Part shown: positions 1 through 64,000 of the stretch, one piece after another | How the letters are laid out: every line of letters starts with the position of its first letter | Numbering within the stretch: position 1 is the stretch's first letter | Origin: Escherichia coli | GTDB taxonomy: Bacteria; Pseudomonadota; Gammaproteobacteria; Enterobacterales; Enterobacteriaceae | Length of the DNA stretch: 64,000 bases | Assembly (NCBI RefSeq): GCF_003991155.1 | Contig: NZ_CP031293.1 | Direction: 5' to 3' (one strand) | Position numbers and translations under genes: made by a program | Notes under the pieces: generated by a model | What the model saw: only the letters and a program-made list of their open reading frames with translations | Databases searched by the model: none | What the model was told of the DNA's origin: nothing

Positions 1-1961
1 ACCGCCTTATTTTAATCCATAGCAAAGATAATCCTTGCTTATCGATTGGCTCAGGTATAGCGGATATCGATATGTTCCGCGGTAATTTCAGCATTAAAGA
101 TAAATTGCAGGAGAAAATTGCGCTTACCGACGCCATCGTCAGCCAGTCACCGGATGGCTGGTTAATCCATTTCAGCCGTGGTTCTGACATTAGCGCCACG
201 CTGCGTATCTCTGCCGACGATCAGGGCCGTTTATTGCTGGAACTACAAAACGACAACCTTAACCACAACCGTATCTGGCTGCGCCTTGCCGCTCAACCAG
301 AGGACCATATCTACGGCTGCGGTGAACAATTCTCCTACTTTGATCTGCGCGGCAAACCGTTCCCGCTATGGACCAGTGAACAAGGCGTTGGTCGCAACAA
401 GCAAACCTATGTCACCTGGCAGGCCGACTGCAAAGAGAACGCGGGCGGCGACTATTACTGGACTTTCTTCCCGCAGCCTACGTTTGTCAGCACGCAGAAG
501 TATTACTGCCATGTTGATAACAGTTGCTACATGAACTTCGACTTTAGCGCCCCGGAATACCATGAACTGGCGCTGTGGGAAGACAAAGCAACGCTGCGTT
601 TTGAATGTGCTGATACATACATCTCCCTGCTGGAAAAATTAACTGCCCTGCTGGGACGCCAGCCAGAACTGCCCGACTGGATTTATGACGGGGTAACGCT
701 CGGCATTCAGGGCGGGACTGAAGTGTGCCAGAAGAAACTGGACACCATGCGTAACGCGGGCGTGAAGGTCAACGGCATCTGGGCGCAGGACTGGTCCGGG
801 ATCCGTATGACCTCGTTTGGTAAACGTGTGATGTGGAACTGGAAGTGGAACAGCGAAAACTATCCGCAACTGGATTCGCGTATTAAACAGTGGAACAAAG
901 AAGGCGTGCAGTTCCTCGCCTACATCAACCCGTATGTTGCCAGCGATAAGGACCTCTGCGCCGAGGCGGCTTCACACGGCTATCTGGCAAAAGATGCCTC
1001 TGGCGGTGACTATCTGGTGGAGTTTGGTGAGTTTTATGGCGGCGTTGTCGATTTGACCAATCCTGAAGCCTATTCCTGGTTCAAAGAAGTCATCAAGAAA
1101 AACATGATCGAATTGGGCTGCGGCGGCTGGATGGCAGATTTTGGCGAATACTTGCCGACCGATACGTATCTGCACAACGGCGTCAGTGCCGAAATAATGC
1201 ATAACGCCTGGCCTGCGCTGTGGGCGAAATGTAACTACGAAGCCCTTGAAGAAACGGGCAAGCTCGGCGAGATCCTCTTCTTTATGCGCGCCGGTTCTAC
1301 CGGTAGCCAGAAATACTCCACCATGATGTGGGCGGGCGACCAGAACGTTGACTGGAGTCTGGACGATGGCCTGGCGTCTGTCGTCCCGGCGGCGCTGTCG
1401 CTGGCAATGACCGGACATGGCCTGCATCACAGTGATATTGGCGGTTACACCACCCTGTTTGAGATGAAGCGCAGCAAAGAGCTGCTGCTGCGCTGGTGCG
1501 ATTTCAGCGCCTTCACGCCGATGATGCGCACCCACGAAGGCAACCGTCCTGGCGACAACTGGCAGTTTGACGGCGACGCGGAAACTATCGCCCATTTTGC
1601 CCGTATGACCACAGTCTTCACCACGCTGAAACCTTACCTGAAAGAGGCCGTCGCGCTGAATGCGAAGTCCGGCCTGCCGGTTATGCGCCCGCTGTTCCTG
1701 CATTACGAAGACGACGCGCAGACCTACACCCTGAAATATCAGTACCTGTTAGGCCGCGACATTCTGGTCGCTCCGGTGCATGAAGAAGGCCGTAGCGACT
1801 GGACGCTCTATCTGCCGGAGGATAACTGGGTCCATGCCTGGACGGGTGAAGCGTTCCGGGGCGGGGAAGTTACCGTTAATGCGCCCATCGGTAAACCGCC
1901 GGTCTTTTATCGCGCCGATAGCGAATGGGCGGCACTGTTCGCGTCGTTAAAAAGCATCTAA
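1..1961 (+). CDS. yihQ: Sulfoquinovosidase / GH31 alpha-glucosidase, 5' end truncated by window edge
   Basis: ORF 72..1961; reading frame stays open back to position 3; protein matches GH31 YihQ as recalled; followed by yihP and yihO as in K-12. Confidence 0.85.
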   Translation, partial: RLILIHSKDNPCLSIGSGIADIDMFRGNFSIKDKLQEKIALTDAIVSQSPDGWLIHFSRGSDISATLRISADDQGRLLLELQNDNLNHNRIWLRLAAQPEDHIYGCGEQFSYFDLRGKPFPLWTSEQGVGRNKQTYVTWQADCKENAGGDYYWTFFPQPTFVSTQKYYCHVDNSCYMNFDFSAPEYHELALWEDKATLRFECADTYISLLEKLTALLGRQPELPDWIYDGVTLGIQGGTEVCQKKLDTMRNAGVKVNGIWAQDWSGIRMTSFGKRVMWNWKWNSENYPQLDSRIKQWNKEGVQFLAYINPYVASDKDLCAEAASHGYLAKDASGGDYLVEFGEFYGGVVDLTNPEAYSWFKEVIKKNMIELGCGGWMADFGEYLPTDTYLHNGVSAEIMHNAWPALWAKCNYEALEETGKLGEILFFMRAGSTGSQKYSTMMWAGDQNVDWSLDDGLASVVPAALSLAMTGHGLHHSDIGGYTTLFEMKRSKELLLRWCDFSAFTPMMRTHEGNRPGDNWQFDGDAETIAHFARMTTVFTTLKPYLKEAVALNAKSGLPVMRPLFLHYEDDAQTYTLKYQYLLGRDILVAPVHEEGRSDWTLYLPEDNWVHAWTGEAFRGGEVTVNAPIGKPPVFYRADSEWAALFASLKSI

Positions 1962-2006
1962 TCACATCCGCCCGTGGGGAAACTCACGGGCAAAGGGAGA
2001 ACAACG

Positions 2007-3392
2007 ATGAGTCACATCACAACGGAAGATCCAGCAACTTTACGCCTGCCCTTTAAAGAGAAACTCTCTTACGGTATTGGCGACCTGGCCTCTAACATCC
2101 TGCTGGATATTGGTACGCTTTATCTTTTGAAGTTTTATACCGACGTTCTGGGGCTGCCTGGCACCTATGGCGGCATTATCTTTTTGATTTCAAAATTCTT
2201 TACCGCCTTTACCGATATGGGTACCGGCATTATGTTGGATTCCCGACGCAAGATCGGTCCAAAAGGTAAGTTCCGTCCTTTTATTCTGTATGCGTCATTC
2301 CCAGTCACCTTACTGGCGATCGCCAACTTTGTCGGCACACCGTTTGATGTCACCGGTAAAACGGTGATGGCCACCATCCTGTTTATGCTTTACGGACTGT
2401 TTTTCAGCATGATGAACTGTTCCTACGGCGCAATGGTGCCTGCCATCACCAAAAACCCCAACGAGCGCGCATCGTTGGCGGCATGGCGTCAGGGCGGCGC
2501 TACGCTGGGCCTGCTGCTGTGTACGGTGGGATTCGTGCCGGTTATGAATCTTATCGAGGGTAATCAGCAACTTGGCTATATCTTCGCCGCCACGCTGTTT
2601 TCACTGTTCGGCCTGCTGTTTATGTGGATCTGCTATTCGGGCGTGAAAGAGCGTTATGTCGAAACCCAACCTACCAATCCGGCGCAAAAGCCTGGCTTGT
2701 TGCAATCTTTCCGTGCGATTGCCGGTAACCGCCCGCTGTTCATTCTGTGCATTGCCAACCTCTGCACTTTAGGGGCATTTAACGTCAAGCTCGCCATTCA
2801 GGTCTATTACACCCAGTACGTGCTCAACGATCCCATCCTGTTGTCATATATGGGATTTTTCAGCATGGGCTGTATTTTCATCGGCGTGTTCCTGATGCCC
2901 GGCGCAGTCAGACGTTTTGGTAAGAAGAAGGTCTATATCGGCGGCCTGCTGATTTGGGTGCTTGGCGATCTGCTCAACTATTTCTTTGGCGGCGGTTCGG
3001 TCAGCTTCGTGGCGTTCTCCTGCCTGGCATTCTTCGGCTCAGCGTTTGTTAACAGCCTGAACTGGGCGCTGGTTTCCGACACCGTCGAGTACGGCGAGTG
3101 GCGCACCGGTGTGCGTTCGGAAGGTACGGTCTACACCGGTTTCACCTTCTTTCGCAAAGTATCTCAGGCGCTGGCAGGTTTCTTCCCAGGCTGGATGCTG
3201 ACGCAAATCGGCTATGTGCCAAACGTCGCCCAGGCTGACCACACTATCGAAGGGTTGCGCCAACTGATCTTCATCTACCCAAGCGCACTGGCAGTAGTCA
3301 CCATCGTGGCAATGGGTTGCTTCTACAGTCTGAACGAGAAGATGTACGTCCGCATTGTTGAAGAGATAGAAGCCCGTAAACGCACGGCGTAA
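2007..3392 (+). CDS. yihP: GPH-family sugar:cation symporter
   Basis: ORF 1974..3392; start moved to ATG at 2007 (MSHITTED), preceded by GGGAGA RBS; clear paralog of the next ORF. Confidence 0.85.
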   Translation: MSHITTEDPATLRLPFKEKLSYGIGDLASNILLDIGTLYLLKFYTDVLGLPGTYGGIIFLISKFFTAFTDMGTGIMLDSRRKIGPKGKFRPFILYASFPVTLLAIANFVGTPFDVTGKTVMATILFMLYGLFFSMMNCSYGAMVPAITKNPNERASLAAWRQGGATLGLLLCTVGFVPVMNLIEGNQQLGYIFAATLFSLFGLLFMWICYSGVKERYVETQPTNPAQKPGLLQSFRAIAGNRPLFILCIANLCTLGAFNVKLAIQVYYTQYVLNDPILLSYMGFFSMGCIFIGVFLMPGAVRRFGKKKVYIGGLLIWVLGDLLNYFFGGGSVSFVAFSCLAFFGSAFVNSLNWALVSDTVEYGEWRTGVRSEGTVYTGFTFFRKVSQALAGFFPGWMLTQIGYVPNVAQADHTIEGLRQLIFIYPSALAVVTIVAMGCFYSLNEKMYVRIVEEIEARKRTA

Positions 3393-3434
3393 TTATAATA
3401 AACAACGCCCTGCGGGGCGTTATAAGGAGTGATT

Positions 3435-4838
3435 ATGTCTGACCATAATCCACTGACATTAAGACTGAATCTGCGGGAAAAAATCGCCTATGGTATGGGC
3501 GACGTCGGTTCGAATTTAATGCTCTGCATCGGTACTCTGTATCTCCTCAAATTTTATACCGATGAATTAGGGATGCCTGCTTACTATGGCGGGATTATCT
3601 TTCTGGTGGCGAAGTTTTTTACCGCATTTACCGATATGCTCACCGGATTTTTACTCGACTCGCGGAAAAATATTGGGCCTAAAGGCAAATTTCGTCCCTT
3701 TATTTTATATGCAGCGGTTCCGGCGGCGTTAATTGCAACGCTCCAGTTTATCGCCACCACCTTTAGTTTGCCGGTTAAAACGACGATTGCCACCGCACTG
3801 TTTATGATGTTTGGACTTTCATACAGTCTGATGAACTGCTCGTATGGTGCGATGATCCCGGCCATTACCAAAAACCCCAATGAGCGCGCGCAGCTCGCGG
3901 CTTACCGCCAGGGTGGTGCAACCATAGGGCTATTGATTTGTACCGTGGCGTTTATTCCGTTGCAGTCGCTTTTTTCTGACTCAACCGTCGGTTATGCCTG
4001 TGCGGCACTGATGTTCTCCATTGGCGGCTTTATTTTTATGATGCTGTGCTACAGAGGCGTCAAAGAGCATTATGTGGACACGACGCCAACCGGACATAAG
4101 GCCAGTATTCTCAAATCATTTTGCGCGATATTTCATAATCCACCTTTGCTGGTATTGTGCATTGCTAACCTGTGTACTCTGGCGGCATTTAATATCAAAC
4201 TGGCGATTCAGGTCTATTACACCCAGTATGTGCTAAATGATATTAATTTATTGTCGTGGATGGGATTCTTCAGTATGGGATGCATCCTCGTCGGCGTATT
4301 ACTGGTGCCATTAACTGTAAAATATTTTGGTAAAAAACAGGTTTATTTAGCTGGCATGGTGCTGTGGGCGGTTGGTGATATCCTGAATTATTTCTGGGGA
4401 AGTAACTCTTTCACTTTCGTCATGTTCTCTTGTGTCGCCTTTTTTGGCACGGCCTTTGTAAACAGCCTGAACTGGGCACTGGTGCCAGATACCGTAGATT
4501 ACGGTGAATGGAAAACCGGTATTCGTGCCGAAGGTTCTGTTTATACCGGTTATACCTTCTTTCGTAAAATTTCTGCCGCACTTGCTGGCTTCTTGCCAGG
4601 CATTATGCTGACGCAAATAGGTTATGTTCCCAACATCGCGCAAAGTGATGCGACATTACAGGGTTTGCGTCAGCTCATTTTTATCTGGCCTTGTGCACTG
4701 GCAATTATTGCTGCATTGACGATGGGATTCTTTTACACACTCAATGAAAAACGGTTTGCACTGATTATTGAGGAAATTAACCAACGCAAAAATAAAGAAA
4801 TTGAGACAGAAGAAAAAACGGCTTCCGTAACGTTATAA
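3435..4838 (+). CDS. yihO: GPH-family transporter (sulfoquinovose importer in K-12)
   Basis: ORF 3429..4838; ATG at 3435 preceded by AAGGAG; paralogous to yihP. Confidence 0.85.
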   Translation: MSDHNPLTLRLNLREKIAYGMGDVGSNLMLCIGTLYLLKFYTDELGMPAYYGGIIFLVAKFFTAFTDMLTGFLLDSRKNIGPKGKFRPFILYAAVPAALIATLQFIATTFSLPVKTTIATALFMMFGLSYSLMNCSYGAMIPAITKNPNERAQLAAYRQGGATIGLLICTVAFIPLQSLFSDSTVGYACAALMFSIGGFIFMMLCYRGVKEHYVDTTPTGHKASILKSFCAIFHNPPLLVLCIANLCTLAAFNIKLAIQVYYTQYVLNDINLLSWMGFFSMGCILVGVLLVPLTVKYFGKKQVYLAGMVLWAVGDILNYFWGSNSFTFVMFSCVAFFGTAFVNSLNWALVPDTVDYGEWKTGIRAEGSVYTGYTFFRKISAALAGFLPGIMLTQIGYVPNIAQSDATLQGLRQLIFIWPCALAIIAALTMGFFYTLNEKRFALIIEEINQRKNKEIETEEKTASVTL

Positions 4839-4904
4839 ATGTCAATAGCCGCTATTTCCATCCTGGTGGGTGGCGGCCTCCCTACGCTTAAAAATGGACT
4901 TATT

Positions 4905-5597
4905 ATGAAAAAGATTAATGCAATAATTCTATTATCCTCTCTGACCTCTGCCTCGGTATTTGCTGGCGCATACGTCGAAAACAGGGAGGCATATAATCTC
5001 GCCTCCGATCAGGGCGAGGTTATGCTACGTGTGGGTTATAACTTCGATATGGGCGCGGGTATTATGTTAACCAATACCTACACCTTTCAGCGAGAAGATG
5101 AACTCAAACATGGATATAACGAAATCGAAGGTTGGTATCCGTTATTCAAACCAACCGATAAATTAACCATCCAGCCCGGTGGCTTAATTAATGATAAGAG
5201 TATCGGTTCGGGTGGTGCTGTTTATCTGGATGTTAACTACAAATTTACTCCATGGTTTAACCTGACGGTACGTAATCGTTTTAACCATAATAACTATAGC
5301 TCAACCGATTTGAACGGTGATCTGGATAATAATGACAGCTACGAGATTGGCAACTACTGGAACTTTATTATTACCGATAAGTTCTCATATACCTTTGAAC
5401 CGCATTATTTTTATAACATTAATGATTTCAATAGCAGCAATGGTACGAAGCATCACTGGGAAATCACTAACACCTTCCGTTATCGCATTAATGAACACTG
5501 GCTCCCTTATTTCGAATTACGCTGGTTAGATCGTAATGTCGAACCGTACCACCGCGAGCAAAACCAGATTCGTATCGGGACGAAGTATTTCTTCTGA
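4905..5597 (+). CDS. ompL: Outer membrane porin OmpL
   Basis: ORF 4839..5597; true start likely MKKINAIILLSS (signal peptide) at 4905; ends in the aromatic C-terminal residue typical of beta-barrel porins. Confidence 0.85.
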   Translation: MKKINAIILLSSLTSASVFAGAYVENREAYNLASDQGEVMLRVGYNFDMGAGIMLTNTYTFQREDELKHGYNEIEGWYPLFKPTDKLTIQPGGLINDKSIGSGGAVYLDVNYKFTPWFNLTVRNRFNHNNYSSTDLNGDLDNNDSYEIGNYWNFIITDKFSYTFEPHYFYNINDFNSSNGTKHHWEITNTFRYRINEHWLPYFELRWLDRNVEPYHREQNQIRIGTKYFF

Positions 5598-5605
5598 TGT
5601 AAAAC

Positions 5606-5683
5606 TGCCGGATGAGGCGAAAACGCCTTATCCGGCCTACGGTTGATACGGTTTTCGTTGGCCGGATTAAGCCACATCCGGCC
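5606..5683. repeat. REP/BIME elements (two REP units)
   Basis: gccggatgaggcgaaaacgccttatccggcctac and ggccggattaagccacatccggcc: canonical REP palindromes. Confidence 0.75.
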
Positions 5684-5688
5684 ATTAA

Positions 5689-6954
5689 TTAAGCTTCAGC
5701 CGCCAGCATCTCTTTCTTACGTTGGCTAATACGCTTAACCAGCATTACGGAAACCACCGCACCACAGAATGCGAAGCAGGCCATAATGCCAAACACGATT
5801 TTGTAGCCAATAATCCCCGGATTTAAATCCAGAATGTAGCCATACAGACTGAAGCAGAACATCGCCGGGGCGTAACCAATAAAGCTACCCAACGCCATCG
5901 CCGCGCCTGTTTTATTTTCAGCAATTTTTGCTTCGCCGATAGGTGCAAAAAATACGGCTCGCTGTGTAAAGACTATCGCGCCAAAGCCCAGCGTACATGC
6001 CATCCCTAAATAGACCGGCATACTTTCGTGCGGCAGCATAATCAACAGTACGAGCGCAGCGGTACTGATGATAAAGGTGTAGCATAGATATTTACTCGGC
6101 GATTTCAGGATCTTATCTGAAATCATGCCACCAATCGGTCCACCAATCATTTTCAGACAGTATTGGTTAATGATGCCGTAAGCCCCCACCAGCGCAACGG
6201 GCAATAGATAGATGTTTTTCAGGAATGGAATGAAGAATGTCAGGCCACAGTAAACCGCGTAAACGAAGAAGACGTTAAAAGCGATAAGCCAGATGGTTTT
6301 GTCTCTCAGCACCGAGGTCATACTGGTGTTTTGCGATGCTCCGTCTTCTTTTTTCACCTCAACGGACGGTGCCTCTTCTTTGTCATTCAGGACAAAGAAA
6401 ATAATAATGCCTACGGCAATCACAATAAGGGAATAGAACCAGATGCCTGCTTTAAAACCCAATAAGCCACTGCCAAACCAGGTAAATACTGCCAACGCAG
6501 AAAATGCCACCACGGTATCGACAATGCCACGCCCTGTTTCGAAGAAGCCAAACAACCGACCTTGTTGTTCGCTATTGCCCAATCGACTTACCGACTTGAG
6601 CAAGACCGGCCAGTTCATCATGTCGCAAGTAACGCCAAATAGCGCCCAGACAAAGAGGATGCCCCAATACCCCGGCATTGTCGTCAAATAAACACCCAGT
6701 AATCCTGTCGCAATGAGTGAGAATGACATGGTGTATCTGCGCGGTAGTTTATCGGCAAAATAAATAGACAGAAAAAAACCCACTGTCGTGACAAATGAGT
6801 TTACCGACATAGCATTACCAATTTGACCATTGGTCAAATGGAAATATTCCTGCATCGGGATATAAAACGCATCTTTCAGCGACGGTAATTTATAAATTGT
6901 ACCGCCACACAATGTTAATAGACTAAATAACGCCCATTTCTTTTTCGTGAGCAT
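5689..6954 (-). CDS. yihN: MFS transporter
   Basis: 421-aa ORF, hydrophobic multi-TM protein; position between ompL and yihM as in K-12. Confidence 0.85.
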   Translation of the reverse strand: MLTKKKWALFSLLTLCGGTIYKLPSLKDAFYIPMQEYFHLTNGQIGNAMSVNSFVTTVGFFLSIYFADKLPRRYTMSFSLIATGLLGVYLTTMPGYWGILFVWALFGVTCDMMNWPVLLKSVSRLGNSEQQGRLFGFFETGRGIVDTVVAFSALAVFTWFGSGLLGFKAGIWFYSLIVIAVGIIIFFVLNDKEEAPSVEVKKEDGASQNTSMTSVLRDKTIWLIAFNVFFVYAVYCGLTFFIPFLKNIYLLPVALVGAYGIINQYCLKMIGGPIGGMISDKILKSPSKYLCYTFIISTAALVLLIMLPHESMPVYLGMACTLGFGAIVFTQRAVFFAPIGEAKIAENKTGAAMALGSFIGYAPAMFCFSLYGYILDLNPGIIGYKIVFGIMACFAFCGAVVSVMLVKRISQRKKEMLAAEA

Positions 6955-7055
6955 AACATCCCCTAAGCGATTTTTAAAATCACTGTTTTAAAGGCAATAA
7001 GATACCGACCATTCATATGGAATGGTTTTATTAACTGCGTATGAGTTAAAACTTA

Positions 7056-8036
7056 TTAGTGGTTCAGAAGATGGTTTGCCTCTTGTTTGATTTGTTGTAG
7101 TACGTTACGCACATGATTTATCTGATTAATTGCATCTTCTTTTTCTTTACGTAACCGCGCATCCAGTAAATGATTTTCTGGCAATGGTGTTTCACTCATC
7201 TGGCGATAAGGGATCCACGGATTATCATCTTCGTCTTCAAAGCGGAACGCCGGCGCATAGTAATCAACCTCTTCTTCCAGGCCATATGCCGTCACCTGCG
7301 GCTCATCATCACCCAGGCATATAAGGTGCGTTAATAACGCTTTGAACGGCATATCACCCTGACCTGAAATACAGGCTTTATGACCCAGGCCACCCGGTTC
7401 TTTAACGATCAAGGCATCTTTGATATGGACCTGGGTAATATGCGGTGCCATCGTTTTTAAAGCGTCGATGGGATGCTCATTTGCATTGATCATGTTCGCA
7501 AAATCAAACAGTAAGGAAAGAGATTCCATCTCACTTTCTTTGACCAGCGACACCAGCTCATGACTTTTTAAATCTTCATGCTGCTCGATCGTAAAAGTCA
7601 GGCCGCTGTCCTGATACGTTTCCCGTACATAGGCAATGTCGTTAGCGATAATCGATAATACATCGCGCAAATTACCTTCATAACGCGGATAAAAACGTAC
7701 GGAGGATGCCCCAGTTTTCAACGCGATGGCGACGGCTTCGTCAATAGATTTTTTATCTGAGGCGCTGGTTTCAATATGAATATCAAGGTTCAGACGGCGG
7801 GCTTTATCCCCAAAGGCAGAGAGTTCTTTATCGTCCATATTACCAAGAGAAAAACGCTCTCCATCCAGAACATGGATTTTGACGCCACGTAGATTATTTT
7901 CACTTGCGATATCAAGTAAATCAGCAGGCAACACTCTTTCCAGTCGCATATTTAAATGAAAGGCATAAGCATGTAAATAAAGAGGAAGAGTGTCGACACG
8001 TTGTAGAATCTTTCTTGCGTTATTTATTGTCACCAT
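7056..8036 (-). CDS. yihM: Sugar-phosphate isomerase/epimerase-like (TIM-barrel) protein
   Basis: 326-aa ORF; conserved synteny with yihL and yihN. Confidence 0.8.
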   Translation of the reverse strand: MVTINNARKILQRVDTLPLYLHAYAFHLNMRLERVLPADLLDIASENNLRGVKIHVLDGERFSLGNMDDKELSAFGDKARRLNLDIHIETSASDKKSIDEAVAIALKTGASSVRFYPRYEGNLRDVLSIIANDIAYVRETYQDSGLTFTIEQHEDLKSHELVSLVKESEMESLSLLFDFANMINANEHPIDALKTMAPHITQVHIKDALIVKEPGGLGHKACISGQGDMPFKALLTHLICLGDDEPQVTAYGLEEEVDYYAPAFRFEDEDDNPWIPYRQMSETPLPENHLLDARLRKEKEDAINQINHVRNVLQQIKQEANHLLNH

Positions 8037-8043
8037 AAAACAC

Positions 8044-8754
8044 CTACAGATTAATGATGAGGTCTACGGCCTCAAATCGCCAATATTCAATATCTATCTG
8101 GACAATATTGCCCTGCTGGTCGGCGCGATGCTTTTCAATTAAGATCGCTGGCATACCCGCAGAACCGCCAAGATACTTGCTGATATCGCCCGGCATTCTG
8201 ACGGGTTTGAAAATCAATTTTTTTACTACCGTCTCTTTTTGGTAGCACTTTTCCCAGACTGCAGAAAATGAGTGGTTTTCAAGTTGTTCAATAAAACCCG
8301 GGGCAACTTCAGGATTAATATATGTTTCGTGATAGAAAACTTTATGTCCTTCCAGCGCCCCCCAGCCGGTGATGCGATAGAGTTCAGTTGATGGTGTCAC
8401 TGCAATCAGTGGCGCGAGCGTCTCGGGAATATCGCTGGTACGGTTTTTCTCGGTAAACCCCCAGGAAGGCTCTCGTCCTTGCTCAATTGCGGCCCGCTGA
8501 AAGCTCGCTGACAGCTCCGGACTGTAATTAAATCGCGGCTGGGTCACGAACCACCCCTTACGATCCTTACGGAAGATTTTGGATTCTGCCTCGAGGTTCA
8601 ACAACGCCTGGCGCAGCGTCATACGTTTAATGCCCAGCAGTTCTCCCAGCTCTCTTTCTGAAGGGAGTTTTCCACCCGGCGTGGTGATGCCATCTTTCAA
8701 CCACCGATCCAGTTTCTCTTTTGCATTTTCTACGGTGGATTGATTCTCCGCCAT
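8044..8754 (-). CDS. yihL: GntR-family transcriptional regulator
   Basis: 236-aa ORF with N-terminal wHTH motif (ERELGELLGIKRMTLRQAL) and C-terminal effector domain. Confidence 0.85.
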   Translation of the reverse strand: MAENQSTVENAKEKLDRWLKDGITTPGGKLPSERELGELLGIKRMTLRQALLNLEAESKIFRKDRKGWFVTQPRFNYSPELSASFQRAAIEQGREPSWGFTEKNRTSDIPETLAPLIAVTPSTELYRITGWGALEGHKVFYHETYINPEVAPGFIEQLENHSFSAVWEKCYQKETVVKKLIFKPVRMPGDISKYLGGSAGMPAILIEKHRADQQGNIVQIDIEYWRFEAVDLIINL

Positions 8755-8932
8755 TGTTTAATCCTTTTGGTTTAAACCAGATGAAGCATCTTACGCTTAC
8801 GCCAAAAAAGAAAGCAATTAACGGTGTATGACTTTGCAGATAATTGTGACAAAGCTCTCTATTGACGTAATCACAGACTTATAAGGGAGATACTCGCATT
8901 GGTGTGCGCTCACGACAGGTAAAAAAAAACCT

Positions 8933-8944
8933 GCCAGCGATGGC
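8933..8944. repeat. Target-site duplication (left copy), gccagcgatggc
   Basis: Exact 12-bp direct repeat flanking the IS at 8933-8944 and 10371-10382. Confidence 0.8.
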
Positions 8945-10370
8945 TAATGCCAGTCAGTTAAGCAACTGACTGGCTCTTTTTCGGGGCTGTGGGGTATTTC
9001 CAGGGCCTCTCCTTTACCACTCTCGGGAAGGCCCTTTCCCTTCTTGTCGGTAATTTCACAAGTTGTCCCATACTTGCAAGATCGCGCATCAGCTCCGGTA
9101 TACGTCCCGGTGAAGCGCCCTGCAATGTCATCAGCATTCTCATCACCATTCCGCATGATTCTGAGAAACTCAGTTGATTCGGCCAGTAACCTTTCAGATG
9201 TTCCGCCATTTTAATCATCTGATATCTCACCAGATTATAAGCCAGTAAGACACCCCACAGCTCTTGCTCCACAAGCTCCGGTTTTTTACTTCTCAGCGTC
9301 AGCCTGCTCAGTTGCATCGTCTGTTTTATCTCCCTGTATCCCAGTTCGATTTCCCAGCGATGACTGTACAGATCCGCCATTTCTCCTCCGGGGAAGCGCA
9401 TGGCGTCCGTCATCGACGTCAGCAGATGGCAGACTTTTCCTTTGCGCGTCACGGTCAGCAGGCGGGCTGTCACTTCATTTCCCAGTCCCGGCCACTTTTT
9501 TCGTGCCTGCGGGCTGGTTTTCAGCTTCACCAGATGATCGCCTTTACCCAGTTTTCTGATCTCTTCATATTGCGCTCCCTTTCTGAGAGGTATCATCCAG
9601 TGGCGGTGTTCTCCCGCCAGGCTCCAGGCATTTAACAGTCCCAGTGAGTAATAACCTTTATCCATTAACGTCAGAGTGTTATCGCCGGTTTGTTCTATAA
9701 GTTGCTCAGCAAGCTCATTTTCGCTGTTCTTCATCGTGCCGAAGGCTGCAGCCGTCAGCAGATGGCTGGTCAGTTCCATCTGGCAGACCATTTTGACCTG
9801 CGGGTAGAGCGCCGGGTTCCCGGCATGTGTCTGGCGGGGGAAGGCTGCATCGTTCTCTGGTGTATCCGGTGTGCGCCAGAACACACCATCGATGGCCAGC
9901 AAGGTCAGGCCGCACCAGTGCGGATGCGGCGTGGCGTTATGCCAGAGCTGCGCTGTTTTCGTGAACACGCGGCGGACAGCCTCACTTCCCAGGCGCTGGC
10001 GGGCCTGAATAACGGCACTGGGGGCAACGAAGGGGCGATTGCCCGGCAGCATGATGTCCAGGCGATTCACAATCTGGTGAAGAGGTTCTTTACGCTCAAG
10101 CGCCATGCCAACAATACACCAGACCATCATTTCGAGGGGAAGACGGCGCTTGCGTAGCGTTACAGTACCTGATTCGGCAAGGCAACGAGAGATGAGTTCG
10201 GGGTCGAGGTAATCCCCCAGAGAAGTCAGTGGGTTACGCAGAGAATCGTAACGGGATACCAGATCAAGAGCCTGTCCAATGTGCATAAAAAAATCCGGAA
10301 ACAAGTGAGCGTTTCCGGATTCTTACACAGCCACTGGATCGGTCAACTGATCCTTAACTGATCGGCATTA
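8945..10370 (-). mobile_element. IS4-type insertion sequence, 1426 bp, apparently intact
   Basis: Single long transposase ORF; imperfect terminal inverted repeats TAATGCCAGTCAGTTAAG (left) and CTTAACTGATCGGCATTA (right, i.e. TAATGCCGATCAGTTAAG in reverse complement); flanked by 12-bp direct repeat; length matches IS4 as recalled. Confidence 0.85.
8958..10286 (-). CDS. insG: IS4-family (DDE) transposase, 442 aa
   Basis: ORF 8958..10304 (track start is TTG); first ATG gives [16 protein letters not shown]...; sequence recognised as the E. coli IS4 transposase. Confidence 0.85.
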
Positions 10371-10382
10371 GCCAGCGATGGC
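10371..10382. repeat. Target-site duplication (right copy), gccagcgatggc
   Basis: Identical to 8933-8944. Confidence 0.8.
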
Positions 10383-10408
10383 AGGTTTTTTATAACTAAA
10401 AAACGAAA

Positions 10409-12232
10409 TTAATCGTCTTTCGGTGCGCGGTTGGCGCGACGACGATCGTTTTCCGTCAGGTGACGTTTACGAATACGGATAGAGGTCGGAGTCACTTCTA
10501 CCAGTTCGTCATCATCGATGAACTCCAGAGCTTGTTCCAGAGTCATGCGGATAGGCGGAACCAGAACAACGGCTTCGTCAGTACCGGAAGCACGCATGTT
10601 GGTCAGTTTCTTACCGGTCAGGCAGTTTACAGTCAGGTCGTTAGAGCGGCTGTGAATGCCGATAATCTGACCTTCGTAAACTTCTGCACCGTGACCGAGG
10701 AACAGCTTACCGCGGTCCTGCAGACCGAACAGCGCGAACGCTACCGCTTTACCCTGACCGTTAGAGATCAGTACGCCGTTCTGACGCTGACCCACTTCAC
10801 CCGGACGTACGTCGTCGTAGTGGCTGAAGGTGGAGTACAGCAGACCAGTACCGGAAGTCATGGTCATGAACTCAGAACGGAAGCCAATCAGACCACGGCT
10901 TGGGATCACGTAGTCGAGACGTACGCGGCCTTTACCGTCTGGATTCATGTTTTTCAGGTCGCCTTTACGTTCGCCCAGCGCCTGCATCACAGAACCCTGA
11001 TGCTGTTCTTCAACGTCCAGCGTCACGTTTTCATACGGCTCTTGTTTACGACCGTCGATTTCACGGAAGATTACTTTCGGACGGGATACCGCCAGTTCGA
11101 AACCTTCACGACGCATGTTTTCAATAAGAACAGACAGGTGCAGTTCGCCACGACCAGAAACGCGGAACGCATCGGCGTCTTCGGTTTCTTCTACGCGCAG
11201 CGCAACGTTGTGTACCAGTTCTTTGTTCAGACGATCCAGGATCTGACGAGACGTTACGAACTTACCTTCTTTACCGCAGAACGGCGAGGTGTTAACGCAG
11301 AAGAACATAGAAACGGTCGGCTCATCAACGGAGAGTGCCGGCAGCGCTTCAACGTTTTGCGTGTCGCAAACGGTGTCAGAAATGTTCAGTTCGCCCAGGC
11401 CCGTGATCGCCACGATATCGCCAGCTTCCGCCAGATCGGTTTCAATACGTTCCAGACCGAGGTGGCCCAGCACTTTACCGACTTTCGCGTTACGGGTTTT
11501 GCCTTCGCTATCGATGATAGTGACCTGCTGGTTCGGCTTCACTTTACCGCGCTTGATGCGGCCAATGCCGATAACGCCAACATAGCTGTTGTAATCGAGC
11601 TGAGAAATCTGCATCTGGAACGGACCGTCAAGGTCAACGTCCGGCGCAGGAACGTGGTCAACAATCGCCTGATACAGCGGGGTCATGTCTTCCGCCATAT
11701 CTTCGTGGTCCAGACCCGCGATACCGTTCAGCGCAGAAGCGTAAACGATCGGGAAGTCCAGCTGCTCGTCGGTCGCGTCGAGGTTAACGAACAGATCGAA
11801 TACCTGATCCACAACCCAATCAGGACGCGCGCCAGGGCGGTCAACTTTGTTGATAACAACAATCGGCTTCAGGCCGTAAGCAAACGCTTTTTTGGTTACG
11901 AAGCGCGTTTGCGGCATCGGGCCGTCAAATGCGTCAACCACCAGCAGCACTGAGTCTACCATGGACATTACACGTTCAACTTCACCACCGAAGTCGGCGT
12001 GCCCCGGGGTATCAACGATGTTGATACGGTAATCATTCCATTTGATAGCGGTGTTTTTCGCGAGGATGGTAATCCCACGCTCTTTCTCCAAATCGTTGGA
12101 GTCCATCACGCGCTCTTGGGTTTCGGCACGAGAGTCGAACGTACCGGATTGTTGGAGCAGCTTGTCTACCAGGGTGGTTTTACCATGGTCTACGTGCGCG
12201 ATGATGGCGATATTACGCAATTTTTCGATCAC
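10409..12232 (-). CDS. typA: Ribosome-associated translational GTPase BipA/TypA
   Basis: 607-aa ORF, N-terminal G-domain [13 protein letters not shown]-like domain architecture. Confidence 0.95.
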
Positions 12233-12383
12233 AACTTTGCCTCAGGCATTAGAAATAGCGCGTTATTGTACACGGATTAATCGCACTACAAAACAGGATC
12301 ACAAACATCCTCCGCAAACAAGTATTGCAGAGTCCCTTTGTGATCGCTTTCACGGAGCATAAAAAGGGTTATCCAAAGGTCAT

Positions 12384-12462
12384 TGCACCAACATGGTGCT
12401 TAATGTTTCCATTGAAGCACTATATTGGTGCAACATTCACATCATGGTGCAGCCCTTTTGCA
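12384..12462 (+). promoter_or_regulatory. NtrC (NRI) enhancer sites upstream of glnA
   Basis: TGCACCAacatGGTGCt (12384-12400), GCACtatatTGGTGCA (12417-12433) and a third GGTGCA..TTGCAC element, matching the TGCACC-N5-GGTGCA consensus. Confidence 0.75.
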
Positions 12463-12505
12463 CGATGTTAAGCATGATAACGCCTTTTAGGGGCAATTTA
12501 AAAGT

Positions 12506-12521
12506 TGGCACAGATTTCGCT
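12506..12521 (+). promoter_or_regulatory. glnAp2 sigma-54 promoter (-24/-12)
   Basis: TGGCAC-agatt-TCGCT about 85 nt upstream of the glnA ATG; matches recalled glnAp2 sequence. Confidence 0.8.
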
Positions 12522-12604
12522 TTATCTTTTTTACGGCGACACGGCCAAAATAATTGCAGATTTCGTTACCACGACGACCATGACCAATCCAGGAGAGTTA
12601 AAGT

Positions 12605-14014
12605 ATGTCCGCTGAACACGTACTGACGATGCTGAACGAGCACGAAGTGAAGTTTGTTGATTTGCGCTTCACCGATACCAAAGGTAAAGAACAGCACGTC
12701 ACTATCCCTGCTCATCAGGTGAATGCTGAATTCTTCGAAGAAGGCAAAATGTTTGACGGCTCCTCGATTGGCGGCTGGAAAGGCATTAACGAATCCGACA
12801 TGGTGCTGATGCCAGACGCATCCACCGCAGTGATTGACCCGTTCTTCGCGGATTCTACCCTGATTATCCGTTGCGACATCCTTGAACCTGGCACCCTGCA
12901 AGGCTATGACCGTGACCCGCGCTCTATTGCGAAGCGCGCCGAAGATTACCTGCGTTCCACTGGCATTGCCGACACCGTACTGTTCGGGCCAGAACCTGAA
13001 TTCTTCCTGTTCGATGACATCCGTTTCGGATCATCTATCTCCGGTTCCCACGTTGCTATCGACGATATCGAAGGCGCATGGAACTCCTCCACCCAATACG
13101 AAGGTGGTAACAAAGGTCACCGTCCGGCAGTGAAAGGCGGTTACTTCCCGGTTCCGCCGGTAGACTCTGCTCAGGATATTCGTTCTGAAATGTGTCTGGT
13201 GATGGAACAGATGGGTCTGGTGGTTGAAGCCCATCACCACGAAGTAGCGACTGCTGGTCAGAACGAAGTGGCTACCCGCTTCAATACCATGACCAAAAAA
13301 GCTGACGAAATTCAGATCTACAAATATGTTGTGCACAACGTAGCGCACCGCTTCGGTAAAACTGCGACCTTTATGCCAAAACCGATGTTCGGTGATAACG
13401 GCTCCGGTATGCACTGCCACATGTCGCTGTCTAAAAACGGCGTTAACCTGTTTGCTGGCGACAAATACGCAGGTCTGTCTGAACAGGCGCTGTACTACAT
13501 TGGCGGCGTAATCAAACACGCGAAAGCGATTAATGCCCTGGCAAACCCGACCACCAACTCTTACAAGCGTCTGGTCCCGGGCTACGAAGCACCGGTAATG
13601 CTGGCTTACTCTGCGCGTAACCGTTCTGCGTCTATCCGTATTCCGGTGGTTTCTTCTCCGAAAGCACGTCGTATCGAAGTACGTTTCCCGGACCCGGCGG
13701 CTAACCCGTACCTGTGCTTTGCTGCCCTGCTGATGGCCGGTCTTGACGGTATCAAGAACAAGATCCATCCGGGCGAAGCGATGGACAAAAACCTGTATGA
13801 CCTGCCGCCGGAAGAAGCGAAAGAGATCCCACAGGTTGCTGGTTCTCTGGAAGAAGCACTGAACGAACTGGATCTGGACCGCGAGTTCCTGAAAGCCGGT
13901 GGCGTGTTCACTGATGAAGCGATCGATGCGTACATCGCTCTGCGTCGCGAAGAAGATGACCGTGTGCGTATGACTCCGCATCCGGTAGAGTTTGAGCTGT
14001 ACTACAGCGTCTAA
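12605..14014 (+). CDS. glnA: Glutamine synthetase (type I)
   Basis: 469-aa ORF; adenylylation-site context NLYDLPPEE present. Confidence 0.97.
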
Positions 14015-14074
14015 TAGTTGAAGTTGTACTACCCGGCGCAACAACGCCGGGATTTAGTTGCCGTGGAAACTTTC

Positions 14075-14100
14075 AGCCCATCTCTGCATGGGCTTTTTTC
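14075..14100 (+). terminator. Rho-independent terminator after glnA
   Basis: Hairpin agcccatctctgcatgggct followed by TTTTTT. Confidence 0.7.
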
Positions 14101-14140
14101 TCCGTCAATTCTCTGATGCTTCGCGCTTTTTATCCGTAAA

Positions 14141-14166
14141 AAGCTATAATGCACTAAAATGGTGCA
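14141..14166 (+). promoter_or_regulatory. glnL promoter region with overlapping NtrC operator
   Basis: -10-like TATAAT at 14145-14150 immediately followed by palindrome TGCACTAAAATGGTGCA (14150-14166). Confidence 0.7.
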
Positions 14167-14187
14167 ACCTGTTCAGGAGACTGCTTT

Positions 14188-15237
14188 ATGGCAACAGGCA
14201 CGCAGCCCGATGCTGGGCAGATCCTCAACTCGCTGATTAACAGTATTTTGTTAATTGATGACAATCTGGCGATCCATTACGCCAACCCCGCCGCGCAACA
14301 ACTGCTCGCCCAAAGCTCCCGCAAATTGTTTGGTACGCCGTTACCGGAACTGTTGAGCTACTTCTCATTAAATATCGAGCTGATGCAAGAAAGTCTGGAG
14401 GCGGGGCAAGGTTTTACCGATAACGAAGTGACGCTGGTCATCGACGGGCGCTCGCATATCCTTTCTGTGACGGCCCAGCGTATGCCGGACGGCATGATCC
14501 TGCTGGAGATGGCTCCGATGGATAACCAGCGCCGCTTAAGTCAGGAACAGCTACAGCACGCCCAGCAGGTTGCTGCCCGTGATTTAGTGCGCGGCCTGGC
14601 ACATGAGATTAAAAATCCGCTTGGCGGTTTACGTGGCGCGGCGCAGCTGCTCAGCAAAGCGTTACCTGACCCATCACTACTCGAATATACCAAAGTGATT
14701 ATCGAACAGGCGGACCGGCTGCGAAATCTGGTCGACCGTCTGTTGGGGCCGCAGCTGCCCGGTACGCGCGTTACCGAAAGTATTCACAAAGTGGCTGAAC
14801 GCGTGGTAACGCTGGTGTCGATGGAACTGCCGGACAACGTGCGGTTGATTCGTGATTACGATCCCAGCCTGCCGGAACTGGCGCACGACCCGGATCAAAT
14901 TGAACAGGTCTTGCTGAATATTGTGCGCAATGCGCTACAGGCGCTGGGGCCGGAAGGCGGTGAAATCATTCTGCGTACCCGCACCGCGTTTCAACTGACC
15001 TTACACGGCGAGCGCTACCGGCTGGCGGCGCGGATTGATGTGGAAGATAACGGGCCGGGCATTCCGCCTCATTTGCAGGATACGCTGTTTTACCCGATGG
15101 TCAGCGGCCGCGAAGGTGGCACCGGGCTTGGCTTATCCATCGCTCGTAATTTGATTGATCAGCATTCAGGCAAAATTGAATTTACCAGTTGGCCAGGGCA
15201 TACCGAGTTCTCGGTTTACCTGCCTATCAGGAAATAA
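14188..15237 (+). CDS. glnL: Nitrogen regulation sensor histidine kinase NtrB (NRII)
   Basis: 349-aa ORF; H-box [11 protein letters not shown]; ATPase G-boxes. Confidence 0.95.
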
Positions 15238-15248
15238 AGGTGACGTTT

Positions 15249-16658
15249 ATGCAACGAGGGATAGTCTGGGTAGTCGATGACGATAGTTCCATCCGTTGGG
15301 TGCTTGAACGTGCGCTCGCTGGGGCAGGTTTAACCTGTACGACGTTTGAGAACGGCGCAGAAGTGCTGGAGGCGCTGGCGAGCAAAACGCCGGATGTGCT
15401 GCTTTCAGATATCCGTATGCCGGGAATGGACGGGCTGGCGCTGCTCAAGCAGATTAAACAGCGCCATCCAATGCTTCCGGTCATCATTATGACCGCACAT
15501 TCCGATCTTGATGCTGCCGTCAGCGCCTATCAACAAGGGGCGTTTGATTATCTGCCCAAACCGTTTGATATCGACGAAGCCGTGGCGCTGGTTGAGCGCG
15601 CCATCAGTCATTACCAGGAACAGCAGCAGCCGCGTAATGTTCAGCTTAACGGCCCAACGACCGATATCATCGGCGAAGCGCCAGCCATGCAGGACGTGTT
15701 CCGTATTATCGGTCGGCTTTCGCGTTCTTCTATTAGCGTGCTGATTAACGGCGAATCCGGCACCGGTAAAGAACTGGTCGCTCATGCCCTGCATCGCCAC
15801 AGTCCGCGAGCCAAAGCGCCGTTTATCGCGCTGAATATGGCAGCTATCCCAAAAGATTTGATCGAATCAGAACTGTTTGGTCACGAGAAAGGCGCGTTTA
15901 CCGGCGCGAATACCATTCGTCAGGGGCGTTTTGAACAGGCTGATGGCGGTACATTATTCCTCGATGAAATTGGCGATATGCCGCTGGATGTGCAGACGCG
16001 TTTGCTGCGCGTGCTGGCAGACGGTCAGTTTTACCGCGTTGGCGGCTATGCGCCGGTGAAAGTGGATGTGCGGATTATCGCTGCCACTCACCAGAATCTT
16101 GAACAGCGGGTGCAGGAAGGTAAGTTCCGTGAGGATCTGTTCCACCGCCTGAACGTTATCCGCGTTCATCTGCCGCCACTGCGTGAGCGTCGGGAAGATA
16201 TTCCCCGTCTGGCACGCCATTTTTTACAGGTTGCCGCGCGAGAGCTGGGCGTAGAAGCGAAGTTGCTGCATCCGGAAACCGAAGCCGCGCTGACGCGTCT
16301 GGCGTGGCCAGGCAACGTGCGCCAGCTGGAAAACACCTGTCGCTGGCTAACGGTGATGGCCGCCGGGCAGGAAGTGTTGATTCAGGATTTGCCCGGTGAA
16401 CTGTTTGAATCAACGGTTGCGGAGAGTACTTCGCAAATGCAACCGGACAGTTGGGCGACACTTTTAGCGCAGTGGGCAGATCGGGCGCTACGTTCCGGTC
16501 ATCAAAATCTGCTTTCCGAAGCGCAGCCTGAGCTGGAGCGGACGTTACTGACGACCGCGTTGCGACATACGCAGGGGCATAAACAGGAAGCAGCGCGGCT
16601 ACTTGGCTGGGGCCGTAACACCCTGACGCGTAAGTTAAAAGAGCTGGGAATGGAGTGA
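15249..16658 (+). CDS. glnG: Nitrogen regulation response regulator NtrC (sigma-54 enhancer-binding protein)
   Basis: ORF 15189..16658; start at [12 protein letters not shown] (15249) gives 469 aa; receiver domain, AAA+ GESGTGKE and GAFTGA motifs, C-terminal HTH. Confidence 0.95.
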
Positions 16659-16769
16659 TTCACGGCTTGTGTGTAAAGATTGATTATTGAGCGCAAATTG
16701 CTGGTATTTTGCGCTTTACTGTTCCGATAAGTTCAGTATGATCTTGCCCGGAAAACGGGGAGAGTCATT

Positions 16770-16880
16770 ATGCTGGAATCAATAATTAATCTGGTATCGA
16801 GTGGCGCAGTTGACAGCCACACACCACAAACTGCCGTTGCTGCCGTGCTGTGTGCCGCGATGATTGGGCTGTTTAGTTGA
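16770..16880 (+). CDS. yshB: Small hydrophobic protein (36 aa)
   Basis: ATG at 16770 preceded by GGGGAGAG; translation MLESIINLVSSGAVDSHTPQTAVAAVLCAAMIGLFS; not in the supplied ORF track (too short); corresponds to annotated K-12 yshB as recalled. Confidence 0.6.
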   Translation: MLESIINLVSSGAVDSHTPQTAVAAVLCAAMIGLFS

Positions 16881-16912
16881 GTTTCAGATTGCTGATGAAG
16901 TGCTCTTTGTTC

Positions 16913-17000
16913 ATGCCGGATGCGGCGTGAACGCCTTATCCGGCCTGCAAAAGCAATATTTTCAACAGGTTTTGTAGGCCTGATAAGCGTAGCGCATCAG
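16913..17000. repeat. REP/BIME elements
   Basis: gccggatgcggcgtgaacgccttatccggcctgc and aggcctgataagcgtagcgcatcaggc. Confidence 0.75.
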
Positions 17001-17069
17001 GCAATCTTGTTCTCAGCACATTGATGGCGCTTTCGTTTTCTACTTTGTAAACGAAGCGCCATTCACTAT

Positions 17070-18443
17070 TTAAATCACCCGTGAGAACTGCTGCATCCGC
17101 GCTTTCTGGCGCAGATAGGTATCAAAGCACATGCAAATGTTGCGGATCAGCAAGCGACCTTTCGCCGTCACTTGAATCCCCTTCTCATCCACATCCACCA
17201 GCCCATCTTTTGCTAACGGGGCGAGCAGCTTGAGATCTTCCGCAAAGTAATCAGCGAAGTGCAAATCCCACTGTTGCTCAATGGGAGCGTAATCCAGACG
17301 GAAGTTGCAGATGAGCGACTTAATCACATCGCGGCGAATACAGTCATCACGCGTTAGCGCAATACCACGCCACAGCGCATTGCCTTGTTCATCCACTTGC
17401 TGATAGTACTGCTTCAACTCTTTCTGGTTCTGCGCGTAGCAGTCGCCAATCATGCTGATGGCGGAAACGCCCATCCCCAGCAAATCGGTATCGCCCTGAG
17501 TGGTATAGCCCTGGAAGTTACGATGCAACACGCCTTCGCGCTGGGCCACTGCCAGCTCGTCATCAGGGCGAGCAAAGTGATCCATACCGATAAACTGATA
17601 GCCCGATTGTGTCAGGAAGGCGATGGTTTCCTGCAAGATATCGAGTTTTTGTTGCGGACTCGGCAAGTCAGCATCTTTGATTTTGCGTTGGGCGGCAAAA
17701 ATAGTTGGCAGATGCGCGTAGTTAAAGACGCTCAGACGATCGGGGTTCAGCTCCGCCACACGTTTCAGGGTAAAGGCAAAACTTTCCGGCGTCTGTTTCG
17801 GCAGACCGTAAATCAGGTCGATGTTGGTGGAGGTAAAGCCAATCTCACGCGCATGGTTAAGCAGTGCAAAGATGAACTCTTCATCCTGCTCGCGGTTAAC
17901 CAGACGTTGCACTTCTTTGTTGAAGTCCTGCACGCCCATGCTCAGGCGATTAAAGCCCTCGGCGCGTAAATGATCGAGTACATCCAGTTCGATTTCGCGC
18001 GGATCGACTTCGATCGAAATCTCCGCATCGGCATTGAACTGGAAGTTTTCGCGCAGCAGCTTCATCAGACGGCTGATTTGCGCTTTGTTCAGATACGTCG
18101 GCGTACCACCGCCCCAGTGCAGCTGGCTCACCTTGCGCCCGGCAAAAAGCGGTGCACGATGGACGATTTCTTGCTCCAGCGCGTCCAGATACTGATCGGC
18201 CTTGTGCTGCTGGCGAGTAACTATCTTATTGCAACCGCAGAAGTAACAAAGCTTATGGCAGAACGGAATATGTACGTAGAGAGATAATGGACGCTCAGGA
18301 TAGCGCGCCACGGCTTGTAAAAACGCCTGTTCGCCGAAGTCTTCTGAAAACTCCAGCGCGGTCGGGTACGAGGTGTATCGTGGCCCGGAATAGTTATATT
18401 TCTGGATCAGGGCCAGATCCCAGTCGATTTGCTGTACAGACAT
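17070..18443 (-). CDS. hemN: Oxygen-independent coproporphyrinogen III oxidase (radical SAM)
   Basis: ORF 17070..18449; start MSVQQIDW; CxxxCxxC radical-SAM motif HIPFCHKLCYFCGC. Confidence 0.95.
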   Translation of the reverse strand: MSVQQIDWDLALIQKYNYSGPRYTSYPTALEFSEDFGEQAFLQAVARYPERPLSLYVHIPFCHKLCYFCGCNKIVTRQQHKADQYLDALEQEIVHRAPLFAGRKVSQLHWGGGTPTYLNKAQISRLMKLLRENFQFNADAEISIEVDPREIELDVLDHLRAEGFNRLSMGVQDFNKEVQRLVNREQDEEFIFALLNHAREIGFTSTNIDLIYGLPKQTPESFAFTLKRVAELNPDRLSVFNYAHLPTIFAAQRKIKDADLPSPQQKLDILQETIAFLTQSGYQFIGMDHFARPDDELAVAQREGVLHRNFQGYTTQGDTDLLGMGVSAISMIGDCYAQNQKELKQYYQQVDEQGNALWRGIALTRDDCIRRDVIKSLICNFRLDYAPIEQQWDLHFADYFAEDLKLLAPLAKDGLVDVDEKGIQVTAKGRLLIRNICMCFDTYLRQKARMQQFSRVI

Positions 18444-18631
18444 GCTCACTCCTTCCGATGGCGTCTCTGGCGGCTACGGCGTACCGGCGGATGCCCGTTT
18501 CGGGTCATCAGCCGGTTGCGCAGCCACTTTTGTCGCCGCGACAACCGCTGTAGTTTAACGAATAACCACACCAGATAACATATAACCGGAAGGGTTATCA
18601 GCAGAACGGGAAGGCCCACGGCGGCAATCCG

Positions 18632-19141
18632 TTAGTTGCCCCGCAGCAGACGCATCATGTCTTCTTGCTTCTCGTCTTCTTCCTCTTCTTCGTCATCGTC
18701 ATAAGAGAGGCCGAGTTTCTGCATCAACTCATCAATACGATCCAGTTTAGCATCCACCCAGGATTGCTCTTCGGCGCTCAGGGTTTCGCCTGCTTCCAGA
18801 CGTTCCAGCAGCGCATCCAGACGCTCATCCGTTTCCAGTAATTCCAACTCCGCCTGCGGTGAAAGCATAGGTTTCTCACTCTTCGGTTTGTGCTGTTTGG
18901 TGACTTTTTCAGTCACGCCCAATGGAATAGGGGTTTTACTGCCAATACGTGGATCTTTTGGTGCGTTCTGGCCTTTGCTGCCTGACGAGGTGTTACCGCC
19001 CGCTGCGCGGCTGCCCGGCGCATGACCACGACGTTTTTTCTGACGCTTACGGTCACGAGCTTCCTGATCCAGCTCCTCGCGTGTTTTTCGACGCGCTTTT
19101 GCATGACCTTTGCTGCGTGAGTTTGAAGATGATGGTTTCAT
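18632..19141 (-). CDS. yihI: Der GTPase-activating protein YihI
   Basis: ORF 18632..19204; start MKPSSSNSR (169 aa); highly basic N-terminus and acidic C-terminus. Confidence 0.9.
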
Positions 19142-19207
19142 AATGGTTCGTCTTTTAGCCGTTTTATTCAGTATAGATTTGCGGCGGAATCTAACAGAAA
19201 GCAAGCA

Positions 19208-19452
19208 AAGAAAAAAGGCGACAGATTACTCTGTCGCCTTTTTTCCTGACTCATAACCCTTAACGGGTCTTACAATCCTTGCAGGCCGCCAACACACCCT
19301 GTTTTTCCATTAGCCGGAACAATCCGTGTTGATTCCATTTCCGTTTAATTACGTCTCCGGACGTTTGTCTTCCTGACAATCCTCTGTCTTCGCCTCCTGG
19401 CGCTCCTGACCCTCATCCTGAGTCATTGTTCCTGTTAGCGTCCTCGCTCTAT
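19208..19452 (-). ncRNA. csrC: CsrC sRNA (CsrA-sequestering RNA)
   Basis: Minus-strand sequence ATAGAGCGAGGACGCTAACAGGAACAATGACTCAGGATGAGGG... with many GGA motifs, ending in hairpin ggcgacagagtaatctgtcgcc plus U-run; lies in the yihI-engB spacer as in K-12. Confidence 0.75.
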
Positions 19453-19722
19453 GGGTGCTACTTTACGCCTTTGCTTTAAACAAACAATCAACCGCCATCA
19501 GTATTTGCACATTTTCAGAGTTTTATATAAAAGCAATTAACTGATTTATATAGCTTATTTGACATGCATCGCAGAATTTTCTCTGCTATTTCGCATAAAG
19601 ACTATCGGCAATGTCTCACAAAGCGTATGGCTTTTACTTACAACGCTCACGCCGAAAAATCCGCCTTTTATTATGGTTCAGGTATAATCGCCGCAAAGCT
19701 TTGACTGACGGAGACGACCGCT

Positions 19723-20355
19723 TTGACTAATTTGAATTATCAACAGACGCATTTTGTGATGAGTGCGCCTGATATTCGCCACCTACCTTCCGATACCGGA
19801 ATTGAAGTGGCTTTTGCAGGCCGTTCCAACGCAGGTAAATCCAGCGCGCTGAACACGCTGACTAACCAGAAAAGCCTGGCGCGGACCTCAAAAACCCCAG
19901 GGCGCACCCAGCTTATCAACCTGTTTGAAGTGGCTGACGGCAAGCGTCTGGTTGACTTGCCTGGGTACGGTTATGCGGAAGTCCCGGAAGAGATGAAGCG
20001 CAAATGGCAGCGCGCGCTCGGCGAGTACCTCGAAAAACGTCAGAGCCTGCAAGGTCTGGTGGTGCTAATGGATATTCGCCATCCGCTGAAAGATTTGGAT
20101 CAGCAGATGATTGAGTGGGCGGTAGACAGCAATATCGCCGTGCTGGTGCTGCTGACCAAAGCGGACAAACTGGCAAGCGGCGCACGTAAAGCGCAATTGA
20201 ATATGGTGCGTGAAGCGGTGCTGGCGTTTAACGGTGATGTGCAGGTTGAAACCTTCTCTTCACTGAAGAAACAAGGCGTGGACAAGCTGCGGCAGAAACT
20301 GGATACCTGGTTTAGCGAGATGCAGCCTGTAGAAGAAACGCAGGACGGCGAATAA
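19723..20355 (+). CDS. engB: Ribosome biogenesis GTP-binding protein EngB/YsxC
   Basis: 210-aa ORF with TTG start; G1 motif GRSNAGKSS. Confidence 0.93.
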
Positions 20356-20374
20356 TTTTCTTGCCTTAATGCTT

Positions 20375-20460
20375 GTGCCGGATGTGGCGTATCCGGCCAG
20401 TAAATTCAATAGATTACACTTCTACCGTTGGCCTGATAAACATGGCGCATCAGGCATTAC
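20375..20460. repeat. REP elements
   Basis: gccggatgtggcgtatccggcc and ggcctgataaacatggcgcatcaggc. Confidence 0.7.
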
Positions 20461-20480
20461 GGATCTTTTCTTTCGCCCAA

Positions 20481-20589
20481 TAAAAAACGCCCCAGTCATT
20501 ACTGACTGGGGCGGCTAAAATATTCAGCCAAATCCGATTACGTGAAGTAAAAGGTCTGAAAGATAGAACATCTTACCTCTGTACCCTAC
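20481..20589 (-). ncRNA. spf: Spot 42 sRNA
   Basis: Reverse complement reads GTAGGGTACAGAGGTAAGATGTTCTATCTTTCAGACCTTTTACTTCACGTAATCGGATTTGGCTGAATATTTTAGCCGCCCCAGTCAGTAATGACTGGGGCGTTTTTTA (109 nt), the Spot 42 sequence with its terminator. Confidence 0.9.
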
Positions 20590-20736
20590 GCGACTAACTT
20601 TACTCTTTTTTGTTCAGTTCAGAAAGCATTTTTTGTAATTTTTTTTCAGTTGTTGCATAGGAATTTCTAATAGCCATCACAAAACGTGACAGCTTATGTT
20701 GCTTACTTACGAAAAAAGGGCATGTTCAGGCGAATC

Positions 20737-23523
20737 TTAGTGCGCCTGATCCCAGTTTTCGCCACTCCCCACTTCCACCAGCAACGGCACATCCAGACGG
20801 GTACAGTTTTCCATCAGTTGATGAATCTGCTTCGCGACGGCATCGACATCATCTTTATGAACTTCAAATACCAGTTCATCGTGTACCTGCATGATCATAC
20901 GTACACGCGGTTGCTCAGCCTGTAGCCACGCATCAACGGCAATCATCGCCCGTTTGATAATGTCGGCGGCGGTTCCCTGCATTGGCGCGTTAATGGCTGC
21001 ACGTTCAGCCGCTGCACGACGAGCACCATTGCTGGATTTGATATCCGGCAGATACAGACGGCGTCCGTCCAGCGTTTCAACGTAGCCCTGCTCTTTCGCC
21101 TGAGCACGGGTGCGTTCCATATACTCCAGCACGCCAGGGTAGCGTTCGAAGTAAAGGTCCATGTACTTCTGCGCTTCTTTACGTGGAATGTTCAATTGCC
21201 GCGCCAGGCCGAAAGCACTCATGCCATAAATCAGACCAAAGTTGATCGCTTTCGCGCTACGGCGTTGCTCGCTGGTTACGGTTTCCAGTGGTAAACCAAA
21301 CACTTCTGCCGCCGTAGCCCGGTGGATATCTTTTCCTTCCGCGAATGCGGTCAGCAAGCCTTTGTCACGCGAGAGATGCGCCATAATGCGCAGTTCAATC
21401 TGCGAGTAGTCCGCCGAGACAATCACATAATCCTCTGGCGCAATAAACGCCTGGCGGATACGACGACCTTCTTCATTACGCACCGGAATGTTTTGCAGGT
21501 TAGGATCGGTTGACGATAAACGTCCCGTTGCGGTTACTGCCTGGTGATAAGAGGTATGTACACGCCCGGTTTTCGGGTTGATCATCAACGGCAGCTTGTC
21601 GGTGTAGGTCGATTTCAGCTTCGCCAGACCACGATACTCCAGAATCACTTTTGGCAACGGATAGTCCAGCGCCAGTTCTTCCAGTACCTCTTCCGACGTT
21701 GACGGCGCGCCACCCGGCGTTTTCTTCAGCGGTTTAATGCCCTGTTTTTCAAACAGAATGGTTTGTAACTGCTTGGTGGAAGAAAGGTTAAATTCTTCAC
21801 CTGCAATTTCATGCGCTTTCTTTTCCAGCTCAGCCAGACGCAAGGTGAGCTCTTCAGAGTGATTGTGCAGCACTTTCGGATCGATCTTCACACCGTTACG
21901 TTCAATGCGTGAAAGCACCGGCACCAGCGGCATTTCGATATTCTCGAAGACGTTCAACGGCCCTTTGTGTTTTTGCAGATCCGGCCACATTTTCAGATGC
22001 AACTGCAAGGTGACATCTGCATCTTCGGCGGCGTAACGTCCGGCTTCTTCGAGGGCAATCTGGTTAAAGGTCAGTTGATTTTTGCCTTTACCCGCAATCT
22101 CTTCAAAAGTGATGGTTTTGTGCTTCAACCAACGTTCCGCGAGGCTGTCCATATCGTGACGCCCGGCAACGCTATTGAGAATGTAGGACTCCAGCATGGT
22201 ATCAAACGCAATCCCACGTAGTTCAATGCCGTAGTTCGCCAGAATACCGCGATCGTATTTCAGGTTTTGCCCGACCTTCAGCGCCTTTTCATCTTCCAGC
22301 AGCGGTTTTAGCAACTCGAGTGCACGCTCGCGAGAGATTTGATCGGGCGCATCAAGATAATCATGAGCAACCGGAATATATGCCGCTACGCCTGGCTCGA
22401 TAGCAAAAGAAAGCCCGACCAGGTTAGCAGAGATGTTATCAAGGCTGTCGGTTTCGGTATCAAATGCAAATACCGGCGCTTTTTCCAGCTTCGCAATCCA
22501 CTCTTTCAGTGTTTCTTCATCAAGGATGGTGACGTAGTTGTCATAAGAAATCACCGTTGCCGTCACTTCTGGCGCTTCGTCTGCAACACTGGTTTCCTGC
22601 GGCCTGGCTGCGGGTTTCACCCCTTTAGCCTGTAGCCATTTGCCCGCTTCGACATCAGCAGTCCAGCGTTTGAACTCATACTTTTTGAACAGCCCTAACA
22701 ACTCTTCCGCCGCCGGTGGCTGCACTTCCAGTTGTTCACAGGTCAGCTCCAGTTCAACGTCGGTTTTAATCGTCGCCAGCTGGTATGAGAGATAAGCAAC
22801 TTCTTTGTTTTGCTCGAGCTTCGCTGCCATTGTTTTCGCGCCACGGAAGCTCAACCCAGCAATTTTTTCTGGCTCGGCATACAGCGTATCCAGCCCGCCA
22901 AGACCTTGCAGCAATGCCTGCGCGGTTTTTTCACCGACGCCCGGTACGCCAGGAATGTTATCAGAGGAGTCACCCATCAGCGCCAGGAAATCGATGATCA
23001 GTTCTGGCGGCACGCCGTACTTATTCACCACCTCTTCCGGTCCGAGGATGGTATTCGTCATGGTGTTGATAAGCGTGATATTTGGTGTCACCAGCTGCGC
23101 CATATCTTTATCGCCAGTGCTGATCAGCACCGGACGCCCGGCTTTTTCGGCTTCGCGCGCCAGAGTACCAATAACGTCGTCCGCTTCTACGCCAGAAACC
23201 GCCAGCAGCGGCAGTCCCATCGCTTTAACCATCGCGTGCAGAGGTTCGATTTGTGCTCGCAGATCGTCCGGCATTGGCGGGCGATGTGATTTGTAATGTT
23301 CAAACAGTTCATCACGAAAGGTTTTTCCCTTGGCGTCAAAGACCACCGCTGCATGCGTCGGTTTATATTGCATGATCAGACTGCGCAGCATGTTGAGGAC
23401 ACCATACATCGCACCAGTCGGCTCGCCTGCGCTGTTAGTCAGCGGGGGAAACGCGTGATATGCGCGATAAAGATAAGATGAACCATCTACAAGGATAAGT
23501 GGATTTTGGGGGATCTGAACCAT
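20737..23523 (-). CDS. polA: DNA polymerase I
   Basis: 928-aa ORF; 5'-3' exonuclease, 3'-5' exonuclease and polymerase domains. Confidence 0.97.
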
Positions 23524-23646
23524 AATGTCCGTGCCTGTTTATCAGATTATGGGTAAAGGATGCCACAGACAGGATGAAAACATGAGTTTTTCACCGCTTT
23601 TCGTGAAAATCTTTTGTAGATCTTCTGGATCGCTCGCAAATCGTCA

Positions 23647-23655
23647 TGTGGATAA
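23647..23655 (+). promoter_or_regulatory. DnaA box in the polA promoter region
   Basis: TGTGGATAA is the reverse complement of the consensus TTATCCACA, about 125 bp upstream of the polA ATG; a second near-match TGTGGATAG lies at 23788-23796. Confidence 0.6.
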
Positions 23656-23886
23656 CTTTGTGCATAAATTATTTACATCACTTTTAATTTATTATCATGC
23701 TTTTTACAGCATGATGTTTATCTTTGTTTTTCATGCAGTTAAAAATAAAGCCATCCCTAATAATTGAGATAATGGGATTTTTTCTAATGTGGATAGATAT
23801 GAATTATTTTTCTCCTTAAGGATCATCCGTTATTTGGGTCGTTTTCTGCTAAAATCTGCGCCTTGCGCTTCTTTAGCGCACTGTCT

Positions 23887-24819
23887 ATGGCTAACCTTTT
23901 GAATAAATTCATTATGACGAGAATACTCGCTGCGATAACCCTTTTGCTGAGTATCGTATTGACCATTTTGGTCACTATTTTTTGTTCCGTCCCGATCATC
24001 ATTGCCGGGATTGTAAAACTATTGCTACCTGTGCCAGTCATTTGGCGAAAGGTTTCGCGTTTTTGTGATTTTATGATGTATTGCTGGTGTGAAGGTCTGG
24101 CGGTATTACTGCATCTGAACCCACACCTGCAATGGGAAGTTCACGGGCTGGAAGGGTTAAGTAAGAAGAACTGGTATCTGCTTATTTGTAACCACCGTAG
24201 TTGGGCAGATATTGTCGTACTGTGCGTGCTGTTTCGTAAGCACATTCCGATGAATAAATATTTCCTCAAGCAGCAGCTGGCCTGGGTGCCATTTCTTGGC
24301 CTGGCGTGCTGGGCGCTGGATATGCCGTTTATGAAGCGTTATTCCCGCGCTTATTTATTACGTCATCCGGAGCGACGTGGTAAAGATGTTGAAACCACTC
24401 GGCGTTCTTGTGAAAAGTTTCGCCTGCATCCCACCACCATTGTCAATTTCGTTGAAGGCTCCCGTTTCACGCAAGAAAAACATCAGCAAACCCACTCCAC
24501 TTTTCAAAACTTGTTGCCACCAAAGGCGGCAGGCATTGCGATGGCGCTAAATGTACTGGGTAAACAATTCGATAAACTGCTTAATGTTACGCTGTGTTAT
24601 CCGGACAATAACCGTCAGCCGTTCTTCGATATGTTAAGCGGTAAACTGACGCGGATTGTCGTACATGTGGATTTACAGCCTATTGCCGATGAGTTACATG
24701 GCGACTACATCAATGACAAAAGCTTTAAGCGCCATTTTCAGCAATGGCTGAACTCATTGTGGCAGGAAAAAGACCGGCTTCTGACATCGTTGATGTCATC
24801 ACAGCGGCAGGAAAAGTAA
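23887..24819 (+). CDS. yihG: PlsC-family lysophospholipid acyltransferase
   Basis: ORF 23863..24819 (TTG in track); probable ATG start MANLLNKF at 23887; acyltransferase HxxxxD-type motif NHRSWADI. Confidence 0.85.
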
Positions 24820-24823
24820 GTTT

Positions 24824-24852
24824 TACTCGCCTCTGAATGAGCAGAGGCGAGT
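24824..24852. terminator. Bidirectional hairpin between convergent yihG and yihF
   Basis: tcgcctctg-aatga-gcagaggcga perfect 10-bp stem with T-rich flanks. Confidence 0.6.
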
Positions 24853-24859
24853 GAGTATT

Positions 24860-26290
24860 TTAATGAACAAAACGTCCGGCACGAGACATAAATTCTTCTT
24901 CGCTCATCTCCTGTCCGTTAAAAACAACTTTACCCGGTGTATAACGCAGTTGCAGCGAGGCGGTATTGTTGTCAATCGTGATTAACTGCAACATCTGACC
25001 TAATGTCATCATCCCGCTGATTTGTTTATCAGCCTGCTTTTGCGCTTTTTCAGCATCCATCCCTTCAGATAAATTAAGCTGTTTTGCGGTTTCTGTGACG
25101 ACATTAAGCGGTAACTTCACATCAAAATTGAGCGATTTAATATCTTTGTTTGTGGATGATGAAGATTTGGCTGGGTCGGCAATACTGATATCCAGATTGG
25201 CATTTAGTTCGCCGAGTGCGTTCTTCCATCTTACCGGTTGTTTAATGGTCGGCTCACTTTTTTGTAATAACGGTAAATACTCTTTGAACAATGCAGCATT
25301 CACTTCTTGCAGAGCAACTTCATCGTTTGCTAACTCAGGGTGTGCAGCAAGGTGCTTCTGCATCGCAATGTTATACTGGATGATAAATTGGCGCACCGCT
25401 GAGGGATCAATAGATTCAGCAATCAATGACCACTCACCACTACCGAGTTGCTGATTCCCTTTTGTTAACTTATCAAGTTCGTAGGTCAGATTGACATTGA
25501 TATAATCTTTGTCTTTAACGCGATCCAGCATGGTTTTTGCAACGAAAGCATCGATTTGGGCAACGTCTTCCCCGTGATTGATAATGTTAATCTGATTAAA
25601 TTTCGACTCGCTTTCACCAACCGGAAATTTCTTTTCTTCTAATCGCGCCAGAGAATCAATGGTAAAACTTTTTGCCGTTACTTTGTTCATTGGTGATAAT
25701 TGCAGAACAATATCTTCGACTTTGCCTTCAATATCCAGGTTAGACAATGAACTACCATCACCATTAAAAGTAAACTGGCCCTCACCAAAAGAAAACTTTC
25801 CATACTCTGCAGGGGCAACATCTAATGTCGTAGAGAATGAGCCACCAAACGCGAATCGCAATGTCGCTTCCACGGGCGATTTATTTTTCGCGGCGATAAA
25901 TAGCGGTTGTGTCAGTTCATTATTCACTAAGTTCACTTTTGCCGCTGCCAGTGCTGGGATGACATTACCATGCATTAACATTGTGATGGGCAACGGACCG
26001 TGCTCAACATCCACATCAAATACAACTTTCTGGCCTGGCTTGATATTGAGATCGGGTGCACCGTTATCGAATGTCATTTGCATTTGAAAACGGGAATTAA
26101 AAAAGCCTTTGTCAAAGTTTTTATAACTTAACGTCATATCGTAGGCATGTTCACCTTTCTTTTTCGCATCGTTAAAATCTTTAATAAACTTTTCGACACC
26201 AGGCTGAATTTGCGTACCTGTGTACCATGTGCCACCACCCCAGATTACGGCTAACGCAACAATAACACCTGTAGCTGACTTATGTATCAT
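24860..26290 (-). CDS. yihF: DUF945-family exported protein
   Basis: 476-aa ORF with N-terminal signal/anchor sequence. Confidence 0.85.
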   Translation of the reverse strand: MIHKSATGVIVALAVIWGGGTWYTGTQIQPGVEKFIKDFNDAKKKGEHAYDMTLSYKNFDKGFFNSRFQMQMTFDNGAPDLNIKPGQKVVFDVDVEHGPLPITMLMHGNVIPALAAAKVNLVNNELTQPLFIAAKNKSPVEATLRFAFGGSFSTTLDVAPAEYGKFSFGEGQFTFNGDGSSLSNLDIEGKVEDIVLQLSPMNKVTAKSFTIDSLARLEEKKFPVGESESKFNQINIINHGEDVAQIDAFVAKTMLDRVKDKDYINVNLTYELDKLTKGNQQLGSGEWSLIAESIDPSAVRQFIIQYNIAMQKHLAAHPELANDEVALQEVNAALFKEYLPLLQKSEPTIKQPVRWKNALGELNANLDISIADPAKSSSSTNKDIKSLNFDVKLPLNVVTETAKQLNLSEGMDAEKAQKQADKQISGMMTLGQMLQLITIDNNTASLQLRYTPGKVVFNGQEMSEEEFMSRAGRFVH

Positions 26291-26395
26291 ATAAATATTC
26301 CCTGATAAAACAGCAAAACTTTAAATATCCGCTTATGCTGAAATAATGTCCAGCGGCAGGACGCATTATCAGAATGTATTTATATTTATTAAATA

Positions 26396-26425
26396 ATAAA
26401 AAAAACCCGTGAATATTCACGGGCC
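26396..26425 (-). terminator. Rho-independent terminator of dsbA
   Basis: cccgtgaatattcacggg hairpin followed by U-run on the minus strand (A-run 26396-26405 on plus). Confidence 0.75.
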
Positions 26426-26444
26426 TTATGTAATTTACATTGAA

Positions 26445-27071
26445 TTATTTTTTCTCGGACAGATATTTCACTGTATCAGCATACTGCTGAACAAAAACAT
26501 CCATATTGCTGGTATCCATACCCTGCGGATTCAGCTGATATTTACCGTTAACAAACATCGCCGGAACGCCACGCAATTGCACGTCAGCTGCAGCTTTTTC
26601 CTGCTGAGCGACCAGAGATTTGACCACGAAGCTGTTCCACGCCGCGTCGTACTCTTCACCTTTAATACCTGCGTTGATAAATACATCGCGGATATCAGAT
26701 GCTGAACGAATGGTCTGGGTTTTCTGTACGCCTTCAAACAGCGGAACAGTGACTTTGTCTTCCACGCCCAGCGCCATCGCCACAGCCCATGCCTGAGTCA
26801 GATCTTTGCCCAGGTCACCACCCATGAAGTTGACGTGGTATTTAGTCATCTTCACGCCTTCCGGCAGTTTTTTCTTCACATTATCAGAAATATGCAGAAC
26901 TTCTTCAAACTGATAGCAGTGCGGACAGAAGAAAGAGAAAAACTCCAGCACTTGCGGCGCGCCAGCTACCGGTTTTTCCAGGGTAGTGTACTGTTTACCA
27001 TCTTCATACTGCGCCGCCGATGCGCTAAACGCTAAAACTAAACCAGCCAGCGCCAGCCAAATCTTTTTCAT
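26445..27071 (-). CDS. dsbA: Periplasmic thiol:disulfide oxidoreductase DsbA
   Basis: 208-aa ORF; signal peptide; active site CPHC. Confidence 0.97.
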
Positions 27072-27087
27072 GATCTACTCTCTCCGA

Positions 27088-28074
27088 TTAATACATAGGT
27101 GTTAATTGTAAAGGGGGTTCTTGTAGAACTTTTGCCTGTTCTATAAAAGTCGCCGTTTGTCGCAGCCAGTAATCTTCCCCGGTTAACCACGGGAAATTTT
27201 TCGGGAACGCGGGATCAGCCCAACGCCGCATTAGCCAGGCAAGATAATAAACCAAACGCATGGCGCGTAAAGGTTCAATCAGTCCGATTTCAGCGGTGTC
27301 GAACTCGCTAAATTCTTCATAAGCTTCAATAATAGTTTCCAGTTGCATCCGCTGCTCGGCTTTATCGCCATTGAGCAACATCCACAAATCCTGAACGGCT
27401 GGACCATTACGTGCATCATCCAGATCAACAAACATTGGACCATCGCGCCAGAGAATATTCCCGGCGTGGCAGTCTCCATGTAGCCGCAGAACGGTGAAAT
27501 CTTCCCGCCAGTGTGCTGTAACGGCGGCGATCAGCTCATCTGTCGCTTTCAGAAATGCCGCTTTCAACCCGGAAGGTATCAGTGTAGCGTCCTCAAACAG
27601 CTTGCGAGGCTCAATGAGATATTCATTCAGACCGATGGTCGGGCGATGGATAAAAAGCTGTTTGCGCCCCGTCTGGTGCATACGCCCTAAATAACGCCCA
27701 ACCGCTTCCATCTGATCGATATTATCAGCTTCGAACTGGCGACCACCGACGCCTGGAAAAACAGCGAAATAAAATCCCTGATGATTCAATAAAGTCTGAC
27801 CGTTAAAGGCCACAGGTGCTGCGACCGGAACTTCATCATTTACCAACTGCAACGCAAATTGATGTTCTTCGAGGATTTGATCGGCTGTCCAACGTTCAGG
27901 ACGATAAAATTTGACGACAAAACGTCGACGATCTTCGTCCTGAAATTGATAGACACGGTTTTCATAGCTGTTAAGCGGGGTAAGACCGGAATCCACCCGG
28001 ATCCCTTGCTCAAACAGAGCATCCATGATGGTATCCGGGTGTAGTGTCTGGAAAGTAAAAGCGCTGTTGTTCAT
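27088..28074 (-). CDS. srkA: Stress-response Ser/Thr protein kinase SrkA (YihE/RdoA)
   Basis: 328-aa ORF; kinase-like catalytic motif HGDCHAGNILW and DLDD. Confidence 0.93.
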   Translation of the reverse strand: MNNSAFTFQTLHPDTIMDALFEQGIRVDSGLTPLNSYENRVYQFQDEDRRRFVVKFYRPERWTADQILEEHQFALQLVNDEVPVAAPVAFNGQTLLNHQGFYFAVFPGVGGRQFEADNIDQMEAVGRYLGRMHQTGRKQLFIHRPTIGLNEYLIEPRKLFEDATLIPSGLKAAFLKATDELIAAVTAHWREDFTVLRLHGDCHAGNILWRDGPMFVDLDDARNGPAVQDLWMLLNGDKAEQRMQLETIIEAYEEFSEFDTAEIGLIEPLRAMRLVYYLAWLMRRWADPAFPKNFPWLTGEDYWLRQTATFIEQAKVLQEPPLQLTPMY

Positions 28075-28150
28075 CCCATCATCCGGAAAACATTACGAAT
28101 GATGAAGGATATCATTTCACGATGATTTTGGTGGCACCGCTTACAAGCTT

Positions 28151-28420
28151 TTACTCTTTAATTACGCCGCGAGCGCGTAACAGCGCCGTTTTGAAGTCTT
28201 CTTCATAATCTTTTTGCAAACCCGGGATCACCGCATCTTTCGCGGAATCACGCATTTTCAGGTGATAGATCAGAATGTCATCCGTCAAATCCGCCAGTTC
28301 GCCGTCAAAACCTGACTCTTTCGCCAGTTTCTGCAAAAATTGCAGCAGGTTAAGGTCTGGCTCTTTTTGCCAGGCTGGCTGGAGGAGTTCAATAACTTCA
28401 TTCAGACGTTTACATTTCAT
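28151..28420 (-). CDS. yihD: DUF1040-family protein YihD
   Basis: ORF 28151..28450; start at [13 protein letters not shown] gives 89 aa. Confidence 0.85.
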
Positions 28421-28489
28421 AGTAATGCTCCTTACTCTTGAGACAGACACGTTAGCAGGGTCAATCCCACAATAAAAGAGGCGATATCG

Positions 28490-29074
28490 GTGAATCTGAT
28501 GACGACGATAACAGGCGTTGTGCTGGCGGGCGGTAAAGCCAGACGAATGGGCGGCGTAGATAAAGGATTGCTTGAATTAAACGGCAAACCATTATGGCAA
28601 CATGTCGCTGATGCGCTTATGACGCAGCTTTCTCACGTCGTGGTTAATGCTAATCGTCATCAGGAAATCTATCAGGCAAGCGGTCTGAAAGTGATTGAAG
28701 ATTCACTGGCGGATTACCCAGGCCCTCTGGCAGGAATGCTTTCAATAATGCAGCAGGAAGCGGGTGAGTGGTTTTTGTTTTGTCCGTGCGATACGCCTTA
28801 CATTCCCCATGATTTAGCCTCCCGGCTTACTCATCAGCGCAAAGATGCGCCTGTCGTGTGGGTCCACGACGGTGAACGCGATCACCCGACTATTGCTCTG
28901 GTAAACCGCGCAATTGAGCCTTTATTACTGGAATATCTGCAAGCAGGAGAACGCCGGGTTATGGCATTTATGCGTCTGGCTGGCGGTCATGCGGTTGATT
29001 TCAGCGATCGTAAAGAGGCATTTATAAACGTGAATACGCCAGAGGAGCTTGCCCGATGGCAGGAAAAACGATGA
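28490..29074 (+). CDS. mobA: Molybdenum cofactor guanylyltransferase
   Basis: 194-aa ORF with GTG start; [11 protein letters not shown] nucleotide-binding motif. Confidence 0.93.
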
Positions 29075-29583
29075 TACCGTTACTCGCCTTTGCCGCGTGG
29101 AGTGGTACTGGAAAAACTACACTGCTGAAAAAACTGATCCCGGTATTATGCGCCAGAGGGATCCGTCCGGGGCTGATTAAGCATACGCACCATGATATGG
29201 ATGTTGATAAACCGGGCAAAGATAGCTATGAGCTGCGCAAGGCTGGCGCGGCGCAAACCATCGTTGCCAGCCAGCAGCGATGGGCCTTGATGACGGAAAC
29301 ACCAGGCGAAGAAGAGCTGGATCTACATTTTCTCGCAAGTCGAATGGATACCTCAAAGCTGGATTTGATTCTGGTCGAAGGGTTTAAGCATGAAGAGATC
29401 GCAAAGATTGTGCTGTTTCGCGATGGAGCCGGACATCGACCGGAAGAATTAGTGATAGACAGGCATGTTATTGCTGTAGCCAGTGATGTGCCGCTTCATC
29501 TTGATGTCGCGTTACTGGATATTAATGATGTTGAGGGGCTGGCTGATTTTGTGGTGGAGTGGATGCAAAATCAGGACGGATAA
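29056..29583 (+). CDS. mobB: Molybdopterin-guanine dinucleotide biosynthesis adapter protein
   Basis: 175-aa ORF; P-loop GTGKTT; overlaps the mobA 3' end by 19 nt. Confidence 0.9.
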
Positions 29584-29640
29584 GCAAGAGTAGGCTGGAT
29601 AAGACGCGCCAGCGTCGCATCCGGCATTTTTTTGCACCAA
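29584..29640. repeat. REP element
   Basis: ggataagacgcgccagcgtcgcatccggc. Confidence 0.65.
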
Positions 29641-29642
29641 CG

Positions 29643-29672
29643 CAAAAAAGGCCATCCGTCAGGATGGCCTTT
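29643..29672 (-). terminator. rrn operon terminator (T1-type)
   Basis: Minus strand aaggccatcctgacggatggcc followed by TTTTTT immediately 3' of the 5S gene. Confidence 0.85.
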
Positions 29673-29683
29673 CGCTTAATTTG

Positions 29684-29803
29684 ATGCCTGGCAGTTCCCT
29701 ACTCTCGCATGGGGAGACCCCACACTACCATCGGCGCTACGGCGTTTCACTTCTGAGTTCGGCATGGGGTCAGGTGGGACCACCGCGCTACGGCCGCCAG
29801 GCA
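29684..29803 (-). rRNA. rrfA: 5S ribosomal RNA (120 nt)
   Basis: Reverse complement reads TGCCTGGCGGCCGTAGCGCGGTGGTCCCACCTGACCCCATGCCGAACTCAG...GGAACTGCCAGGCAT. Confidence 0.97.
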
Positions 29804-29896
29804 AATTCTGTTTTATTAACCCGCTTGTCGCCGGTTAATTTAATCTGTATCAGGCTGAAAATCTTCTCTCTTCCGCCAAAACACCTTCGGCGTTGT

Positions 29897-32800
<2,904 letters not shown>

Positions 32801-32982
32801 TCACAACCCGAAGATGTTTCTTTCGATTCATCATCGTGTTGCGAAAATTTGAGAGACTCACGAACAACTTTCGTTGTTCAGTGTTTCAATTTTCAGCTTG
32901 ATCCAGATTTTTAAAGAGCAAAACTTCGCAGTGAACCTTTGCAGGTACACTCTGAAGTATTTTTATTTAATCACTACAGAGA

Positions 32983-33058
32983 TGGTGGAGCTATGCGGGA
33001 TCGAACCGCAGACCTCCTGCGTGCAAAGCAGGCGCTCTCCCAGCTGAGCTATAGCCCC
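32983..33058 (-). tRNA. alaT: tRNA-Ala (UGC), spacer tRNA
   Basis: Reverse complement GGGGCTATAGCTCAGCTGGGAGAGCGCCTGCTTTGCACGCAGGAGGTCTGCGGTTCGATCCCGCATAGCTCCACCA (76 nt). Confidence 0.97.
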
Positions 33059-33100
33059 ATAACATGTAGTTAAAACCTCTTCAAATTTGCGGTGCAAATT

Positions 33101-33177
<77 letters not shown>

Positions 33178-33245
33178 GTAGAGGTTTTACTGCTCATTTT
33201 CATCAGACAATCTGTGTGAGCACTGCAAAGTACGCTTCTTTAAGG

Positions 33246-34787
<1,542 letters not shown>

Positions 34788-34959
34788 AAAAGTTTGATGC
34801 TCAAAGAATTAAACTTCGTAATGAATTACGTGTTCACTCTTGAGACTTGGTATTCATTTTTCGTCTTGCGACGTTAAGAATCCGTATCTTCGAGTGCCCA
34901 CACAGATTGTCTGATAAATTGTTAAAGAGCAGTGCCGCTTCGCTTTTTCTCAGCGGCGC

Positions 34960-35140
34960 GGGGTGTGCATAATACGCTTTCCCGCTACAGAGTCAAGCAT
35001 TTTTTTGCTTTTCTCTGTTGAGATTCTCAGGAGAACCCCGCTGACCCGGCGGCGTGTTTGCCGTTGTTCCGTGTCAGTGGTGGCGCATTATAGGGAGTTA
35101 TTCCGGCCTGACAAGAGGAAATTTAAAATAATTTTCTGAC
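34960..35140 (-). promoter_or_regulatory. rRNA operon tandem promoters P2 and P1 with UP element
   Basis: Minus strand: P1 TTGTCAGGCCGGAATAACTCCCTATAATGCGCCACCACTG with upstream AT-rich UP element AGAAAATTATTTTAAATTTCCTC; P2 TTGACTCTGTAGCGGGAAAGCGTATTATGCACACC. Confidence 0.9.
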
Positions 35141-35163
35141 CGCGCATTTTTTATTCTTTATGC

Positions 35164-35709
35164 TTATTTCAGCGTCGGTTTGTCGGTTAAATGGGCGATT
35201 TCTCGGGCGAAATTCGCTACCTGCTCCCAATCGGTATAGACAACTTCTTTGCGCGTATCCGTTTCACCGCCTGACATCTTCATAATCAGTTTTATCATAA
35301 AGCGGTCGTACCAGCGGTAACGTGGATAACGCAGCGCCCCGGCAATAACCGCGCAGCGATCGGGACGCCATTGTGAACTCATCAGAAACTTCCGCGCGTA
35401 GCTGTTGGTCTGTGGAGTACGCTTCTCCGGTTTACGCGCCACAAGGTTTACGGAGTAAAAGGCGCTCGGCATCGAATTCAGCCGCGTCGCATGCTTTTTG
35501 ACAAATTCCTGGAACGCAGAGTGGTAGTGACCATAGCGAATAGAAGCACCAATGACCACACGGTCGTAGTTTTCCCACTGTGGTTCTTCAATGCGGTGCA
35601 CATTGGCGACATCCGCCTGGATCCCCAGTTCTTTCAGTTCCGAAGCCAGGTAGGAGGCAATCTCGCGCGTTTGTCCGTCCCTTGTTGAGAAAAGAATTAA
35701 TGTTTTCAC
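35164..35709 (-). CDS. hemG: Protoporphyrinogen IX dehydrogenase (menaquinone-dependent), flavodoxin-like
   Basis: 181-aa [17 protein letters not shown] flavodoxin start. Confidence 0.93.
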
Positions 35710-35720
35710 GTATTACTCCA

Positions 35721-37172
35721 TCATTCACGCCAGAAAGTCGGGGTAAAGAGCACCAGCAATGTAAAGACCTCGAGACGACCAAACAGCATGTTGGCAATCA
35801 GGATCCATTTAGCCACCGGGTTCATACTGGTAAAGTTATCAGCAACCACGCCAAGCCCTGGCCCCAGGTTATTCAATGTCGCAACAACCGAGGCAAAAGC
35901 AGAAAAGTCATCCACGCCCGTGGCGATAATCGCCAGCATACTGACAATAAACACCAATGCATAGGCGGAGAAAAATCCCCAAACGGCTTCGAGGATACGT
36001 TCCGGCAGTGCGCGATTCCCCAGCTTAATGCTATAGACGGCGTTCGGATGCACCAGTCGTTTCAGCTCACGGTTCCCCTGCTTAAACAGCAGCAGGATGC
36101 GGATCACTTTCAGGCCACCGCCCGTTGACCCGGCGCAACCGCCGATAAAAGCTGAACATAAAAGCAGTACCGGCAAAAAGAGCGGCCAGCGGGCAATGCT
36201 GTCAGTTGTAAACCCGGCGGTTGTCGCCATCGACACCACCTGGAAAAACGCCTGGTTAATTGTCATCAGCGCCGAACTGTAGACATTATGAAACCACAGT
36301 ACGAGTGTACAAATAACCACCAGTGAAAACTGTACGCCGATAAACATGCGAAATTCCGGATCGCGCCAATAAACCTTCAGACTACGCCCACTTAACAGTG
36401 AAAAGTGCAGACCGTAGTTACAGCCAGAGATCAGCAGGAAGATAGCAATGATAGTGTTAATAGTCGGGCTGTCGAAATAACCGATACTGGCATCATGTGT
36501 CGAGAAGCCGCCAATAGCGATAGTCGCAAAGCTATGGCCGATGGCATCAAAGGCATCCATTCCAGCAAACCACAACGCCAGCGCACAGGCGACGGTCAGC
36601 AAGACATAAATCAACCACAGGGTTTTCGCCGTTTCCGCAATTCGCGGGCGCATTTTGTTATCTTTCAGCGGGCCGGGCATTTCTGCGCGATAGAGCTGCA
36701 TCCCACCCACGCCGAGGATAGGCAGTATCGCAACCGCCAGCACGATGATCCCCATACCGCCAAACCATTGCAGCATCTGGCGATAAAAGAGGATGGCATG
36801 AGGGAGCGAATCCAGCCCCACCAGCGTAGTGGCCCCCGTGGTGGTCAGGCCAGAGAAAGACTCAAAAAACGCATCGGTAATCGTGAGGTTCGGGCTTTCC
36901 GAGAAGATAAAAGGGAGCGCACCGACGCTACCCAGCACGGTCCAGAACAGCACCACTATCAGAAACCCCTCACGGGATTTCAGTTCGCCCTTCTCTTTGC
37001 GGTTCGGCCACCACAGCATAGAGCCAATGGCGAGGGCGACAAAAAAGGTCTGGGTAAAAGCGCGGCCCGCTCCATCCCGGTAGATGAGTGCTACCAGCCC
37101 AGGGATAATCATGGTCCCTGAAAATAAGATGACCAGTAGTCCAACGATTCGGGTAATGGCGCGAAAATGCAT
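35721..37172 (-). CDS. trkH: Trk-system potassium uptake protein
   Basis: 483-aa polytopic membrane ORF; K+ transporter-type repeats. Confidence 0.93.
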   Translation of the reverse strand: MHFRAITRIVGLLVILFSGTMIIPGLVALIYRDGAGRAFTQTFFVALAIGSMLWWPNRKEKGELKSREGFLIVVLFWTVLGSVGALPFIFSESPNLTITDAFFESFSGLTTTGATTLVGLDSLPHAILFYRQMLQWFGGMGIIVLAVAILPILGVGGMQLYRAEMPGPLKDNKMRPRIAETAKTLWLIYVLLTVACALALWFAGMDAFDAIGHSFATIAIGGFSTHDASIGYFDSPTINTIIAIFLLISGCNYGLHFSLLSGRSLKVYWRDPEFRMFIGVQFSLVVICTLVLWFHNVYSSALMTINQAFFQVVSMATTAGFTTDSIARWPLFLPVLLLCSAFIGGCAGSTGGGLKVIRILLLFKQGNRELKRLVHPNAVYSIKLGNRALPERILEAVWGFFSAYALVFIVSMLAIIATGVDDFSAFASVVATLNNLGPGLGVVADNFTSMNPVAKWILIANMLFGRLEVFTLLVLFTPTFWRE

Positions 37173-37210
37173 CTCTGCCGCTTCCTTAGTTCTGCAAAAC
37201 GAAGTGGGGA

Positions 37211-37825
37211 TTATTCTTCAATCGCTAACAATTGCAATGAACCACGGCTAAAATCCGCCAGCTTTGCGGAAAATTCAGCCACTTTCGCCGCCGGAAGCGC
37301 CACCCGCAGCAGAACGAATGCCTGATAATCACTGTTGATAATTTTGCCGTCACACTGCCCCAGCAACGCTTCAATGCCGGTTAACTGACTATATTCACAT
37401 TGCAAAGTATATTCGGTTAATGGCGTCTTGCGTTGGGTCGTTAGCTGGCGCAGCGCCTGATTCACGCCGCCGCCATACGCTTTCACTAACCCACCGGTAC
37501 CAAGCAATATGCCGCCGTAGTAGCGCACCACCACAGCGGTAATTTCCCCGACGCCGCTGCCCATTAGTTGGGCGAGCATCGGTTTACCGGCCGTTCCCGC
37601 CGGTTCCCCGTCGTCAGAGAAACCGAGCTGTTGAGAATCATCCGGCGCACCCGCCACCCACGCCACGCAATGGTGGCGGGCATCGGGGTGTTCTGCCCGT
37701 ACCGATTCAACAAACGCTTTCGCCGCCTCAACGCCATCGGTATGCGCTAACATCGTTATGAAGCGGCTCTTTTTGATCTCTTCAACGACCGTGACCGGTG
37801 CCGCAGGAATTAACCAGCTTTCCAT
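37211..37825 (-). CDS. yigZ: IMPACT-family protein YigZ
   Basis: ORF 37211..37828; start codon overlaps the pepQ stop (TGATG). Confidence 0.88.
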   Translation of the reverse strand: MESWLIPAAPVTVVEEIKKSRFITMLAHTDGVEAAKAFVESVRAEHPDARHHCVAWVAGAPDDSQQLGFSDDGEPAGTAGKPMLAQLMGSGVGEITAVVVRYYGGILLGTGGLVKAYGGGVNQALRQLTTQRKTPLTEYTLQCEYSQLTGIEALLGQCDGKIINSDYQAFVLLRVALPAAKVAEFSAKLADFSRGSLQLLAIEE

Positions 37826-39156
37826 CACGCCAGTTTCAGATCCCGGGTCATGTTTTCCACGTTGTTTTCGTGGATCACCACGTTGTCTTCGATACGAATG
37901 CCGCCGAACGGTTTCAGTGCTTCAATTTTCTGCCAGTTGAAGTGTTTGCTGAACTGCCCGTCACGCCACGGTGCCAGCAGCGATTCGATGAAGTAGATAC
38001 CCGGTTCGATGGTTAACACCATGCCCGGCTGGAGAATACGGGTGCAGCGCAGGTACGGATATTTTGCCGGTGCCGCGAGGTGCGTACCGCTATCATCTTG
38101 CATAAAGCCAGCTACGTCATGCACCTGCAGGCCCAGCGGATGACCGATACCGTGCGGCATAAACGGTCCGGTGAGATCGTTTTCGACCATCGCTTCTTCA
38201 CTCATATCGGTGATGATTTGATGTTTACGCAGCAGTTTGGCGATGCGCTGATGGAACTGGATGTGATAATCCACATAGCTGACGCCTGCTTTCATGGTGG
38301 CGATCAGCGCCAGTTGTTCATCATTTACGTCTTTCACCAGCTGTGCGTAGTCGTTGTCGCTTTTTGCCGACCAGGTACGGGTCAGGTCAGCCGCATAGCC
38401 GTTATATTCGGCCCCGGCATCCAGCAGGAAGCTGCGCATCTCTTCCGGTGCCTGGTGGTCCAGTTTGGTGTAATGCAACACCGCAGCGTGTTCGTTAAGC
38501 GCCACAATGTTGCTGTAAGGTACGTCGGTATCACGATGACCGGTCGCGGTCAGATAGGCAATGTTGATATCGAACTCGCTCATGCCAGAACGGAACGCTT
38601 CTTCTGCCGCGCGATGACCGTTGACCGCCATTTTCTGCGCTTCGCGCATACAGGCCAGTTCGTACTCGGTTTTGAAGGAGCGGTAGTAATGCAGGTAGTC
38701 GATCACCCCTTTCGGGTTGATGTTGCTGGCCTCAATACCCAGTTGCAGCGCACGTTCCGGCACCGGACCGATATAACCGATATTGCCGCGCGCAGCAGGC
38801 AGCAGGCTACCAATGCCATCGGCTTTCAGCAGCGCGATCACTTCCACATCTTCAGTCCAGAAGGAGTTCGGCAGCGGTTCGACGTTGTGCCAGTAATCAA
38901 CCGGCAGATAAAACCACAGTTTCGGCTTGTTCACGCCATCCACCAGCAGCCAGCAGTTTGGCACCTGAGTTACCGGCACCCACGCTTTGAATTGCGGGTT
39001 CACTTTAAACGGATAGGGATGATCGTCGAGAAAAACGTTGAACAGTTCGCCGGAGTGAATAAGTAACGCATCCAGCTTGAAGCGCGCCAGCGCATCGCGA
39101 GTCCGTTCTTGTAAGGTAGCTATATGATTTTTATAGAGTGAGGCCAGTGATTCCAT
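37825..39156 (-). CDS. pepQ: Xaa-Pro dipeptidase (prolidase)
   Basis: 443-aa ORF; M24 metallopeptidase fold, HGIGH motif. Confidence 0.95.
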
Positions 39157-39303
39157 TTTTTACCCTTCTGTTTTTTTGACCTTAAGTCTCCGCATCTTAG
39201 CACATCGTTCATCCAGAGCGTGATTTCTGCCGAGCGTGATCAGATCGGCATTTCTTTAATCTTTTGTTTGCATATTTTTAACACAAAATACACACTTCGA
39301 TTC

Positions 39304-39320
39304 ATCTGGTACGACCAGAT
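39304..39320 (+). promoter_or_regulatory. FadR operator in the fadBA promoter
   Basis: ATCTGGTACGACCAGAT perfect palindrome about 25 bp upstream of the fadB ATG. Confidence 0.85.
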
Positions 39321-39345
39321 CACCTTGCGGATTCAGGAGACTGAC

Positions 39346-41535
39346 ATGCTTTACAAAGGCGACACCCTGTACCTTGACTGGCTGGAAGATGGCATTGCCG
39401 AACTGGTATTTGATGCCCCAGGTTCAGTTAATAAACTTGACACTGCCACCGTCGCCAGCCTCGGCGAGGCCATCGGCGTGCTGGAACAGCAATCAGATCT
39501 AAAAGGGCTGCTGCTGCGTTCGAACAAAGCAGCCTTTATCGTCGGTGCTGATATCACCGAATTTTTGTCCCTGTTCCTCGTTCCTGAAGAACAGTTAAGT
39601 CAGTGGCTACACTTTGCCAATAGCGTGTTTAATCGCCTGGAGGATCTGCCGGTGCCGACCATTGCTGCTGTCAACGGCTATGCGCTGGGCGGTGGCTGCG
39701 AATGCGTGCTGGCGACCGATTATCGTCTGGCGACGCCGGATCTGCGCATCGGTCTGCCGGAAACTAAACTGGGCATCATGCCGGGCTTTGGCGGTTCTGT
39801 ACGTATGCCACGTATGCTGGGCGCTGACAGTGCGCTGGAAATCATTGCCGCCGGTAAAGATGTCGGCGCGGATCAGGCGCTGAAAATCGGTCTGGTGGAT
39901 GGTGTAGTCAAAGCAGAAAAACTGATTGAAGGGGCGATGGCGATTTTACGCCAGGCCATTAACGGCGACCTCGACTGGAAAGCGAAACGTCAGCCGAAGC
40001 TGGAACCGCTAAAACTGAGCAAGATTGAAGCCACCATGAGCTTCACCATCGCTAAAGGGATGGTCGCACAAACGGCGGGGAAACATTATCCGGCCCCCAT
40101 CACCGCAGTAAAAACCATTGAAGCTGCGGCCCGTTTTGGTCGTGAAGAAGCCCTAAACCTGGAAAACAAAAGTTTTGTCCCGCTGGCGCATACCAACGAA
40201 GCTCGCGCACTGGTCGGCATTTTCCTTAACGATCAATATGTAAAAGGCAAAGCGAAGAAACTCACCAAAGACGTTGAAACCCCGAAACAGGCCGCTGTGC
40301 TGGGCGCAGGCATTATGGGTGGCGGCATCGCTTACCAGTCTGCGTGGAAAGGCGTACCGGTTGTCATGAAAGATATCAACGACAAGTCGTTAACCCTCGG
40401 CATGACCGAAGCCGCGAAACTGCTGAACAAGCAGCTTGAGCGCGGCAAGATCGATGGTCTGAAACTGGCTGGCGTGATCTCCACGATCCACCCAACGCTC
40501 GATTACTCTGGTTTTGACCGCGTGGATGTTGTGGTAGAAGCGGTTGTCGAAAACCCGAAAGTGAAAAAAGCCGTGCTGGCAGAAACCGAGCAGAAAGTAC
40601 GCCCGGATACCGTACTGGCGTCTAACACTTCAACCATTCCTATCAGCGAACTGGCCAACGCGCTGGAACGTCCGGAAAACTTCTGCGGGATGCACTTCTT
40701 TAACCCGGTCCACCGAATGCCGTTGGTGGAAATTATTCGCGGCGAGAAAAGCTCCGACGAAACCATCGCGAAAGTTGTCGCCTGGGCGAGCAAGATGGGC
40801 AAGACGCCGATTGTGGTTAACGACTGCCCCGGCTTCTTTGTTAACCGCGTGCTGTTCCCCTATTTCGCCGGTTTCAGCCAGCTGCTGCGCGACGGCGCGG
40901 ATTTCCGCAAGATCGACAAAGTGATGGAAAAACAGTTTGGCTGGCCTATGGGTCCGGCATATCTGCTGGACGTTGTGGGCATTGACACCGCGCATCATGC
41001 CCAGGCTGTCATGGCAGCAGGCTTCCCGCAGCGAATGCAGAAAGATTATCGCGATGCCATCGACGCGCTGTTTGATGCCAACCGCTTTGGTCAGAAGAAC
41101 GGCCTCGGTTTCTGGCGTTATAAAGAAGACAGCAAAGGTAAGCCGAAGAAAGAAGAAGACGCCGTCGTTGACGACCTGCTGGCAGAAGTGAGCCAGCCGA
41201 AGCGCGATTTCAGCGAAGAAGAGATTATCGCCCGCATGATGATCCCGATGGTCAACGAAGTGGTGCGCTGTCTGGAAGAAGGCATTATCGCCACTCCGGC
41301 AGAAGCGGATATGGCGCTGGTCTATGGCCTGGGCTTCCCTCCATTCCACGGCGGCGCGTTCCGCTGGCTGGACACCCTCGGTAGCGCAAAATACCTCGAT
41401 ATGGCACAACAATATCAGCACCTCGGCCCGCTGTATGAAGTGCCGGAAGGTCTGCGTAATAAAGCGCGTCATAACGAACCGTACTATCCCCCGGTTGAGC
41501 CAGCCCGTCCGGTTGGCGACCTGAAAACGGCTTAA
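39346..41535 (+). CDS. fadB: Fatty acid oxidation complex alpha subunit (enoyl-CoA hydratase / 3-hydroxyacyl-CoA dehydrogenase)
   Basis: ORF 39220..41535; start at [12 protein letters not shown] (39346) gives 729 aa. Confidence 0.95.
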
Positions 41536-42708
<1,173 letters not shown>

Positions 42709-42711
42709 CCA

Positions 42712-42840
42712 CTTGCCGGATGCGGCGTGAACGCCTTATCCGGTCTACCGATCCTGCACCCATGTGGGTCTGATAAGAAGCGCCAGCGTCGCATCAGGCA
42801 TCGTGCACCGATTGCCGGATGCGACATAGATCTAAATGCC
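42712..42840. repeat. REP/BIME cluster (about three REP units)
   Basis: gccggatgcggcgtgaacgccttatccggtctac..., ctgataagaagcgccagcgtcgcatcaggc, gccggatgcgac. Confidence 0.75.
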
Positions 42841-42868
42841 ACTGTATAAAGTTTTAGTTGCCGTTCTT

Positions 42869-42893
42869 CCCGCCTGTCAGGGGCGGGTTTTTT
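42869..42893 (+). terminator. Rho-independent terminator (fadBA)
   Basis: cccgcctgtcaggggcggg followed by TTTTTTAT on plus strand. Confidence 0.7.
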
Positions 42894-42898
42894 ATATC

Positions 42899-43600
42899 TC
42901 AGATAAATGCAAACGCATCGCCAAACAGGCGATCTTCCCGCGCATTACGCTCGCTGCAAAACAGGTCACGGGCAATTTTCGCCATCTCAAAACGTCCGGC
43001 AATATAGATATCATGCTCTGCCAGCGTACCATGATCCTGCAATACCGCCGTTAACACGGTGCCAGTACGCCCACGCCAGCCCGCTTCCGGTTGTTCAACC
43101 ACCGGCACCACTTGTAGACCAGGATGCTTCAACGAAAGCGCCTCAAGCTCGCAGAGATCATACAGATGCTGCTCTTCACGCCCACCCCAGTAAATGGTGA
43201 TATCACGGTTTGGGTTACGCGCCAACGCTGTCAGCAAAATCGAGCGGGCATAAGAGAACCCGGTGCCGCCCGCAATCAAAATCATCGGACGCTCTTCATC
43301 ATCGCGCAGCCATGCCTCACCGTGCGGAATATCGACCACGATTTGATGATCTTTAAGAATGCGGTCCATGACTGCTTTCGCGTAAAGGTTGATTTCAGAA
43401 GCGCCAATATGCAGCTCGATGAAACCTTTTTCATCCGGCGTCGAAGCCATTGAGAACGGACGTTTGTCACGCTCATCCATCACTACCATCAAATACTGAC
43501 CAGCACGAAAAGAAAAGGCCGCGTCTGGTACGATTCGGACACGGTATACGGTATCCGTGATAGCTTCTACCGAGGTCACTTTACAGCTTAAGGTTGTCAT
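42899..43600 (-). CDS. fre: NAD(P)H-flavin reductase
   Basis: ORF 42899..43633; start at [15 protein letters not shown] gives 233 aa. Confidence 0.93.
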
Positions 43601-43645
43601 GCGCTTTCTCTGTCGGATCGATAAATAGGGCAAAACAAACGCGCA

Positions 43646-45139
43646 TCAGGCGCTTTTACCGTTGTTAAAAATAGCCAGTTCATCCCAAATGGCGTCAATA
43701 TGCGCGACAACATCTGGATCTTTTTTGATGGGACGTCCCCATTCACGCTGGGTTTCCCCCGGCCATTTATTCGTGGCATCCAGCCCCATTTTTGAACCCA
43801 GCCCGGAGACAGGCGAGGCAAAATCCAGATAATCAATAGGCGTATTTTCGACCAACACCGTGTCCCGCGCCGGGTCCATACGGGTGGTAATCGCCCAAAT
43901 CACATCGTTCCAGTCGCGTGCGTTGACGTCATCATCGCAAACGATCACAAATTTAGTGTACATAAACTGGCGTAAGAACGACCAGACGCCCATCATGACG
44001 CGCTTCGCGTGTCCGGCGTACTGTTTTTTGATCGTCACTACCGCCAGACGATAAGAACAGCCTTCAGGCGGCAGGTAAAAATCGACAATTTCCGGGAACT
44101 GTTTTTGCAGAATCGGCACAAACACTTCGTTCAACGCCACGCCCAGCACCGCAGGTTCATCCGGCGGACGCCCGGTATAGGTGGAATGATAAATCGCATC
44201 TTCACGCTGGGTAATATGCGTCACGGTAAATACCGGGAAACTATCGACTTCGTTATAGTAACCGGTGTGGTCGCCATACGGCCCTTCCGGCGCAGTTTCG
44301 CCTTGTTCGATATACCCTTCCAGCACAATCTCCGCACTGGCGGGCACTTCCAGGTCATTGGAGATACACTTCACCACTTCGGTCTTGGTGCCGCGCAGCA
44401 ATCCGGCAAACGCATACTCTGAAAGCGTATCCGGAACGGGGGTGACTGCGCCGAGAATCGTGGCGGGATCGGCACCCAGCGCCACAGAAACCGGGAAACG
44501 TTCGCCCGGATGCGCCGCACACCACTCCTGATAATCCAGCGCGCCACCGCGATGCGACAGCCAGCGCATAATCAGTTTGTTTTTACCAATCAGCTGCTGG
44601 CGATAAATGCCCAGATTCTGCCGCTCTTTATGCGGACCGCGCGTTACGGTCAGCCCCCAGGTAATCAGCGGCGCGGCATCTTCCGGCCAACAGGTCATAA
44701 TGGGAATGCGATTGAGATCGACGTCATCGCCAGAGACGATTTTTTGTTGGCAGGGCGCACCACGCAGTCGCTTTGTCGGCATGTTCAATACTTGCTTAAA
44801 CTGCGGCAGTTTATCAAACAGGTCGCGGAAACCTTTTGGCGGCTCCGGCTCTTTCAGAAACGCCAATAATTTACCAACTTCACGCAGCGCCGAAACATCT
44901 TCCTGCCCCATACCCATCGCCACGCGCTTTGGCGTACCGAACAGGTTGCACAGCACCGGCATTGAGTAGCCTTTAGGGTTTTCGAACAACAGCGCAGGCC
45001 CACCGGCACGCAAAGTACGGTCAGCAATTTCAGTGATTTCCAGATGCGGATCCACCGGGAGCGTGATACGTTTAAGCTCACCCTGCTGCTCAAGCAGCGT
45101 CAAGAAGTCGCGTAAATCGTTATATTTCATGGCGTCCAT
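43646..45139 (-). CDS. ubiD: 3-octaprenyl-4-hydroxybenzoate decarboxylase
   Basis: 497-aa ORF; UbiD family. Confidence 0.95.
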
Positions 45140-45260
45140 TGTAGCCTCTTAATCTGCGCCCATTATACGGCGTTCATCTTTGCGATGCTGTAAATTTGTT
45201 AAATTAGCGTGAACTCTGACGGTATAACGCAAACCGGGGAATATAATTAACTTAGCGTAA

Positions 45261-46573
<1,313 letters not shown>

Positions 46574-46614
46574 CCTGTACTCCATATGACAACCGCCCTG
46601 ACGGGCGGTTGAAT

Positions 46615-47391
46615 TTATTCTTCAGTTTTTTCGCTTTCTGCTTCAGCGTCGTTTTCCTCTTCCCGGTTTCGACCCTTACCAACGTAAAAGCGAGAGAAGA
46701 AGACACCGATTTCAAACAGGCAGTACATCGGGATCGCCAGCAGCGTTTGCGAGAAGACATCCGGCGGCGTCAGCAACATCCCGACAACGAATGCACCAAC
46801 CAGCACATACGGGCGTTTTTTGCGTAAGTCTTCTGGCGAGGTAATCCCCATCCAGCACAGCAGCACAATTGCCACAGGCACTTCAAAGGAGACACCAAAC
46901 GCCATAAACAGCGCCATAACGAAGCTTAAATAGCTGGCGATGTCGGTGGATACCTGTACCCCTTCCGGCGCGGTATTGGCAAGGAAGCCAAATGCCAGCG
47001 GAAAGACCACAAAGTAGGCGAACGCCATGCCGATATAAAACAACAGAGAGCTGGAAACCAGCAGCGGCACCACCAGGCGACGTTCATGCTTATACAGCGC
47101 TGGGGCGATAAACGCCCACACCTGATAGAGAATCACCGGCGCTGACAGAATCAGCGACACCATAAAGGTCAGCTTGATCGGCGTAAAGAACGGCGAGGCC
47201 ACGTCGGTGGCGATCATCGTTGAACCTTGCGGCAACTGCTTGATCAATGGCGCGGATACCAGGTGATAGATGTCATTGGCGAAATAGACCAGACACAGGA
47301 ATATCACGATCACCGCGATAATGCAGTTCAGCAGACGCTTACGCAGCTCAATCAGATGCGTGATAAGCGGTTGAGTATCTTCTACAGACAT
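46615..47391 (-). CDS. tatC: Twin-arginine translocase subunit TatC
   Basis: 258-aa six-TM ORF. Confidence 0.96.
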
Positions 47392-47393
47392 GT

Positions 47394-47909
47394 TTACGGT
47401 TTATCACTCGACGAAGGGGAAGGTGCAGCGGTTTTCGGTTCAGCGTCCGCAGCAGGTTTTACCACCGGCTCTGGCGTGGTTTCTGGCTTCTGTTCCGGCG
47501 AACTGGCCTGCGTTTGTGCAGCGGCAGGCGTTACGCCTTCATGCGCAGCTTCATTGTCTTTCACCACCGGGTTATGGATGGTGTGCGCTTCATCGCTCGC
47601 CTTTTCAGGATCGTTTGCAACGTAGGAACGCTTCATCGACTCCGCGGCCTGGCGTAATTCATCCATCGACGCTTTCAGTTCGGGTGTCAGGTTAGTGAGG
47701 CTCGCCTTTTCAACCTTTTTCAGACTGTCCTGAAACTCCTGGAGTTTTAACTCCTGGGTCAGTTCGTTCTGCACCGTTGTCGCCAGTGAACGCAACGCGC
47801 GAATCCAGCCCGCGACCGTTTTTACCGCCACAGGCAGTCGTTGCGGCCCCAGAACGACGAGGCCGATGATGAATACCAATAGCAGTTCGCTAAAACCGAT
47901 ATCAAACAC
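47394..47909 (-). CDS. tatB: Twin-arginine translocase subunit TatB
   Basis: 171-aa [16 protein letters not shown]-terminal TM helix plus amphipathic helix. Confidence 0.96.
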
Positions 47910-47912
47910 GGA

Positions 47913-48182
47913 TTACACCTGCTCTTTATCGTGGCGCTTCGCGTCTTCTGTTTTAGCCTGTTCCTGATTCGTATCCGCCTGCTTATCGGCGATAGTTTTC
48001 GCAGTAAAATCAGCATCCTGACTGGTTTTATCCTGCTTTGGTTCATCATCGCTCATTGCTTTTTTAAAGCCTTTGATCGACGCACCAAGATCGGAACCGA
48101 TGGAGCCGAGCTTTTTGGTGCCAAAAAGCAGTACAACGATGACGGCAATAATCAATAACTGCCAAATACTGATACCACCCAT
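47913..48182 (-). CDS. tatA: Twin-arginine translocase subunit TatA
   Basis: ORF 47913..48224; start at [12 protein letters not shown] gives 89 aa. Confidence 0.95.
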
Positions 48183-48260
48183 ACATGTTCCTCTGTGGTA
48201 GATGATGATTAAACAAGGCCGCATTATACGTTACACAGCCCGCCTTGAGCGATGAAAAAA

Positions 48261-50503
<2,243 letters not shown>

Positions 50504-50516
50504 TTCCGGTCTCCTG

Positions 50517-51272
50517 TCAGAACTTATAACCACGATGCAACGCCACAACCCCTGCCGTCAGATTGTAGTAGTCGACACTTTCGAATCCGGCATCCTGCAT
50601 CATGGCTTTCAGGGTATCCTGATCGGGATGCATACGGATGGATTCTGCCAGATAACGGTAGCTGTCGGCGTCGTTCGCGACCAGTGAGCCAATACGCGGC
50701 AGCACATGGAAGGAGTATGCATCATAGGCTTTGCTCAGCGGCTCGATAATTGGCTTCGAGAACTCAAGCACCAGCAGGCGGCCGCCGGGTTTCAGCACGC
50801 GATACATTGAACGCAGTGCTTTATCTTTGTCGGTGACGTTACGCAGACCAAACGAAATGGTGATGCAATCAAAGGTGTTATCCGGGAACGGCAGCGCCTC
50901 AGCGTTCGCTTGAACATACTCAACGTTGCCAATCACACCGATATTACGCAGCTTCTCGCGGCCCATTTTGAGCATGGATTCATTGATATCAGCAAGGACC
51001 ACTTTGCCAGTTTCTCCGACCAGGCGAGAGAATTTCGCTGTCAGGTCGCCGGTGCCACCAGCCAGATCCAGCACGGTCTGCCCACGGCGTACGCCGCTGC
51101 AATCAATCGTGAATCGCTTCCACAAACGATGAATACCGAATGACATCAAATCATTCATGACATCGTATTTTGATGCCACGGAATGGAAAACGTGGGCGAC
51201 CATATCCGCTTTTTGTTCCTTCGCGACGGTCTGAAAACCAAAGTGCGTCGTTTCTTGTGACTTATCCACCAT
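50517..51272 (-). CDS. ubiE: Ubiquinone/menaquinone C-methyltransferase
   Basis: 251-aa ORF; SAM-binding motif LDLAGGTGD. Confidence 0.96.
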
Positions 51273-51366
51273 CTCAATGCCTGCTCATCAAAAAATTGTT
51301 CCAGAAGTGTAACAGATTGGGCGTCGATGCCCTAGATTTCTACCCGGCTTAACTACCCCCAATGGG

Positions 51367-52794
51367 CTAGCGCGACTGCTGATTATATTCATCATCGCGT
51401 TGATAAGCTTCATCATTCGGCTGCTCCGGAACCGACCGCAGTCGATACTCTTCATCCTGGCTCACCGCTTGTTCAGCCAAATCCGGATTAATCTCGCGTT
51501 TAATTTCTACCCCTAAACCGCGAAACGCTTCTGCCTGCGCCAGCACATTTCCGCGACCTGAAGAGAGTTTTTTCATTGCCTGGCGGTAGTTATCCTGCGC
51601 TTTGTCGAGACTTTGACCAATCGCTGACATGTCATCGACGAACAAACGCATCTTGTCGTACAGCTTGCTGGCACGATCGGCGATTTGCTGGGCGTTGCGG
51701 CTTTGATGCTCATAACGCCACAGGTTGGCGATAGTGCGCAGCGCCACCAGCAGCGTAGTCGGGCTAACCAGCATGATATTGTTTTTCAACGCTTCGGTGA
51801 TCAGCTCCGGCTGGCGGTCAAGCGCCAGTAAAAAAGCGGGTTCAACGGGAATAAACATCAGAACGTAATCCAGGGTTCGCAGCCCCGGCAGCTGTTGATA
51901 ATCTTTGCGTCCCAGCAAACGGATATGGTTACGCACCGACGCGATATGTTCCTGTAGCGCGCTTTCGCGGGTGTAGTCATCTTCGGCGTTGAAATAGCGT
52001 TCATAGGCGACCAGCGTCATTTTGGCGTCGATCACCACATCTTTTCCCTGCGGCAACCGCACGATGACATCCGGCTGCATCCGCGAGCGGGCGTCATTTT
52101 CGATGCTGACCTGGGTTTCATATTCATACCCTTCACGCAGACCGGAAGCCTCCAGCACCCGCGTCAATACTACCTCGCCCCAGTTGCCCTGGGTTTTATT
52201 GTCGCCTTTCAGCGCACGCGTCAGGTTGATCGCTTCCTGGGCCATCTGGGCGTTGAGTTGCTGGAGGTTGCGGATTTCGTGAGTCAGGGTATGACGTTCC
52301 TGGGCTTCTTTACCAAAGCTGTCCTGGACCTGACGGCGGAAACCGTCCAGTTGTTCACGCAACGGCGACAACAGGCTGTTCAGGCTCTGACGGTTTTGCT
52401 CATCAACCCGGCGATTGCTGTGCTCAAAAATACGGTTGGCGAGGTTTTCAAACTGCTCACTGAGGCGCTGCTCGCTGTTAATCATCTGGCGAATTTTATC
52501 GTCAGCATGTTGCTGTGCAGCTTCCATCCGCGTGGTCACTTCACGCAGATCGGCCTCCAGCGAGGTGTTAATACTTTGCAGGCTGCGCACTTCGTTATTG
52601 AGTAACTCGCACTCAGCGCGCCAGTGCTCGCTTTGGGTAATTTGTTGTTTTGCCGCGCTTAACTCCGCGACCATCTCTTCACGTTCAGCTAATTGCTCGG
52701 CTTTTTGCTGCGCATGTTGATAACTGGCAAACAGCCAGCCAATTGCCACACCCACCAACGCAATAACTGCGTAAACCATGATTGAGAAATCCAC
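51367..52794 (-). CDS. rmuC: DNA recombination protein RmuC
   Basis: 475-aa ORF, N-terminal TM segment and long coiled-coil. Confidence 0.93.
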   Translation of the reverse strand: MDFSIMVYAVIALVGVAIGWLFASYQHAQQKAEQLAEREEMVAELSAAKQQITQSEHWRAECELLNNEVRSLQSINTSLEADLREVTTRMEAAQQHADDKIRQMINSEQRLSEQFENLANRIFEHSNRRVDEQNRQSLNSLLSPLREQLDGFRRQVQDSFGKEAQERHTLTHEIRNLQQLNAQMAQEAINLTRALKGDNKTQGNWGEVVLTRVLEASGLREGYEYETQVSIENDARSRMQPDVIVRLPQGKDVVIDAKMTLVAYERYFNAEDDYTRESALQEHIASVRNHIRLLGRKDYQQLPGLRTLDYVLMFIPVEPAFLLALDRQPELITEALKNNIMLVSPTTLLVALRTIANLWRYEHQSRNAQQIADRASKLYDKMRLFVDDMSAIGQSLDKAQDNYRQAMKKLSSGRGNVLAQAEAFRGLGVEIKREINPDLAEQAVSQDEEYRLRSVPEQPNDEAYQRDDEYNQQSR

Positions 52795-52913
52795 AACGCC
52801 TCCTGACGCAACAACTTACCCGCACAAAATAGAATTGTGCTGTACAAACGTCCAGTTTGAAAGAAGTTTCCTGCGAGGCGCTACGCAAAACGATCGTTAA
52901 TTTTCATTATTTT

Positions 52914-52949
52914 ATCCCACAATATGAGATGGAGTTTATATTGTGGGAT
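52914..52949 (+). promoter_or_regulatory. Perfect 12-bp inverted repeat, candidate IclR-type operator
   Basis: ATCCCACAATAT-(12 nt)-ATATTGTGGGAT, 62 bp upstream of the IclR-family gene start. Confidence 0.5.
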
Positions 52950-53010
52950 ATATCACCTTTTCCCCACGTCATTATGTGGAACACTTCAGCAATATCATCA
53001 GGAGAAACGT

Positions 53011-53778
53011 ATGGCAGAAACCTCTTCAACCACCGCAGGCGCACAAACGTTATTACGTGGACTGGCGGTTCTTAATGCTGTTTATAACGGCTGCCATGAC
53101 CTAAAAAGTATCGGCGAGTTCACCGGCACGACCCGGAGCACAACCCATCGTTTAGTCACCGTTCTGGTGGAACAACGCTACCTGCGCCATGTCCCAACGC
53201 AGGGCTACCAACTGGGTGCCAAACTGATCGAATTCGGTGCCAGAGCACTGGAAAGCACCTCGCTGTACGAAATTGCCCAGCCCGTTTTGCAACGCCTTGC
53301 CCGTTACACCCTGGACACCGTGCATCTGGGGATCGTTGAAGGCGACGAAGTGCTGTATCTGGAGAAGATCAACAGTCAGCGCGGGCTGGAAATGCGCTCA
53401 CGCCCAGGCCATCGCATGCCACTGGCAATCACCGGCATCGGCAAGGCATTGATCCTCAACCGAACAGAAGAAGAGTGGCGCACGCTGTTTAAGACCTGTG
53501 GTGATGAAACAAAACTGGGCGCATTTATTCAGAACATGCGTCGTTATGCCGCCAGTGGTTTTGCTTTTGATCTGGAAGAGAACGAGCCGACTATCCGTTG
53601 CGTTGCAGCGCCGGTTTACAACGCCCGGGATGAAATTGTGGCGGCTATTTCTGTCGCCAGTACCACCACGTATATGTCGCTGGCGCGTCTGGAAGAACTG
53701 GCACCTTACGTCAAATCCTGTGCAGAAGAGATATCCGCTGAACTGGGCTGGGGTAAGCACGTCCGCAAAGATAAATAA
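53011..53778 (+). CDS. IclR-family transcriptional regulator
   Basis: ORF 52924..53778; ATG at 53011 preceded by AGGAG; N-terminal wHTH (LRGLAVLNAV...) and C-terminal effector domain typical of IclR. Confidence 0.8.
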   Translation: MAETSSTTAGAQTLLRGLAVLNAVYNGCHDLKSIGEFTGTTRSTTHRLVTVLVEQRYLRHVPTQGYQLGAKLIEFGARALESTSLYEIAQPVLQRLARYTLDTVHLGIVEGDEVLYLEKINSQRGLEMRSRPGHRMPLAITGIGKALILNRTEEEWRTLFKTCGDETKLGAFIQNMRRYAASGFAFDLEENEPTIRCVAAPVYNARDEIVAAISVASTTTYMSLARLEELAPYVKSCAEEISAELGWGKHVRKDK

Positions 53779-53801
53779 ACCATGATTAAAGGAAACGACT
53801 A

Positions 53802-54806
53802 ATGCCGGGAGCACCCTCATTTATTGCCCTGGACTGGGGAACGTCATCGCTTCGGGCATGGCGTTTTGGCGAATCACCAAATCCACAAGAAAAACGTGAA
53901 TTCCCCTGGGGGATCATGAAATTACCCTCCCAGGCAGCAACACGTGAGGACGCTTTCCACGATACGTTTTTACGTGTCTGCGGCGACTGGCTGGCACAAA
54001 CCCCATGCCCGGTACTGGCTTGCGGCATGCTCGGCAGTGCGCAAGGGTGGCAACCAGCAGCTTATTTACCTTGCCCGGTCACTCTCGAGGGTCTGGCGAA
54101 GCAGTTGACGCCTGTTATCCACCAGCAGCAGACAATGCTGCACATCATTCCTGGCGTGATTAAAGAAGGTGAAATGCCCGAAGTGATGCGTGGCGAAGAG
54201 ACACAAATCTTCGGTGCTATCTCGATGGAACCGGCCCTGCAAAACGCGATCCATCAGGGTATGCCAGTGCTGATAGGCTTACCCGGCACACATGCGAAAT
54301 GGGCAGTAGTTGAAAACAACACCATTACCGATTTCCGAACCTTTATGACGGGCGAGTTATTTGATGTTTTATCCCGCCATTCGATTCTCGGTGCCACCAT
54401 GCATCCTGGAGATGAACCGCACTGGGATGCCTTCACCCACGGGCTGACAGCAGCACAAGAGCATCATCAGACCGGATTATTATCGACGCTGTTTTCGACC
54501 CGTTCGCGCCTGCTGACCAGTAATCTTACGTCGTCCTCGCAGGGGGATTACCTTTCCGGATTACTGATAGGCCATGAATTATGTGGTCTGGCATCCAGTT
54601 TGCTACGTGATTTACCCGCCACAACACCGATCGCCTTAATCGGTAGCGCAAATCTGAACAGCCGCTATTCACAAGCATTCAACCACGTTTTTCCCGACAG
54701 ACAGATACACGCCATTCCCAATGCCACTGAACAGGGATTATGGCGAATCGCCCACGCTGCCGGGTTACTGTCCACCAACGCCAGGGAATGTACCCATGCC
54801 ATTTAA
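53802..54806 (+). CDS. 2-dehydro-3-deoxygalactonokinase (DgoK)-family sugar-acid kinase
   Basis: 334-aa ORF; motifs shared with DgoK as recalled: IALDWGTS-LRAW, VMRGEETQ, PGTHAKW, DFRTFMTGEL, LSGLLIG; RBS AAAGGAAA upstream. Confidence 0.7.
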   Translation: MPGAPSFIALDWGTSSLRAWRFGESPNPQEKREFPWGIMKLPSQAATREDAFHDTFLRVCGDWLAQTPCPVLACGMLGSAQGWQPAAYLPCPVTLEGLAKQLTPVIHQQQTMLHIIPGVIKEGEMPEVMRGEETQIFGAISMEPALQNAIHQGMPVLIGLPGTHAKWAVVENNTITDFRTFMTGELFDVLSRHSILGATMHPGDEPHWDAFTHGLTAAQEHHQTGLLSTLFSTRSRLLTSNLTSSSQGDYLSGLLIGHELCGLASSLLRDLPATTPIALIGSANLNSRYSQAFNHVFPDRQIHAIPNATEQGLWRIAHAAGLLSTNARECTHAI

Positions 54807-55425
54807 TACGCTTTTGCAAAAAACCGGTTTAGTCGCCATTTTACGCGGTGTGAAACCGGATGAGATTGTCGCCATCGGTGAAAAACTGTACGCCGCCGGA
54901 TTCCGCCTGATTGAGATTCCTATGAACTCGCCGGAGGCGTTGCAAAGTATCAGTTTACTGCGCGACGCCCTGCCTAAGGACTGCCTGGTCGGAGCCGGAA
55001 CTGTGCTTTCGGTAGAGCAGGTGGTTGCGGTTAAAGAGGCTGGGGGCCAGATTATCGTGATGCCGCATTGCGATACTGCGGTGATCCGTCGCGCCCGTGC
55101 GCTGGGTATGTATTGTGCGCCTGGCGTCGCCACGCCCACCGAAGCCTTTGCTGCCATTGAACATGGTGCTAATGCCATCAAGCTGTTCCCAGCTGAACAA
55201 ATTACGCCAGAAGTTACCAAAGCCTGGCGTGCGGTTATTCCACAATCCGTTCCGATGTTACCGGTTGGCGGTATCACACCGGAAACCATGGCGCGTTATC
55301 TGAGCCACGGCGCAAACGGCTTTGGCCTCGGTTCTGCGCTATATCACCCCGGCATGACGCCAGAGCAAGTCTATGAAAATGCAGTACTGTTTATGAACGC
55401 ATGGAACAATTTAAATAGCAACTAA
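54796..55425 (+). CDS. KDPG/KDPGal (DgoA/Eda)-family class I aldolase
   Basis: ORF 54721..55425; probable start MPFNTLLQKTGLVAILRGV at 54796, overlapping the kinase 3' end by 11 nt; aldolase-family motifs (IEIPMNSP, GAGTVL, PGVATPTE, VGGITPE). Confidence 0.7.
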   Translation: MPFNTLLQKTGLVAILRGVKPDEIVAIGEKLYAAGFRLIEIPMNSPEALQSISLLRDALPKDCLVGAGTVLSVEQVVAVKEAGGQIIVMPHCDTAVIRRARALGMYCAPGVATPTEAFAAIEHGANAIKLFPAEQITPEVTKAWRAVIPQSVPMLPVGGITPETMARYLSHGANGFGLGSALYHPGMTPEQVYENAVLFMNAWNNLNSN

Positions 55426-55449
55426 CTGATAAATAAGGATATAAAAGCA

Positions 55450-56424
55450 ATGATAAAACATCTTACCTTACCGAAAAAAATGGCTGCAATGGTACTTCTT
55501 GCAGGCGCTGCCCTCAGCATTGCGCCTGTACAGGCAGCCTCCTACCCAACCAAACAGATCGAGTTAGTCGTTCCCTACGCTGCCGGAGGCGGTACGGATC
55601 TGGTTGCCCGTGCCTTTGCTGATGCCGCCAAAAACCATTTACCCGTCAGCATCGGGGTTATCAATAAACCTGGCGGAGGCGGTGCTATCGGCCTGAGTGA
55701 AATCGCCGCTGCCCGCCCTGGCGGTTACAAAATTGGTTTAGGCACAGTTGAACTGACCACCCTTCCCAGCCTCGGAATGGTGCGTTTTAAAACCAGCGAC
55801 TTTAAACCCATTGCCCGTCTGAATGCGGATCCGGCTGCTATCACAGTCCGTGCCGATGCGCCGTGGAATAGCTATGAAGAATTTATGACTTACGCCAAAG
55901 CGAATCCCGGAAAAGTACGCATTGGTAACTCAGGCACCGGAGCTATCTGGCATCTGGCGGCAGCTGCACTGGAAGACAAAACGGGCGCAAAGTTTTCTCA
56001 TGTCCCGTATGACGGCGCAGCCCCTGCCATTACAGGCCTGTTAGGCGGGCACATTGAAGCGGTTTCCGTAAGCCCAGGAGAAGTTATCAACCATGTGAAT
56101 GGCGGCAAGCTGAAGACACTGGTAGTGATGGCGGATGAGCGAATGAAAACCATGCCTGACGTCCCGACGTTAAAAGAGAAAGGCGTTGATCTCTCCATCG
56201 GCACCTGGCGCGGCCTGATTGTGTCGCAAAAAACGCCGCAGGATGTGGTGGATGTTCTGGCAAAGGCAGCAAAAGAGACGGCTGAAGAGCCTGCATTCCA
56301 GGATGCACTGCAAAAGTTGAATCTCAACTATGCATGGCTTGACGCTGCCAGCTTCCAGACCCAAATCAGCGAACAGGAAAAGTACTTTGACGAGTTGCTG
56401 ACTCGCCTGGGCCTGAAAAAATAA
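55450..56424 (+). CDS. tctC: Tripartite tricarboxylate transporter (TTT) periplasmic substrate-binding protein, TctC/Bug family
   Basis: 324-aa ORF; signal peptide; resembles TctC/Bug proteins. Confidence 0.8.
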   Translation: MIKHLTLPKKMAAMVLLAGAALSIAPVQAASYPTKQIELVVPYAAGGGTDLVARAFADAAKNHLPVSIGVINKPGGGGAIGLSEIAAARPGGYKIGLGTVELTTLPSLGMVRFKTSDFKPIARLNADPAAITVRADAPWNSYEEFMTYAKANPGKVRIGNSGTGAIWHLAAAALEDKTGAKFSHVPYDGAAPAITGLLGGHIEAVSVSPGEVINHVNGGKLKTLVVMADERMKTMPDVPTLKEKGVDLSIGTWRGLIVSQKTPQDVVDVLAKAAKETAEEPAFQDALQKLNLNYAWLDAASFQTQISEQEKYFDELLTRLGLKK

Positions 56425-56437
56425 ACCTGAGGTACGG

Positions 56438-56947
56438 TTGATGAACACAAAACAGTCTGTTGCTCAACTCGCCGTACCGCACCGCAAGCGCCTTTCATCA
56501 ACGATGGTGGTGGCGCTGTTACTTTGTGTGGTTGCTGGCGCGGTGATGATTAATGCCGCTGATTTTCCAGCAACGGCCATTGAAACGGATCCCGGTGCAA
56601 GTGCCTTCCCTACTTTCTATGCCTGCGCTCTGATTGTGCTCGCTGTCTTGCTGGTGATACGCGATCTTTTGCAGGCAAAACCAGCCTCTTGCGCCAACGC
56701 ACAGGAAAAACCGGCATTCAGGAAAACGGCAACAGGAATTGCGGCAACCGCGTTTTATATTGTGGCGATGAGCTACTGCGGTTATCTCATTACTACTCCT
56801 GTTTTCCTCATCGTCATTATGACGTTGATGGGCTACAGGCGATGGGTACTCACACCGGGTATTGCGCTGCTGTTAACGGCAATCCTCTGGTTGCTGTTTG
56901 TCGAAGCGTTACAGGTGCCATTGCCTGTCGGCACATTTTTCGAATAA
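56438..56947 (+). CDS. tctB: TTT small membrane subunit TctB
   Basis: 169-aa hydrophobic ORF between tctC and tctA. Confidence 0.7.
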   Translation: MMNTKQSVAQLAVPHRKRLSSTMVVALLLCVVAGAVMINAADFPATAIETDPGASAFPTFYACALIVLAVLLVIRDLLQAKPASCANAQEKPAFRKTATGIAATAFYIVAMSYCGYLITTPVFLIVIMTLMGYRRWVLTPGIALLLTAILWLLFVEALQVPLPVGTFFE

Positions 56948-56959
56948 CAGGGGCCAGCA

Positions 56960-58450
56960 ATGTTTGAAAGTGAACTTTTAACTCAGGGTTTTTCGACATT
57001 ACTCAATAATCCTCAGGCGCTGCTGTTTGCCACTTTTGGGGTGATGCTGGGTATTGTGATTGGCGCTTTGCCTGGTCTGACAGCGACCATGGGTGTGGCG
57101 ATTTTGCTGCCTTTCACCTACGGCATGGAGCCTGTTTCTGGCTTGTTGATGATTTGCGGCGTCTTTTTTGGTGGCGTCTACGGTGGTTCTATCACCGCAA
57201 TTTTGCTCAAAATTCCCGGAACGCCTGCCGCCGCAGCCACCGCTATTGATGGTTATGAGCTGACGAAACAGGGAAAAGCAGGGCTGGCATTGAGTGCCGC
57301 CACGTTCTCTTCCTTTAGTGGCGGAACGCTCAGCATTATCGTGCTGATGTTTCTCTCTCCGGTACTTGCCAGTTGGGCGCTGAAATTTAGTGCCTCGGAG
57401 TCCTTCGCCCTGGCAACCTTCGGACTGAGCATTATTGCCAGTATTTCCGGTGAGTCGCTGATTAAAGGGCTGATTGCCGGGGTTGGCGGATTGCTGATCG
57501 CAACGATAGGCCTTGATCCAATGGGCGGTTTTCCACGGTTTACAGGTGGATTTGTGGAGCTGATGAATGTGCCATTTATCCCGGTGATGATTGGTTTATT
57601 TGCTGCTTCAGAAGCATTCCGCTCTATGGAGCAAAACCAGCAAATTCGTCAGGGGGCGAAGGTGGCTATCGGCAGTCTGTTACTGCCCTGGCAAACACTA
57701 CGCCGCATTGCATTAACCATTTTGCGCTCATCAGGATTAGGGGTTTTTATCGGCATGATCCCCGGTGCGGGGGCGGATATTGCAGCTTTTGTTGCCTATA
57801 ACGAAACTCGTCGTTTCAGTAAGACACCAGAAAACTTTGGTAAGGGTGAAATTAAAGCTGTGGCCTCCTGTGAGGCAGGCGCGAATGGCTGCACCGGTGG
57901 CGCATTGTTACCTATGCTGACGCTGGGGATCCCTGGCGATGCGGTAACCGCCATCATGCTGGGCGCGTTAACGTTACAGGGAATGCAACCAGGCCCGCTG
58001 ATGTTTACCGACCACGGCGATATGGTTTATACACTGTTTGTCGGCATGATCTTTTGTTACTTCATGCTGCTAGTTCTTGGACTGCTCTCTTTGAAAGTCA
58101 TCGGTAACGTGGTGAAGATCCCCGGCAATATTCTCACACCGATGATCCTCGCACTTTGTGTGGTCGGGACTTATGCGTTGAACAATAGCCTGTTTGATGT
58201 TGGCATTATGCTGATTGCAGGCGTGGTGGGCTATTTCATGCAGAAAGGAGGATATCCGGCATCACCCGTAGTGCTGGCATTGATTATGGGCCCGATGGCA
58301 GAAAGTAATTTTCGCCGTGCGCTGTCGCTTTCAGGGGGTTCACTGGACTTTCTGTATACCCGACCGGTCACTCTGGCATTGCTAACTCTGGCAGCCTTTA
58401 CGCTACTGACGCCAATAATCCGCAAAATAATGCGTTTACGGCGTCAGTAA
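56960..58450 (+). CDS. tctA: TTT large permease subunit TctA
   Basis: 496-aa polytopic membrane ORF with Gly-rich TM segments. Confidence 0.8.
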   Translation: MFESELLTQGFSTLLNNPQALLFATFGVMLGIVIGALPGLTATMGVAILLPFTYGMEPVSGLLMICGVFFGGVYGGSITAILLKIPGTPAAAATAIDGYELTKQGKAGLALSAATFSSFSGGTLSIIVLMFLSPVLASWALKFSASESFALATFGLSIIASISGESLIKGLIAGVGGLLIATIGLDPMGGFPRFTGGFVELMNVPFIPVMIGLFAASEAFRSMEQNQQIRQGAKVAIGSLLLPWQTLRRIALTILRSSGLGVFIGMIPGAGADIAAFVAYNETRRFSKTPENFGKGEIKAVASCEAGANGCTGGALLPMLTLGIPGDAVTAIMLGALTLQGMQPGPLMFTDHGDMVYTLFVGMIFCYFMLLVLGLLSLKVIGNVVKIPGNILTPMILALCVVGTYALNNSLFDVGIMLIAGVVGYFMQKGGYPASPVVLALIMGPMAESNFRRALSLSGGSLDFLYTRPVTLALLTLAAFTLLTPIIRKIMRLRRQ

Positions 58451-58457
58451 CTGATAT

Positions 58458-58487
58458 CGCTCCCCGAAGTTGGGGAGCGTTTTTTTA
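58458..58487 (+). terminator. Rho-independent terminator ending the accessory operon (abuts the udp stop)
   Basis: cgctccccgaagttggggagcg followed by TTTTTTT. Confidence 0.8.
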
Positions 58488-59249
58488 TTTCAGCAGACGA
58501 CGCGCCGCTTCCACCACGATTTTCACCGCATGGCTTTCGGTTTGTTTCATCGTCTCAGCATTCGGGATCTCTTGCTGGGTGCGGTTAACGATAACCCCCG
58601 CTACCATACCGGCACGCAGGCCCTGACTTGCACACATGGTCAGCAGGGTTGCAGATTCCATTTCATAGTTCATTACGCCCATCGCCTGCCACTCTTCCAT
58701 AGAACCTTTAAAGTGACGAACTACGCGACCAGAGTAAGTATCGTAACGTTCCTGACCAGGGTAGAAGGTATCAGAAGAAGCTGTCACGCCAACGTGAGTC
58801 GTCGCGCCAATGGATTTCGCAGCTTCAACCAGCGCAGTCGTACATTCGAAATCAGCGACAGCCGGGAATTCCAGCGGTGCGAAGTGCAGGCTCGCACCAT
58901 CCAGACGAACAGACGCCGTGGTAACCAGGACATCGCCAACATTAATATGCGGCTGAATAGCGCCCGTTGTGCCGATACGCAGGAAGGTGCGAATGCCCAG
59001 CTGTGCCAGCTCTTCAACAGCAATAGAGGTAGACGGGCCGCCGATACCGGTAGAGCAGACGATAACAGGTTTACCATCCAGCTCTGCACGCCAGGTGGTG
59101 AATTCGCGATGAGATGCCAGCTTAACCGGCTTATCCATCAGCGCGGCGATCTTTTCCACACGATCCGGGTCGCCAGGGACGATGGCAAGCGTAGCCCCTT
59201 GTAAATCGTTTTTAGTGAGGCCGAGATGAAAAACATCAGACTTGGACAT
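58485..59249 (-). CDS. udp: Uridine phosphorylase
   Basis: ORF 58485..59255; start [11 protein letters not shown]. Confidence 0.96.
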
Positions 59250-59374
59250 ATACAACTCCTCTGTGAATCGGTTTAGTCAGAAGAAGCAAAAAGACACTTT
59301 ACCGAAGGGTTTAACATTTTTTCGTGATACTCATCACCATGACGAAAATGCGTTGCATAAATTTACCCGCCAAA

Positions 59375-59390
59375 AGTGATGCAAATCACA
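59375..59390. promoter_or_regulatory. CRP-binding site in the udp promoter region
   Basis: AGTGA-tgcaaa-TCACA matches TGTGA-N6-TCACA; a TGTGA half-site lies at 59445-59449. Confidence 0.6.
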
Positions 59391-59510
59391 TAAATCACTC
59401 TTCATTCTGCAGGACTGCATAAAAGATGAGCCGATTCAGGCAATGTGATTTGTTGCATGCTGACTATAGTTAACATTGCGCAACATTTTTATAAGGGTAC
59501 GGAGAATACC

Positions 59511-60320
59511 ATGGCAACAACACAACAATCTGGATTTGCACCTGCTGCATCGCCTCTCGCTTCGACCATCGTTCAGACTCCGGACGACGCGATTGTGGCG
59601 GGCTTCACCTCTATCCCTTCACAAGGGGATAACATGCCTGCTTACCATGCCAGACCAAAGCAAAGCGATGGCCCACTGCCAGTGGTCATTGTAGTGCAGG
59701 AAATTTTTGGCGTGCATGAACATATCCGCGATATTTGTCGCCGTCTGGCGCTGGAGGGGTATCTGGCTATCGCACCTGAACTTTACTTCCGCGAAGGCGA
59801 TCCGAATGATTTTGCCGATATCCCTACGCTGCTTAGCGGTCTGGTAGCAAAAGTGCCTGACTCGCAGGTGCTGGCCGATCTCGATCATGTCGCCAGTTGG
59901 GCTTCCCGCAACGGCGGCGATGTTCATCGTTTAATGATCACCGGATTCTGCTGGGGTGGACGTATCACCTGGCTGTATGCCGCGCATAATCCACAGCTAA
60001 AAGCCGCAGTGGCGTGGTACGGCAAACTGACGGGCGATAAGTCGCTGAATTCACCGAAACAACCTGTTGATATCGCAACCGATCTTAACGCGCCGGTTCT
60101 CGGCTTATATGGCGGCCAGGATAACAGCATTCCGCAAGAGAGTGTGGAAACGATGCGCCAGGCGCTGCGGGCAGCAAACGCGAAAGCAGAGATTATCGTG
60201 TACCCGGATGCAGAGCATGCGTTCAACGCTGATTATCGCCCGAGCTATCATGCCGAATCTGCGAAAGATGGCTGGCAGCGAATGTTGGAATGGTTTACAC
60301 AGTATGGTGTTAAAAAGTAA
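59511..60320 (+). CDS. ysgA: Dienelactone hydrolase-family protein
   Basis: ORF 59445..60320; start at MATTQQSGF preceded by GGAGAA; alpha/beta hydrolase. Confidence 0.85.
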   Translation: MATTQQSGFAPAASPLASTIVQTPDDAIVAGFTSIPSQGDNMPAYHARPKQSDGPLPVVIVVQEIFGVHEHIRDICRRLALEGYLAIAPELYFREGDPNDFADIPTLLSGLVAKVPDSQVLADLDHVASWASRNGGDVHRLMITGFCWGGRITWLYAAHNPQLKAAVAWYGKLTGDKSLNSPKQPVDIATDLNAPVLGLYGGQDNSIPQESVETMRQALRAANAKAEIIVYPDAEHAFNADYRPSYHAESAKDGWQRMLEWFTQYGVKK

Positions 60321-60576
60321 CGCCATAGTCGCTAAATCTGATGATTAAGCTCACGCAATTTCAACGATTTTTTTAATCTCAAAACCATACAGCATCAAAA
60401 AATTTGTTGCTGTATGCCACTCTTTGACTCCCTTCACATTCGTCATCACACCACCTGCTGAATGCAAAAATTTCGTTGCTGTGCGGCAAACTTTTTTCCT
60501 GTTTTGTGCCGCTTTTCTCCTGAATACTCGTTCTCAGAACAACTGGATCGTTTAAACATCAGACAGGAGATTTACC

Positions 60577-61245
60577 ATGACGCAATCCATTTTTCAGGCT
60601 CAACCCTTTGAATTACCTTTTGATCCGCGCACAACTGCACTGGTCATGATCGACATGCAGCGTGACTTTGTCGAAGCAGGGGGCTTCGGTGAGGCACTGG
60701 GCAATGATGTTTCACTGGTACGCACGGCTATCGCACCATGTACAGAGGTGCTGGCAGCCGCACGTCAAAAAGGAATTATGGTTATTCATACTCGTGAAGG
60801 CCATCGTGCAGACTTAAGCGACTGCCCGCCAGCCAAACTGACGCGCGGCGGAAAAACCTTTATTGGTGAACCAGGACCGATGGGACGCATTCTGGTCAGA
60901 GGTGAAGCAGGTCATGACATCATTCCTGAACTGTACCCGGTGGCAGGCGAACCGGTGATTGATAAGCCTGGCAAAGGCGCGTTTTATCAAACCGACTTAC
61001 ATCTGATTTTGCAAAACCACGGTATCAAGACGCTGATAGTTTGTGGTGTTACAACCGAAGTTTGCGTAACCACCACCGTGCGCGAAGCAAATGATCGTGG
61101 CTATGAATGCATTATCCCGGAAGATTGTGTCGGCTCCTATTTCCCGGAATTCCAGAAATACGCCCTCGAGATGATCAAAGCACAAGGTGCCATTTTCGGT
61201 TGGGTTACTGATTCCAAAGCCATTATTGCAGGCCTGGAAGGCTAA
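60577..61245 (+). CDS. Isochorismatase-family cysteine hydrolase (amidase-like)
   Basis: 222-aa ORF; Asp in MIDMQRDF, Lys in KPGKGAF, Cys in VCGVTTEVCV: the D-K-C triad pattern of this family. Confidence 0.75.
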   Translation: MTQSIFQAQPFELPFDPRTTALVMIDMQRDFVEAGGFGEALGNDVSLVRTAIAPCTEVLAAARQKGIMVIHTREGHRADLSDCPPAKLTRGGKTFIGEPGPMGRILVRGEAGHDIIPELYPVAGEPVIDKPGKGAFYQTDLHLILQNHGIKTLIVCGVTTEVCVTTTVREANDRGYECIIPEDCVGSYFPEFQKYALEMIKAQGAIFGWVTDSKAIIAGLEG

Positions 61246-61250
61246 CACCG

Positions 61251-62111
61251 ATGGTACAGGTTACGCTTTGCGCATCGTCGTTGGGATATCTTTTCCCGCA
61301 GAATGAAACGCAAGATTTACGTCTACATAGCGCTTTTAAACATGCGGTAAATCTGTATTCAGACGCGGGAACATTCATCACTCTGTTGTGTGCGCAAACG
61401 TATCTGAATCTCCCTGATGCAGCCAGAGTCTGGCTACCTGAATGTTGGGACTGGCGAAGAGAGATTGCCCATTCAGATCCCATTCAGTTAACCCCAGGCT
61501 TACTGCGGACACCTCGATTTTGTGTGGCGCTCGAAAACGCAACGCTCTGGCAGTCGCCATTTGTGGGGGGAATGCTGACACTTGAGGCATTCCCTTTGGT
61601 TTTCCAGCACTACCCAACGATGGCATCGCAACGGCTTTTATTTTGTCTGGAACATAACGTTCAAAGCACATTGCACCTGCCGGATAGTCTCACGCACCAG
61701 GGATTAGCGATTATGGAGCATCCAGATGCGCTGGAACGCCAGGTGCCACAACTGATCGGCTTTGGTAAAGGCTTAACGCCCGATGGAGATGACTATTTGT
61801 TGGGCTATCTGGCAGCACTCTGGTTATGGCAACTCCCTGCACCACTTGCCGATCATCAATACCGGTTGCAGCAGGTAATTGATCAACATGCGCACAACAC
61901 CACGGATATCAGTCGTCATTATCTGGAGCGTGCGCTTCAGGGACATTTTTCAGAACCGATTTGCCAGTTACTCGCACAACTGGTTGGGAGTGCATCGGCA
62001 ATGACAATCGCATCCTGTGCAGAACAGGTCATGCAATTTGGCGCAACGTCAGGAGTAGATTGCCTTGCAGGAATGCTGCATGGCTTTCGAACCCTGAACA
62101 CCATAAATTGA
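61251..62111 (+). CDS. Conserved hypothetical protein, possibly DUF2877 (YahE/YlbF-like)
   Basis: 286-aa ORF starting 5 nt after the hydrolase stop; GFGKGLTPDGDDYLLGY motif; assignment by position next to the FdrA-like gene, not verified. Confidence 0.45.
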   Translation: MVQVTLCASSLGYLFPQNETQDLRLHSAFKHAVNLYSDAGTFITLLCAQTYLNLPDAARVWLPECWDWRREIAHSDPIQLTPGLLRTPRFCVALENATLWQSPFVGGMLTLEAFPLVFQHYPTMASQRLLFCLEHNVQSTLHLPDSLTHQGLAIMEHPDALERQVPQLIGFGKGLTPDGDDYLLGYLAALWLWQLPAPLADHQYRLQQVIDQHAHNTTDISRHYLERALQGHFSEPICQLLAQLVGSASAMTIASCAEQVMQFGATSGVDCLAGMLHGFRTLNTIN

Positions 62112-62205
62112 TTTCAACCTTTTCTCCCGTAGCCCGTTTATGGGGCTACACGGGGATGCTTTGCCCGAATTTTGCTATCGGGCGGAATGAAACAGGCGTA
62201 ACAGC

Positions 62206-63765
62206 ATGAAAGTTAAATATAAAGTTTTCAGTAATCTTTATCAGGACTCAGTTTCTCTGATGCAGATTTCCGCGCAAATCAGCAAGTTGCCCGGTATTCA
62301 ACAGGCCTCGGTCGTCATGGGAACACCCAATAATCTCGAGCAATTGAGCGATGCGGGTCTGGGTAACGAAATCAACGCCAGTCCCAATGATTTAGTGATT
62401 GCAGTCATGGGTGAAGAAGATATTTGCAATGAAGCACTGGTACTGGCCCAGCAACGTCTGACCAGCAAACCCGATGATGAAACGGATAGTGGCATTAAAA
62501 CACCGGAAAAGGTCAGCCTGGAAATGGCACTGGAAGCCGAGCCCGAAGCCAACCTGGCACTCATTTCTGTACCGGGAGACTACGCCGCCGCCGAAGCAAT
62601 TAAAGCGTTAAACCTCGGAATGAACGTGATGATGTTCAGCGATAACGTCAGTATCGTGCAGGAAAAATCCATCAAAACGCTTGCCCGAGAACGTCAGCGC
62701 ATCGTAATGGGACCTGACTGTGGAACCGCCATTGTTAACGGCATTCCGTTAGGCTTCGCTAATGTGGTGAAACGCGGAGCAATTGGTGTTATTGGCGCGT
62801 CAGGCACCGGGCTACAGGAAGTGACTTGCCGAATCGACCAGCTCGGAGCGGGTATTTCTCAGGCGTTGGGAACAGGCGGACATGATCTCAGTGAAGAGAT
62901 TGGTGGAATATCGATGCTCTTCGCTTTAGATGCGCTGGCGCAAGACGATGAAACTCGCGTGATTGTGCTTATTTCAAAACCGCCTTCACCGATCGTTGCC
63001 CGGACTATTCTGGAGCGTGCCGAGGCTTGTGGAAAACCCGTGGTGGTGAATTTCCTCGGTGCGAATCCGCATGATCTGGCACGTCCCAATATCACCGCGG
63101 CCACCACACTTGCCAGCGCCGCAAATATCGCCGTGGCGTTACTGAATGATCAACCACTTCCGACTATCGAGACCGAAATTTCCTGCGACGATCTCACAAT
63201 GTTACAAAACGCCTGCCAGCGCCTGCCAGCCCATCGCCAGGCGATACGCGGTGTTTTCGCCGGAGGAACCTTCTGCTACGAAGCGCAACTTATCTGCCAA
63301 CAAAAGGGATTCAGCGCAGCCTCCAATACGCCAGTTGCGGGTAATCGTGCTCTGGCAAATATCTGGCAAAGCGAAGATCACACGTTGATCGATATGGGCG
63401 ACGATGATTTCACCCGTGGCAAACCGCATCCAATGATCGACCCGACTCTGCGCAATCAACGTCTGCTCAACGAACTCAACGACTCACACACTGCCGTCGT
63501 GTTATTCGACCTGGTACTTGGTTATGGCGCTTCCACGACGCCTGCCAGCGAATTACTGGACCAACTTTCACACATCGACATGAATAACGCACCGTTGCTG
63601 ATTGCGCACGTTTGCGGAACGGAAGCTGATCCGCAAATACGCAGTCAGCAGATAAGCGCACTACAAAATGCAGGGGTCATCATCGCCAGCAGCAATGCAC
63701 AGGCGGCGTTATGGGCCAGCACCGTTGCACAGACTCAGTTGCAGAAAAAGGGGCTAAACGCATGA
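62206..63765 (+). CDS. FdrA-family protein (CoA-binding, succinyl-CoA synthetase alpha-like fold)
   Basis: 519-aa ORF; motifs recalled from FdrA: QDSVSLM, VMGTPNN, NVMMFSDNV, MGPDCGT, IGVIGASGTG, PHPMIDPTLRNQ. Confidence 0.75.
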   Translation: MKVKYKVFSNLYQDSVSLMQISAQISKLPGIQQASVVMGTPNNLEQLSDAGLGNEINASPNDLVIAVMGEEDICNEALVLAQQRLTSKPDDETDSGIKTPEKVSLEMALEAEPEANLALISVPGDYAAAEAIKALNLGMNVMMFSDNVSIVQEKSIKTLARERQRIVMGPDCGTAIVNGIPLGFANVVKRGAIGVIGASGTGLQEVTCRIDQLGAGISQALGTGGHDLSEEIGGISMLFALDALAQDDETRVIVLISKPPSPIVARTILERAEACGKPVVVNFLGANPHDLARPNITAATTLASAANIAVALLNDQPLPTIETEISCDDLTMLQNACQRLPAHRQAIRGVFAGGTFCYEAQLICQQKGFSAASNTPVAGNRALANIWQSEDHTLIDMGDDDFTRGKPHPMIDPTLRNQRLLNELNDSHTAVVLFDLVLGYGASTTPASELLDQLSHIDMNNAPLLIAHVCGTEADPQIRSQQISALQNAGVIIASSNAQAALWASTVAQTQLQKKGLNA

Positions 63766-64000
63766 ATACCTTATTTAATCAGCCTTTGAAGGTTGTGAAC
63801 GCGGGACTACACAGTTTTGCTGACAATATTCAACATGCCGGGGGAAGCGCAATTGCACTCAACTGGCAGCCACCAGCACAAGGCGATATTGACGCTGGAT
63901 TGGATCTGGCATCGTTGCTACGTCATCCCCTGGTAGAAAATGCCAACCAAATCGCCATGACACGTTATCTCGAAGCACAGCCCGTGCTGGTGGATGTCAT
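63762..64000 (+). CDS. Downstream ORF translationally coupled to the FdrA-like gene (DUF1116 YlbE/YahG-like by position), 3' end beyond window
   Basis: ATG overlaps the FdrA-like stop (ATGA); frame open to the window end (MNTLFNQPLKVVNAGLHSF...); family inferred from gene order only. Confidence 0.45.
   Translation, partial: MNTLFNQPLKVVNAGLHSFADNIQHAGGSAIALNWQPPAQGDIDAGLDLASLLRHPLVENANQIAMTRYLEAQPVLVDV

Follow-up and report, generated by a model that had tools for sequence, protein, structure and literature searches.

An intact Spot 42 RNA gene, spf, with its embedded SpfP reading frame on an Escherichia coli chromosome

The minus strand of positions 20589 to 20481 in a 64,000-nucleotide stretch of an Escherichia coli chromosome (contig NZ_CP031293.1 of assembly GCF_003991155.1; hereafter the window) is, with near certainty, the spf gene of E. 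coli, identical to the reference gene and located in its canonical place. [quoted passage not shown] The gene is already known and ordinary, and the embedded SpfP is the sole omission of an earlier description of this DNA made without database searches (the sequence-only reading).

Identity of the spf gene

The RNA and the elements recognised within it are the following.

20481..20589, minus strand: spf, 109-nt Spot 42 RNA, with +1 at 20589 (Rfam, K-12 identity, fold)
20542..20589, minus strand: predicted 5' stem-loop, nt 1-48 (MFE and centroid structures, Rfam consensus structure)
20524..20571, minus strand: spfP ORF, nt 19-66, MFYLSDLLLHVIGFG followed by the stop, AUG to UGA (translation; position of K-12 b4837)
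20530..20541, minus strand: predicted single-stranded linker, nt 49-60, GUAAUCGGAUUU (unpaired probability 0.6-0.9; a base-pairing region)
20513..20529, minus strand: predicted second hairpin, nt 61-77, GGCUGAAUAUUUUAGCC (fold and Rfam alignment)
20481..20513, minus strand: predicted intrinsic terminator, an 11-pair GC-rich stem-loop with a U-run (terminator scan, covariation)

Read on the minus strand, 20589..20481 is GTAGGGTACAGAGGTAAGATGTTCTATCTTTCAGACCTTTTACTTCACGTAATCGGATTTGGCTGAATATTTTAGCCGCCCCAGTCAGTAATGACTGGGGCGTTTTTTA, 109 nt that start with GTAGGGTACAGAGG and end with GGGGCGTTTTTTA. A scan of the whole window with Rfam, run at gathering thresholds, returned RF00021 (Spot_42) at 20599..20481 on the minus strand, with 122.8 bits and E = 3.6e-24, as compared to a gathering score of 80 for this family. 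At the residue level the alignment spans model positions 1-115 of 115 and every helix is intact; it is longer than the RNA because the model carries about 10 nt located 5' of the transcription start. Direct string comparison with spf of K-12 MG1655 (b3864; NC_000913.3, 4049899-4050009, corresponding to window positions 20589..20479) revealed 111 identical positions of 111. The length of 111 nt is that of the current K-12 annotation, which would end at 20479 here, in contrast to the classical 109 nt. Taken as a sequence match, this similarity to Spot 42 is far beyond chance, and none of the results speaks against the identification.

The sequence-only reading had recognised Spot 42 in full length on the minus strand, including its terminator, and had named an Rfam scan and an alignment to K-12 spf as ways to check this. 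Both were run, the former giving a full-length match well over the gathering score and the latter no mismatch within the RNA; the coordinates proved to be exact, and the fold and the terminator scan agree with them. The label 'sRNA' given in that reading is correct with regard to identity but incomplete, since the transcript also encodes the 15-aa SpfP, intact at 20571..20524.

Other Rfam families with matches on the same bases (PyrR, VrrA, NsiR1 and ncS54) scored 17-25 bits, far under their thresholds, and a Spot_42 fragment on the plus strand, found in a permissive search, likewise scored 17-25 bits, well under threshold. These candidates were rejected; sub-threshold matches at spf depend on little other than the terminator hairpin.

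In the E. coli population, the 111-nt spf sequence is present as a single copy in 5424 of 5426 complete genomes, with at least 99% identity in 5423 of them. Two of the 5426 genomes lack spf, and two of the 5424 records with spf carry a plasmid label; wrong replicon labels, assembly problems or true deletions may account for these records.

Genomic neighbourhood and comparison with K-12

The genes flanking spf are as follows.

20737..23523, minus strand: polA, DNA polymerase I, 928 aa (ORF; C-terminus ...ENWDQAH before the stop, as in K-12; annotation)
19723..20355, plus strand: yihA/engB, GTPase, 210 aa (ORF; length and position as in K-12 b3865)
19199..19452, minus strand: CsrC RNA (Rfam, 277.9 bits), about 1 kb beyond spf

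The gene polA is located upstream of spf on the same strand, and yihA/engB is downstream and convergent, so that the earlier placement of the RNA between engB and polA stands; the polA and yihA labels are also found in a RefSeq record of 100% identical sequence. The window runs in the reverse direction relative to the numbering of the K-12 chromosome of E. coli. The annotated order in K-12 MG1655 is polA (b3863), spf (b3864), spfP (b4837, 4049917-4049964), yihA (b3865, on the opposite strand), csrC and yihI. Shared between K-12 and the window are the RNA over 111 nt, the SpfP ORF, the terminator, the fold, and the neighbours polA, yihA/engB and csrC.

An alignment of 420 nt around spf showed 99% identity to K-12 and zero differences inside the RNA. 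The differences found are at position -40 relative to spf (20629), where the window has A and K-12 has G; in the spacer between polA and spf, where the window has one C more than K-12 in a C-run just past the polA stop (~20718-20720); and in the REP-containing spacer between spf and yihA, with three substitutions, all within 20399-20444. Stretches 100% identical to a 501-nt query around spf are present in many E. coli chromosomes.

The spf-yihA spacer contains, at 20377-20455, two REP elements in opposite orientation, resembling a BIME, with heads at 20443-20455 (minus strand) and 20377-20389 (plus strand). The REP-head pattern has 14 matches in the window against 2.0 expected. The ORFs of 25-49 aa present on either strand in the two spacers flanking spf are without support; they overlap REP elements or else the promoter.

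Several other RNA features were identified in the window using Rfam. A complete rRNA operon occupies 29686-34787 on the minus strand (16S at 33246-34787, 23S at 29897-32800, 5S at 29686-29801) and includes two tRNAs, at 33104-33177 and 32986-33058 (minus strand), as well as a StyR-44 match at 32808-32916, directly upstream of the 23S gene. Judging by its position relative to polA on the K-12 map, this operon is presumably rrnA. Full-length matches were also found for the ES222 sRNA at 12314-12421 (minus strand, 135.3 bits) and for the 'Erse' sRNA at 49898-50149 (minus strand, 319.4 bits), which ends with ...GCUAAAUGA; the latter match may lie within the 3' end of a coding sequence.

Distribution among Gammaproteobacteria

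A cross-species scan with the 20-mer GATGTTCTATCTTTCAGACC (nt 18-37 of the RNA), using one genome per species, yielded at least 120 loci, which come from Enterobacterales, Vibrionales, Aeromonadales and Alteromonadales apart from one chance match. The latter, L029:1010-1029 from a Muribaculaceae MAG, contains the exact 20-mer within wholly unrelated flanks, about what is expected in ~300 Gb; it was left out when footprints upstream of the RNA, the alignment used for structure and the groups of ORFs were made, and is counted in the 120 loci and the 118 ORF translations given below.

The sequence-only reading had called Spot 42 a standard landmark downstream of polA. This view is borne out by the full order in 88 of 120 other-species loci among the matches listed, where polA precedes the RNA on the same strand and engB follows it on the other. 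Of the remaining 32 listed loci, 25 retain either polA or engB and 7 have neither gene, and in many of these exceptions the match is near the end of the locus. In two Aeromonas loci (L015 and L031) the match is in the middle of the locus and engB, on the opposite strand, is some 600 nt further downstream, with no polA detected upstream; linkage to polA is therefore not universal.

Nucleotides 2-15 of the RNA, a part not covered by the search pattern, are invariant in the 110 distinct homologues among the matches listed and in the window. Homologues from Vibrionales, Aeromonadales and Alteromonadales, for instance Vibrio, Aliivibrio, Aeromonas and Shewanella, have essentially the same 5' ~40 nt and keep the architecture of the second hairpin and terminator. 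Their linker, second-hairpin and terminator sequences differ, with compensatory changes, and engB is convergent downstream in most of the listed loci of these orders.

Some homologues depart from this pattern. Thirteen from Shewanella and Parashewanella (L005, L019, L034, L038, L045, L050, L063, L070, L083, L101, L110, L112 and L113) share a 1-nt insertion (GGTTAAG), have different linkers, some of them 7-9 nt longer, and contain no conserved SpfP-like ORF. Bowmanella yangjiangensis (L056:12921-13038) keeps no more than the initial ~45 nt of Spot 42, directly followed by a different GC-rich hairpin and a T-run; judging by this sequence, it is apparently a shortened variant without the linker and second hairpin.

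Fold and terminator

The minimum free energy of Spot 42 was -40.6 kcal/mol, versus -23.1±3.4 kcal/mol for shuffled sequences (z = -5.08). The 5' stem-loop holds the Shine-Dalgarno sequence and AUG of spfP, together with two published base-pairing regions. A pattern scan found the terminator stem at 20513..20488, with 11 pairs of which 8 are G-C, followed by TTTTTTA.

The structure was further analysed for covariation in an alignment of 111 sequences, comprising the window and 110 distinct homologues among the matches listed. The search pattern had fixed nt 18-37 in these sequences, and the structure itself came from the window sequence. Standard pairs were formed in 97.6% of structure cells, versus 36-54% when the partners were slid by 1-3 columns, and none of 500 shuffles reached the observed covariation score. 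Among the 110 listed distinct homologues, 99.1% of the cells of the terminator helix are paired and 9 of its 10 pairs show compensatory changes; for the second hairpin the figures are 90.4% and 2 of 7. The 5' helices are nearly invariant and hence uninformative for or against pairing. According to these models, the window RNA is predicted to have the Spot 42 architecture, consisting of the 5' stem-loop, linker, second hairpin and Rho-independent terminator with a U-tail.

Base-pairing with target mRNAs

Spot 42 binds Hfq (PMC8916003), and three of its single-stranded regions pair with mRNAs for the use of non-preferred carbon sources (PMC8916003, PMC12612679). Of its targets galK was the first, and others include gltA, srlA, nanC/nanT, fucI, sthA and puuE (PMC8916003, PMC12612679). 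A U-rich 3' tail and an AU-rich linker are present in the window RNA. The linker also contains a GGA at 20535..20533; binding of CsrA to GGA in the Spot 42 linker shields the RNA from RNase E (PMC12612679).

Duplex prediction with the K-12 galK mRNA as the target, ignoring intramolecular structure and Hfq, paired nt 9-61 with positions -19..+30 of galK, including the Shine-Dalgarno sequence and start codon, through 40 pairs at -39.0 kcal/mol. This calculation used nt 1-62 of Spot 42, as the full-length RNA pulled the terminator into the duplex. None of 1000 dinucleotide-shuffled targets had an energy as low (-22.0±3.8 kcal/mol). Within the predicted duplex, the linker (nt 49-60) pairs with galK -12..-19. 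The modelled match indicates complementarity to galK, and not regulation.

The embedded SpfP reading frame

In the window the SpfP ORF has an intact Shine-Dalgarno sequence, AUG, 15 codons, stop and the His10 codon, and translates to the expected peptide; the Shine-Dalgarno GAGG (nt 11-14, 20579..20576) is located 4 nt 5' of the AUG. SpfP is made, in larger amounts at 42-45 °C, and it binds CRP and blocks activation at some CRP-dependent promoters (Aoyama et al. 2022, PMC8916003); an H10A mutant was reported to be defective (PMC8916003).

Of the 118 cross-species loci translated among the matches listed, 102 contain the 15-codon ORF with the same stop, and all 102 ORFs share one and the same His10 codon. 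The C-termini are ...LLLHVIGFG or GFS in Enterobacterales, ...LLFHVIGLG or GFG in Vibrionaceae, and ...LLFHVIECG in Aeromonas. The variable sites in codons 8-15 among the matches listed comprise 4 third, 2 first and 2 second codon positions, so few that coding constraint and RNA constraint are not separable.

These data raise the question of whether spf could primarily be a very small protein-coding gene, its transcript being the spfP mRNA and base-pairing a secondary function. The intact translation signals, the retention of the ORF and of His10 in the listed loci of Enterobacterales, Vibrionales and Aeromonas, and the published detection and function of SpfP (PMC8916003) are all in line with such a possibility, which complements the sRNA assignment and is no true competitor to it. 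However, coding cannot explain the invariance of nt 2-15, ahead of the AUG, in the 110 listed distinct sequences; Shewanella and Parashewanella retain the 5' region of the RNA without the ORF; and the long complementarity to galK, together with published sRNA genetics, indicates an RNA function. A primarily protein-coding gene is therefore unlikely. Three findings argue for the RNA function as the primary and older one: the invariance of the untranslated 5' end, the fact that Shewanella has lost the ORF, and the complementarity to galK.

Promoter region and candidate CRP site

The elements proposed upstream of spf are listed below.

20597..20647, minus strand: putative spf promoter (phylogenetic footprint, 116 listed loci)
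20602..20597, minus strand: putative -10, TAAAGT (TAnnnT conserved at -13..-8)
20625..20620, minus strand: putative weak -35-like TTTCTG (17-nt spacer to the -10; TT at -36/-35 conserved)
20647..20630, minus strand: A-tract at -58..-41, UP-element-like (footprint)
20666..20681, minus strand: candidate CRP-like half-palindrome TGTGATGGCTATTAGA, centred at -84.5 (2 mismatches to TGTGA-N6-TCACA)

Footprints were built from 116 loci of the four gammaproteobacterial orders and from 64 Enterobacterales loci, in both cases among the matches listed. In the former set three bases of the -10 (T, A and the last T) are 80-99% conserved, as are most positions of the A-tract (-58..-41); this tract resembles an UP element, in keeping with the very high abundance of Spot 42. 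A scan of 20300-20800 for the sigma-70 consensus gave no promoter at its threshold; from the conserved sequences we infer the assignment of the -10 and -35 hexamers and of the UP-element-like tract.

The A at -40 is the only strain-specific feature near spf and lies where the A-tract meets the weak -35. Of the Enterobacterales species among the matches listed, 33 have A and 29 have G at this position, and the exact 61-nt promoter stretch of the window around -40 is found in 1487 of 5417 E. coli genomes (~27%). Its frequency in E. coli and in Enterobacterales marks it as a common polymorphism. That the A slightly tunes Spot 42 and SpfP levels, and hence how strong catabolite repression is in different E. 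coli lineages, is very unlikely, and since the polymorphism is widespread any effect is probably small or nil.

The cAMP-CRP complex represses spf, and Spot 42 is abundant in glucose (PMC8916003, PMC12612679); the sequence-only reading had likewise described a CRP-repressed regulator of secondary carbon-source genes, in agreement with this literature. A search for TGTGA-N6-TCACA with up to 2 mismatches found one site upstream of spf, at 20666-20681, and 22 sites in the whole window versus 25.9 expected by chance; the columns of this CRP-like motif are ~50-70% conserved in Enterobacterales among the matches listed. With a motif frequency no better than chance, the site is a candidate only and does not count as evidence for a CRP operator.

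Another block, GTAAGTAAGCAACATAAG (20693-20710, minus strand; -121..-104), located just past the polA stop and a T-run, is at least 80% conserved at 16 of 18 positions in 64 listed Enterobacterales loci, better than the adjacent CRP-like motif. It could be an element of the polA 3' end or an upstream regulatory site of spf.

The location of spf on the same strand as polA, 147 nt past its stop codon, with no strong polA terminator found between the two genes, would be compatible with Spot 42 being part of the polA 3' UTR or terminator region, processed from a read-through transcript. This origin is scarcely credible in view of the TAnnnT at -13..-8, the A-tract and the +1 region, conserved or invariant in the listed loci of four orders, the presence of the RNA in Aeromonas without polA upstream, and the CRP-regulated spf promoter described in the literature (PMC8916003, PMC12612679). 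A chance likeness to Spot 42 or a degenerate pseudogene can be dismissed altogether, given the full-length model match (E = 3.6e-24) and the 111/111 identity to the K-12 gene. The interpretation of spf as an independent gene for Spot 42 is followed below.

Proposed mechanism

The RNA would be transcribed from its own sigma-70 promoter just past polA, giving the 109-nt Spot 42, with transcription stopping at the intrinsic terminator. As the literature describes for Spot 42, repression by cAMP-CRP would be lifted in glucose and the RNA would become abundant. The Hfq-bound RNA would then pair with translation-initiation regions through three segments, single-stranded or in loops, within its 5' 60 nt, and such pairing is expected to block the translation of mRNAs for the uptake and catabolism of non-preferred carbon sources; together with CRP this would form a feed-forward loop. 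The transcript would double as a tiny mRNA, with nt 19-66 being translated into SpfP that would bind CRP and block some CRP-dependent promoters. High temperature would melt the 5' stem hiding the Shine-Dalgarno sequence and AUG, resulting in a greater effect of SpfP. In published work, Spot 42 and CRP constitute a feed-forward loop that SpfP reinforces by inhibiting CRP (PMC8916003, PMC12612679).

The same logic, a CRP-repressed base-pairing sRNA that is also the mRNA of a small protein of carbon metabolism, is known from AzuCR of E. coli and VcdRP of Vibrio cholerae (PMC12612679). In this comparison, taken from the literature, the three RNAs are of unrelated sequences and families, and the small proteins of AzuCR and VcdRP have different targets from that of SpfP.

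Annotation of the locus

The RefSeq/PGAP record NZ_CP033850.1, of 100% identical sequence, has both spf and csrC unannotated, and 9 of 12 sampled genomes list no feature under spf. This record also contains a pseudo-CDS ('hypothetical protein; frameshifted; internal stop'; L002 2875-3041, corresponding to window ~19426..19260) wholly within csrC, which looks like an annotation artefact.

Automated annotation easily overlooks the RNA, as many RefSeq/PGAP records with this very sequence show no feature at spf. Spot 42 is among the oldest and best-characterised bacterial sRNAs, and the copy described here matters as annotation only: the locus should carry a dual-function annotation, spf together with spfP, rather than that of an sRNA alone.

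Follow-up and report, generated by a model that had tools for sequence, protein, structure and literature searches.

We have analyzed a stretch of 64,000 nucleotides of Escherichia coli DNA (hereafter the window) that includes polA, the gene for DNA polymerase I, together with the sequence upstream of it. The polA coding sequence, the regulated gene in what follows, occupies positions 20737–23523 on the minus strand as an ORF of 928 codons, with its ATG at 23523. Its divergent neighbor on the plus strand is yihG (23887–24819, ATG at 23887), assigned as an acyltransferase by Pfam. The 363 bp that separate the two genes (23524–23886) are collinear with positions 4046603–4046965 of MG1655, where polA starts at 4046966; an MG1655 coordinate g corresponds to window position 23523 + (4046966 − g). 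Using a query of 601 bp across this region, matches with annotated polA and yihG were obtained in 5,425 of 5,426 complete E. coli genomes. Just downstream of polA lies the Spot 42 sRNA (spf) at 20481–20599 on the minus strand, with an Rfam score of 122.8 bits and E = 2.8e-25.

The initial annotation of this DNA drew attention to a perfect DnaA box at 23647–23655, which can indeed be read directly in the sequence. The plus strand reads TGTGGATAA, giving the box TTATCCACA on the minus strand, 124–132 nt upstream of the polA ATG and equivalent to MG1655 4046834–4046842. It is the sole perfect TTATCCACA within the 64 kb, and matches the consensus TTATNCACA / TTWTNCACA perfectly. A further box, the third in the region and overlooked in the initial annotation, lies 3 bp from it at 23659–23667 on the same strand, with the sequence TTATGCACA that also fits the consensus TTATNCACA. 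The two therefore form the arrangement TTATGCACA-aag-TTATCCACA, with the perfect box as the promoter-proximal half and its neighbor as the upstream half. With a common orientation and a 3-bp spacer, this is a double DnaA box in the sense of Stringer et al. (2024; PMC11317965), who apply the term to two like-oriented boxes with 2 or 3 bp between them.

The double box is occupied by DnaA in vivo. The ChIP-seq study of Stringer, Fitzgerald and Wade (2024; PMC11317965) describes 16 bound regions, including a "polA" peak at coordinate 4046831 with 123-fold coverage over the control, which is assigned in Table 1 to the "double DnaA box" tTTATGCACAaagTTATCCACAt. That published sequence is exactly window 23646–23668 on the minus strand, and the peak coordinate converts to window position 23658, which falls between the two halves of the double box, in the 3-bp spacer. 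The footnote of the table names NC_000913.2, yet its coordinates fit NC_000913.3; we have read it as the latter because oriC is annotated there at 3925744–3925975, and the published oriC peaks lie at 3925806 and 3925943. Coverages given for other sites in the same table are 25 for mioC, 14 for nrdA, 5 for dnaA and 4 for rpoH, with values of 174–218 for oriC, datA and DARS2. Ordinary regulated promoters thus fall in the range of 4–25-fold, and the 123-fold coverage of polA is nearer to that of oriC, datA and DARS2.

Other results of that study bear on the nature of the site. At the double box of purH, mutation of either half, or insertion of 1 bp between them, strongly lowers binding. Thirteen of the 32 perfect boxes of the genome are bound, and single boxes are argued to be poor targets for DnaA. 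The level of polA RNA was unchanged with tagged DnaA, in a comparison that did not address regulation through the site (PMC11317965). Stimulation of polA transcription by DnaA is attributed in reviews to Quiñones et al. (1997; Mol Microbiol 23:1193). The sequences that had been flagged are consequently an already published DnaA-binding site controlling polA. DnaA ChIP data had been named beforehand as a means of checking the proposed dependence of polA on DnaA, and the published peak on the perfect box and its neighbor, along with the reviews that cite the 1997 work, bears it out. The link between DnaA and polA is by itself established, and adds nothing new. What requires revision is the identity of the binding unit. 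The initial annotation had paired the perfect box with a near copy 141 bp away; the perfect box stands as part of the unit, but the published assignment is to the double box and not to that distant pair.

Judged by number, single boxes within the window make a weak case. One perfect box is observed where 0.40 are expected, and 37 of 100 shuffled sequences contain at least one; TTWTNCACA has 7 matches compared with 5.6 expected. The argument for something beyond chance therefore rests on the ChIP-seq data and on conservation. Boxes with at most one mismatch are enriched over the window taken as a whole (positions 1–64000), with 30 observed vs 12.0 ± 3.7 expected, a number reached in none of 100 shuffles. 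This fits a reported excess of DnaA boxes near oriC, in which polA is named among the genes of the zone (PMC12371093).

For the comparative analysis, polA loci of 80 species were fetched using the N-terminal 200 residues of Pol I, making 81 loci with the window. A perfect TTATCCACA in the sense of polA, 92–185 nt upstream of the ATG, is present in 37 of the 81, window included. These comprise all the sampled Enterobacterales except one MAG, together with the Vibrionales and the Alteromonadales in the broad sense. No such box was found in ∼40 loci from the Pasteurellaceae, Orbaceae, Pseudomonadales, Oceanospirillales, Cellvibrionales and other gammaproteobacterial orders. Throughout the 37 loci the perfect box is invariant and the double-box arrangement is kept, the xxxxxCACA-(a/g)a(g/c) part being conserved across the three orders.

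The near copy of the perfect box is also present as claimed, in the same orientation, at 23788–23796 on the minus strand (TGTGGATAG). This distal box has the sequence CTATCCACA, matching at 8 of 9 positions, and lies upstream of the perfect box at a start-to-start distance of 141 bp; the exact 9-mer ATGTGGATA occurs twice at this 141-bp spacing. The C at position 1 places CTATCCACA outside the strict consensus TTATNCACA, and the same 9-mer is also given as a box at DARS2 in PMC11317965. It is a single box, with no partner at 2–3 bp; by eye, the candidate partners match at no more than two of nine positions.

Conservation of the distal box across species is extensive. A box with a TCCACA core is found 127–148 bp upstream of the proximal box in 35 of the 37. 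In 32 loci it has the form NTNT(C/G)CACA and the same orientation as the proximal box; three Shewanellaceae have AA(A/G)TCCACA at 143–144 bp, and in one further locus the contig is too short to display the distal box. The start-to-start spacing is 141–143 bp in 18 of 18 loci from the Enterobacterales and Vibrionales, and 127–148 bp in the Alteromonadales. In control sequence the distal-box pattern arises by chance at ∼9e-5 per position, corresponding to ∼0.002 per locus over the permitted interval. The DNA between the boxes is otherwise unconserved, and in ungapped profiles is unalignable across the three orders. At closer range, the boxes and their immediate flanks are invariant in eight diverse E. 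coli and E. albertii, with all the polymorphism falling between them. On this comparative evidence the distal box is more than a chance copy; it is a component of an old arrangement of three parts that is tied to polA.

We found no earlier description of the distal box or of the intergenic layout in the literature searched. The available text of PMC11317965 makes no mention of the distal box or its 142-bp spacing, nor of the central IHF-like motif, weak −10 element and helical phasing described below. It gives a single peak at polA, with none of its own for the distal box, although oriC peaks only 137 bp apart were resolved; that study thus gives no indication that this box is strongly bound by itself in growing cells.

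Several features of individual lineages were observed around the distal box. ST131 strain 751 (locus L086) has a 6-bp deletion of TAATAA at ∼23758–23763, between the IHF-like motif and the distal box, which cuts the box spacing to 135 bp. A group of 359 genomes lies in the 90%–95% identity band over a 161-bp stretch, and these may share the deletion. Six Alteromonadales loci (L022, L024, L025, L026, L035 and L046) contain an extended −10-like element TGTGGTAGTCT, or similar, in the sense of polA, located ∼75–85 nt upstream of the distal box and preceded in L022, L025, L035 and L046 by a cluster of GATC sites. This suggests that a second, upstream promoter may read through the distal box in the Alteromonadales. 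No consensus RNA structure was found around the distal box in this order. In two Vibrionaceae loci, a match to the RyhB sRNA precedes the DnaA-box module, ∼440 nt upstream of polA (L021 994–1058 and L034 1032–1097), with scores of 50.8 and 52.2 bits that are just below the gathering score of 55.

Only one block is conserved between the boxes, and it starts 55–56 bp from the distal box. In the sense of polA it reads YAANNNNTTGATW, i.e., the IHF consensus WATCAANNNNTTR on the other strand. In E. coli the corresponding sequence is TTTCATGCAGTTA at 23729–23741 on the plus strand, midway between the distal and double boxes, with two mismatches to WATCAANNNNTTR. The perfect consensus is found in seven loci, those of Enterobacter sp. 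Bisph1, two Photorhabdus, Providencia, Acerihabitans, Aliivibrio and Enterovibrio, and a version with one mismatch in two more, with the same offset and strand throughout; the background for a motif with at most one mismatch is 6e-4 to 2e-3 per position. Within Escherichia, only the four N positions of TTTCATGCAGTTA vary, as GCAG, GAAG, GTAG or ATGG. A motif that resembles the consensus, but is oppositely oriented, occurs at offsets of 56–71 in several Alteromonadales. An A/T-rich stretch lies ∼8 nt past the core; an A/T-rich tract flanking the core is a feature of classical IHF sites. The central motif is a putative IHF bend site, roughly midway between the distal and double boxes.

On the polA side of the double box lies a pair of GATC sites (23618–23631), at 23619–23622 and 23628–23631. 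They are 9 bp apart, and the first is contained within an AGATCT sequence (23618–23623). GATC at +24/25 and +33/34 from the proximal box recurs in most of the Enterobacteriaceae loci, and most vibrio loci have a similar pair just past the distal box. This hints at a possible coupling through SeqA or Dam, or through ATP-DnaA by virtue of the AGATCT motif. Inverted repeats of TTTTCAC / GTGAAAA, largely conserved in the Enterobacteriaceae, are located at 23580–23617, between the double box and the predicted −10 element.

The predicted core promoter of polA is an extended −10 element TGGCATCCT (TGn + CATCCT) at 23557–23565 on the minus strand, 34–42 nt upstream of the ATG, with a predicted transcription start near 23550. 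It was not picked by a generic σ70 promoter scan of the region. The motif is invariant in the Enterobacterales. Among the loci compared, TGGCAT(C/G)CT is confined to those with DnaA boxes; 34 of these have it, 36–70 nt upstream of the ATG. Two box-bearing loci, those of Aliivibrio and one Psychromonas, have a canonical −10 element instead. Where the boxes are missing, the equivalent position is taken by TATAAT, TATGCT or TATTCT, exemplified by CGCTATAATGC in the Pasteurellaceae, TGnTATGCT in the Cellvibrionales and TATTCT in Pseudomonas. In view of these canonical elements we read TGGCATCCT as an extended −10 weakened by the C at −12. Among the four Pasteurellaceae loci (L015–L018), none of the three L015–L017 has DnaA boxes and all three have the consensus −10 CGCTATAATGC ∼35–45 nt upstream of the ATG; here, where DnaA control is lost or absent, the −10 is strong.

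Distances between the perfect box and the −10 element are not distributed evenly. They cluster at ∼49, 59, 71, 82 and 91 bp, with a value of 137 bp in Providencia. Applying the Rayleigh test to 18 lineage classes gave R = 0.61 for a period of 10.5 bp and 0.67 for 11 bp, with p about 0.001, i.e., ∼0.1% of random distance sets do equally well, the lineage classes being partly dependent on one another. Relative to the predicted start, the proximal box is centered near −102 in E. coli and near −58, −70, −82 and −93 in other genera. Such steps of ∼11 bp are as expected of a face-specific upstream activator.

Other candidate promoters were examined and set aside. The sole match of the σ70 scan, TAAACA-18-GATAAT (23720 to 23691, minus strand), overlaps the palindrome discussed below and is no better than those in shuffled sequence. 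It has the palindrome as its spacer and, if real, its transcript would enter the double DnaA box. TTGCGA-15-TACAAA, beside the double box, has a poor spacer and −10 and is found only in the Enterobacteriaceae. Reading TGGCAT as part of a σ54 promoter was rejected, as inspection of the sequences by eye revealed no GC at the required spacing.

The initial annotation also included a palindrome between the boxes. This exists, with arms of 8 bp and a loop of 6 nt as described, ATCATGCT-N6-AGCATGAT, but its position is 23694–23715 (arms 23694–23701 and 23708–23715), 1 bp higher than had been given. In E. coli it is calculated to fold with −10.1 to −10.7 kcal/mol (z of −4.2 to −5.8). Its part in the arrangement does not survive comparison, however. 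The arm at 23708–23715 is substituted in some E. coli strains, and in the equivalent sequence of E. albertii the hairpin is lost (−1.2 kcal/mol, z of 0.09). The palindrome is probably specific to E. coli and without function. An intrinsic terminator was rejected, since the stem has only three G-C pairs, the T run is interrupted and the element is unconserved; this lack of conservation, in E. albertii and in some E. coli strains, also led us to reject a factor-binding site. A search with Rfam covariance models gave no match between polA and yihG, and with no consensus structure either we rejected an sRNA or structured RNA around the distal box.

Could the distal box serve a different purpose, or none? 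The simplest proposal is that the distal box and the palindrome are chance occurrences in AT-rich intergenic DNA, and that only the double box matters. It would explain why single-box statistics in the window are insignificant, why PMC11317965 has only one peak at polA and why a genome of ST131 can carry a 6-bp deletion in the spacer; for the unconserved palindrome, chance is probably the correct reading. It would not explain why the core, orientation and spacing of the distal box have been kept across three orders within unalignable DNA, when the chance expectation per locus is so low, and we think it very unlikely to hold for the distal box and palindrome together. Alternatively the distal box might serve yihG, such that DnaA bound at 23788–23796 regulates the divergent promoter. 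A predicted extended −10 element for yihG, TGCTAAAAT at 23847–23855 on the plus strand, is conserved as TGATAAAAT in E. albertii and Citrobacter, and the center of the distal box, at ∼−70 from this −10, would be at a workable position for an activator. A GATC site is also present at 23821–23824. Yet yihG is found upstream of polA only in Escherichia, Citrobacter, Enterobacter and Klebsiella. Elsewhere the neighbor, on either strand, is dsbA, yihF (DUF945), hemB, a Vut_1 transporter, cytochrome c, another acyltransferase or an unassigned ORF, and the two-box arrangement is unchanged whatever the neighboring gene. The spacing from the distal box to the polA double box is kept in at least 20 species that do not have yihG beside polA. 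The retention of its position next to varied neighbors indicates that the distal box travels with polA. Searches of the literature revealed no relevant paper linking DnaA with yihG by expression or binding, and nothing relevant on yihG and IHF. Nothing thus supports the role in yihG expression that the initial annotation had raised, and there is little likelihood that the distal box acts in this way.

A further proposal is that the module is mainly a regulator of, or sink for, DnaA comparable to datA. Its double box, IHF site and additional single box would then assemble a complex of DnaA and IHF that titrates DnaA or stimulates hydrolysis of DnaA-ATP, activation of polA being secondary. The same parts make up the datA core of MG1655: the double box lies at 4392732/4392744, the IHF consensus at 4392809 on the other strand, and the single box at 4392906. 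The ChIP-seq coverage of polA is closer to that of datA, DARS2 and oriC than to ordinary regulated promoters, the constancy of the spacing, within 1 bp, is suggestive of a nucleoprotein complex of defined geometry, and polA belongs to the zone near oriC in which DnaA boxes are enriched. Against this, polA has the parts in mirror-image order and spaced at 141 bp, vs 162 bp in datA, and the IHF-like motif is degenerate in E. coli. Moreover the module is always directly upstream of polA and in phase with its −10 element, which points to a role in transcription. We consider it improbable that the function of the module is principally that of datA.

Taking all the observations together, the best explanation of the region as a whole is very probably that it is a DnaA-controlled upstream region of polA. 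The basis provided by others is the strong in vivo occupancy of the double box (PMC11317965) and the increase in polA transcription due to DnaA that is described in reviews. On the model that we propose, the core promoter of polA would be a weak extended −10 (TGGCATCCT, with C at −12) lying ∼90 bp downstream of the perfect box, and DnaA would act as an upstream, helix-face-dependent activator of this promoter in a class I-like manner. The distal box would serve as an auxiliary DnaA site, conserved and held constantly ∼142 bp away, with an IHF-type bend site midway. It is likely that the DNA would fold back and bring DnaA bound at the distal box into contact with DnaA on the double box, thereby stabilizing the latter. 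The palindrome would take no part. We consider a continuous filament of DnaA between the boxes unlikely, as no conservation with an 11-bp period is seen in the gap. In Escherichia the outer part of the module looks relaxed, given the two mismatches in the central motif and the 6-bp deletion in ST131.

We would extend this more tentatively to a general proposal. It is possible that an ancient three-part DnaA-IHF module, consisting of a single box, ∼70 bp, an IHF bend, a further ∼70 bp and the double box, is shared by the Enterobacterales, Vibrionales and Alteromonadales and has co-evolved with a deliberately weak polA −10. It might then function as a folded DnaA sensor of fixed geometry that couples the supply of Pol I to initiator status, and in some lineages may perhaps be a datA-like sink or inactivation site. 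The literature searched apparently contains no description of this layout, of the weak −10 common to these taxa or of the helical phasing. This comparative part is a modest and testable extension of known biology. It gains its use from the statement, in PMC11317965, that activation of transcription by DnaA is poorly understood. Across species, the polA module provides a ready-made set of spacings between box and promoter that differ by whole turns of the helix. It also has a weak −10 confined to taxa with the boxes, and a third box whose spacing is fixed, with a bend motif in the center. As polA is among the strongest DnaA-bound sites outside oriC, datA and DARS2, it also raises the question of titration or inactivation of DnaA near the origin.

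The arrangement can be compared with a number of known systems. The polA upstream site of Quiñones et al. (1997) and of PMC11317965 is the identical locus, with the same double box. Described in the latter study are the double boxes of purH, DARS2, nrdA and mioC, which likewise have two boxes of the same orientation 2–3 bp apart, one of them near or at consensus, and high occupancy. The purH site has no further box of at least 8/9 matches within 500 bp, whereas polA has its conserved third box at ∼142 bp. A strong site without a distal box shows that the three-part layout is not general. The dnaA and mioC promoters resemble polA in having a DnaA box beside closely spaced GATC sites, with an AGATCT motif present; DnaA is a repressor of those two promoters, but reviews describe it as an activator of polA.

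The other two comparisons concern geometry. In class I activation CRP acts from −61.5, −71.5, −82.5 and −92.5, and there too the activator site stays on a single helical face while its distance from a weak downstream promoter changes by whole turns. In polA the activator would instead be DnaA, and its positions rest on a predicted start. The datA locus (DnaA boxes 7/2, an IHF site and box 3) drives datA-dependent hydrolysis of DnaA-ATP. It is built of the same parts as the polA module, with its IHF consensus midway on the strand opposite to the boxes. It differs in its mirrored order and longer spacing, and is not a promoter element.

Follow-up and report, generated by a model that had tools for sequence, protein, structure and literature searches.

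A six-gene block between rmuC and udp

Between rmuC and udp, the window (the 64-kb stretch of Escherichia coli DNA that was analysed) carries a block of six genes, all on the + strand, spanning 53011-58450 in its ORF list, with intergenic spacers in gene order of 23, -11 (an overlap), 24, 16, and 12 bp (Table 1). All six ORFs agree with RefSeq's annotation of a locus identical to this one. An earlier note on this DNA had described six co-directional genes with short spacers or overlaps, flanked by a perfect palindrome and a terminator, and each of these features is borne out; only the aldolase had to be corrected, from 210 to 209 aa. The tight spacing, the single upstream palindrome, and the single terminator are best explained by one operon.

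Table 1. Features of the rmuC-udp island, in window coordinates
Feature	Coordinates	Strand	Basis and remarks
Variable block, ~5.6 kb	52891..58489 (ends approximate)		Swapped for ~45 bp of the K-12 rmuC-udp spacer; window vs DH5alpha L003
Perfect 13-nt inverted repeat, 12-nt spacer	52913..52950		Candidate IclR operator; 60 bp 5' of regulator start
IclR-family regulator, 255 aa	53011..53778	+	First operon gene; Pfam HTH_IclR + IclR_C; putatively autoregulatory
DGOK-family (ASKHA) 2-keto-3-deoxy-hexonate kinase, 334 aa	53802..54806	+	Pfam PF05035, full length, 4.7e-89
Class I (Schiff-base) KDPGal/KDPG-type aldolase, 209 aa	54796..55425	+	NF006600, 320 bits; overlaps kinase gene by 11 nt
TctC/Bug-family periplasmic substrate-binding protein (SBP), 324 aa	55450..56424	+	PF03401 on 99%-identical cluster representative
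TctB small membrane subunit, 168 aa	56441..56947	+	Pfam PF07331, 1.9e-21
TctA large permease subunit, 496 aa	56960..58450	+	Pfam PF01970, 1.2e-151
Intrinsic terminator	58458..58486	+	CGCTCCCCGAAGTTGGGGAGCG plus T7

The palindrome has the form TATCCCACAATAT-N12-ATATTGTGGGATA, with arms that are 100% complementary and have no further exact copies in the window, and we estimate the chance of such an arm pair in a 216-bp spacer at ~1e-4. It contains a -10-like hexamer, TATATT (52937-52942), and may overlap the promoter; a consensus scan found no sigma-70 promoter on the + strand. It is unlike the KdgR box. The ATG of the regulator is preceded by AGGAG, 7 nt 5'. At the other end, the terminator stem has 9 pairs (58458-58479), and the T-run that follows shares bases with the stop codon of the convergent udp.

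In K-12/DH5alpha, rmuC adjoins udp across a 140-bp spacer, as the earlier note stated, and the same six genes are absent from that junction. With a query starting at 52795, K-12-type genomes align only over the first 96 nt, and by comparison with DH5alpha, Udp gains one C-terminal Lys from the island junction. The suspicion that this content is strain-variable was correct: the island is present in 1452 of 5426 complete E. coli genomes, 3969 have an empty K-12-type site, and the polymorphism is cleanly two-state. The island, presumably a self-regulated operon, occurs in roughly one in four E. coli strains, the uropathogen UTI89 included and K-12 excluded. Most genomes that bear it share 99% identity or more with the window over the island, and all six reading frames are undamaged in the window and in UTI89. 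Because Phytobacter massiliensis has the same module at a syntenic site, and because the divergence of the island between strains equals that of its flanks, the island appears to be an old resident that was lost in many lineages, which refines the earlier reading; a recent import is not favoured. In one strain, an IS1 is inserted in the tctC region.

Enzymes, regulator, and transporter

The labels DgoK-like and DgoA-like stand, as the best characterised matches of the kinase and the aldolase are still DgoK (35% identity to the K-12 protein) and DgoA (46%). The kinase also matches 3R1X and 3T69 in the PDB. To our knowledge, the DGOK family is recorded only for KDGal. The aldolase scores above the 207-bit cut-off of NF006600, the NCBIfam model for KDPGal aldolase, and has the Lys and Glu residues as well as both KDPGal-type stereochemical signatures (beta1 Ala-Ile and beta7 Val); in the same NCBIfam search, the kinase and the three Tct proteins matched no model. 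The classical E. coli dgo operon, whose composition (dgoR-dgoK-dgoA-dgoD-dgoT) agrees with the earlier note, shares with the island a homologous kinase and aldolase in the same order, overlapping frames, and the same end products. However, it has the DgoD dehydratase, a GntR-type DgoR, and the MFS transporter DgoT, whereas the island has no dehydratase, an IclR-type regulator, and uptake by a TTT system. In addition, the island kinase groups in a clade of IclR-linked kinases, outside which the dehydratase-linked DgoKs fall; DGOK genes from outside the clade adjoin a dehydratase.

Pfam finds two IclR domains in the regulator and identifies TctA and TctB, and TctC belongs to PF03401, all of which agrees with the first identification. 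Against NCBIfam, the regulator scores best with BhcR (143 bits) and KdgR (130 bits), under the cut-off in each case (275 bits for KdgR). The KdgR regulon of the KDG pathway (kdgT, kdgK, eda, kduI, kduD) resembles the island in combining an IclR-family regulator with keto-deoxy acid uptake, a kinase, and a class I aldolase, and KduI, KduD-like, or DhuI-like genes occur in relatives of the module. The two differ in the kinase (ASKHA/DGOK in the island vs PfkB), the aldolase (Val-type vs the Thr161-type Eda), and the transporter (TTT vs KdgT), as well as in the sub-threshold KdgR score.

Salmonella TctCBA, the archetypal TTT system, carries tricarboxylates and is controlled by TctDE, a two-component system. 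The island shares its three components and C-B-A gene order, but differs in its IclR-type regulator and in its linkage to sugar-acid enzymes. TctC starts with a signal peptide (AQA/AS, as judged by eye), and its PDB matches are 4X9T (1e-99) and, as the second closest solved structure, TTT-C from the alginate locus of Vibrio sp. C42 (25HK; E 5e-64, ~40% identity). TTT-C binds unsaturated alginate degradation products and does not bind citrate, and mutagenesis identified residues that matter for binding (PMC13390454); of these, Gly24, Thr25, Asp26, Pro104, Thr225, and Arg227 are common to both proteins. The Vibrio TTT is encoded amid alginate lyases, DehR, KdgK, and Eda, and its reported ligand is unsaturated oligosaccharides (PMC13390454), whereas the E. 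coli locus has neither lyase nor reductase and the second binding loop of its SBP differs (GNSGTGAIWHLA). Among module SBPs, the pocket loops are almost unchanged over all module types, with or without converting enzymes. The residue equivalent to TTT-C Ser164 is Ala in E. coli, as in KduI-, PfkB- and reductase-free modules, and Asn in 13 of the 15 SBPs linked to a DEH reductase.

The module in other taxa

The IclR-kinase-aldolase-TctCBA module recurs across Proteobacteria and Firmicutes, at ~25 proteobacterial loci plus Firmicutes variants. SBP relatives with 57-84% identity, from Rhodoferax, Azospirillum, Skermanella, Stutzerimonas, Photobacterium, Brenneria, Phytobacter, and Enterobacter, every one lie inside an IclR-DGOK-aldolase-TctCBA module. 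A tblastn panel over these loci and variants found no DgoD homologue beside the module, and the eight Pfam-annotated module loci contain no MR_MLE, ILVD_EDD, or altronate-dehydratase domain, which gives comparative support to the argument, made from the E. coli locus, that the substrate would arrive already dehydrated. The missing dehydratase is suggestive rather than proof, because a Burkholderia relative in the same kinase clade (46-48% identical), found with an arabinose/galactose-type ABC transporter and a sugar-1-dehydrogenase-like SDR, also has no dehydratase nearby; its gene content suggests a galactose/KDGal role with the dehydratase encoded elsewhere.

Most non-enteric versions of the module include an orthologue of the Sphingomonas reductase for DEH, the unsaturated alginate monomer: an SDR matching A1-R/A1-R' of Sphingomonas sp. 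A1 (E 1e-103 to 1e-106) occurs in 16 of ~23 proteobacterial modules. For example, it is the seventh operon gene in Stutzerimonas, and in Kluyvera it comes after an alginate-lyase/heparinase-like gene and an SSF transporter. E. coli differs in having no such orthologue among the top 120 homologues, and the Kluyvera genes have no DNA similarity in any complete E. coli genome. Three Clostridia modules terminate in DGOK-SDR-KduI (KduI equivalog 380-389 bits, cut-off 250), that of Photobacterium pectinilyticum has an extra homologue of gbs1892 (DhuI-type isomerase, 1e-75), that of Azospirillum thermophilum adjoins a cupin-SDR-KduI-KdgT cluster, and that of Enterobacter has an Fe-ADH as converting enzyme. 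In Bacillales, SBPs with 50-67% identity lie in IclR-TctCBA-PfkB kinase-Eda operons, with Eda of the Thr161 type; KdgK/Eda here replaces the DGOK kinase and its aldolase non-orthologously, and the logic of the operon is unchanged. The relatives tie the module to the metabolism of lyase-derived unsaturated uronates/KDG and point to this, not to galactonate chemistry, as a refinement of the earlier reading. The flow in Sphingomonas sp. A1, from DEH to keto-deoxy acid, phosphorylated acid, and finally pyruvate plus glyceraldehyde-3-phosphate, is similar; its A1-K and A1-A belong to families other than those of the island kinase and aldolase.

Proposed route and alternatives

We think it probable (about 0.6) that the operon imports, phosphorylates, and cleaves a 2-keto-3-deoxy-hexonate without a dehydratase step. 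Such a route was proposed in the earlier note, and module conservation and accessory genes support it; a search of the full-text literature found no characterised operon with the same make-up, and we found no published experiments on any module member. Periplasmic TctC would capture the acid and TctBA, a secondary, substrate-binding-protein-dependent transporter, would carry it inward. The DGOK-family kinase would put a phosphate on C6, and the aldolase would split the product into pyruvate and D-glyceraldehyde-3-phosphate; a dehydratase would be unnecessary because the substrate is already keto-deoxy. The IclR protein may repress transcription from the 13-N12-13 palindrome and release it on binding the acid or a closely related derivative. 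As for the source, the comparative evidence assigns the module to the handling of monomers that polysaccharide lyases set free from uronic-acid polymers (alginate, pectin, glycosaminoglycans), namely DEH or DKI/DHU, with KDG as their common product. Since E. coli is unable to make these compounds, the operon would serve cross-feeding on the products of other microbes. That the substrate belongs to this unsaturated-uronate/KDG branch rather than to galactonate chemistry is a tentative reading, at slightly less than even odds. The E. coli version encodes neither a reductase nor an isomerase, and its cargo is most likely KDGal or KDG as such; another option is DKI, which the chromosomal KduI/KduD would process.

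Against KDG counts that E. coli already has KdgT/KdgK/Eda for it, which makes the island enzymes redundant for KDG. Only import of KDGal, which is not known as an inducer of the dgo operon, would, we infer, make them non-redundant, and a galacto-specific system, in which free KDGal, or D-galactonate dehydrated by a DgoD encoded elsewhere, is imported for a true KDGal kinase and KDPGal aldolase, is the strongest competitor, if on balance unlikely. It draws on the DgoK and DgoA matches, the KDPGal model score, both aldolase signatures, and the Burkholderia clade member. It also draws on Leyn et al. 2017 (PMC5507952), who predicted from genomics alone that an IclR-dgoK-TTT cluster of similar gene content in Salinivirga fredricksonii HL-109 serves D-galactonate; there, GalR (IclR), dgoK, and the TTT form part of a De Ley-Doudoroff locus. 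However, no galactonate dehydratase, whatever its family, was detected beside any of ~40 loci, Bacillales pair the same transporter with gluco-type KdgK/Eda, and free KDGal is not known to have an obvious environmental source in the gut. In addition, the DEH-reductase orthologue, KduI, and the DhuI-like isomerase yield no 4R (galacto) product from known natural uronates; by our derivation, the chemistry of DEH, DKI, and KduI/KduD leads to 4S products (KDG), and KDPGal is 4R. Combined with a KDPGal-type aldolase, this means that one of the homology-based assignments is wrong or that the enzymes are promiscuous, and because of that aldolase signature the E. coli enzymes may act on either KDG or KDGal.

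The converting enzymes in most relatives' operons (the A1-R-type SDR, KduI plus SDR, the Enterobacter Fe-ADH) imply an imported species upstream of KDG, and the near-invariant pocket loops would fit the same cargo in E. coli. Here, 4-deoxy-5-hexosulose uronates (DKI/DHU from pectin or glycosaminoglycans, DEH from alginate) would be taken up and turned into KDG by host enzymes before the island kinase and aldolase act, DKI via KduI/KduD, which E. coli carries as kduI-kduD, and DEH via an unspecific aldehyde reductase. We consider this less likely still than galacto-specificity, as the DEH reductase is missing from E. coli, the Ser164-equivalent residue (Asn or Ala) splits reductase-linked SBPs from the E. 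coli type, and the Bacillales and enteric modules without a converting enzyme are most simply read as direct importers of KDG or KDGal. An unrelated carboxylate, such as citrate as in Salmonella TctCBA, linked by chance to the kinase and aldolase, or a decaying, functionless remnant, is very improbable. The tricarboxylate cargo of the archetype, the four proteins without an NCBIfam match, and the IS1 insertion speak for it; against it stand the intact frames and high identity among bearing genomes, the failure of the related Vibrio TTT-C to take citrate, and the preservation across phyla of gene order and kinase/aldolase co-occurrence, despite non-orthologous replacement.

Distribution and layout of the island in E. 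coli

The whole block of six genes (an IclR regulator, a DGOK kinase, a DgoA-type aldolase, and the TctC, TctB and TctA proteins of a tripartite tricarboxylate transporter, TTT) sits between rmuC and udp in 1452 of 5426 complete E. coli genomes, and the empty junction of the K-12 type is found in 3969 of the 5426. Since block and empty junction together make up 5421 of 5425 matching genomes, the site behaves as a two-state polymorphism. The earlier note had described rmuC and udp as adjacent in K-12 and took the six genes for strain-variable content, and the synteny comparison that it called for bears this out, K-12 being empty. The block is absent from K-12/DH5alpha, O157:H7, and O103:H2 and present in UTI89, to which the window strain is 97.7–100% identical in the island genes and 97.4–99.2% in the flanking core genes. 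In Phytobacter massiliensis, a six-gene module of the same kind lies between ubiE and udp (84% identity for the substrate-binding protein TctC, SBP, and 90% for TctA). The GC content of the island (0.50–0.56) resembles that of its flanks, and its borders show neither mobility genes nor a tRNA nor direct repeats. A mobile element was considered and rejected on these grounds, together with the flank-like divergence and the synteny in Phytobacter, all of which, GC aside, point to a module that has long been resident and was lost or recombined out in many lineages. At the syntenic site of P. massiliensis JC163, rmuC is absent between ubiE and the IclR gene.

Coordinates in the window or, with an L-number, in a retrieved locus record
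Feature	Position	Strand	Source
rmuC (core gene, left flank)	51367-52794	-	ORF map
Perfect inverted repeat upstream of the operon	52913-52950		
IclR regulator, 255 aa	53011-53778	+	ORF map + RefSeq annotation of 100% identical locus
Kinase, 334 aa	53802-54806	+	ORF map + RefSeq annotation of 100% identical locus
Aldolase, 209 aa	54796-55425	+	ORF map + RefSeq annotation of 100% identical locus
TctC, 324 aa	55450-56424	+	ORF map + RefSeq annotation of 100% identical locus
TctB, 168 aa	56441-56947	+	ORF map + RefSeq annotation of 100% identical locus
TctA, 496 aa	56960-58450	+	ORF map + RefSeq annotation of 100% identical locus
10-nt inverted repeat at tctA end	58404-58413 / 58440-58449		
udp (core gene, right flank)	58485-59249	-	ORF map
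Altered Udp C-terminus	58485-58490		
Second gene block	60577-64000; L001 11783-13690; L091 (UTI89) 10358-25977		
Cysteine hydrolase of second block	60577-61245		
Phytobacter massiliensis JC163 module site	L093 6546-13801		
Kluyvera ascorbata lyase-SDR operon	L089 4138-9777		
SGL gene (one of nine loci)	L004 13184-14098		
Enterobacter hormaechei module	L007 5079-14003		
Burkholderia sp. JSH-S8 plasmid cassette	L095 6210-13244		

The intergenic gaps (in order 23, -11, 24, 16, and 12 bp) fit a single predicted transcription unit, and the block ends in a GC-rich hairpin with a 9-pair stem and a run of seven T. Compared with K-12, the block takes the place of about 45 bp of spacer, in which K-12 has a hairpin of its own. 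The right border falls within the final udp codons, so that Udp of island-bearing strains ends in RRLLK versus RRLL in K-12 (one extra C-terminal Lys), and the udp stop codon is overlapped by the T-run of the operon terminator. A perfect 10-nt inverted repeat (TACTGACGCC / GGCGTCAGTA) covers the last codons and stop codon of tctA, immediately upstream of the terminator hairpin. Rfam at gathering thresholds gave no match in 52600-58700, neither riboswitch nor sRNA. In one chicken isolate (NZ_CP148498.1), an IS1A element lies inside the island and the TctC SBP is annotated twice, a natural transporter knock-out.

The IclR protein has the N-terminal HTH_IclR domain (PF09339, 9e-08) and the C-terminal IclR effector domain (PF01614, 7.2e-38), and scores below the cut-offs of both the BhcR and the KdgR NCBIfam models (129.7 bits against the 275 of the KdgR equivalog NF011671). 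Its gene is the first of the operon and overlaps the kinase gene in several relatives. The perfect inverted repeat TATCCCACAATAT-N12-ATATTGTGGGATA has its center 80 bp ahead of the start of the IclR gene and overlaps with a TATATT hexamer; no exact second copy of its 13-mer exists in the window, and scanning for the sigma-70 consensus gave no promoter on the + strand ahead of the operon. By analogy with KdgR, the regulator would likely repress by occluding the promoter at this palindrome, and a keto-deoxy acid may lift the repression. No clear common palindrome emerged from the upstream regions of eight orthologous modules, although that of Enterobacter contains ATATTTCCA-N12-TGGAAATAT and that of Rhodoferax an imperfect 21-nt repeat with CCAAATAT. 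Conservation of an operator across genera appears weak, as does any half-site common to the modules, and because of this we claim no such half-site.

Kinase, aldolase, and transporter

The kinase matches PF05035 (DGOK) over the full length of the model (positions 1–281 of 281, 4.7e-89) and PDB 3R1X at 5.6e-37, is 35% identical to K-12 DgoK, and has the N-terminal ASKHA phosphate motif (DWG-S/T), with IALDWGTSSLRAW opposite IAIDWGSTNLRAW of K-12 DgoK. No NCBIfam model matches the kinase, TctC, TctB, or TctA, so their function cannot be read from curated equivalogs. In functional dgo loci, the kinase is linked to a galactonate dehydratase, and no DgoD-like gene occurs in any module locus. In a rough neighbor-joining tree, the dehydratase-linked DGOK kinases (K-12, Roseibium, Agrobacterium, and Paracoccus) fall outside the IclR-linked clade; the two groups appear split, yet specificity cannot be assigned from the tree, and the context evidence for a preference for the galacto (4R) isomer is contradictory.

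The aldolase passes the cut-off of the KDPGal aldolase model NF006600 (320.2 bits against 207) and stays under that of the eda model TIGR01182 (135.8 bits against 156); KDPGal and KDPG are here the phosphorylated 2-keto-3-deoxy acids of galacto and gluco configuration, KDGal and KDG. It is 46% identical to K-12 DgoA, with the Schiff-base Lys and the catalytic Glu in place (AIKLF opposite Lys126 and LIEIP opposite Glu37 of DgoA). The residues that set stereochemistry are Ala11-Ile12 in beta1 and Val154 in beta7 of DgoA, and Pro-Val and Thr161 in Eda, with a reported selectivity of only ~200-fold for DgoA versus ~40,000-fold for Eda (Bisterfeld et al. 2016, PMC4915726). The island enzyme carries the KDPGal type (LVAILRG and PVGGI). 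Among the aldolases compared, all those partnered with a DGOK kinase are of the KDPGal type (beta1 Ala-Ile, beta7 Val) and all those partnered with a PfkB kinase have Thr; the predictive value of the signature is weakened because operons linked to KduI carry the KDPGal type too.

The TTT components TctC (PF03401), TctB (PF07331), and TctA (PF01970) are encoded together in C-B-A order, and the TctC N-terminus (MIKHLTLPKKMAAMVLLAGAALSIAPVQA/AS) resembles, by eye, a Sec signal peptide. Gene context argues for a sugar acid rather than a tricarboxylate as the probable substrate. Among solved structures, the second closest to the E. coli SBP is TTT-C (PDB 25HK), the SBP of an alginate-locus TTT in Vibrio sp. 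C42, which does not bind citrate, binds unsaturated alginate degradation products, is required for growth on alginate, and binds more weakly when Ser164 is mutated (PMC13390454). Of 15 reductase-linked SBPs, 13 have Asn at the aligned pocket position; of 21 others, 18 have Ala, Thr, or Gly there, among them that of E. coli (Ala191). This position may be a lead on the ligand, though one that is not independent of phylogeny.

The module in other taxa

We surveyed the module (the IclR-kinase-aldolase-TctCBA set) by scanning one genome per species, followed by a tblastn panel and neighbor clustering. The closest SBP relatives (57–84% identity) come from alpha-, beta-, and gammaproteobacteria, and those of at least 57% identity are essentially all in IclR-DGOK-aldolase-TctCBA modules. 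The tblastn panel found no DgoD homologue in the surveyed module loci, and eight Pfam-annotated loci had no enolase-superfamily, IlvD/Edd, or altronate-dehydratase domain within 9–10 kb. What does accompany the module is an SDR, in 16 of ~23 proteobacterial modules, matching at 1e-103 to 1e-106 the Sphingomonas A1 enzymes A1-R and A1-R' (4-deoxy-L-erythro-5-hexoseulose uronate, DEH, reductases), and forming the seventh operon gene in Stutzerimonas. A regucalcin/SMP-30-like SGL gene (PF08450) stands beside this SDR in 9 of the 16; the conversion of DEH to KDG is not expected to include a lactone step that would account for it.

Three Clostridia loci read IclR-aldolase-TctCBA-DGOK-SDR-KduI, with the KduI equivalog above cut-off. 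Photobacterium pectinilyticum adds an SDR of the KduD/IdnO kind and a homologue (1e-75) of Streptococcus gbs1892, the latter being the isomerase DhuI, which acts on glycosaminoglycan monomers (background on the pathway is from PMC12838403). In Bacillales, SBPs 50–67% identical occur in IclR-TctCBA-PfkB kinase-Eda operons. In Enterobacter hormaechei, the module has a divergently transcribed Fe-alcohol dehydrogenase together with another DGOK paralogue. This paralogue is very distant (20% identity), and a further IclR gene stands after tctA; the KduI-containing operons of Clostridia use the distant Enterobacter-type paralogue. Kluyvera ascorbata, a close relative of E. coli, has a compact operon of an alginate-lyase/heparinase-II/III-like enzyme, a GntR regulator, an SSF sodium:solute symporter, and then a DEH-reductase-type SDR, which looks like a locus for using lyase products; it adjoins a glycyl-radical microcompartment cluster.

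Substrate of the island and its meaning

The constant core of the module is a predicted regulator, TTT transporter, kinase, and aldolase, and the variable accessories would all serve to turn the 4-deoxy-5-hexosulose uronates that lyases release (DEH, DKI/DHU) into a 2-keto-3-deoxy-hexonate. The earlier note had proposed that an already dehydrated sugar acid is imported, phosphorylated, and cleaved; both core and accessories fit such a dehydratase-independent route, and the accessory enzymes would give it a plausible ecological source. The converting enzyme is absent from the E. coli, Phytobacter, Brenneria, and Bacillales versions, for which direct uptake of the kinase substrate is the simplest reading; they may instead take up DKI, handled by chromosomal KduI/KduD. 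No E. coli DEH reductase appeared among the top 120 homologues, and the Kluyvera SSF-SDR genes had no DNA match in the 5426 E. coli genomes.

Which isomer is used is where the evidence conflicts, as the enzyme names (galactonate kinase, KDPGal aldolase) stand against the companion DEH reductase and KduI, predicted to lead to gluco-configured products. By our own stereochemical derivation, DEH, DKI, and the KduI/KduD route give only 4S products (KDG, or L-KDGal by direct reduction of DKI), whereas KDPGal is 4R, and its D-threo precursor is obtainable from no common uronate. Direct reduction of DKI to KDGal, which would have reconciled the SDR with galacto-type enzymes, was rejected since it yields L-KDGal (4S,5S) and not D-KDGal. 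KDPGal-type aldolases alongside 4S-only accessory chemistry leave two possibilities: either the DGOK and Val-type pair uses KDG/KDPG or is promiscuous, or the accessory enzymes have a different role. We give roughly a one-in-three chance to the reading that the kinase and Val-type aldolase of the IclR-linked cassette are KDG/KDPG or dual KDG/KDGal enzymes, rather than galactonate-pathway ones, with the TTT feeding lyase-released monomers (DEH, DKI/DHU, KDG). The cassette may well be a case of stereochemistry mis-assigned across the family. A counterweight to the KDG reading is a Burkholderia sp. JSH-S8 plasmid, where a kinase of the same clade (46–48% identical) and an aldolase are joined, in place of the TTT, by an ABC transporter of the AraFGH (arabinose/galactose) type and an SDR resembling sugar-1-dehydrogenases; no dehydratase is encoded close by, and this cassette looks like a galactose route. 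Its IclR reading frame looks degraded, or was omitted from the PLSDB gene table.

The island differs from the classical dgo operon, whose GntR-type DgoR, DgoD dehydratase, and DgoT MFS transporter are all absent from it, and from the alginate locus of the Vibrio sp. C42 type, which has alginate lyases and a DEH reductase, whereas the island has only its six genes and neither of these. Full-text searching turned up neither experiments on the E. coli locus nor a bioinformatic study devoted to it; the sole literature trace is an EPEC RNA-seq study that lists 'tctA' as 2-fold down-regulated, isolate-specific. The nearest precedents are a genomics-predicted IclR-dgoK-TTT galactonate system in Salinivirga (PMC5507952) and the TTT in the Vibrio alginate locus, reported in 2026 (PMC13390454). 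The island is a new combination of known parts with conventional chemistry, and its substrate assignment is putative.

As a strain-variable carbon-source trait with clean presence and absence, found in a well-studied uropathogen, the island is readily testable, knock-outs and transfer into K-12 being straightforward, and could explain niche differences through cross-feeding on what lyases release from pectin, alginate, or host glycosaminoglycans. Few substrates are known for the very large TTT family, of which the island would offer a genetically tractable member, possibly the first TTT model in E. coli. If the KDG or dual-specificity reading is true, one in four E. coli strains, UTI89 among them, would have in use the first functional TTT described in the species and would cross-feed on breakdown products of dietary pectin or alginate, or of host glycosaminoglycans, released by other microbes; the automatic annotation of thousands of genomes would then be stereochemically wrong. 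Settling the conflict between names and companions would either put the annotation right throughout Proteobacteria and Firmicutes or bring to light bacterial keto-deoxy-hexonate enzymes that are promiscuous. Were the substrate plain galactonate or KDGal, the island would be an ordinary paralogous sugar-acid operon.

A second gene block lies downstream of ysgA, where the first three genes are those of a cysteine hydrolase and a DUF2877 protein and fdrA. In UTI89, the block extends as far as metE, through genes for a DUF1116 protein, carbamate kinase, an allophanate-hydrolase-related product, and a cytosine permease, then for regulators of the LysR and RpiR types, followed by tkt, a ptsG-like gene, hxlB, and a tssD pseudogene. 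In K-12, metE adjoins ysgA directly, so this block would be a further variable island, at a distance of only 1.3 kb from the six-gene one.

Follow-up and report, generated by a model that had tools for sequence, protein, structure and literature searches.

A tandem IclR-type operator predicted upstream of an accessory dgo-type operon in Escherichia coli

Introduction

About a quarter of complete Escherichia coli genomes (1456/5426), among them BL21-type/B strains and ExPEC-type strains such as ST95, carry a 5.6-kb accessory islet between rmuC and udp with the gene order iclR-dgoK-dgoA-tctCBA, and a long perfect inverted repeat lies ahead of its first gene. The locus raises the question of what this repeat is: a binding site for the regulator encoded next to it, with consequences for the promoter of the operon, or something else, such as a nucleic-acid hairpin or a scar of the insertion. 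The question is addressed here with one copy of the islet in a 64-kb stretch of E. coli chromosome (the window) and with orthologous loci. Each of the 1456 carrier genomes has exactly one copy of the 56-bp operator region. The islet has been noted once, in APEC O1, as an insertion of 5 kb and 6 ORFs between udp and rmuC to which no function was assigned (PMC3349570), and beyond this mention no experimental work on the islet or its regulator was found in the literature.

Two published systems frame the analysis. IclR-family operators have been sorted into two main motif types, of which group 1 includes WTTYCRYW3RYGRAAW, and tandem sites 18-22 nt apart were reported for 94 orthologous groups, an arrangement read as a tetramer whose dimers share one face of the DNA (Suvorova and Gelfand 2021; PMC8222616). 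The core dgoRKADT operon is autorepressed by DgoR, the GntR/FadR-type product of its first gene, and is subject to class II activation by CRP (PMC6003448).

Results

The islet is an insertion with clear limits: in islet-free genomes the match to the window ends at 52890, and in an alignment with a K-12 derivative it takes the place of about 40 bp of spacer, with the udp terminator of K-12 among them. To its left lie ubiB, ubiJ, ubiE and rmuC and to its right udp, all on the minus strand (Table 1). The gaps within the six-gene block measure -11 to 24 bp, and this tight packing leaves 52795-53010 as the only room for a promoter; the initial annotation, which had placed the repeat in the sole intergenic space available for the operon promoter, is right in this respect, as no other non-coding stretch precedes the operon. 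The products are a kinase, an aldolase and, from tctCBA (55450..58450), a tripartite tricarboxylate-type (TTT) transporter, and a galactonate dehydratase gene is absent. Islet DgoK is 34 per cent identical to the core DgoK of the same genome, and islet DgoA 45 per cent identical to the core DgoA. The substrate of the islet may be a 2-keto-3-deoxy acid that is imported directly, or galactonate that is dehydrated by the core DgoD.

Table 1. Positions of the islet, its genes and the predicted regulatory elements in the window
Feature	Coordinates	Strand	Remarks
Accessory islet with operator and operon	52891..58490	+	Inserted between rmuC and udp
Inverted repeat, predicted footprint of the tandem operator	52913..52950	.	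13-nt perfect arms, 12-nt spacer
IclR box 1 (strong), predicted	52914..52930	.	ATCCCAC-AAT-ATGAGAT; imperfect 7-3-7 palindrome, centre 52922
Linker between boxes	52930..52933	.	Hypervariable among Escherichia alleles
IclR box 2 (weak), predicted	52933..52949	.	AGTTTAT-ATT-GTGGGAT, centre 52941
CRP-like site	52942..52957	.	TGTGG-GATATA-TCACC; 8/10 core positions, centre 52949.5
Predicted extended -10	52977..52985	+	TGgAACACT; reading of the alignment, inferred
Shine-Dalgarno sequence	53000..53004	+	AGGAG, 6 nt 5' of the iclR start codon
IclR-family regulator gene	53011..53778	+	255 aa, operon gene 1; RefSeq; Pfam HTH_IclR, IclR_C
dgoK-like 2-dehydro-3-deoxygalactonokinase gene	53802..54806	+	RefSeq name; Pfam DGOK in orthologous loci
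dgoA-like 2-dehydro-3-deoxy-6-phosphogalactonate aldolase gene	54796..55425	+	NCBIfam NF006600, 320 bits vs cut-off 207
tctC	55450..56424	+	RefSeq name; Pfam TctC in orthologous loci
tctB	56441..56947	+	RefSeq name; Pfam TctB in orthologous loci
tctA	56960..58450	+	RefSeq name; Pfam TctA in orthologous loci

Some further details of the surroundings may be recorded here. The right islet junction falls at the udp stop codon (junction regions 52869-52891 and 58451-58491), and Udp thereby gains one C-terminal Lys (254 aa vs 253 aa). A hairpin of the islet's own, CGCTCCCCGAAGTTGGGGAGCG followed by T7, lies at 58458-58486. Past udp and ysgA, the stretch 60577-63765 codes for a cysteine hydrolase and has two more ORFs (286 aa and 519 aa); it may be part of a further variable region.

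The sequence at 52914-52949 reads ATCCCACAATAT-GAGATGGAGTTT-ATATTGTGGGAT. The perfect 12-bp palindrome that had been described there is present, and is even one nucleotide longer in each arm, with 100 per cent complementarity between 52913-52925 and 52938-52950. When the perfect inverted repeats of the whole window were ranked (arms of at least 11 nt, spacers of at most 30 nt), it came second in length and was alone in having a spacer above 8 nt, the other six, with loops of 4-8 nt, resembling terminators. Dinucleotide-preserving shuffles of the window produced arms of at least 12 nt with a 9-30-nt spacer in 6.7 per cent of cases and arms of at least 13 nt in 1.7 per cent, and the shuffles put the chance expectation within the 216-bp rmuC-iclR intergenic region at 1.4e-4 to 5.6e-4. 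Chance does not account for the repeat. From its end to the annotated start codon of iclR (53011) there are 61 bp. The longest perfect inverted repeat of the window, at 19210-19245 (GAAAAAAGGCGACAGA-N4-TCTGTCGCCTTTTTTC), has A-runs/T-runs at the outer ends of its arms and looks like a bidirectional intrinsic terminator.

Only 23 bp separate the left islet boundary from the start of the repeat, which thus travels with the islet, and so short a distance would suit a scar or terminal repeat of the insertion. No copy is found, however, at the right islet junction or elsewhere in the window, and the repeat also occurs in loci whose genes sit in other genomic contexts; a chance palindrome, for its part, would have to be set against an expectation of about 1e-4 in the intergenic region. 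The probability that the repeat is either a scar or an accident is accordingly negligible.

Comparison with orthologous loci resolves the 12/12/12 palindrome into two tandem boxes of 15-17 bp, TCCCA-N5-TGGGA, which are the probable recognition units and whose centres are 19 bp or about two helical turns apart. The outer half-sites are near consensus and the inner ones degenerate (TGAGA in box 1, GTTTA in box 2); in box 2 only the outer half-site, TGTGGGAT, comes near consensus. It is the identity of the outer half-sites in the present allele that gives rise to an apparent 12-N12-12 palindrome. Box 1 fits the published WTTYCRYW3RYGRAAW with C replacing T at position 3 and at the mirror position, and box 2 fits the published group-1 consensus in its outer half only.

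The symmetrised matrix used to score the boxes rests on ten boxes from outside Escherichia, which makes the E. coli site a test case and no part of the training set. Box 1 (ATCCCACAATATGAGAT) is the top match of the 64-kb window at 18.8 bits, the runner-up reaching 10.9 bits. Box 2 (AGTTTATATTGTGGGAT) scores 4.5 bits, where the 99.9th percentile of the window is 3.0, and is the only site besides box 1 to exceed 3 bits in the intergenic region. A second strong box was found neither in the 64-kb window nor in the 50 kb with the core dgo operon. The initial annotation had seen no second copy in the window and had suggested a regulon confined to this operon. The former holds for perfect copies, since the 12-mer half-site has no second one in the 64-kb window and only a 1-mismatch copy at 28464; the latter agrees with the scans of the window and of 50 kb around the core dgo operon.

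The imperfect copy, at 28464-28480 (ATCCCACAATAAAAGAG), is the second-best matrix match of the window (10.9 bits), lies just upstream of a GTG-initiated ORF at 28490, has no second box beside it, and probably arose by chance. Cross-regulation of the core dgoRKADT operon was considered and set aside, the best score in the dgoR promoter of the islet-bearing genome being 3.4 bits.

Variation among natural alleles separates the boxes from the symmetry. The 56-bp operator region is identical in 845/1456 genomes and differs at one or two positions in 608, a class that makes up about 42 per cent of islet carriers. In the sampled allele of this class (AZ159) a C-to-T change in the left arm gives ATCCCATAATAT, accompanied by a change in the linker; the arm change falls at a position that the motif tolerates, and because the right arm is unchanged it is uncompensated. 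Perfect symmetry is allele-specific and is not conserved even within E. coli. The linker reads TGGA, TGAA, TAGA, CCTA, CAGA or CTGT among Escherichia variants. A 7-sequence enterobacterial alignment has TCCCA-A, G-GA, TTTAT, GG-A and TCACC as its invariant columns, with diverging flanks, and in distant orthologues the boxes persist while the complementarity between the arms is lost. Boxes that persist, combined with arm changes that go uncompensated, argue for protein-binding sites and against a hairpin.

That the repeat works as a nucleic-acid hairpin, be it a terminator or attenuator, an RNA element or a DNA cruciform, is hardly credible for this and other reasons, even though the repeat as RNA would fold at -20.3 kcal/mol (z-score -4.9). 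No terminator was called at the repeat and no T-run adjoins it, no plus-strand gene lies upstream to be terminated, and an Rfam scan of it returned only sub-threshold noise with no family at threshold. Arm changes are uncompensated both in the 608-genome allele and in a further E. coli locus (L003), where the altered sequence is CATTAT, and the distant orthologues keep the boxes without the pairing of the arms.

Orthologous upstream regions have a 15-17-bp box in place of the long palindrome, with a weaker second box about 20 bp on. The strong box is found once per 8-15-kb locus in all iclR-first enterobacterial, Alcaligenaceae and Collimonas loci, upstream of the orthologous regulator gene or operon; the taxa are Escherichia, a further enteric, Phytobacter (TCCCACATATTGGGA), Pseudocitrobacter, Klebsiella spallanzanii (TCCCATATATAGGGA), Brenneria (TCCCTATATGTGGGA), Achromobacter, Bordetella and Collimonas. 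The same box, TCCCACATATAGGGA, occurs in locus L082, in Achromobacter and in Bordetella. Among loci with a scoreable second box, 17/18 have it at 19-20 bp. Only five Burkholderiaceae loci score a box at the same threshold, likewise upstream of the regulator gene; most loci of this family, including most of those from Paraburkholderia and Caballeronia, stay below it. What these have instead is a related pair, TCCCAATAT...ATATTGGAGA, 21-22 bp apart, which was recognised by eye only and which the matrix captures poorly.

Loci of the Serratia odorifera type (L092-L094, about 1580-1720 and 7345-7500) have two paralogous IclR genes flanking dgoK-dgoA-tctCBA, their products being 53 per cent and 61 per cent identical to the E. 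coli regulator. The box pair and a CRP-like site stand before the first IclR gene/dgoK operon only, and not before the second IclR gene. A second DGOK gene and an Fe-ADH gene lie divergent from the first IclR gene in these loci.

The comparative evidence bears out the original proposal of a candidate autoregulatory IclR operator and refines it to two boxes: the repeat is very probably a cognate IclR operator, and the fuller reading, in which it serves the islet's own regulator, an orthologue of the D-galactonate IclR regulators of beta-proteobacteria, is quite probable. The low score of box 2 and the many Paraburkholderia and Caballeronia loci below the matrix threshold speak against it. With iclR in first place in the operon, whatever control acts through the repeat is autoregulation. 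The palindrome might instead be bound by another protein, either CRP alone or an unrelated host regulator, its position next to an IclR gene being a coincidence, and the right arm does hold a CRP-like half-site, TGTGG. The left arm and box 1, however, lack a CRP-like partner, the motif fits the IclR group-1 consensus, and the TCCCA-N5-TGGGA pair tracks the IclR subfamily over three orders, with differing neighbours and no shared host factors, all of which make such a coincidence very unlikely.

A protein identical to the islet regulator carries PF09339 (HTH_IclR) and PF01614 (IclR_C). Named NCBIfam equivalogs, including BhcR, KdgR, PcaR/PcaU, IclR and AllR, all score below their cut-offs against the islet regulator (BhcR 143/350; KdgR, NF011671, 129.7/275; IclR 93/380; AllR 75/406). 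An operator of the KdgR regulon was rejected as a candidate, given that the regulator is no KdgR equivalog (NF011671, 129.7 bits vs the cut-off of 275). The closest solved structures are T. maritima TM0065 (1mkm) and KdgR, with E ~1e-22. Residues S43, T44, H46 and R47 of the recognition helix are invariant in 14 orthologues, which fits the conserved motif.

Close homologues at 61-73 per cent identity occur in a few Enterobacterales, and a large set at 53-57 per cent identity in Burkholderiaceae, Alcaligenaceae and Collimonas, one of them annotated as 'D-galactonate regulator'. The regulator gene of Bordetella hinzii is divergent from dgoK, which is followed by a galactonate dehydratase equivalog, and that of Paraburkholderia nodosa precedes dgoK, dgoA and a dehydrogenase gene. 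These dgo-type neighbours of the orthologues place the E. coli regulator in an IclR subfamily tied to De Ley-Doudoroff (galactonate) genes.

A CRP-like site, judged against TGTGA-N6-TCACA, overlaps box 2 in the right arm by 8 bp. In 7/7 Enterobacteriaceae loci an 8/10 site of this kind is centred 60.5-62.5 bp 5' of the ATG with TCACC invariant, where about 0.09 CRP-like 8/10 sites are expected by chance per 216 bp (an estimate). The equivalent enteric sites read TGTGC-N6-TCACC, and Brenneria has a related site too. The distance from the box 2 centre to the CRP-like centre is 8.5 bp in Escherichia vs 17.5-18.5 bp in other genera, and this shorter distance appears in the alignment as a 10-column gap, the fragments of locus L082 and Klebsiella spallanzanii having 9-10 bp more; the Escherichia TGTGG is built from the outer half-site of box 2.

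All seven enteric sequences have a -10-like hexamer 21-22 nt past TCACC (AACACT, AATACT, AAAGAT, CAAAAT or CAGAAT), preceded by TGn in four of them. The proposed E. coli -10, AACACT, matches at 3/6 positions and leans on the TG extension. Counted from the predicted start near 52992, box 1 would fall at about -70, box 2 at about -51 and the CRP-like site at about -42.5; this last position, for which the class II reference is near -41.5, depends on the weak predicted -10. In enterics other than Escherichia the boxes would fall near -60 and -80 and would precede the CRP-like site. A consensus scan of the region called no plus-strand sigma-70 promoter, as expected for an activator-dependent promoter, though this result also speaks against the model, as do the 3/6 match of the -10 and the 8/10 match of the CRP-like site. 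The balance of these observations tips slightly towards a class II CRP site that overlaps the operator.

Two other promoter placements were discarded. A sigma-70 promoter inside the operator (-10 TATATT or TATTGT, -35 CCCACA) matches at only about 7/12 positions and would set the conserved CRP-like site at the start point, and CATTAT at 52970-52975, taken as the -10, is not conserved beyond Escherichia and would set CRP at about -32. On the minus strand a promoter-like ATGATA-16-CATAAT (52971-52998, 9/12) points from the iclR leader toward the operator and rmuC; about 0.7 matches of this kind are expected in the region by chance.

Discussion

The direction of control may be judged from what the weaker box overlaps. 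In Achromobacter and Bordetella the weak box lies over the -35 (TTGAGA) of a 10/12 promoter-like match that faces dgoK, and in Collimonas the hexamer overlapped by the weak box is TTGACA; shuffles give 0.0-0.7 promoter-like matches of this beta-proteobacterial kind. Given that a near-consensus promoter needs no activator, a weak box on its -35 implies repression, and the overlap between E. coli box 2 and a CRP half-site implies competition with an activator. There is reason to think, with a fair degree of confidence, that the islet regulator acts as a repressor.

The predicted mechanism would run as follows. One dimer would bind each box and, at the 19-bp spacing, both would lie on the same DNA face as a tetramer. 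In the uninduced state the tetramer would occupy 52914-52949 and would cover the left half of the CRP site (52942-52957). This site would drive a weak promoter of class II, whose extended -10 would be 52977-52985 and whose start would fall near 52992. Occupancy would block the CRP-dependent activation of iclR-dgoK-dgoA-tctCBA, the synthesis of the regulator itself included. A sugar acid, for which 2-keto-3-deoxygalactonate and D-galactonate are likely candidates, would release the repressor, and cAMP-CRP would then activate the promoter.

It is conceivable that the same cognate operator serves a regulator of the opposite sign, an activator or co-activator that recruits CRP or RNA polymerase together with the sugar acid. 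IclR-family activators exist (MhpR, PobR and PcaU), the boxes are situated upstream of the predicted core promoter in Escherichia (about -51/-70) as in other enterics (about -60/-80), and that core promoter looks weak. Such a role is nevertheless unlikely. The beta-proteobacterial weak box overlaps the -35 of a 10/12 promoter that needs no activator, and the 8-bp overlap of box 2 with the CRP half-site in Escherichia means that both proteins could hardly bind together. An activator encoded by the first gene of its own target operon would, moreover, need basal expression.

The difference in spacing between Escherichia and other enterics invites a further reading, one that is put forward tentatively and with the odds somewhat against it: a 9-10-bp deletion in Escherichia, about one helical turn, may have fused the weak box to the CRP site. 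On this reading TGTGGGA (52942-52948) would be shared by the repressor, as its outer half-site, and by CRP, as its left one, and anti-activation from upstream, the arrangement suggested for other enterics, would have given way to direct competition in which either one protein or the other is bound. The perfect 12-bp symmetry would be owed to the same A-to-G change that completed TGTG. If true, the locus would show in compact, natural form how one indel can rewire a promoter, on an islet that perhaps takes up a 2-keto-3-deoxy sugar acid directly by way of a TTT transporter, an unusual trait for E. coli.

An IclR-family tetramer on an operator of roughly 40 bp is reportedly seen in the TtgV-operator complex of Pseudomonas putida. 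The TtgV repressor is said to bind as a dimer of dimers over about 36-42 bp with unequal sub-sites, features that the islet model shares; its operator reportedly overlaps the -10 and -35 of the target promoter and its effectors are said to be aromatic compounds, in both of which it is unlike the islet. TtgV is only a distant homologue of the islet regulator (E = 4e-11). The characterised repressors KdgR, IclR, AllR and YiaJ of E. coli K-12 have the same fold and the same type of AT-centred palindromic box, and the scores of the islet regulator, far below those equivalog cut-offs, mark out a distinct subfamily with a box sequence of its own.

The closest published operators belong to alpha- and beta-proteobacterial genes: ATCCCATATatTGGGAT is paired with gTttCtTtaTgTGGGAT 20 bp away in a supplementary list, with example pairs given for AZC_2272/2273, M446_4911/4912 and Mnod_6621/6622 (PMC8222616). 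These operators resemble the present one in the box itself, which is almost the same in sequence (ATCCCATATatTGGGAT vs ATCCCACAATATGAGAT here), in a weaker second box about 20 bp off, and in lying upstream of, or divergent from, an IclR gene (PMC8222616). The islet operator differs in its 19-bp spacing, in having the strong box distal to the gene, and in the CRP-like site over the weak box; the published sites are alpha-/beta-proteobacterial, and the likeness is one of sequence between two sets of computational predictions. The site type and its architecture are already known, and what is new is the assignment to the E. coli islet.

The core dgoRKADT operon offers a functional parallel. Both are regulator-first operons of kinase, aldolase and transporter genes for the same pathway, although autorepression and CRP control of the islet are predictions. 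The core operon differs in having a regulator of an unrelated family with an unrelated operator and no IclR box in its promoter, and the islet differs in having no dehydratase and a TTT transporter instead of DgoT.

For the uncharacterised accessory operon of roughly a quarter of complete E. coli genomes, these results provide a concrete regulatory model. They define the key bases, namely the half-sites of box 1 and TCACC, and link the islet regulator to the IclR-type galactonate regulators of beta-proteobacteria. The model could help to identify the substrate of the islet and could supply a sugar-acid-responsive switch for strain engineering; the current understanding of IclR-family regulation is left unchanged. 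Finally, one natural variant may be mentioned: in E. coli SCPM-O-B-8794 (L003) the regulator gene at 4001-4651 encodes a shortened protein (P0005, 217 aa vs 255 aa) downstream of an operator whose left arm is altered (CATTAT), and this shortened regulator may be a natural loss-of-function allele.

Follow-up and report, generated by a model that had tools for sequence, protein, structure and literature searches.

The window analysed in this work is a stretch of 64,000 nucleotides of the Escherichia coli (E. coli) chromosome, whose part between positions 52800 and 57000 is 100% identical to several complete E. coli genomes. Gene coordinates were taken from the PGAP annotation of the 100% identical genome NZ_CP029747.1 (window position = NZ_CP029747.1 coordinate, locus L001, + 40799), and all features described below lie on the + strand. 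The first of two accessory islands, located between rmuC and udp, begins with an IclR-family regulator (53011–53778; Pfam IclR_C 5e-38 and HTH_IclR), for which PGAP places the start at 53011 and the longest open reading frame at 52924. It is followed by a DgoK-family, 2-dehydro-3-deoxygalactonokinase-like kinase of 334 aa (53802–54806; Pfam DGOK 4.1e-89 over residues 11–316) and a DgoA-like aldolase (54796–55425; NCBIfam NF006600, 320 bits with a cutoff of 207; Pfam Aldolase 7e-31). The island is completed by tctC (55450–56424; Pfam TctC 4e-55), tctB (56441–56947) and tctA (56960–58450), which together (55450–58450) encode a tripartite tricarboxylate-type transporter. Distances between the consecutive genes are 23, -11, 24, 16 and 12 nt, and the island ends with an intrinsic terminator (58458–58489) composed of a 9-bp stem with 7 G-C pairs (58458–58479) and a subsequent T-run, TTTTTTTATT.

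The second island lies between ysgA and metE and comprises eight genes, in the order cysteine hydrolase, DUF2877, FdrA-like, DUF1116, carbamate kinase, AH_C protein, NCS1 permease and LysR regulator, separated by 5, 94, -4, -8, 16, 25 and 77 nt. The isochorismatase-family cysteine hydrolase (60577–61245; Pfam Isochorismatase 6e-48) has triuret hydrolase TrtA and biuret hydrolases as its closest solved relatives; it aligns end to end with TrtA (PDB 6xix, E 8.7e-80) and gives 1e-69 with BiuH (PDB identities of these structures from PMC7948467), while its score stays below the NCBIfam BiuH equivalog cutoff (280 vs 370). The next genes encode a DUF2877/AllH-like protein of 286 aa (61251–62111; Pfam AllH 4e-27) and an FdrA/AllF-like protein of 519 aa (62206–63765; NCBIfam NF004760, 496 bits with a cutoff of 433; Pfam CoA_binding and Ligase_CoA), whose orthologues carry PF27530 (AllF N-terminal). 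Only the 5' part of the DUF1116/AllG-like gene (63762–64000; PGAP; orthologues with PF06545, AllG) is contained in the window; in the complete genome it encodes 474 aa and is followed, with an 8-nt overlap, by the carbamate kinase gene (TIGR00746, 364 bits with a cutoff of 358). The AH_C protein is a small, stand-alone allophanate-hydrolase C-terminal domain and the NCS1 permease is annotated as a 'cytosine' permease.

Three gene junctions are of interest here. The kinase gene ends with CAT GCC ATT TAA (stop codon 54804–54806), the aldolase ATG occupies 54796–54798, and thus 11 nt (54796–54806, ATGCCATTTAA) are common to both genes. An SD-like AGGGAA (54783–54788) lies inside the kinase coding sequence, 7 nt 5' of this ATG, with a 16S 3'-end duplex of -5.1 kcal/mol. 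In the second island the hydrolase TAA (61243–61245) is separated from the DUF2877 ATG at 61251 by the 5-nt spacer CACCG (61246–61250), with an SD-like GGAAGG (61236–61241) inside the hydrolase gene. Finally, the FdrA-like TGA (63763–63765) and the DUF1116 ATG (63762–63764) share bases within the ATGA stop/start overlap at 63762–63765, preceded by an SD-like AAGGGG (63748–63753; 8 nt 5' of the ATG, -7.0 kcal/mol), which codes for Lys-Gly in the FdrA-like tail. The 11-nt overlap, the ATGA and the 5-nt gap had all been reported by the first-pass annotation, and its positions agree exactly with our reading and with the RefSeq/PGAP coordinates.

Such overlaps could be annotation artefacts if the true downstream starts were located elsewhere, for example at TTG 54814 in the aldolase gene or at ATG 63711 in the DUF1116 gene. 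The former would leave a 7-nt gap and is present in Buttiauxella too, and the latter has an SD-like score of -5.8 kcal/mol. Of the in-frame start candidates of the aldolase, namely ATG 54721, ATG 54796, TTG 54814 and GTG 54850, ATG 54796 is nevertheless the sole one with an SD-like match, the duplex scores of the other three being +0.4, +1.5 and +0.8 kcal/mol, respectively. TTG 54814 is moreover missing in Klebsiella, Pseudocitrobacter and Brenneria. In 7/7 orthologous enterobacterial loci no start codon of the open reading frame precedes the homologous aldolase ATG, and in-frame stops located 0–102 nt upstream in the orthologues also exclude the upstream ATG 54721; in Buttiauxella and the metagenomic locus L098 such a stop, 45 nt 5' of the ATG, rules out a longer form. 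The NCBIfam profile of the aldolase starts at residue 4 (NF006600, DgoA, positions 5–208 aligned to residues 4–207). The aldolase SD region of the window, CCAGGGAA, was also found in the metagenomic locus L099, and Brenneria (L087) has CCAGGGGA.

As for DUF1116, ATG 63762 has the best SD of its candidates, and the N-terminus MNTLFxQPLKVVN is conserved in Enterobacterales and closely similar in Paraburkholderia. It aligns with the orthologues of Paraburkholderia and Dyella, in which the ATG lies between the genes, preceded in Paraburkholderia by an in-frame stop at a distance of 12 nt. A purine-rich AAAAAGG(G/A)(G/A) 5' of DUF1116 is common to E. coli, Citrobacter and Edwardsiella, and Serratia has AAAAACGGAG. 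For DUF2877 the in-frame stop 61209–61211 makes ATG 61251 the earliest possible start. The first-pass annotation had named better, conserved downstream starts as the observation that would remove the overlaps; in our search the downstream alternatives had no SD match, and those orthologues whose start is intergenic and unambiguous started at the same residue. The comparison with orthologues thus shows the starts to be correctly placed, therefore the overlaps are real, and we consider an annotation artefact very improbable.

We followed the gene order and junction geometry in other genomes. Of 5,426 complete E. coli genomes, 1,456 contain the junction of the first island, with an identity across it of at least 95% in every case, and 1,558 that of the second one, which occurs additionally at 124 plasmid places; the BL21/C41(DE3) lineage carries both islands, with identical junctions. 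The whole six-gene island 1 occurs also in Buttiauxella, Klebsiella, Pseudocitrobacter and Brenneria, and the eight-gene block of island 2 is kept from Citrobacter to Dyella, across three orders. All E. coli copies of the kinase/aldolase junction that were examined (kinase identity about 97–100%), including a 98.5%-identical one, have the same -11 nt geometry, which is found again in Buttiauxella (L085; kinase identity 59%) and in L098 (57%). At lower kinase identity the distance is 0 nt in L099 (54%), +13 nt in three loci (L086, L088 and L100; about 50%) and +31 nt in Brenneria (48%). The survey of distant kinases covered the best 80 loci, which came, except for a single Thermoflexales MAG, from Pseudomonas/Burkholderiales, with Enterobacterales under-sampled, and twelve single-locus look-ups were added to offset this thin sampling. 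Among these best 80 loci the aldolase lies directly 3' of the kinase in 77/77 assessable ones; the 77 Pseudomonas/Burkholderiales loci drawn from them contain 4–5 overlaps, 53 gaps of 1–19 nt and 19 gaps of 21–124 nt. The GTG start picked in locus L015, with an overlap of 50 nt, is probably artefactual, because the strongest SD was taken there.

The junctions of island 2 behave similarly. The ATGA of the FdrA-like/DUF1116 pair is found in C41(DE3), Citrobacter, Edwardsiella and Serratia, down to 71% identity, with TTGA in a plasmid copy and a distance of +12/+13 nt in Paraburkholderia and Dyella. The hydrolase/DUF2877 gap amounts to 4–5 nt in Citrobacter, Edwardsiella and an E. coli plasmid copy, 23 nt in Dyella, 42 nt in Paraburkholderia and 322 nt in Serratia. 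The conservation of the overlaps in homologous loci, which had been put forward as a check, is thus confirmed in part: the gene order is kept very widely, but the exact geometry only in close relatives (-11 nt at kinase identity of at least 57%).

The difference resides in the C-termini of the upstream proteins. The last 18 residues of the kinase extend beyond its Pfam domain, which ends at residue 316 of 334, and the final 11 form the tail STNARECTHAI, which reads through the aldolase SD and start codon. Kinases of relatives that have no overlap end with AGLL*, AGLISGA* or AGLFD*, while the E. coli one extends as AGLLSTNARECTHAI. Likewise, the FdrA-like protein ends with QKKGLNA in Enterobacterales versus QLQK* in Paraburkholderia. 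The alignment of these C-termini shows that the overlaps arise from a short, non-conserved tail of the upstream protein crossing the downstream SD. The tail stops just inside the aldolase gene in the case of the kinase, or on the DUF1116 start codon in the case of the FdrA-like protein, and tails of this kind are what a shifted stop codon would be expected to leave.

The dgoRKADT operon of K-12 offers the closest comparison for island 1, as there too a DgoK-family kinase is directly followed by a DgoA-type aldolase. The dgoK/dgoA overlap counts 17 nt versus 11 nt here, and in both cases His-Ala codons of the short kinase tail contain the aldolase ATG; the kinase of island 1 is, however, only 36% identical to K-12 DgoK. 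Apart from the DgoK kinase and DgoA aldolase, the dgo genes have no counterpart in the island: it has an IclR regulator in place of DgoR (GntR-type) and TctCBA in place of DgoT, and lacks the dehydratase DgoD. Because intermediate relatives have no overlap, the K-12 and island 1 overlaps probably arose independently.

The overlap of the kinase and aldolase frames might also be thought to serve programmed frameshifting, yielding a kinase-aldolase fusion protein, and NCBIfam does contain a natural KHG/KDPG aldolase-sugar kinase fusion family (NF041633), to which the aldolase gives a weak and partial match (84 bits, cutoff 700). The aldolase frame is, however, +1 relative to that of the kinase and a standard -1 slippery heptamer would give no fusion; neither a slippery site nor a downstream structure is present, the region being less structured than shuffled sequence. 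The aldolase has, besides, its own conserved ATG and SD, and its orthologues are separated from the kinase by gaps. With the frame relation wrong for -1 slippage, and the slippery site and structure absent, we rejected the frameshift fusion as virtually inconceivable.

Short overlaps and ATGA junctions are textbook features of bacterial genes. In about 68 kb annotated around the window, 6/41 co-directional CDS pairs overlap, among them three core pairs (pepQ/yigZ -1, mobA/mobB -19, ubiB/ubiJ -4). In K-12, the distance is between -8 and +6 nt in 707/2,987 co-directional pairs (24%; PMC10666635), and the commonest E. coli junction is -4 (PMC6728339). The DgoK and Eda-type aldolase pair itself has a median distance of -4 nt (q1 -7, q3 +3, n=231 species; PMC10666635 supplementary table). 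This type of junction is therefore already known in kind, the DgoK-aldolase pair being included in the published survey as a typically overlapping one. We conclude, with a probability of roughly 80%, that the three junctions are ordinary ones, internal to two accessory operons for catabolism in E. coli.

The first-pass annotation regarded the overlaps as an argument that these are genuine operons. Real genes, in all probability arranged in operons, are indeed present, yet the overlaps are the weakest evidence of it, and the operon assignment rests mainly on homology (Pfam/NCBIfam), synteny and the single terminator after tctA. In a crude pattern scan of 52700–64000 this terminator was the only strong terminator-like site (14 sites in total versus a shuffle expectation of 12.9), and no terminator comparable to the 58458 site was detected inside either island. 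This is consistent with polycistronic mRNAs, and each island would be transcribed as one mRNA. A simple pattern scan of the + strand found no sigma-70-like promoter, and an Rfam search returned nothing at or near the junctions.

It had further been claimed that junctions of this kind favour coupled, stoichiometric expression. The distance criterion of Huber et al. (-8 to +10 nt) includes the FdrA-like/DUF1116 (-4) and hydrolase/DUF2877 (+5) pairs, while the kinase/aldolase pair (-11) falls outside. The coupled pairs described by Huber et al. (2019, 2023) resemble ours in being co-directional, in their -4 and +5 junctions and in having the SD inside the upstream gene; their class is enriched in complex subunits, and the FdrA-like and DUF1116 proteins are plausibly subunits of one complex. 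In contrast to theirs, coupling of the pairs presented here is a prediction, and the -11 junction lies outside the predictive window. Reinitiation coupled four of the five -4 pairs of E. coli that were tested, the bioBF pair being the exception (PMC6728339). At distances of +14 to +38 nt coupling has already dropped sharply, and among short-distance pairs subunits of heteromeric complexes are enriched 4.5-fold (PMC10666635).

Junction RNA at the three sites is not more stably folded than shuffled sequence (z +1.9, +1.2 and +0.06), which makes coupling by unmasking of a sequestered SD unlikely, and the SD-masking hairpin was rejected as the coupling mechanism. Coupling, if any, would proceed by termination-reinitiation. 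At the ATGA and +5 junctions a ribosome ending the upstream gene would most likely reinitiate at the adjacent AUG, presumably helped by the SD 7–8 nt upstream of it. Such reinitiation would make the synthesis of DUF1116 dependent on that of the FdrA-like protein, as would be reasonable if both, like AllF/AllG/AllH, are subunits of one carbamoyltransferase. By analogy with the published pairs, coupled, stoichiometric translation is plausible for the FdrA-like/DUF1116 pair, the relatives of which make up an enzyme of three subunits. At the -11 junction the ribosome would terminate 8 nt past the aldolase AUG and reinitiation would need a short backward step, with de novo initiation on the accessible SD about equally plausible. 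To our knowledge, no complex of such a kinase and aldolase is known, nor any need for their fixed stoichiometry. The case for stoichiometric coupling of this pair is weaker, because the -11 distance lies beyond the predictive range, the SD of the aldolase itself is accessible and the overlap is lineage-specific; for this main junction the claim of stoichiometry was over-read.

All downstream genes are preceded by an SD of their own that lies in an open region, and independent initiation is possible. The overlaps might accordingly be neutral by-products without any coupling, formed when a stop codon was lost or shifted and a functionless tail was added, with the downstream genes translated from their own SDs. 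The 11-aa kinase tail beyond the Pfam domain differs from that of Buttiauxella except for the overlap-forced His-Ala-Ile, and the kinase/aldolase overlap is missing in relatives of at most 54% identity and in most of the distant loci (best 80), in keeping with this explanation. The initiation region has an SD and is unstructured, bioBF is a precedent for an uncoupled pair (PMC6728339), and an origin of such overlaps by stop-codon loss has been proposed (PMC3887535). On the other hand, the -11 geometry persists down to 57% protein identity, the junctions of the enterobacterial orthologues all remain tight, with 31 nt at most, and the median of -4 nt for DgoK-aldolase over 231 species (PMC10666635) suggests selection on proximity; the four of five -4 pairs found to be coupled (PMC6728339) also speak against it. 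We regard purely neutral overlaps as possible, though rather unlikely.

The closest known counterparts of island 2 are the oxamic transcarbamylase operon allFGH-allK (fdrA-ylbE-ylbF-ybcF) and the yahEFG-yahI cluster of E. coli, tight operons which combine AllF/FdrA, AllG/DUF1116 and AllH/DUF2877 proteins with a carbamate kinase. All three families, AllF, AllG and AllH, are represented in island 2, and so is a carbamate kinase; the order of the three is H-F-G, as in yahEFG, while allFGH has F-G-H. Junctions between the K-12 paralogues of both islands are tight but different: besides dgoK/dgoA (-17), yahE/yahF overlap by 11 nt (-11), and the FdrA/DUF1116-type junction is +9 in fdrA/ylbE and -1 in yahF/yahG versus -4 in island 2. 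The neighbours differ too, being a TrtA/BiuH-like hydrolase, an AH_C protein and an NCS1 permease here and allantoin genes in the case of allFGH; no all (allantoin-regulon) genes are present in the context of island 2. Oxamic transcarbamylase activity of K-12 was measured with co-purified AllFGH, for which a 1:1:1 heterotrimer was assumed by the authors (PMC11326118).

Island 2 corresponds to the uncharacterised 'GR 29' region of the ExPEC strain BEN2908, whose ORFs share only 40% identity with FdrA and 46% with YahG (PMC12928451); the BEN2908 ORFs were matched to the island 2 genes by size, order and annotation. In nitrifier genomes biuH/trtA are collocated with allFGHK (PMC12625717). We tentatively suggest, while considering it doubtful, that the FdrA-like, DUF1116 and DUF2877 proteins may form a heteromeric carbamoyltransferase, an oxamic transcarbamylase paralogue for a different ureide, of which the tight junctions of their genes would be a mark, and that the island may allow ATP to be gained from triuret-, biuret- or allophanate-like compounds. 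The island could be a ureide route because a TrtA-like hydrolase, a carbamate kinase and a stand-alone AH_C domain occur in its operon. This suggestion concerns the function of the island 2 operon and not the overlaps.

The junctions themselves are of little significance: their check confirms where RefSeq places the gene starts of two accessory E. coli islands, which behave like normal operons. Their practical value lies in the fact that BL21/C41(DE3) carries both islands, so existing expression or ribosome-profiling data could be used to test coupling. Island 2, as a candidate for ureide catabolism, would be of interest in its own right; if the suggested function is true, about 29% of E. coli genomes, among them those of ExPEC strains and of the B/BL21 lineage, would carry an ATP-yielding ureide route.

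Gene overlaps were found also among the core genes of the window, beside those of the two accessory islands. These are the 19-nt mobA/mobB overlap (29056-29074), the single nucleotide shared by pepQ and yigZ (37825), the 4-nt convergent overlap of rfaH and tatD (45791-45794) and the ubiB/ubiJ overlap, likewise of 4 nt (49898-49901). Gathering-level Rfam matches to known sRNAs, all on the minus strand, placed ES222 at 12314-12421, CsrC at 19199-19452, Spot 42 at 20481-20599 and the Erse sRNA (RF02757) within the 3' part of ubiJ, at 49898-50149. Positions 29686-34787 are occupied by a complete rRNA operon, and annotation of the matching genome gives an IS4-family transposase gene on the minus strand between typA and yihL (8958-10304).

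Island 1 (53011-58489) contains the DgoK/DgoA pair and is devoid of a dehydratase, while an IclR regulator and the TctCBA transporter stand in place of DgoR and DgoT. This gene content suggests that a 2-keto-3-deoxy sugar acid is taken up directly. An island of these six genes occupies the rmuC-udp site in Buttiauxella, Klebsiella spallanzanii and Pseudocitrobacter, and island 1 is carried by 27% of complete E. coli genomes, C41(DE3) among them.

The eight-gene block of island 2 begins at 60577 and runs past the end of the window at 64000; in L001, the identical annotated genome (NZ_CP029747.1), it corresponds to 19778-27965. It is kept in Citrobacter, Edwardsiella, Serratia, Paraburkholderia and Dyella, and its counterpart in the ExPEC strain BEN2908 is 'GR 29' (PMC12928451). 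The exception to its otherwise tight packing is a 94-nt non-coding spacer between the DUF2877 and FdrA-like genes (62112-62205), in which no Rfam match was found. Spacers of similar length, 90-111 nt, are present in Citrobacter, Edwardsiella and Serratia; in Dyella and Paraburkholderia they measure just 1-35 nt, whereas the K-12 paralogues yahE and yahF overlap by 11 nt. The junction of the hydrolase and AllH-like genes, tight in the other Enterobacterales compared, is broken in Serratia fonticola (locus L094, 3671-3992) by a 322-nt insertion composed of a palindromic REP-like unit (CCCTCTCC...GGAGAGGG) in two or three copies.

Plasmids of E. coli also carry island 2, in copies 90-95% identical, at 124 places. 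The one on plasmid p135-1 (NZ_CP080261.1, 3014-11196) adjoins a carbohydrate porin, an aminoimidazole riboside kinase gene and IS1. In this copy, fdrA carries a frameshift and the DUF1116 gene starts with TTG instead of ATG, so that the overlap reads TTGA.

The first gene of island 2 encodes a TrtA/BiuH-like cysteine hydrolase (E 9e-80 against triuret hydrolase 6xix); the others specify AllH-like, AllF-like and AllG-like proteins, a carbamate kinase and an allophanate-hydrolase C-terminal domain that stands alone, along with an NCS1 permease and a LysR regulator. Island 2 may thus represent a putative ATP-yielding pathway for ureides of the triuret/biuret-like type.

Follow-up and report, generated by a model that had tools for sequence, protein, structure and literature searches.

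Promoters controlled by classical LysR-type transcriptional regulators (LTTRs) have a recognition binding site (RBS) near -65 and an activation binding site (ABS) near -35, and multi-site relatives exist, such as GcvA at gcvT. Among the regulators of this type that have been studied in Escherichia coli, PunR (YdhB) is an adenine-responsive activator of punC that binds upstream of its target promoter (PMC8376909). Its operator, TsttwTCAAwAwwwTTGaaGGCA, lies in the punR-punC intergenic region of K-12; footprinting predicted it, ChIP-exo, fluorescence polarization and EMSA validated it, and the oligonucleotide that was tested contains tttcaaaaattttgca (PMC8376909). AllS is a LysR-type activator of the allD and allF (fdrA-ylbE-ylbF-ybcF) operons of the allantoin regulon; at allF its site lies far upstream, at -203 to -144 from the ATG, and this operon is also ArcA-dependent (PMC12535856).

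Many E. coli strains carry an island between ysgA and metE, referred to as "GR 29 metE..ysgA" in a study that discussed it by gene content only (PMC12928451). Our literature search for regulation of this island returned gene-content descriptions only. The operator-promoter region of the island was thus previously undescribed, and it is newly defined here for a member of the PunR/AllS-like LysR subfamily.

Results

The island and its gene context

We analyzed a 64-kb stretch of E. coli DNA (hereafter, the window), in which positions 59400-64000 are 100% identical to several E. coli chromosomes. In strain TCM3e1 the cluster is ordered ysgA, cysteine hydrolase, DUF2877, FdrA, DUF1116, carbamate kinase, a 129-aa allophanate-hydrolase-related protein, an NCS1 'cytosine' permease and a LysR-family regulator, with metE, in convergent orientation, as the next gene. 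The proposed regulated operon begins with the cysteine hydrolase gene (BiuH-like; 60577-61245), which is preceded by the Shine-Dalgarno sequence AGGAG (60565-60579 including the ATG, + strand) and whose product scores 279.8 bits against a biuret amidohydrolase model, below the cut-off of 370. A first-pass annotation of the window stated that no regulator gene is visible in it for this cluster, which is literally true but misleading: the LysR-family gene closes the cluster ~4 kb past the window end (locus L001, 22469-23365).

The 256-bp spacer between ysgA and the hydrolase gene was found in ~1500 of 5426 complete E. coli genomes (~28%), nearly always at ≥99% identity, ExPEC and ABU strains included. 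Homology to K-12 breaks inside the last ysgA codons (~60300-60325 in the window; 2816-2854 in the K-12 locus, L084), and the YsgA C-termini differ; therefore, the whole spacer is part of the island. Its G+C content is 40%, compared to 51% for the cluster. In K-12, a hairpin between ysgA and metE, GACCGGGTGGTATTACCACCCGGTTT, reads as a bidirectional terminator and is without counterpart in island strains. Because island strains are without this K-12 ysgA terminator, ysgA transcription may run into the island promoter region.

Several further features of the gene context were observed. The hydrolase is unusually conserved, with 67-92% amino acid identity from E. coli to Mycobacterium, Chloroflexi and Polyangiaceae (loci L002-L081), and the DUF2877 protein encoded beside it is just 26-59% identical across loci. 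The window has a second insertion relative to K-12 (~53010-58450; L001 7613-13052), located between rmuC and udp, which adjoin in K-12; it encodes an IclR-family regulator, 2-dehydro-3-deoxygalactonokinase, KDPGal aldolase and a TctC/TctB/TctA tripartite tricarboxylate transporter. The genome scan also gave 18 plasmid places, and plasmid P2 of E. coli strain GZ2408C (L085, 1-8442) carries the entire cluster with its LysR gene. Identity of this copy to the chromosomal versions is 96% for the hydrolase, 91% for the regulator and just ~67% for the promoter; the operator sites are degenerate (8.5, 5.9 and 6.5 bits with the matrix described below), and the DUF2877 gene is frameshifted. The plasmid copy may be decaying or differently regulated.

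The island spacer contains repeated copies of a palindromic motif

The spacer contains a palindrome with arms CATACAGCA (60386-60394) and TGCTGTATG (60408-60416), 13 nt apart, and a direct repeat, CAAAAAATTTGTTGCTGT (60396-60413) and CAAAAATTTCGTTGCTGT (60465-60482), whose copies start 69 bp apart and are identical at 16 of 18 positions. A repeat finder placed the first feature in a 31-bp near-perfect palindrome (60386-60416; 14-nt arms, 13/14 complementary, 3-nt centre) and extended the direct repeat to 30 nt at 77% identity. Both features, in their shorter form, had been recorded by the first-pass annotation, and we confirmed their positions and found that they exceed shuffle expectation. 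When the 256-bp spacer was shuffled 1000 times with dinucleotide content preserved, the 16/18 direct repeat was never reached (maximum 15), a 13/14 inverted repeat occurred once, and a perfect 9-nt inverted repeat occurred in 26 shuffles. The motif repeat and palindrome in this spacer are not due to chance.

The unit of the first copy recurs in the second as a degenerate palindrome, and it is better described as the 21-bp palindrome AGCATCAAA-N3-TTTGATGCT, with core ATC-N9-GAT (T-N11-A), at 60391-60411 and 60460-60480. The repeat that was first written as AAAAATTT-N-GTTGCTGT is thus real, but the functional unit is rather a palindromic LysR box, ATCAAA-N3-TTTGAT with GCA/TGC flanks. The outer CATACA/TGTATG arms are specific to E. 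coli.

We refer to the upstream copy as site 1 (60386-60416, spanning the palindrome and the first repeat copy) and to the downstream copy as site 2 (60460-60480); no strand is assigned to any motif copy. Site 1 has the core AGCATCAAAAAATTTGTTGCT at 60391-60411 (25.8 bits; centre 60401, ~-135 from the predicted transcription start), and site 2 reads GAATGCAAAAATTTCGTTGCT (17.2 bits; centre 60470, ~-66) and is the proposed RBS. A weak copy, site A (TTCAACGATTTTTTTAATCTC, 60360-60380; 7.1 bits; centre 60370, ~-166), lies 31 bp upstream of site 1. Within the 64-kb window, sites 1 and 2 are the only matches to the motif matrix at ≥12 bits.

The motif is conserved and co-occurs with a LysR gene

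For comparative analysis we used 80 loci from many genera, obtained by scanning a genome collection with the hydrolase, and mapped their gene order by tblastn. The gene order, including the LysR gene, is syntenic across many genera. The LysR homolog is located at the 3' end of the cluster in Enterobacterales, Burkholderiales, Neisseriales and Xanthomonadales, directly upstream in Vibrionales, Shewanella, Halomonas and Pasteurellaceae, and a few loci have it in divergent orientation; actinobacterial, Chloroflexi and some Caballeronia loci contain no LysR homolog.

A de novo count of gapped dyads in 46 upstream regions found CAAA-N3-TTTG in 22, versus 0.25 expected from shuffles, and TCAA-N5-TTGA and ATCA-N7-TGAT are nested inside this dyad. 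The refined matrix has the consensus AGCATCAAAAATTTTGATGCT, and its most informative positions are a symmetric C and G at ±5 (1.8 bits each), which is typical of a dimeric sequence-specific factor. The consensus ATCAAA-N3-TTTGAT is equivalent to ATC-N9-GAT and has the dyad-symmetric T-N11-A form of a LysR operator. As a check for circularity, we made a second matrix from which enterobacterial loci were left out (26 loci); it gave the same consensus, and sites 1 and 2 ranked first and second in the window.

A site of ≥12 bits was present ≤350 bp upstream of the hydrolase gene in 48 of the 49 loci with a linked regulator, compared to 2 of the 31 loci without one; common descent and the G+C-rich sequence of the actinobacterial loci, which have no regulator, inflate this contrast, and the figures are not phylogenetically independent. 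Within Caballeronia, the site is present in regulator-bearing loci and absent from regulator-less ones. The density of hits was 80 per 28 kb in upstream regions versus 31 per 1489 kb elsewhere in the loci. Two enterobacterial loci (L011 and L018) have the motif and no regulator gene within the 20 kb fetched.

In a MAFFT alignment of the spacer from 20 Enterobacterales species, both sites were kept in position and sequence, and the proximal site is conserved in Vibrionales, Alteromonadales, Neisseriales, Burkholderiales and Xanthomonadales. Where the regulator gene is divergent, the site is located in the shared intergenic region, 67-71 bp from the regulator start codon, which is the classical LysR arrangement. 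Two divergent E. coli lineages differ at 21 spacer positions, none of which lies in site 2, the -44 element described below, the -10 hexamer or the Shine-Dalgarno sequence, and the single lineage changes in site 1 and in a CRP-like box fall in non-informative spacers. The first-pass annotation had named lack of conservation at orthologous loci as a refuting result for its prediction of tandem sites for a dedicated regulator; the motif proved conserved, the opposite of that result, and the conserved sites and their co-occurrence with the cluster LysR gene favor that prediction.

In three Caballeronia loci (L034, L047 and L050) we observed another palindrome resembling the motif, GAATTCAATTATTTCGAATTC, downstream of the predicted promoter at ~-80 relative to the hydrolase ATG. 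With their promoter predicted ~220 bp ahead of the ATG, transcripts from these loci would have a long 5' UTR.

The motif lies at a fixed distance from a predicted sigma-70 promoter

Conserved blocks in the 20-species alignment, separated by variable sequence, are in order the distal CTCACA, site A, site 1, TnTGA-N6-TCACA, site 2, AAAtcaTTT..CTGT, tATACT, and the Shine-Dalgarno sequence with the ATG. The block at site A reads caaC.A.tTTTTT, and its spacing to site 1 is 31-32 bp in those Enterobacterales that have site A. The predicted sigma-70 -10 hexamer, AATACT (60524-60529, + strand), is TATACT in most orthologs and would place the transcription start at ~60536. In nearly all gamma- and betaproteobacterial loci, 51-53 bp separate the centre of the proximal site from the start of a -10-like hexamer (TATACT, TATAAT, TACACT, TAAAAT or TAATAT), which puts site 2 at ~-64 to -66 from the predicted start; in four divergent-regulator loci this distance is 62 bp.

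A conserved block, AAAtcaTTT..CTGT, follows site 2 at a distance of 22-23 bp. In the window, a degenerate motif copy, TGCGGCAAACTTTTTTCCTGT (60482-60502; 4.6 bits; centre 60492, ~-44), overlaps a weak -35 region and is a candidate ABS. Across 49 loci, the mean matrix score has a peak at +22/+23 from the proximal site (-10, versus a background of -26), and as this mean is still negative, the ABS resembles the motif weakly.

A generic promoter scan called no + strand sigma-70 promoter in the spacer because the -35 region is poor, and a poor -35 is expected for an activator-dependent promoter; the promoter is predicted from the conserved -10 hexamer by itself. In common with LysR operators, the region has a weaker site near -35 and a LysR gene linked to the target operon. 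Unusually for a simple RBS/ABS promoter, the highest score belongs to the distal site 1 (~-135) and not to site 2 at -66. A different promoter, with site 1 at -65, was considered and rejected because the alignment has no conserved -10 at the required position. A search of the spacer for sigma-54 elements (TGGCAC-N5-TTGCW, GG-N10-GC; ≤3 mismatches) gave no match, and the alignment contains no conserved GG/GC pair. Pattern tests for LexA, FNR, Nac and NtrC found nothing at the sites.

As the sites lie upstream of the predicted promoter, they would be operator DNA and not part of a transcribed leader, where they had first been placed. The two copies had also been described as phased, but their 69-bp spacing corresponds to ~6.6 helical turns, which puts sites 1 and 2 on different faces of the helix.

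CRP-like boxes and helical phase

A CRP-like box, TTTGA-CTCCCT-TCACA (60423-60438, no strand assigned; 9/10 match; centre 60430.5, ~-105.5), is located between sites 1 and 2. In most Enterobacterales such a box matches at 8-9 of 10 positions and lies -39.5/-40.5 or -50.5/-51.5 from site 2; per 350 bp, the chance rate is 0.15 for ≥8/10 and 0.016 for ≥9/10. The 20-species alignment contains the corresponding conserved block t.TGa.....cTCACA. Matches of 9-10/10 are also found in Motilimonas, Avibacterium, Shewanella and Thorsellia loci. A sequence resembling the cAMP-CRP site (TGTGA-N6-TCACA) is thus present at a conserved position, at which CRP would be predicted to bind and function. Relative to the predicted start (±2 bp), the box centre at ~-105.5 is neither clearly in nor clearly out of phase with the class I/II positions (-41.5, -61.5, -71.5).

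A distal CRP-like box, GATGA-N6-TCACG (60340-60355, no strand assigned; 7/10 to TGTGA-N6-TCACA; centre 60347.5, ~-188.5), falls in the conserved block gcTCACA.Tc, with the right half CTCACA, and its match rises to 8/10 in Buttiauxella, Citrobacter and Serratia, where it lies -123.5/-134.5 from site 2. The strain of the window has a minority G at 60355 (TCACG); most E. coli have TCACA, which is also found in ABU 83972 (99.6%-identity class), strain E69 and other genera.

The spacing between sites 1 and 2 falls into classes of 69-71, 79-81 and 100-103 bp. An insertion downstream of the CRP-like box and ahead of site 2 accounts for an 11-bp difference between classes, and the classes share a helical phase of ~0.6 turn. 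A Rayleigh test of this periodicity gave p ~1e-6, which we discount because the loci are phylogenetically dependent and amount to effectively three independent classes. The shared phase suggests a stereospecific higher-order complex that could involve a second tetramer, looping, or CRP bending.

Identity of the regulator and weighing of alternatives

The best family match of the island regulator is PunR (2e-85), followed by AllS (2e-63), with both matches below cut-off. Because its score of 286.7 bits against the PunR family is below the cut-off of 345, the regulator is, by family score, not a PunR ortholog; it is 35% identical to K-12 PunR, which is a separate gene. The cluster regulators, whose overall identity is 39-99%, have a nearly invariant recognition helix, KVPSAISYTVKKLEE. 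The PunR helix, RVPSAVSYTVRQLEE, is close to it, and that of AllS, KTTATISYRIKLLEE, differs. A search for the motif at ≥3 bits upstream of the LysR gene (L001 22300-22480) found none, and classical autoregulation is not evident in E. coli. The 77-bp spacer between the permease and LysR genes (L001 22392-22468, outside the window) contains GGGTATACTCAGG, which is similar to the -10 region of the main promoter, and a perfect hairpin, GGCTGAATCTGGAGAGATTCAGCC.

From the comparative sequence data, we assign a probability of roughly 0.7 to the reading that the sites are operators of the island's PunR/AllS-like LysR regulator, which would bind them and activate, rather than repress, the operon from -66/-44.

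One alternative is that the sites are bound mainly by housekeeping PunR, making the island part of the purine-nucleoside regulon. The core of the published operator, wTCAAwAwwwTTG, is the same, the K-12 PunR operator scores 14.7 bits with our matrix, and the recognition helices are nearly identical. By eye, however, site 1 matches the PunR consensus at all 13 central positions and not at most flank positions, with GCA/TGC in place of sttw/aaGGCA. The motif also tracks the cluster-linked regulator, within Caballeronia too, and lies in the shared intergenic region where that regulator is divergent. In a punR mutant punC was the only gene changed, although this was determined in K-12, which is without the island (PMC8376909). 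We consider control mainly by PunR unlikely.

The first-pass annotation had also raised a nucleoid protein, and the motifs could be A/T-rich targets of IHF, Fis or H-NS that shape or silence a horizontally acquired promoter. The low G+C content of the spacer (40%, against 51% for the cluster) and the A/T tract at the motif centre are compatible with this proposal, but it is otherwise without support: neither site matches the IHF (WATCARNNNNTTR) or Fis (GNNYAWWWWWTRNNC) consensus with ≤1 mismatch, the most informative motif positions are the symmetric C/G at ±5, and the sites keep 51-53 bp to the -10 across classes of Proteobacteria and co-occur with the LysR gene. We regard a nucleoid-protein target as very improbable.

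An equally poor prospect, in our estimation, is that the palindrome acts as RNA, either as a hairpin or terminator at the end of the ysgA transcript or as a leader or attenuator of the cluster. It is true that 60386-60416 folds into a strong hairpin (MFE of the 125-nt region, -23.7 kcal/mol; z-score, -3.5) and that island strains have lost the K-12 ysgA terminator. However, the hairpin is followed by CCACTCTTTGAC and not by a U-tract, and a terminator scan made no call there. The site is kept where ysgA is not the upstream neighbor, and what is conserved is sequence (CAAA/TTTG invariant) and not pairing, the outer stem being E. coli-specific. Both sites are also upstream of the conserved -10, and an Rfam covariance scan of the spacer at a permissive E-value gave no match above threshold, only sub-threshold matches to unrelated families. 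The best of these was Mu-gpT-DE RNA (60518-60579; 19.8 bits versus a gathering threshold of 49; E = 0.034), which lies over the predicted 5' UTR and which we read as chance. A terminator-like call at 60475-60487, a 5-bp stem inside site 2, was likewise rejected as chance.

Finally, we give scarcely any credence to a CytR/CRP nucleoside-regulon promoter beside CytR-regulated udp, in which AATGCAA...GTTGC of site 2 would represent CytR octamers (GTTGCATT) flanked by CRP sites, and we rejected it, since, for all that E. coli site 2 reads AATGCAA-N7-GTTGC and CRP-like boxes are present, AATGCAA is not conserved (orthologs have GCTGCAA, GAATCAA or CATCAA) and the motif is also found in Betaproteobacteria with the cluster regulator.

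Discussion

The promoter region of the ysgA-metE island, a putative catabolic island for nitrogen compounds, contains a conserved palindromic motif that lies at a fixed distance from a -10-like hexamer and co-occurs with the LysR gene of the cluster. We propose that sites 1 and 2 (ATCAAA-N3-TTTGAT, T-N11-A) are operators for the LysR regulator encoded by the last gene of the island. Site 2 (~-66) would serve as the recognition site and, together with the degenerate -44 site, would let a regulator tetramer activate the sigma-70 promoter. This promoter (-10 at 60524-60529) would drive the hydrolase-DUF2877-FdrA-DUF1116-carbamate kinase-permease operon, presumably upon activation by a small-molecule inducer. 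Site 1 (~-135, the best palindrome) and the weak site A (~-166) would form an upstream auxiliary module, found in Gammaproteobacteria, and the putative CRP site would lie between this module and the core.

The combination of a hydrolase, an oxamate-carbamoyltransferase-like FdrA/DUF1116/DUF2877 module and a carbamate kinase suggests that a carbamoyl or ureido compound is turned into carbamoyl phosphate and ATP. The proposed regulator-operator pair provides an experimental handle on the inducer and hence on the pathway substrate. The comparison also extends the validated PunR operator to the wider PunR/AllS-like subfamily sharing the TCAA-N5-TTGA core. The finding is incremental and changes no concept; its only potentially unusual aspects are the proposed multi-site, CRP-containing, phase-preserving layout and possible cross-talk with PunR. 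A doubtful but conceivable extension is a nucleoprotein complex of fixed geometry, in which LysR tetramers on site A plus site 1 and on site 2 plus the ABS would be bridged over a CRP-bent segment, with phase kept across the spacing classes, and in which PunR would cross-talk via the shared core. If this were true, an ExPEC-associated, ATP-yielding catabolic island for carbamoyl compounds would be tied to purine and carbon status.

Of the systems described to date, PunR is the closest characterized paralog of the regulator, with a near-identical recognition helix, and its operator and that of the island have in common the TCAA-N5-TTGA / CAAA-N3-TTTG core and an A/T centre. The two differ in the operator flanks, which are GCA/TGC in the island and GTTT/AAGGCA (sttw/aaGGCA) in the PunR operator, and in layout: at punC there is one site, with the regulator gene divergent, whereas the island has two strong and two weak sites, CRP-like boxes and a regulator gene at its 3' end. 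AllS belongs to the same LysR subfamily and controls a paralogous FdrA/DUF1116/DUF2877/carbamate-kinase module, and a search for the island motif in the K-12 allD-allF and allS-allA spacers found no match. Compared to classical LTTR promoters, the island has its strongest site far upstream, a CRP-like box between the modules and, in Enterobacterales, a regulator gene that is co-directional at the operon end rather than divergent. It shares with them the T-N11-A dyad, a site at ~-66, a degenerate site over a poor -35, and additional sites far upstream.
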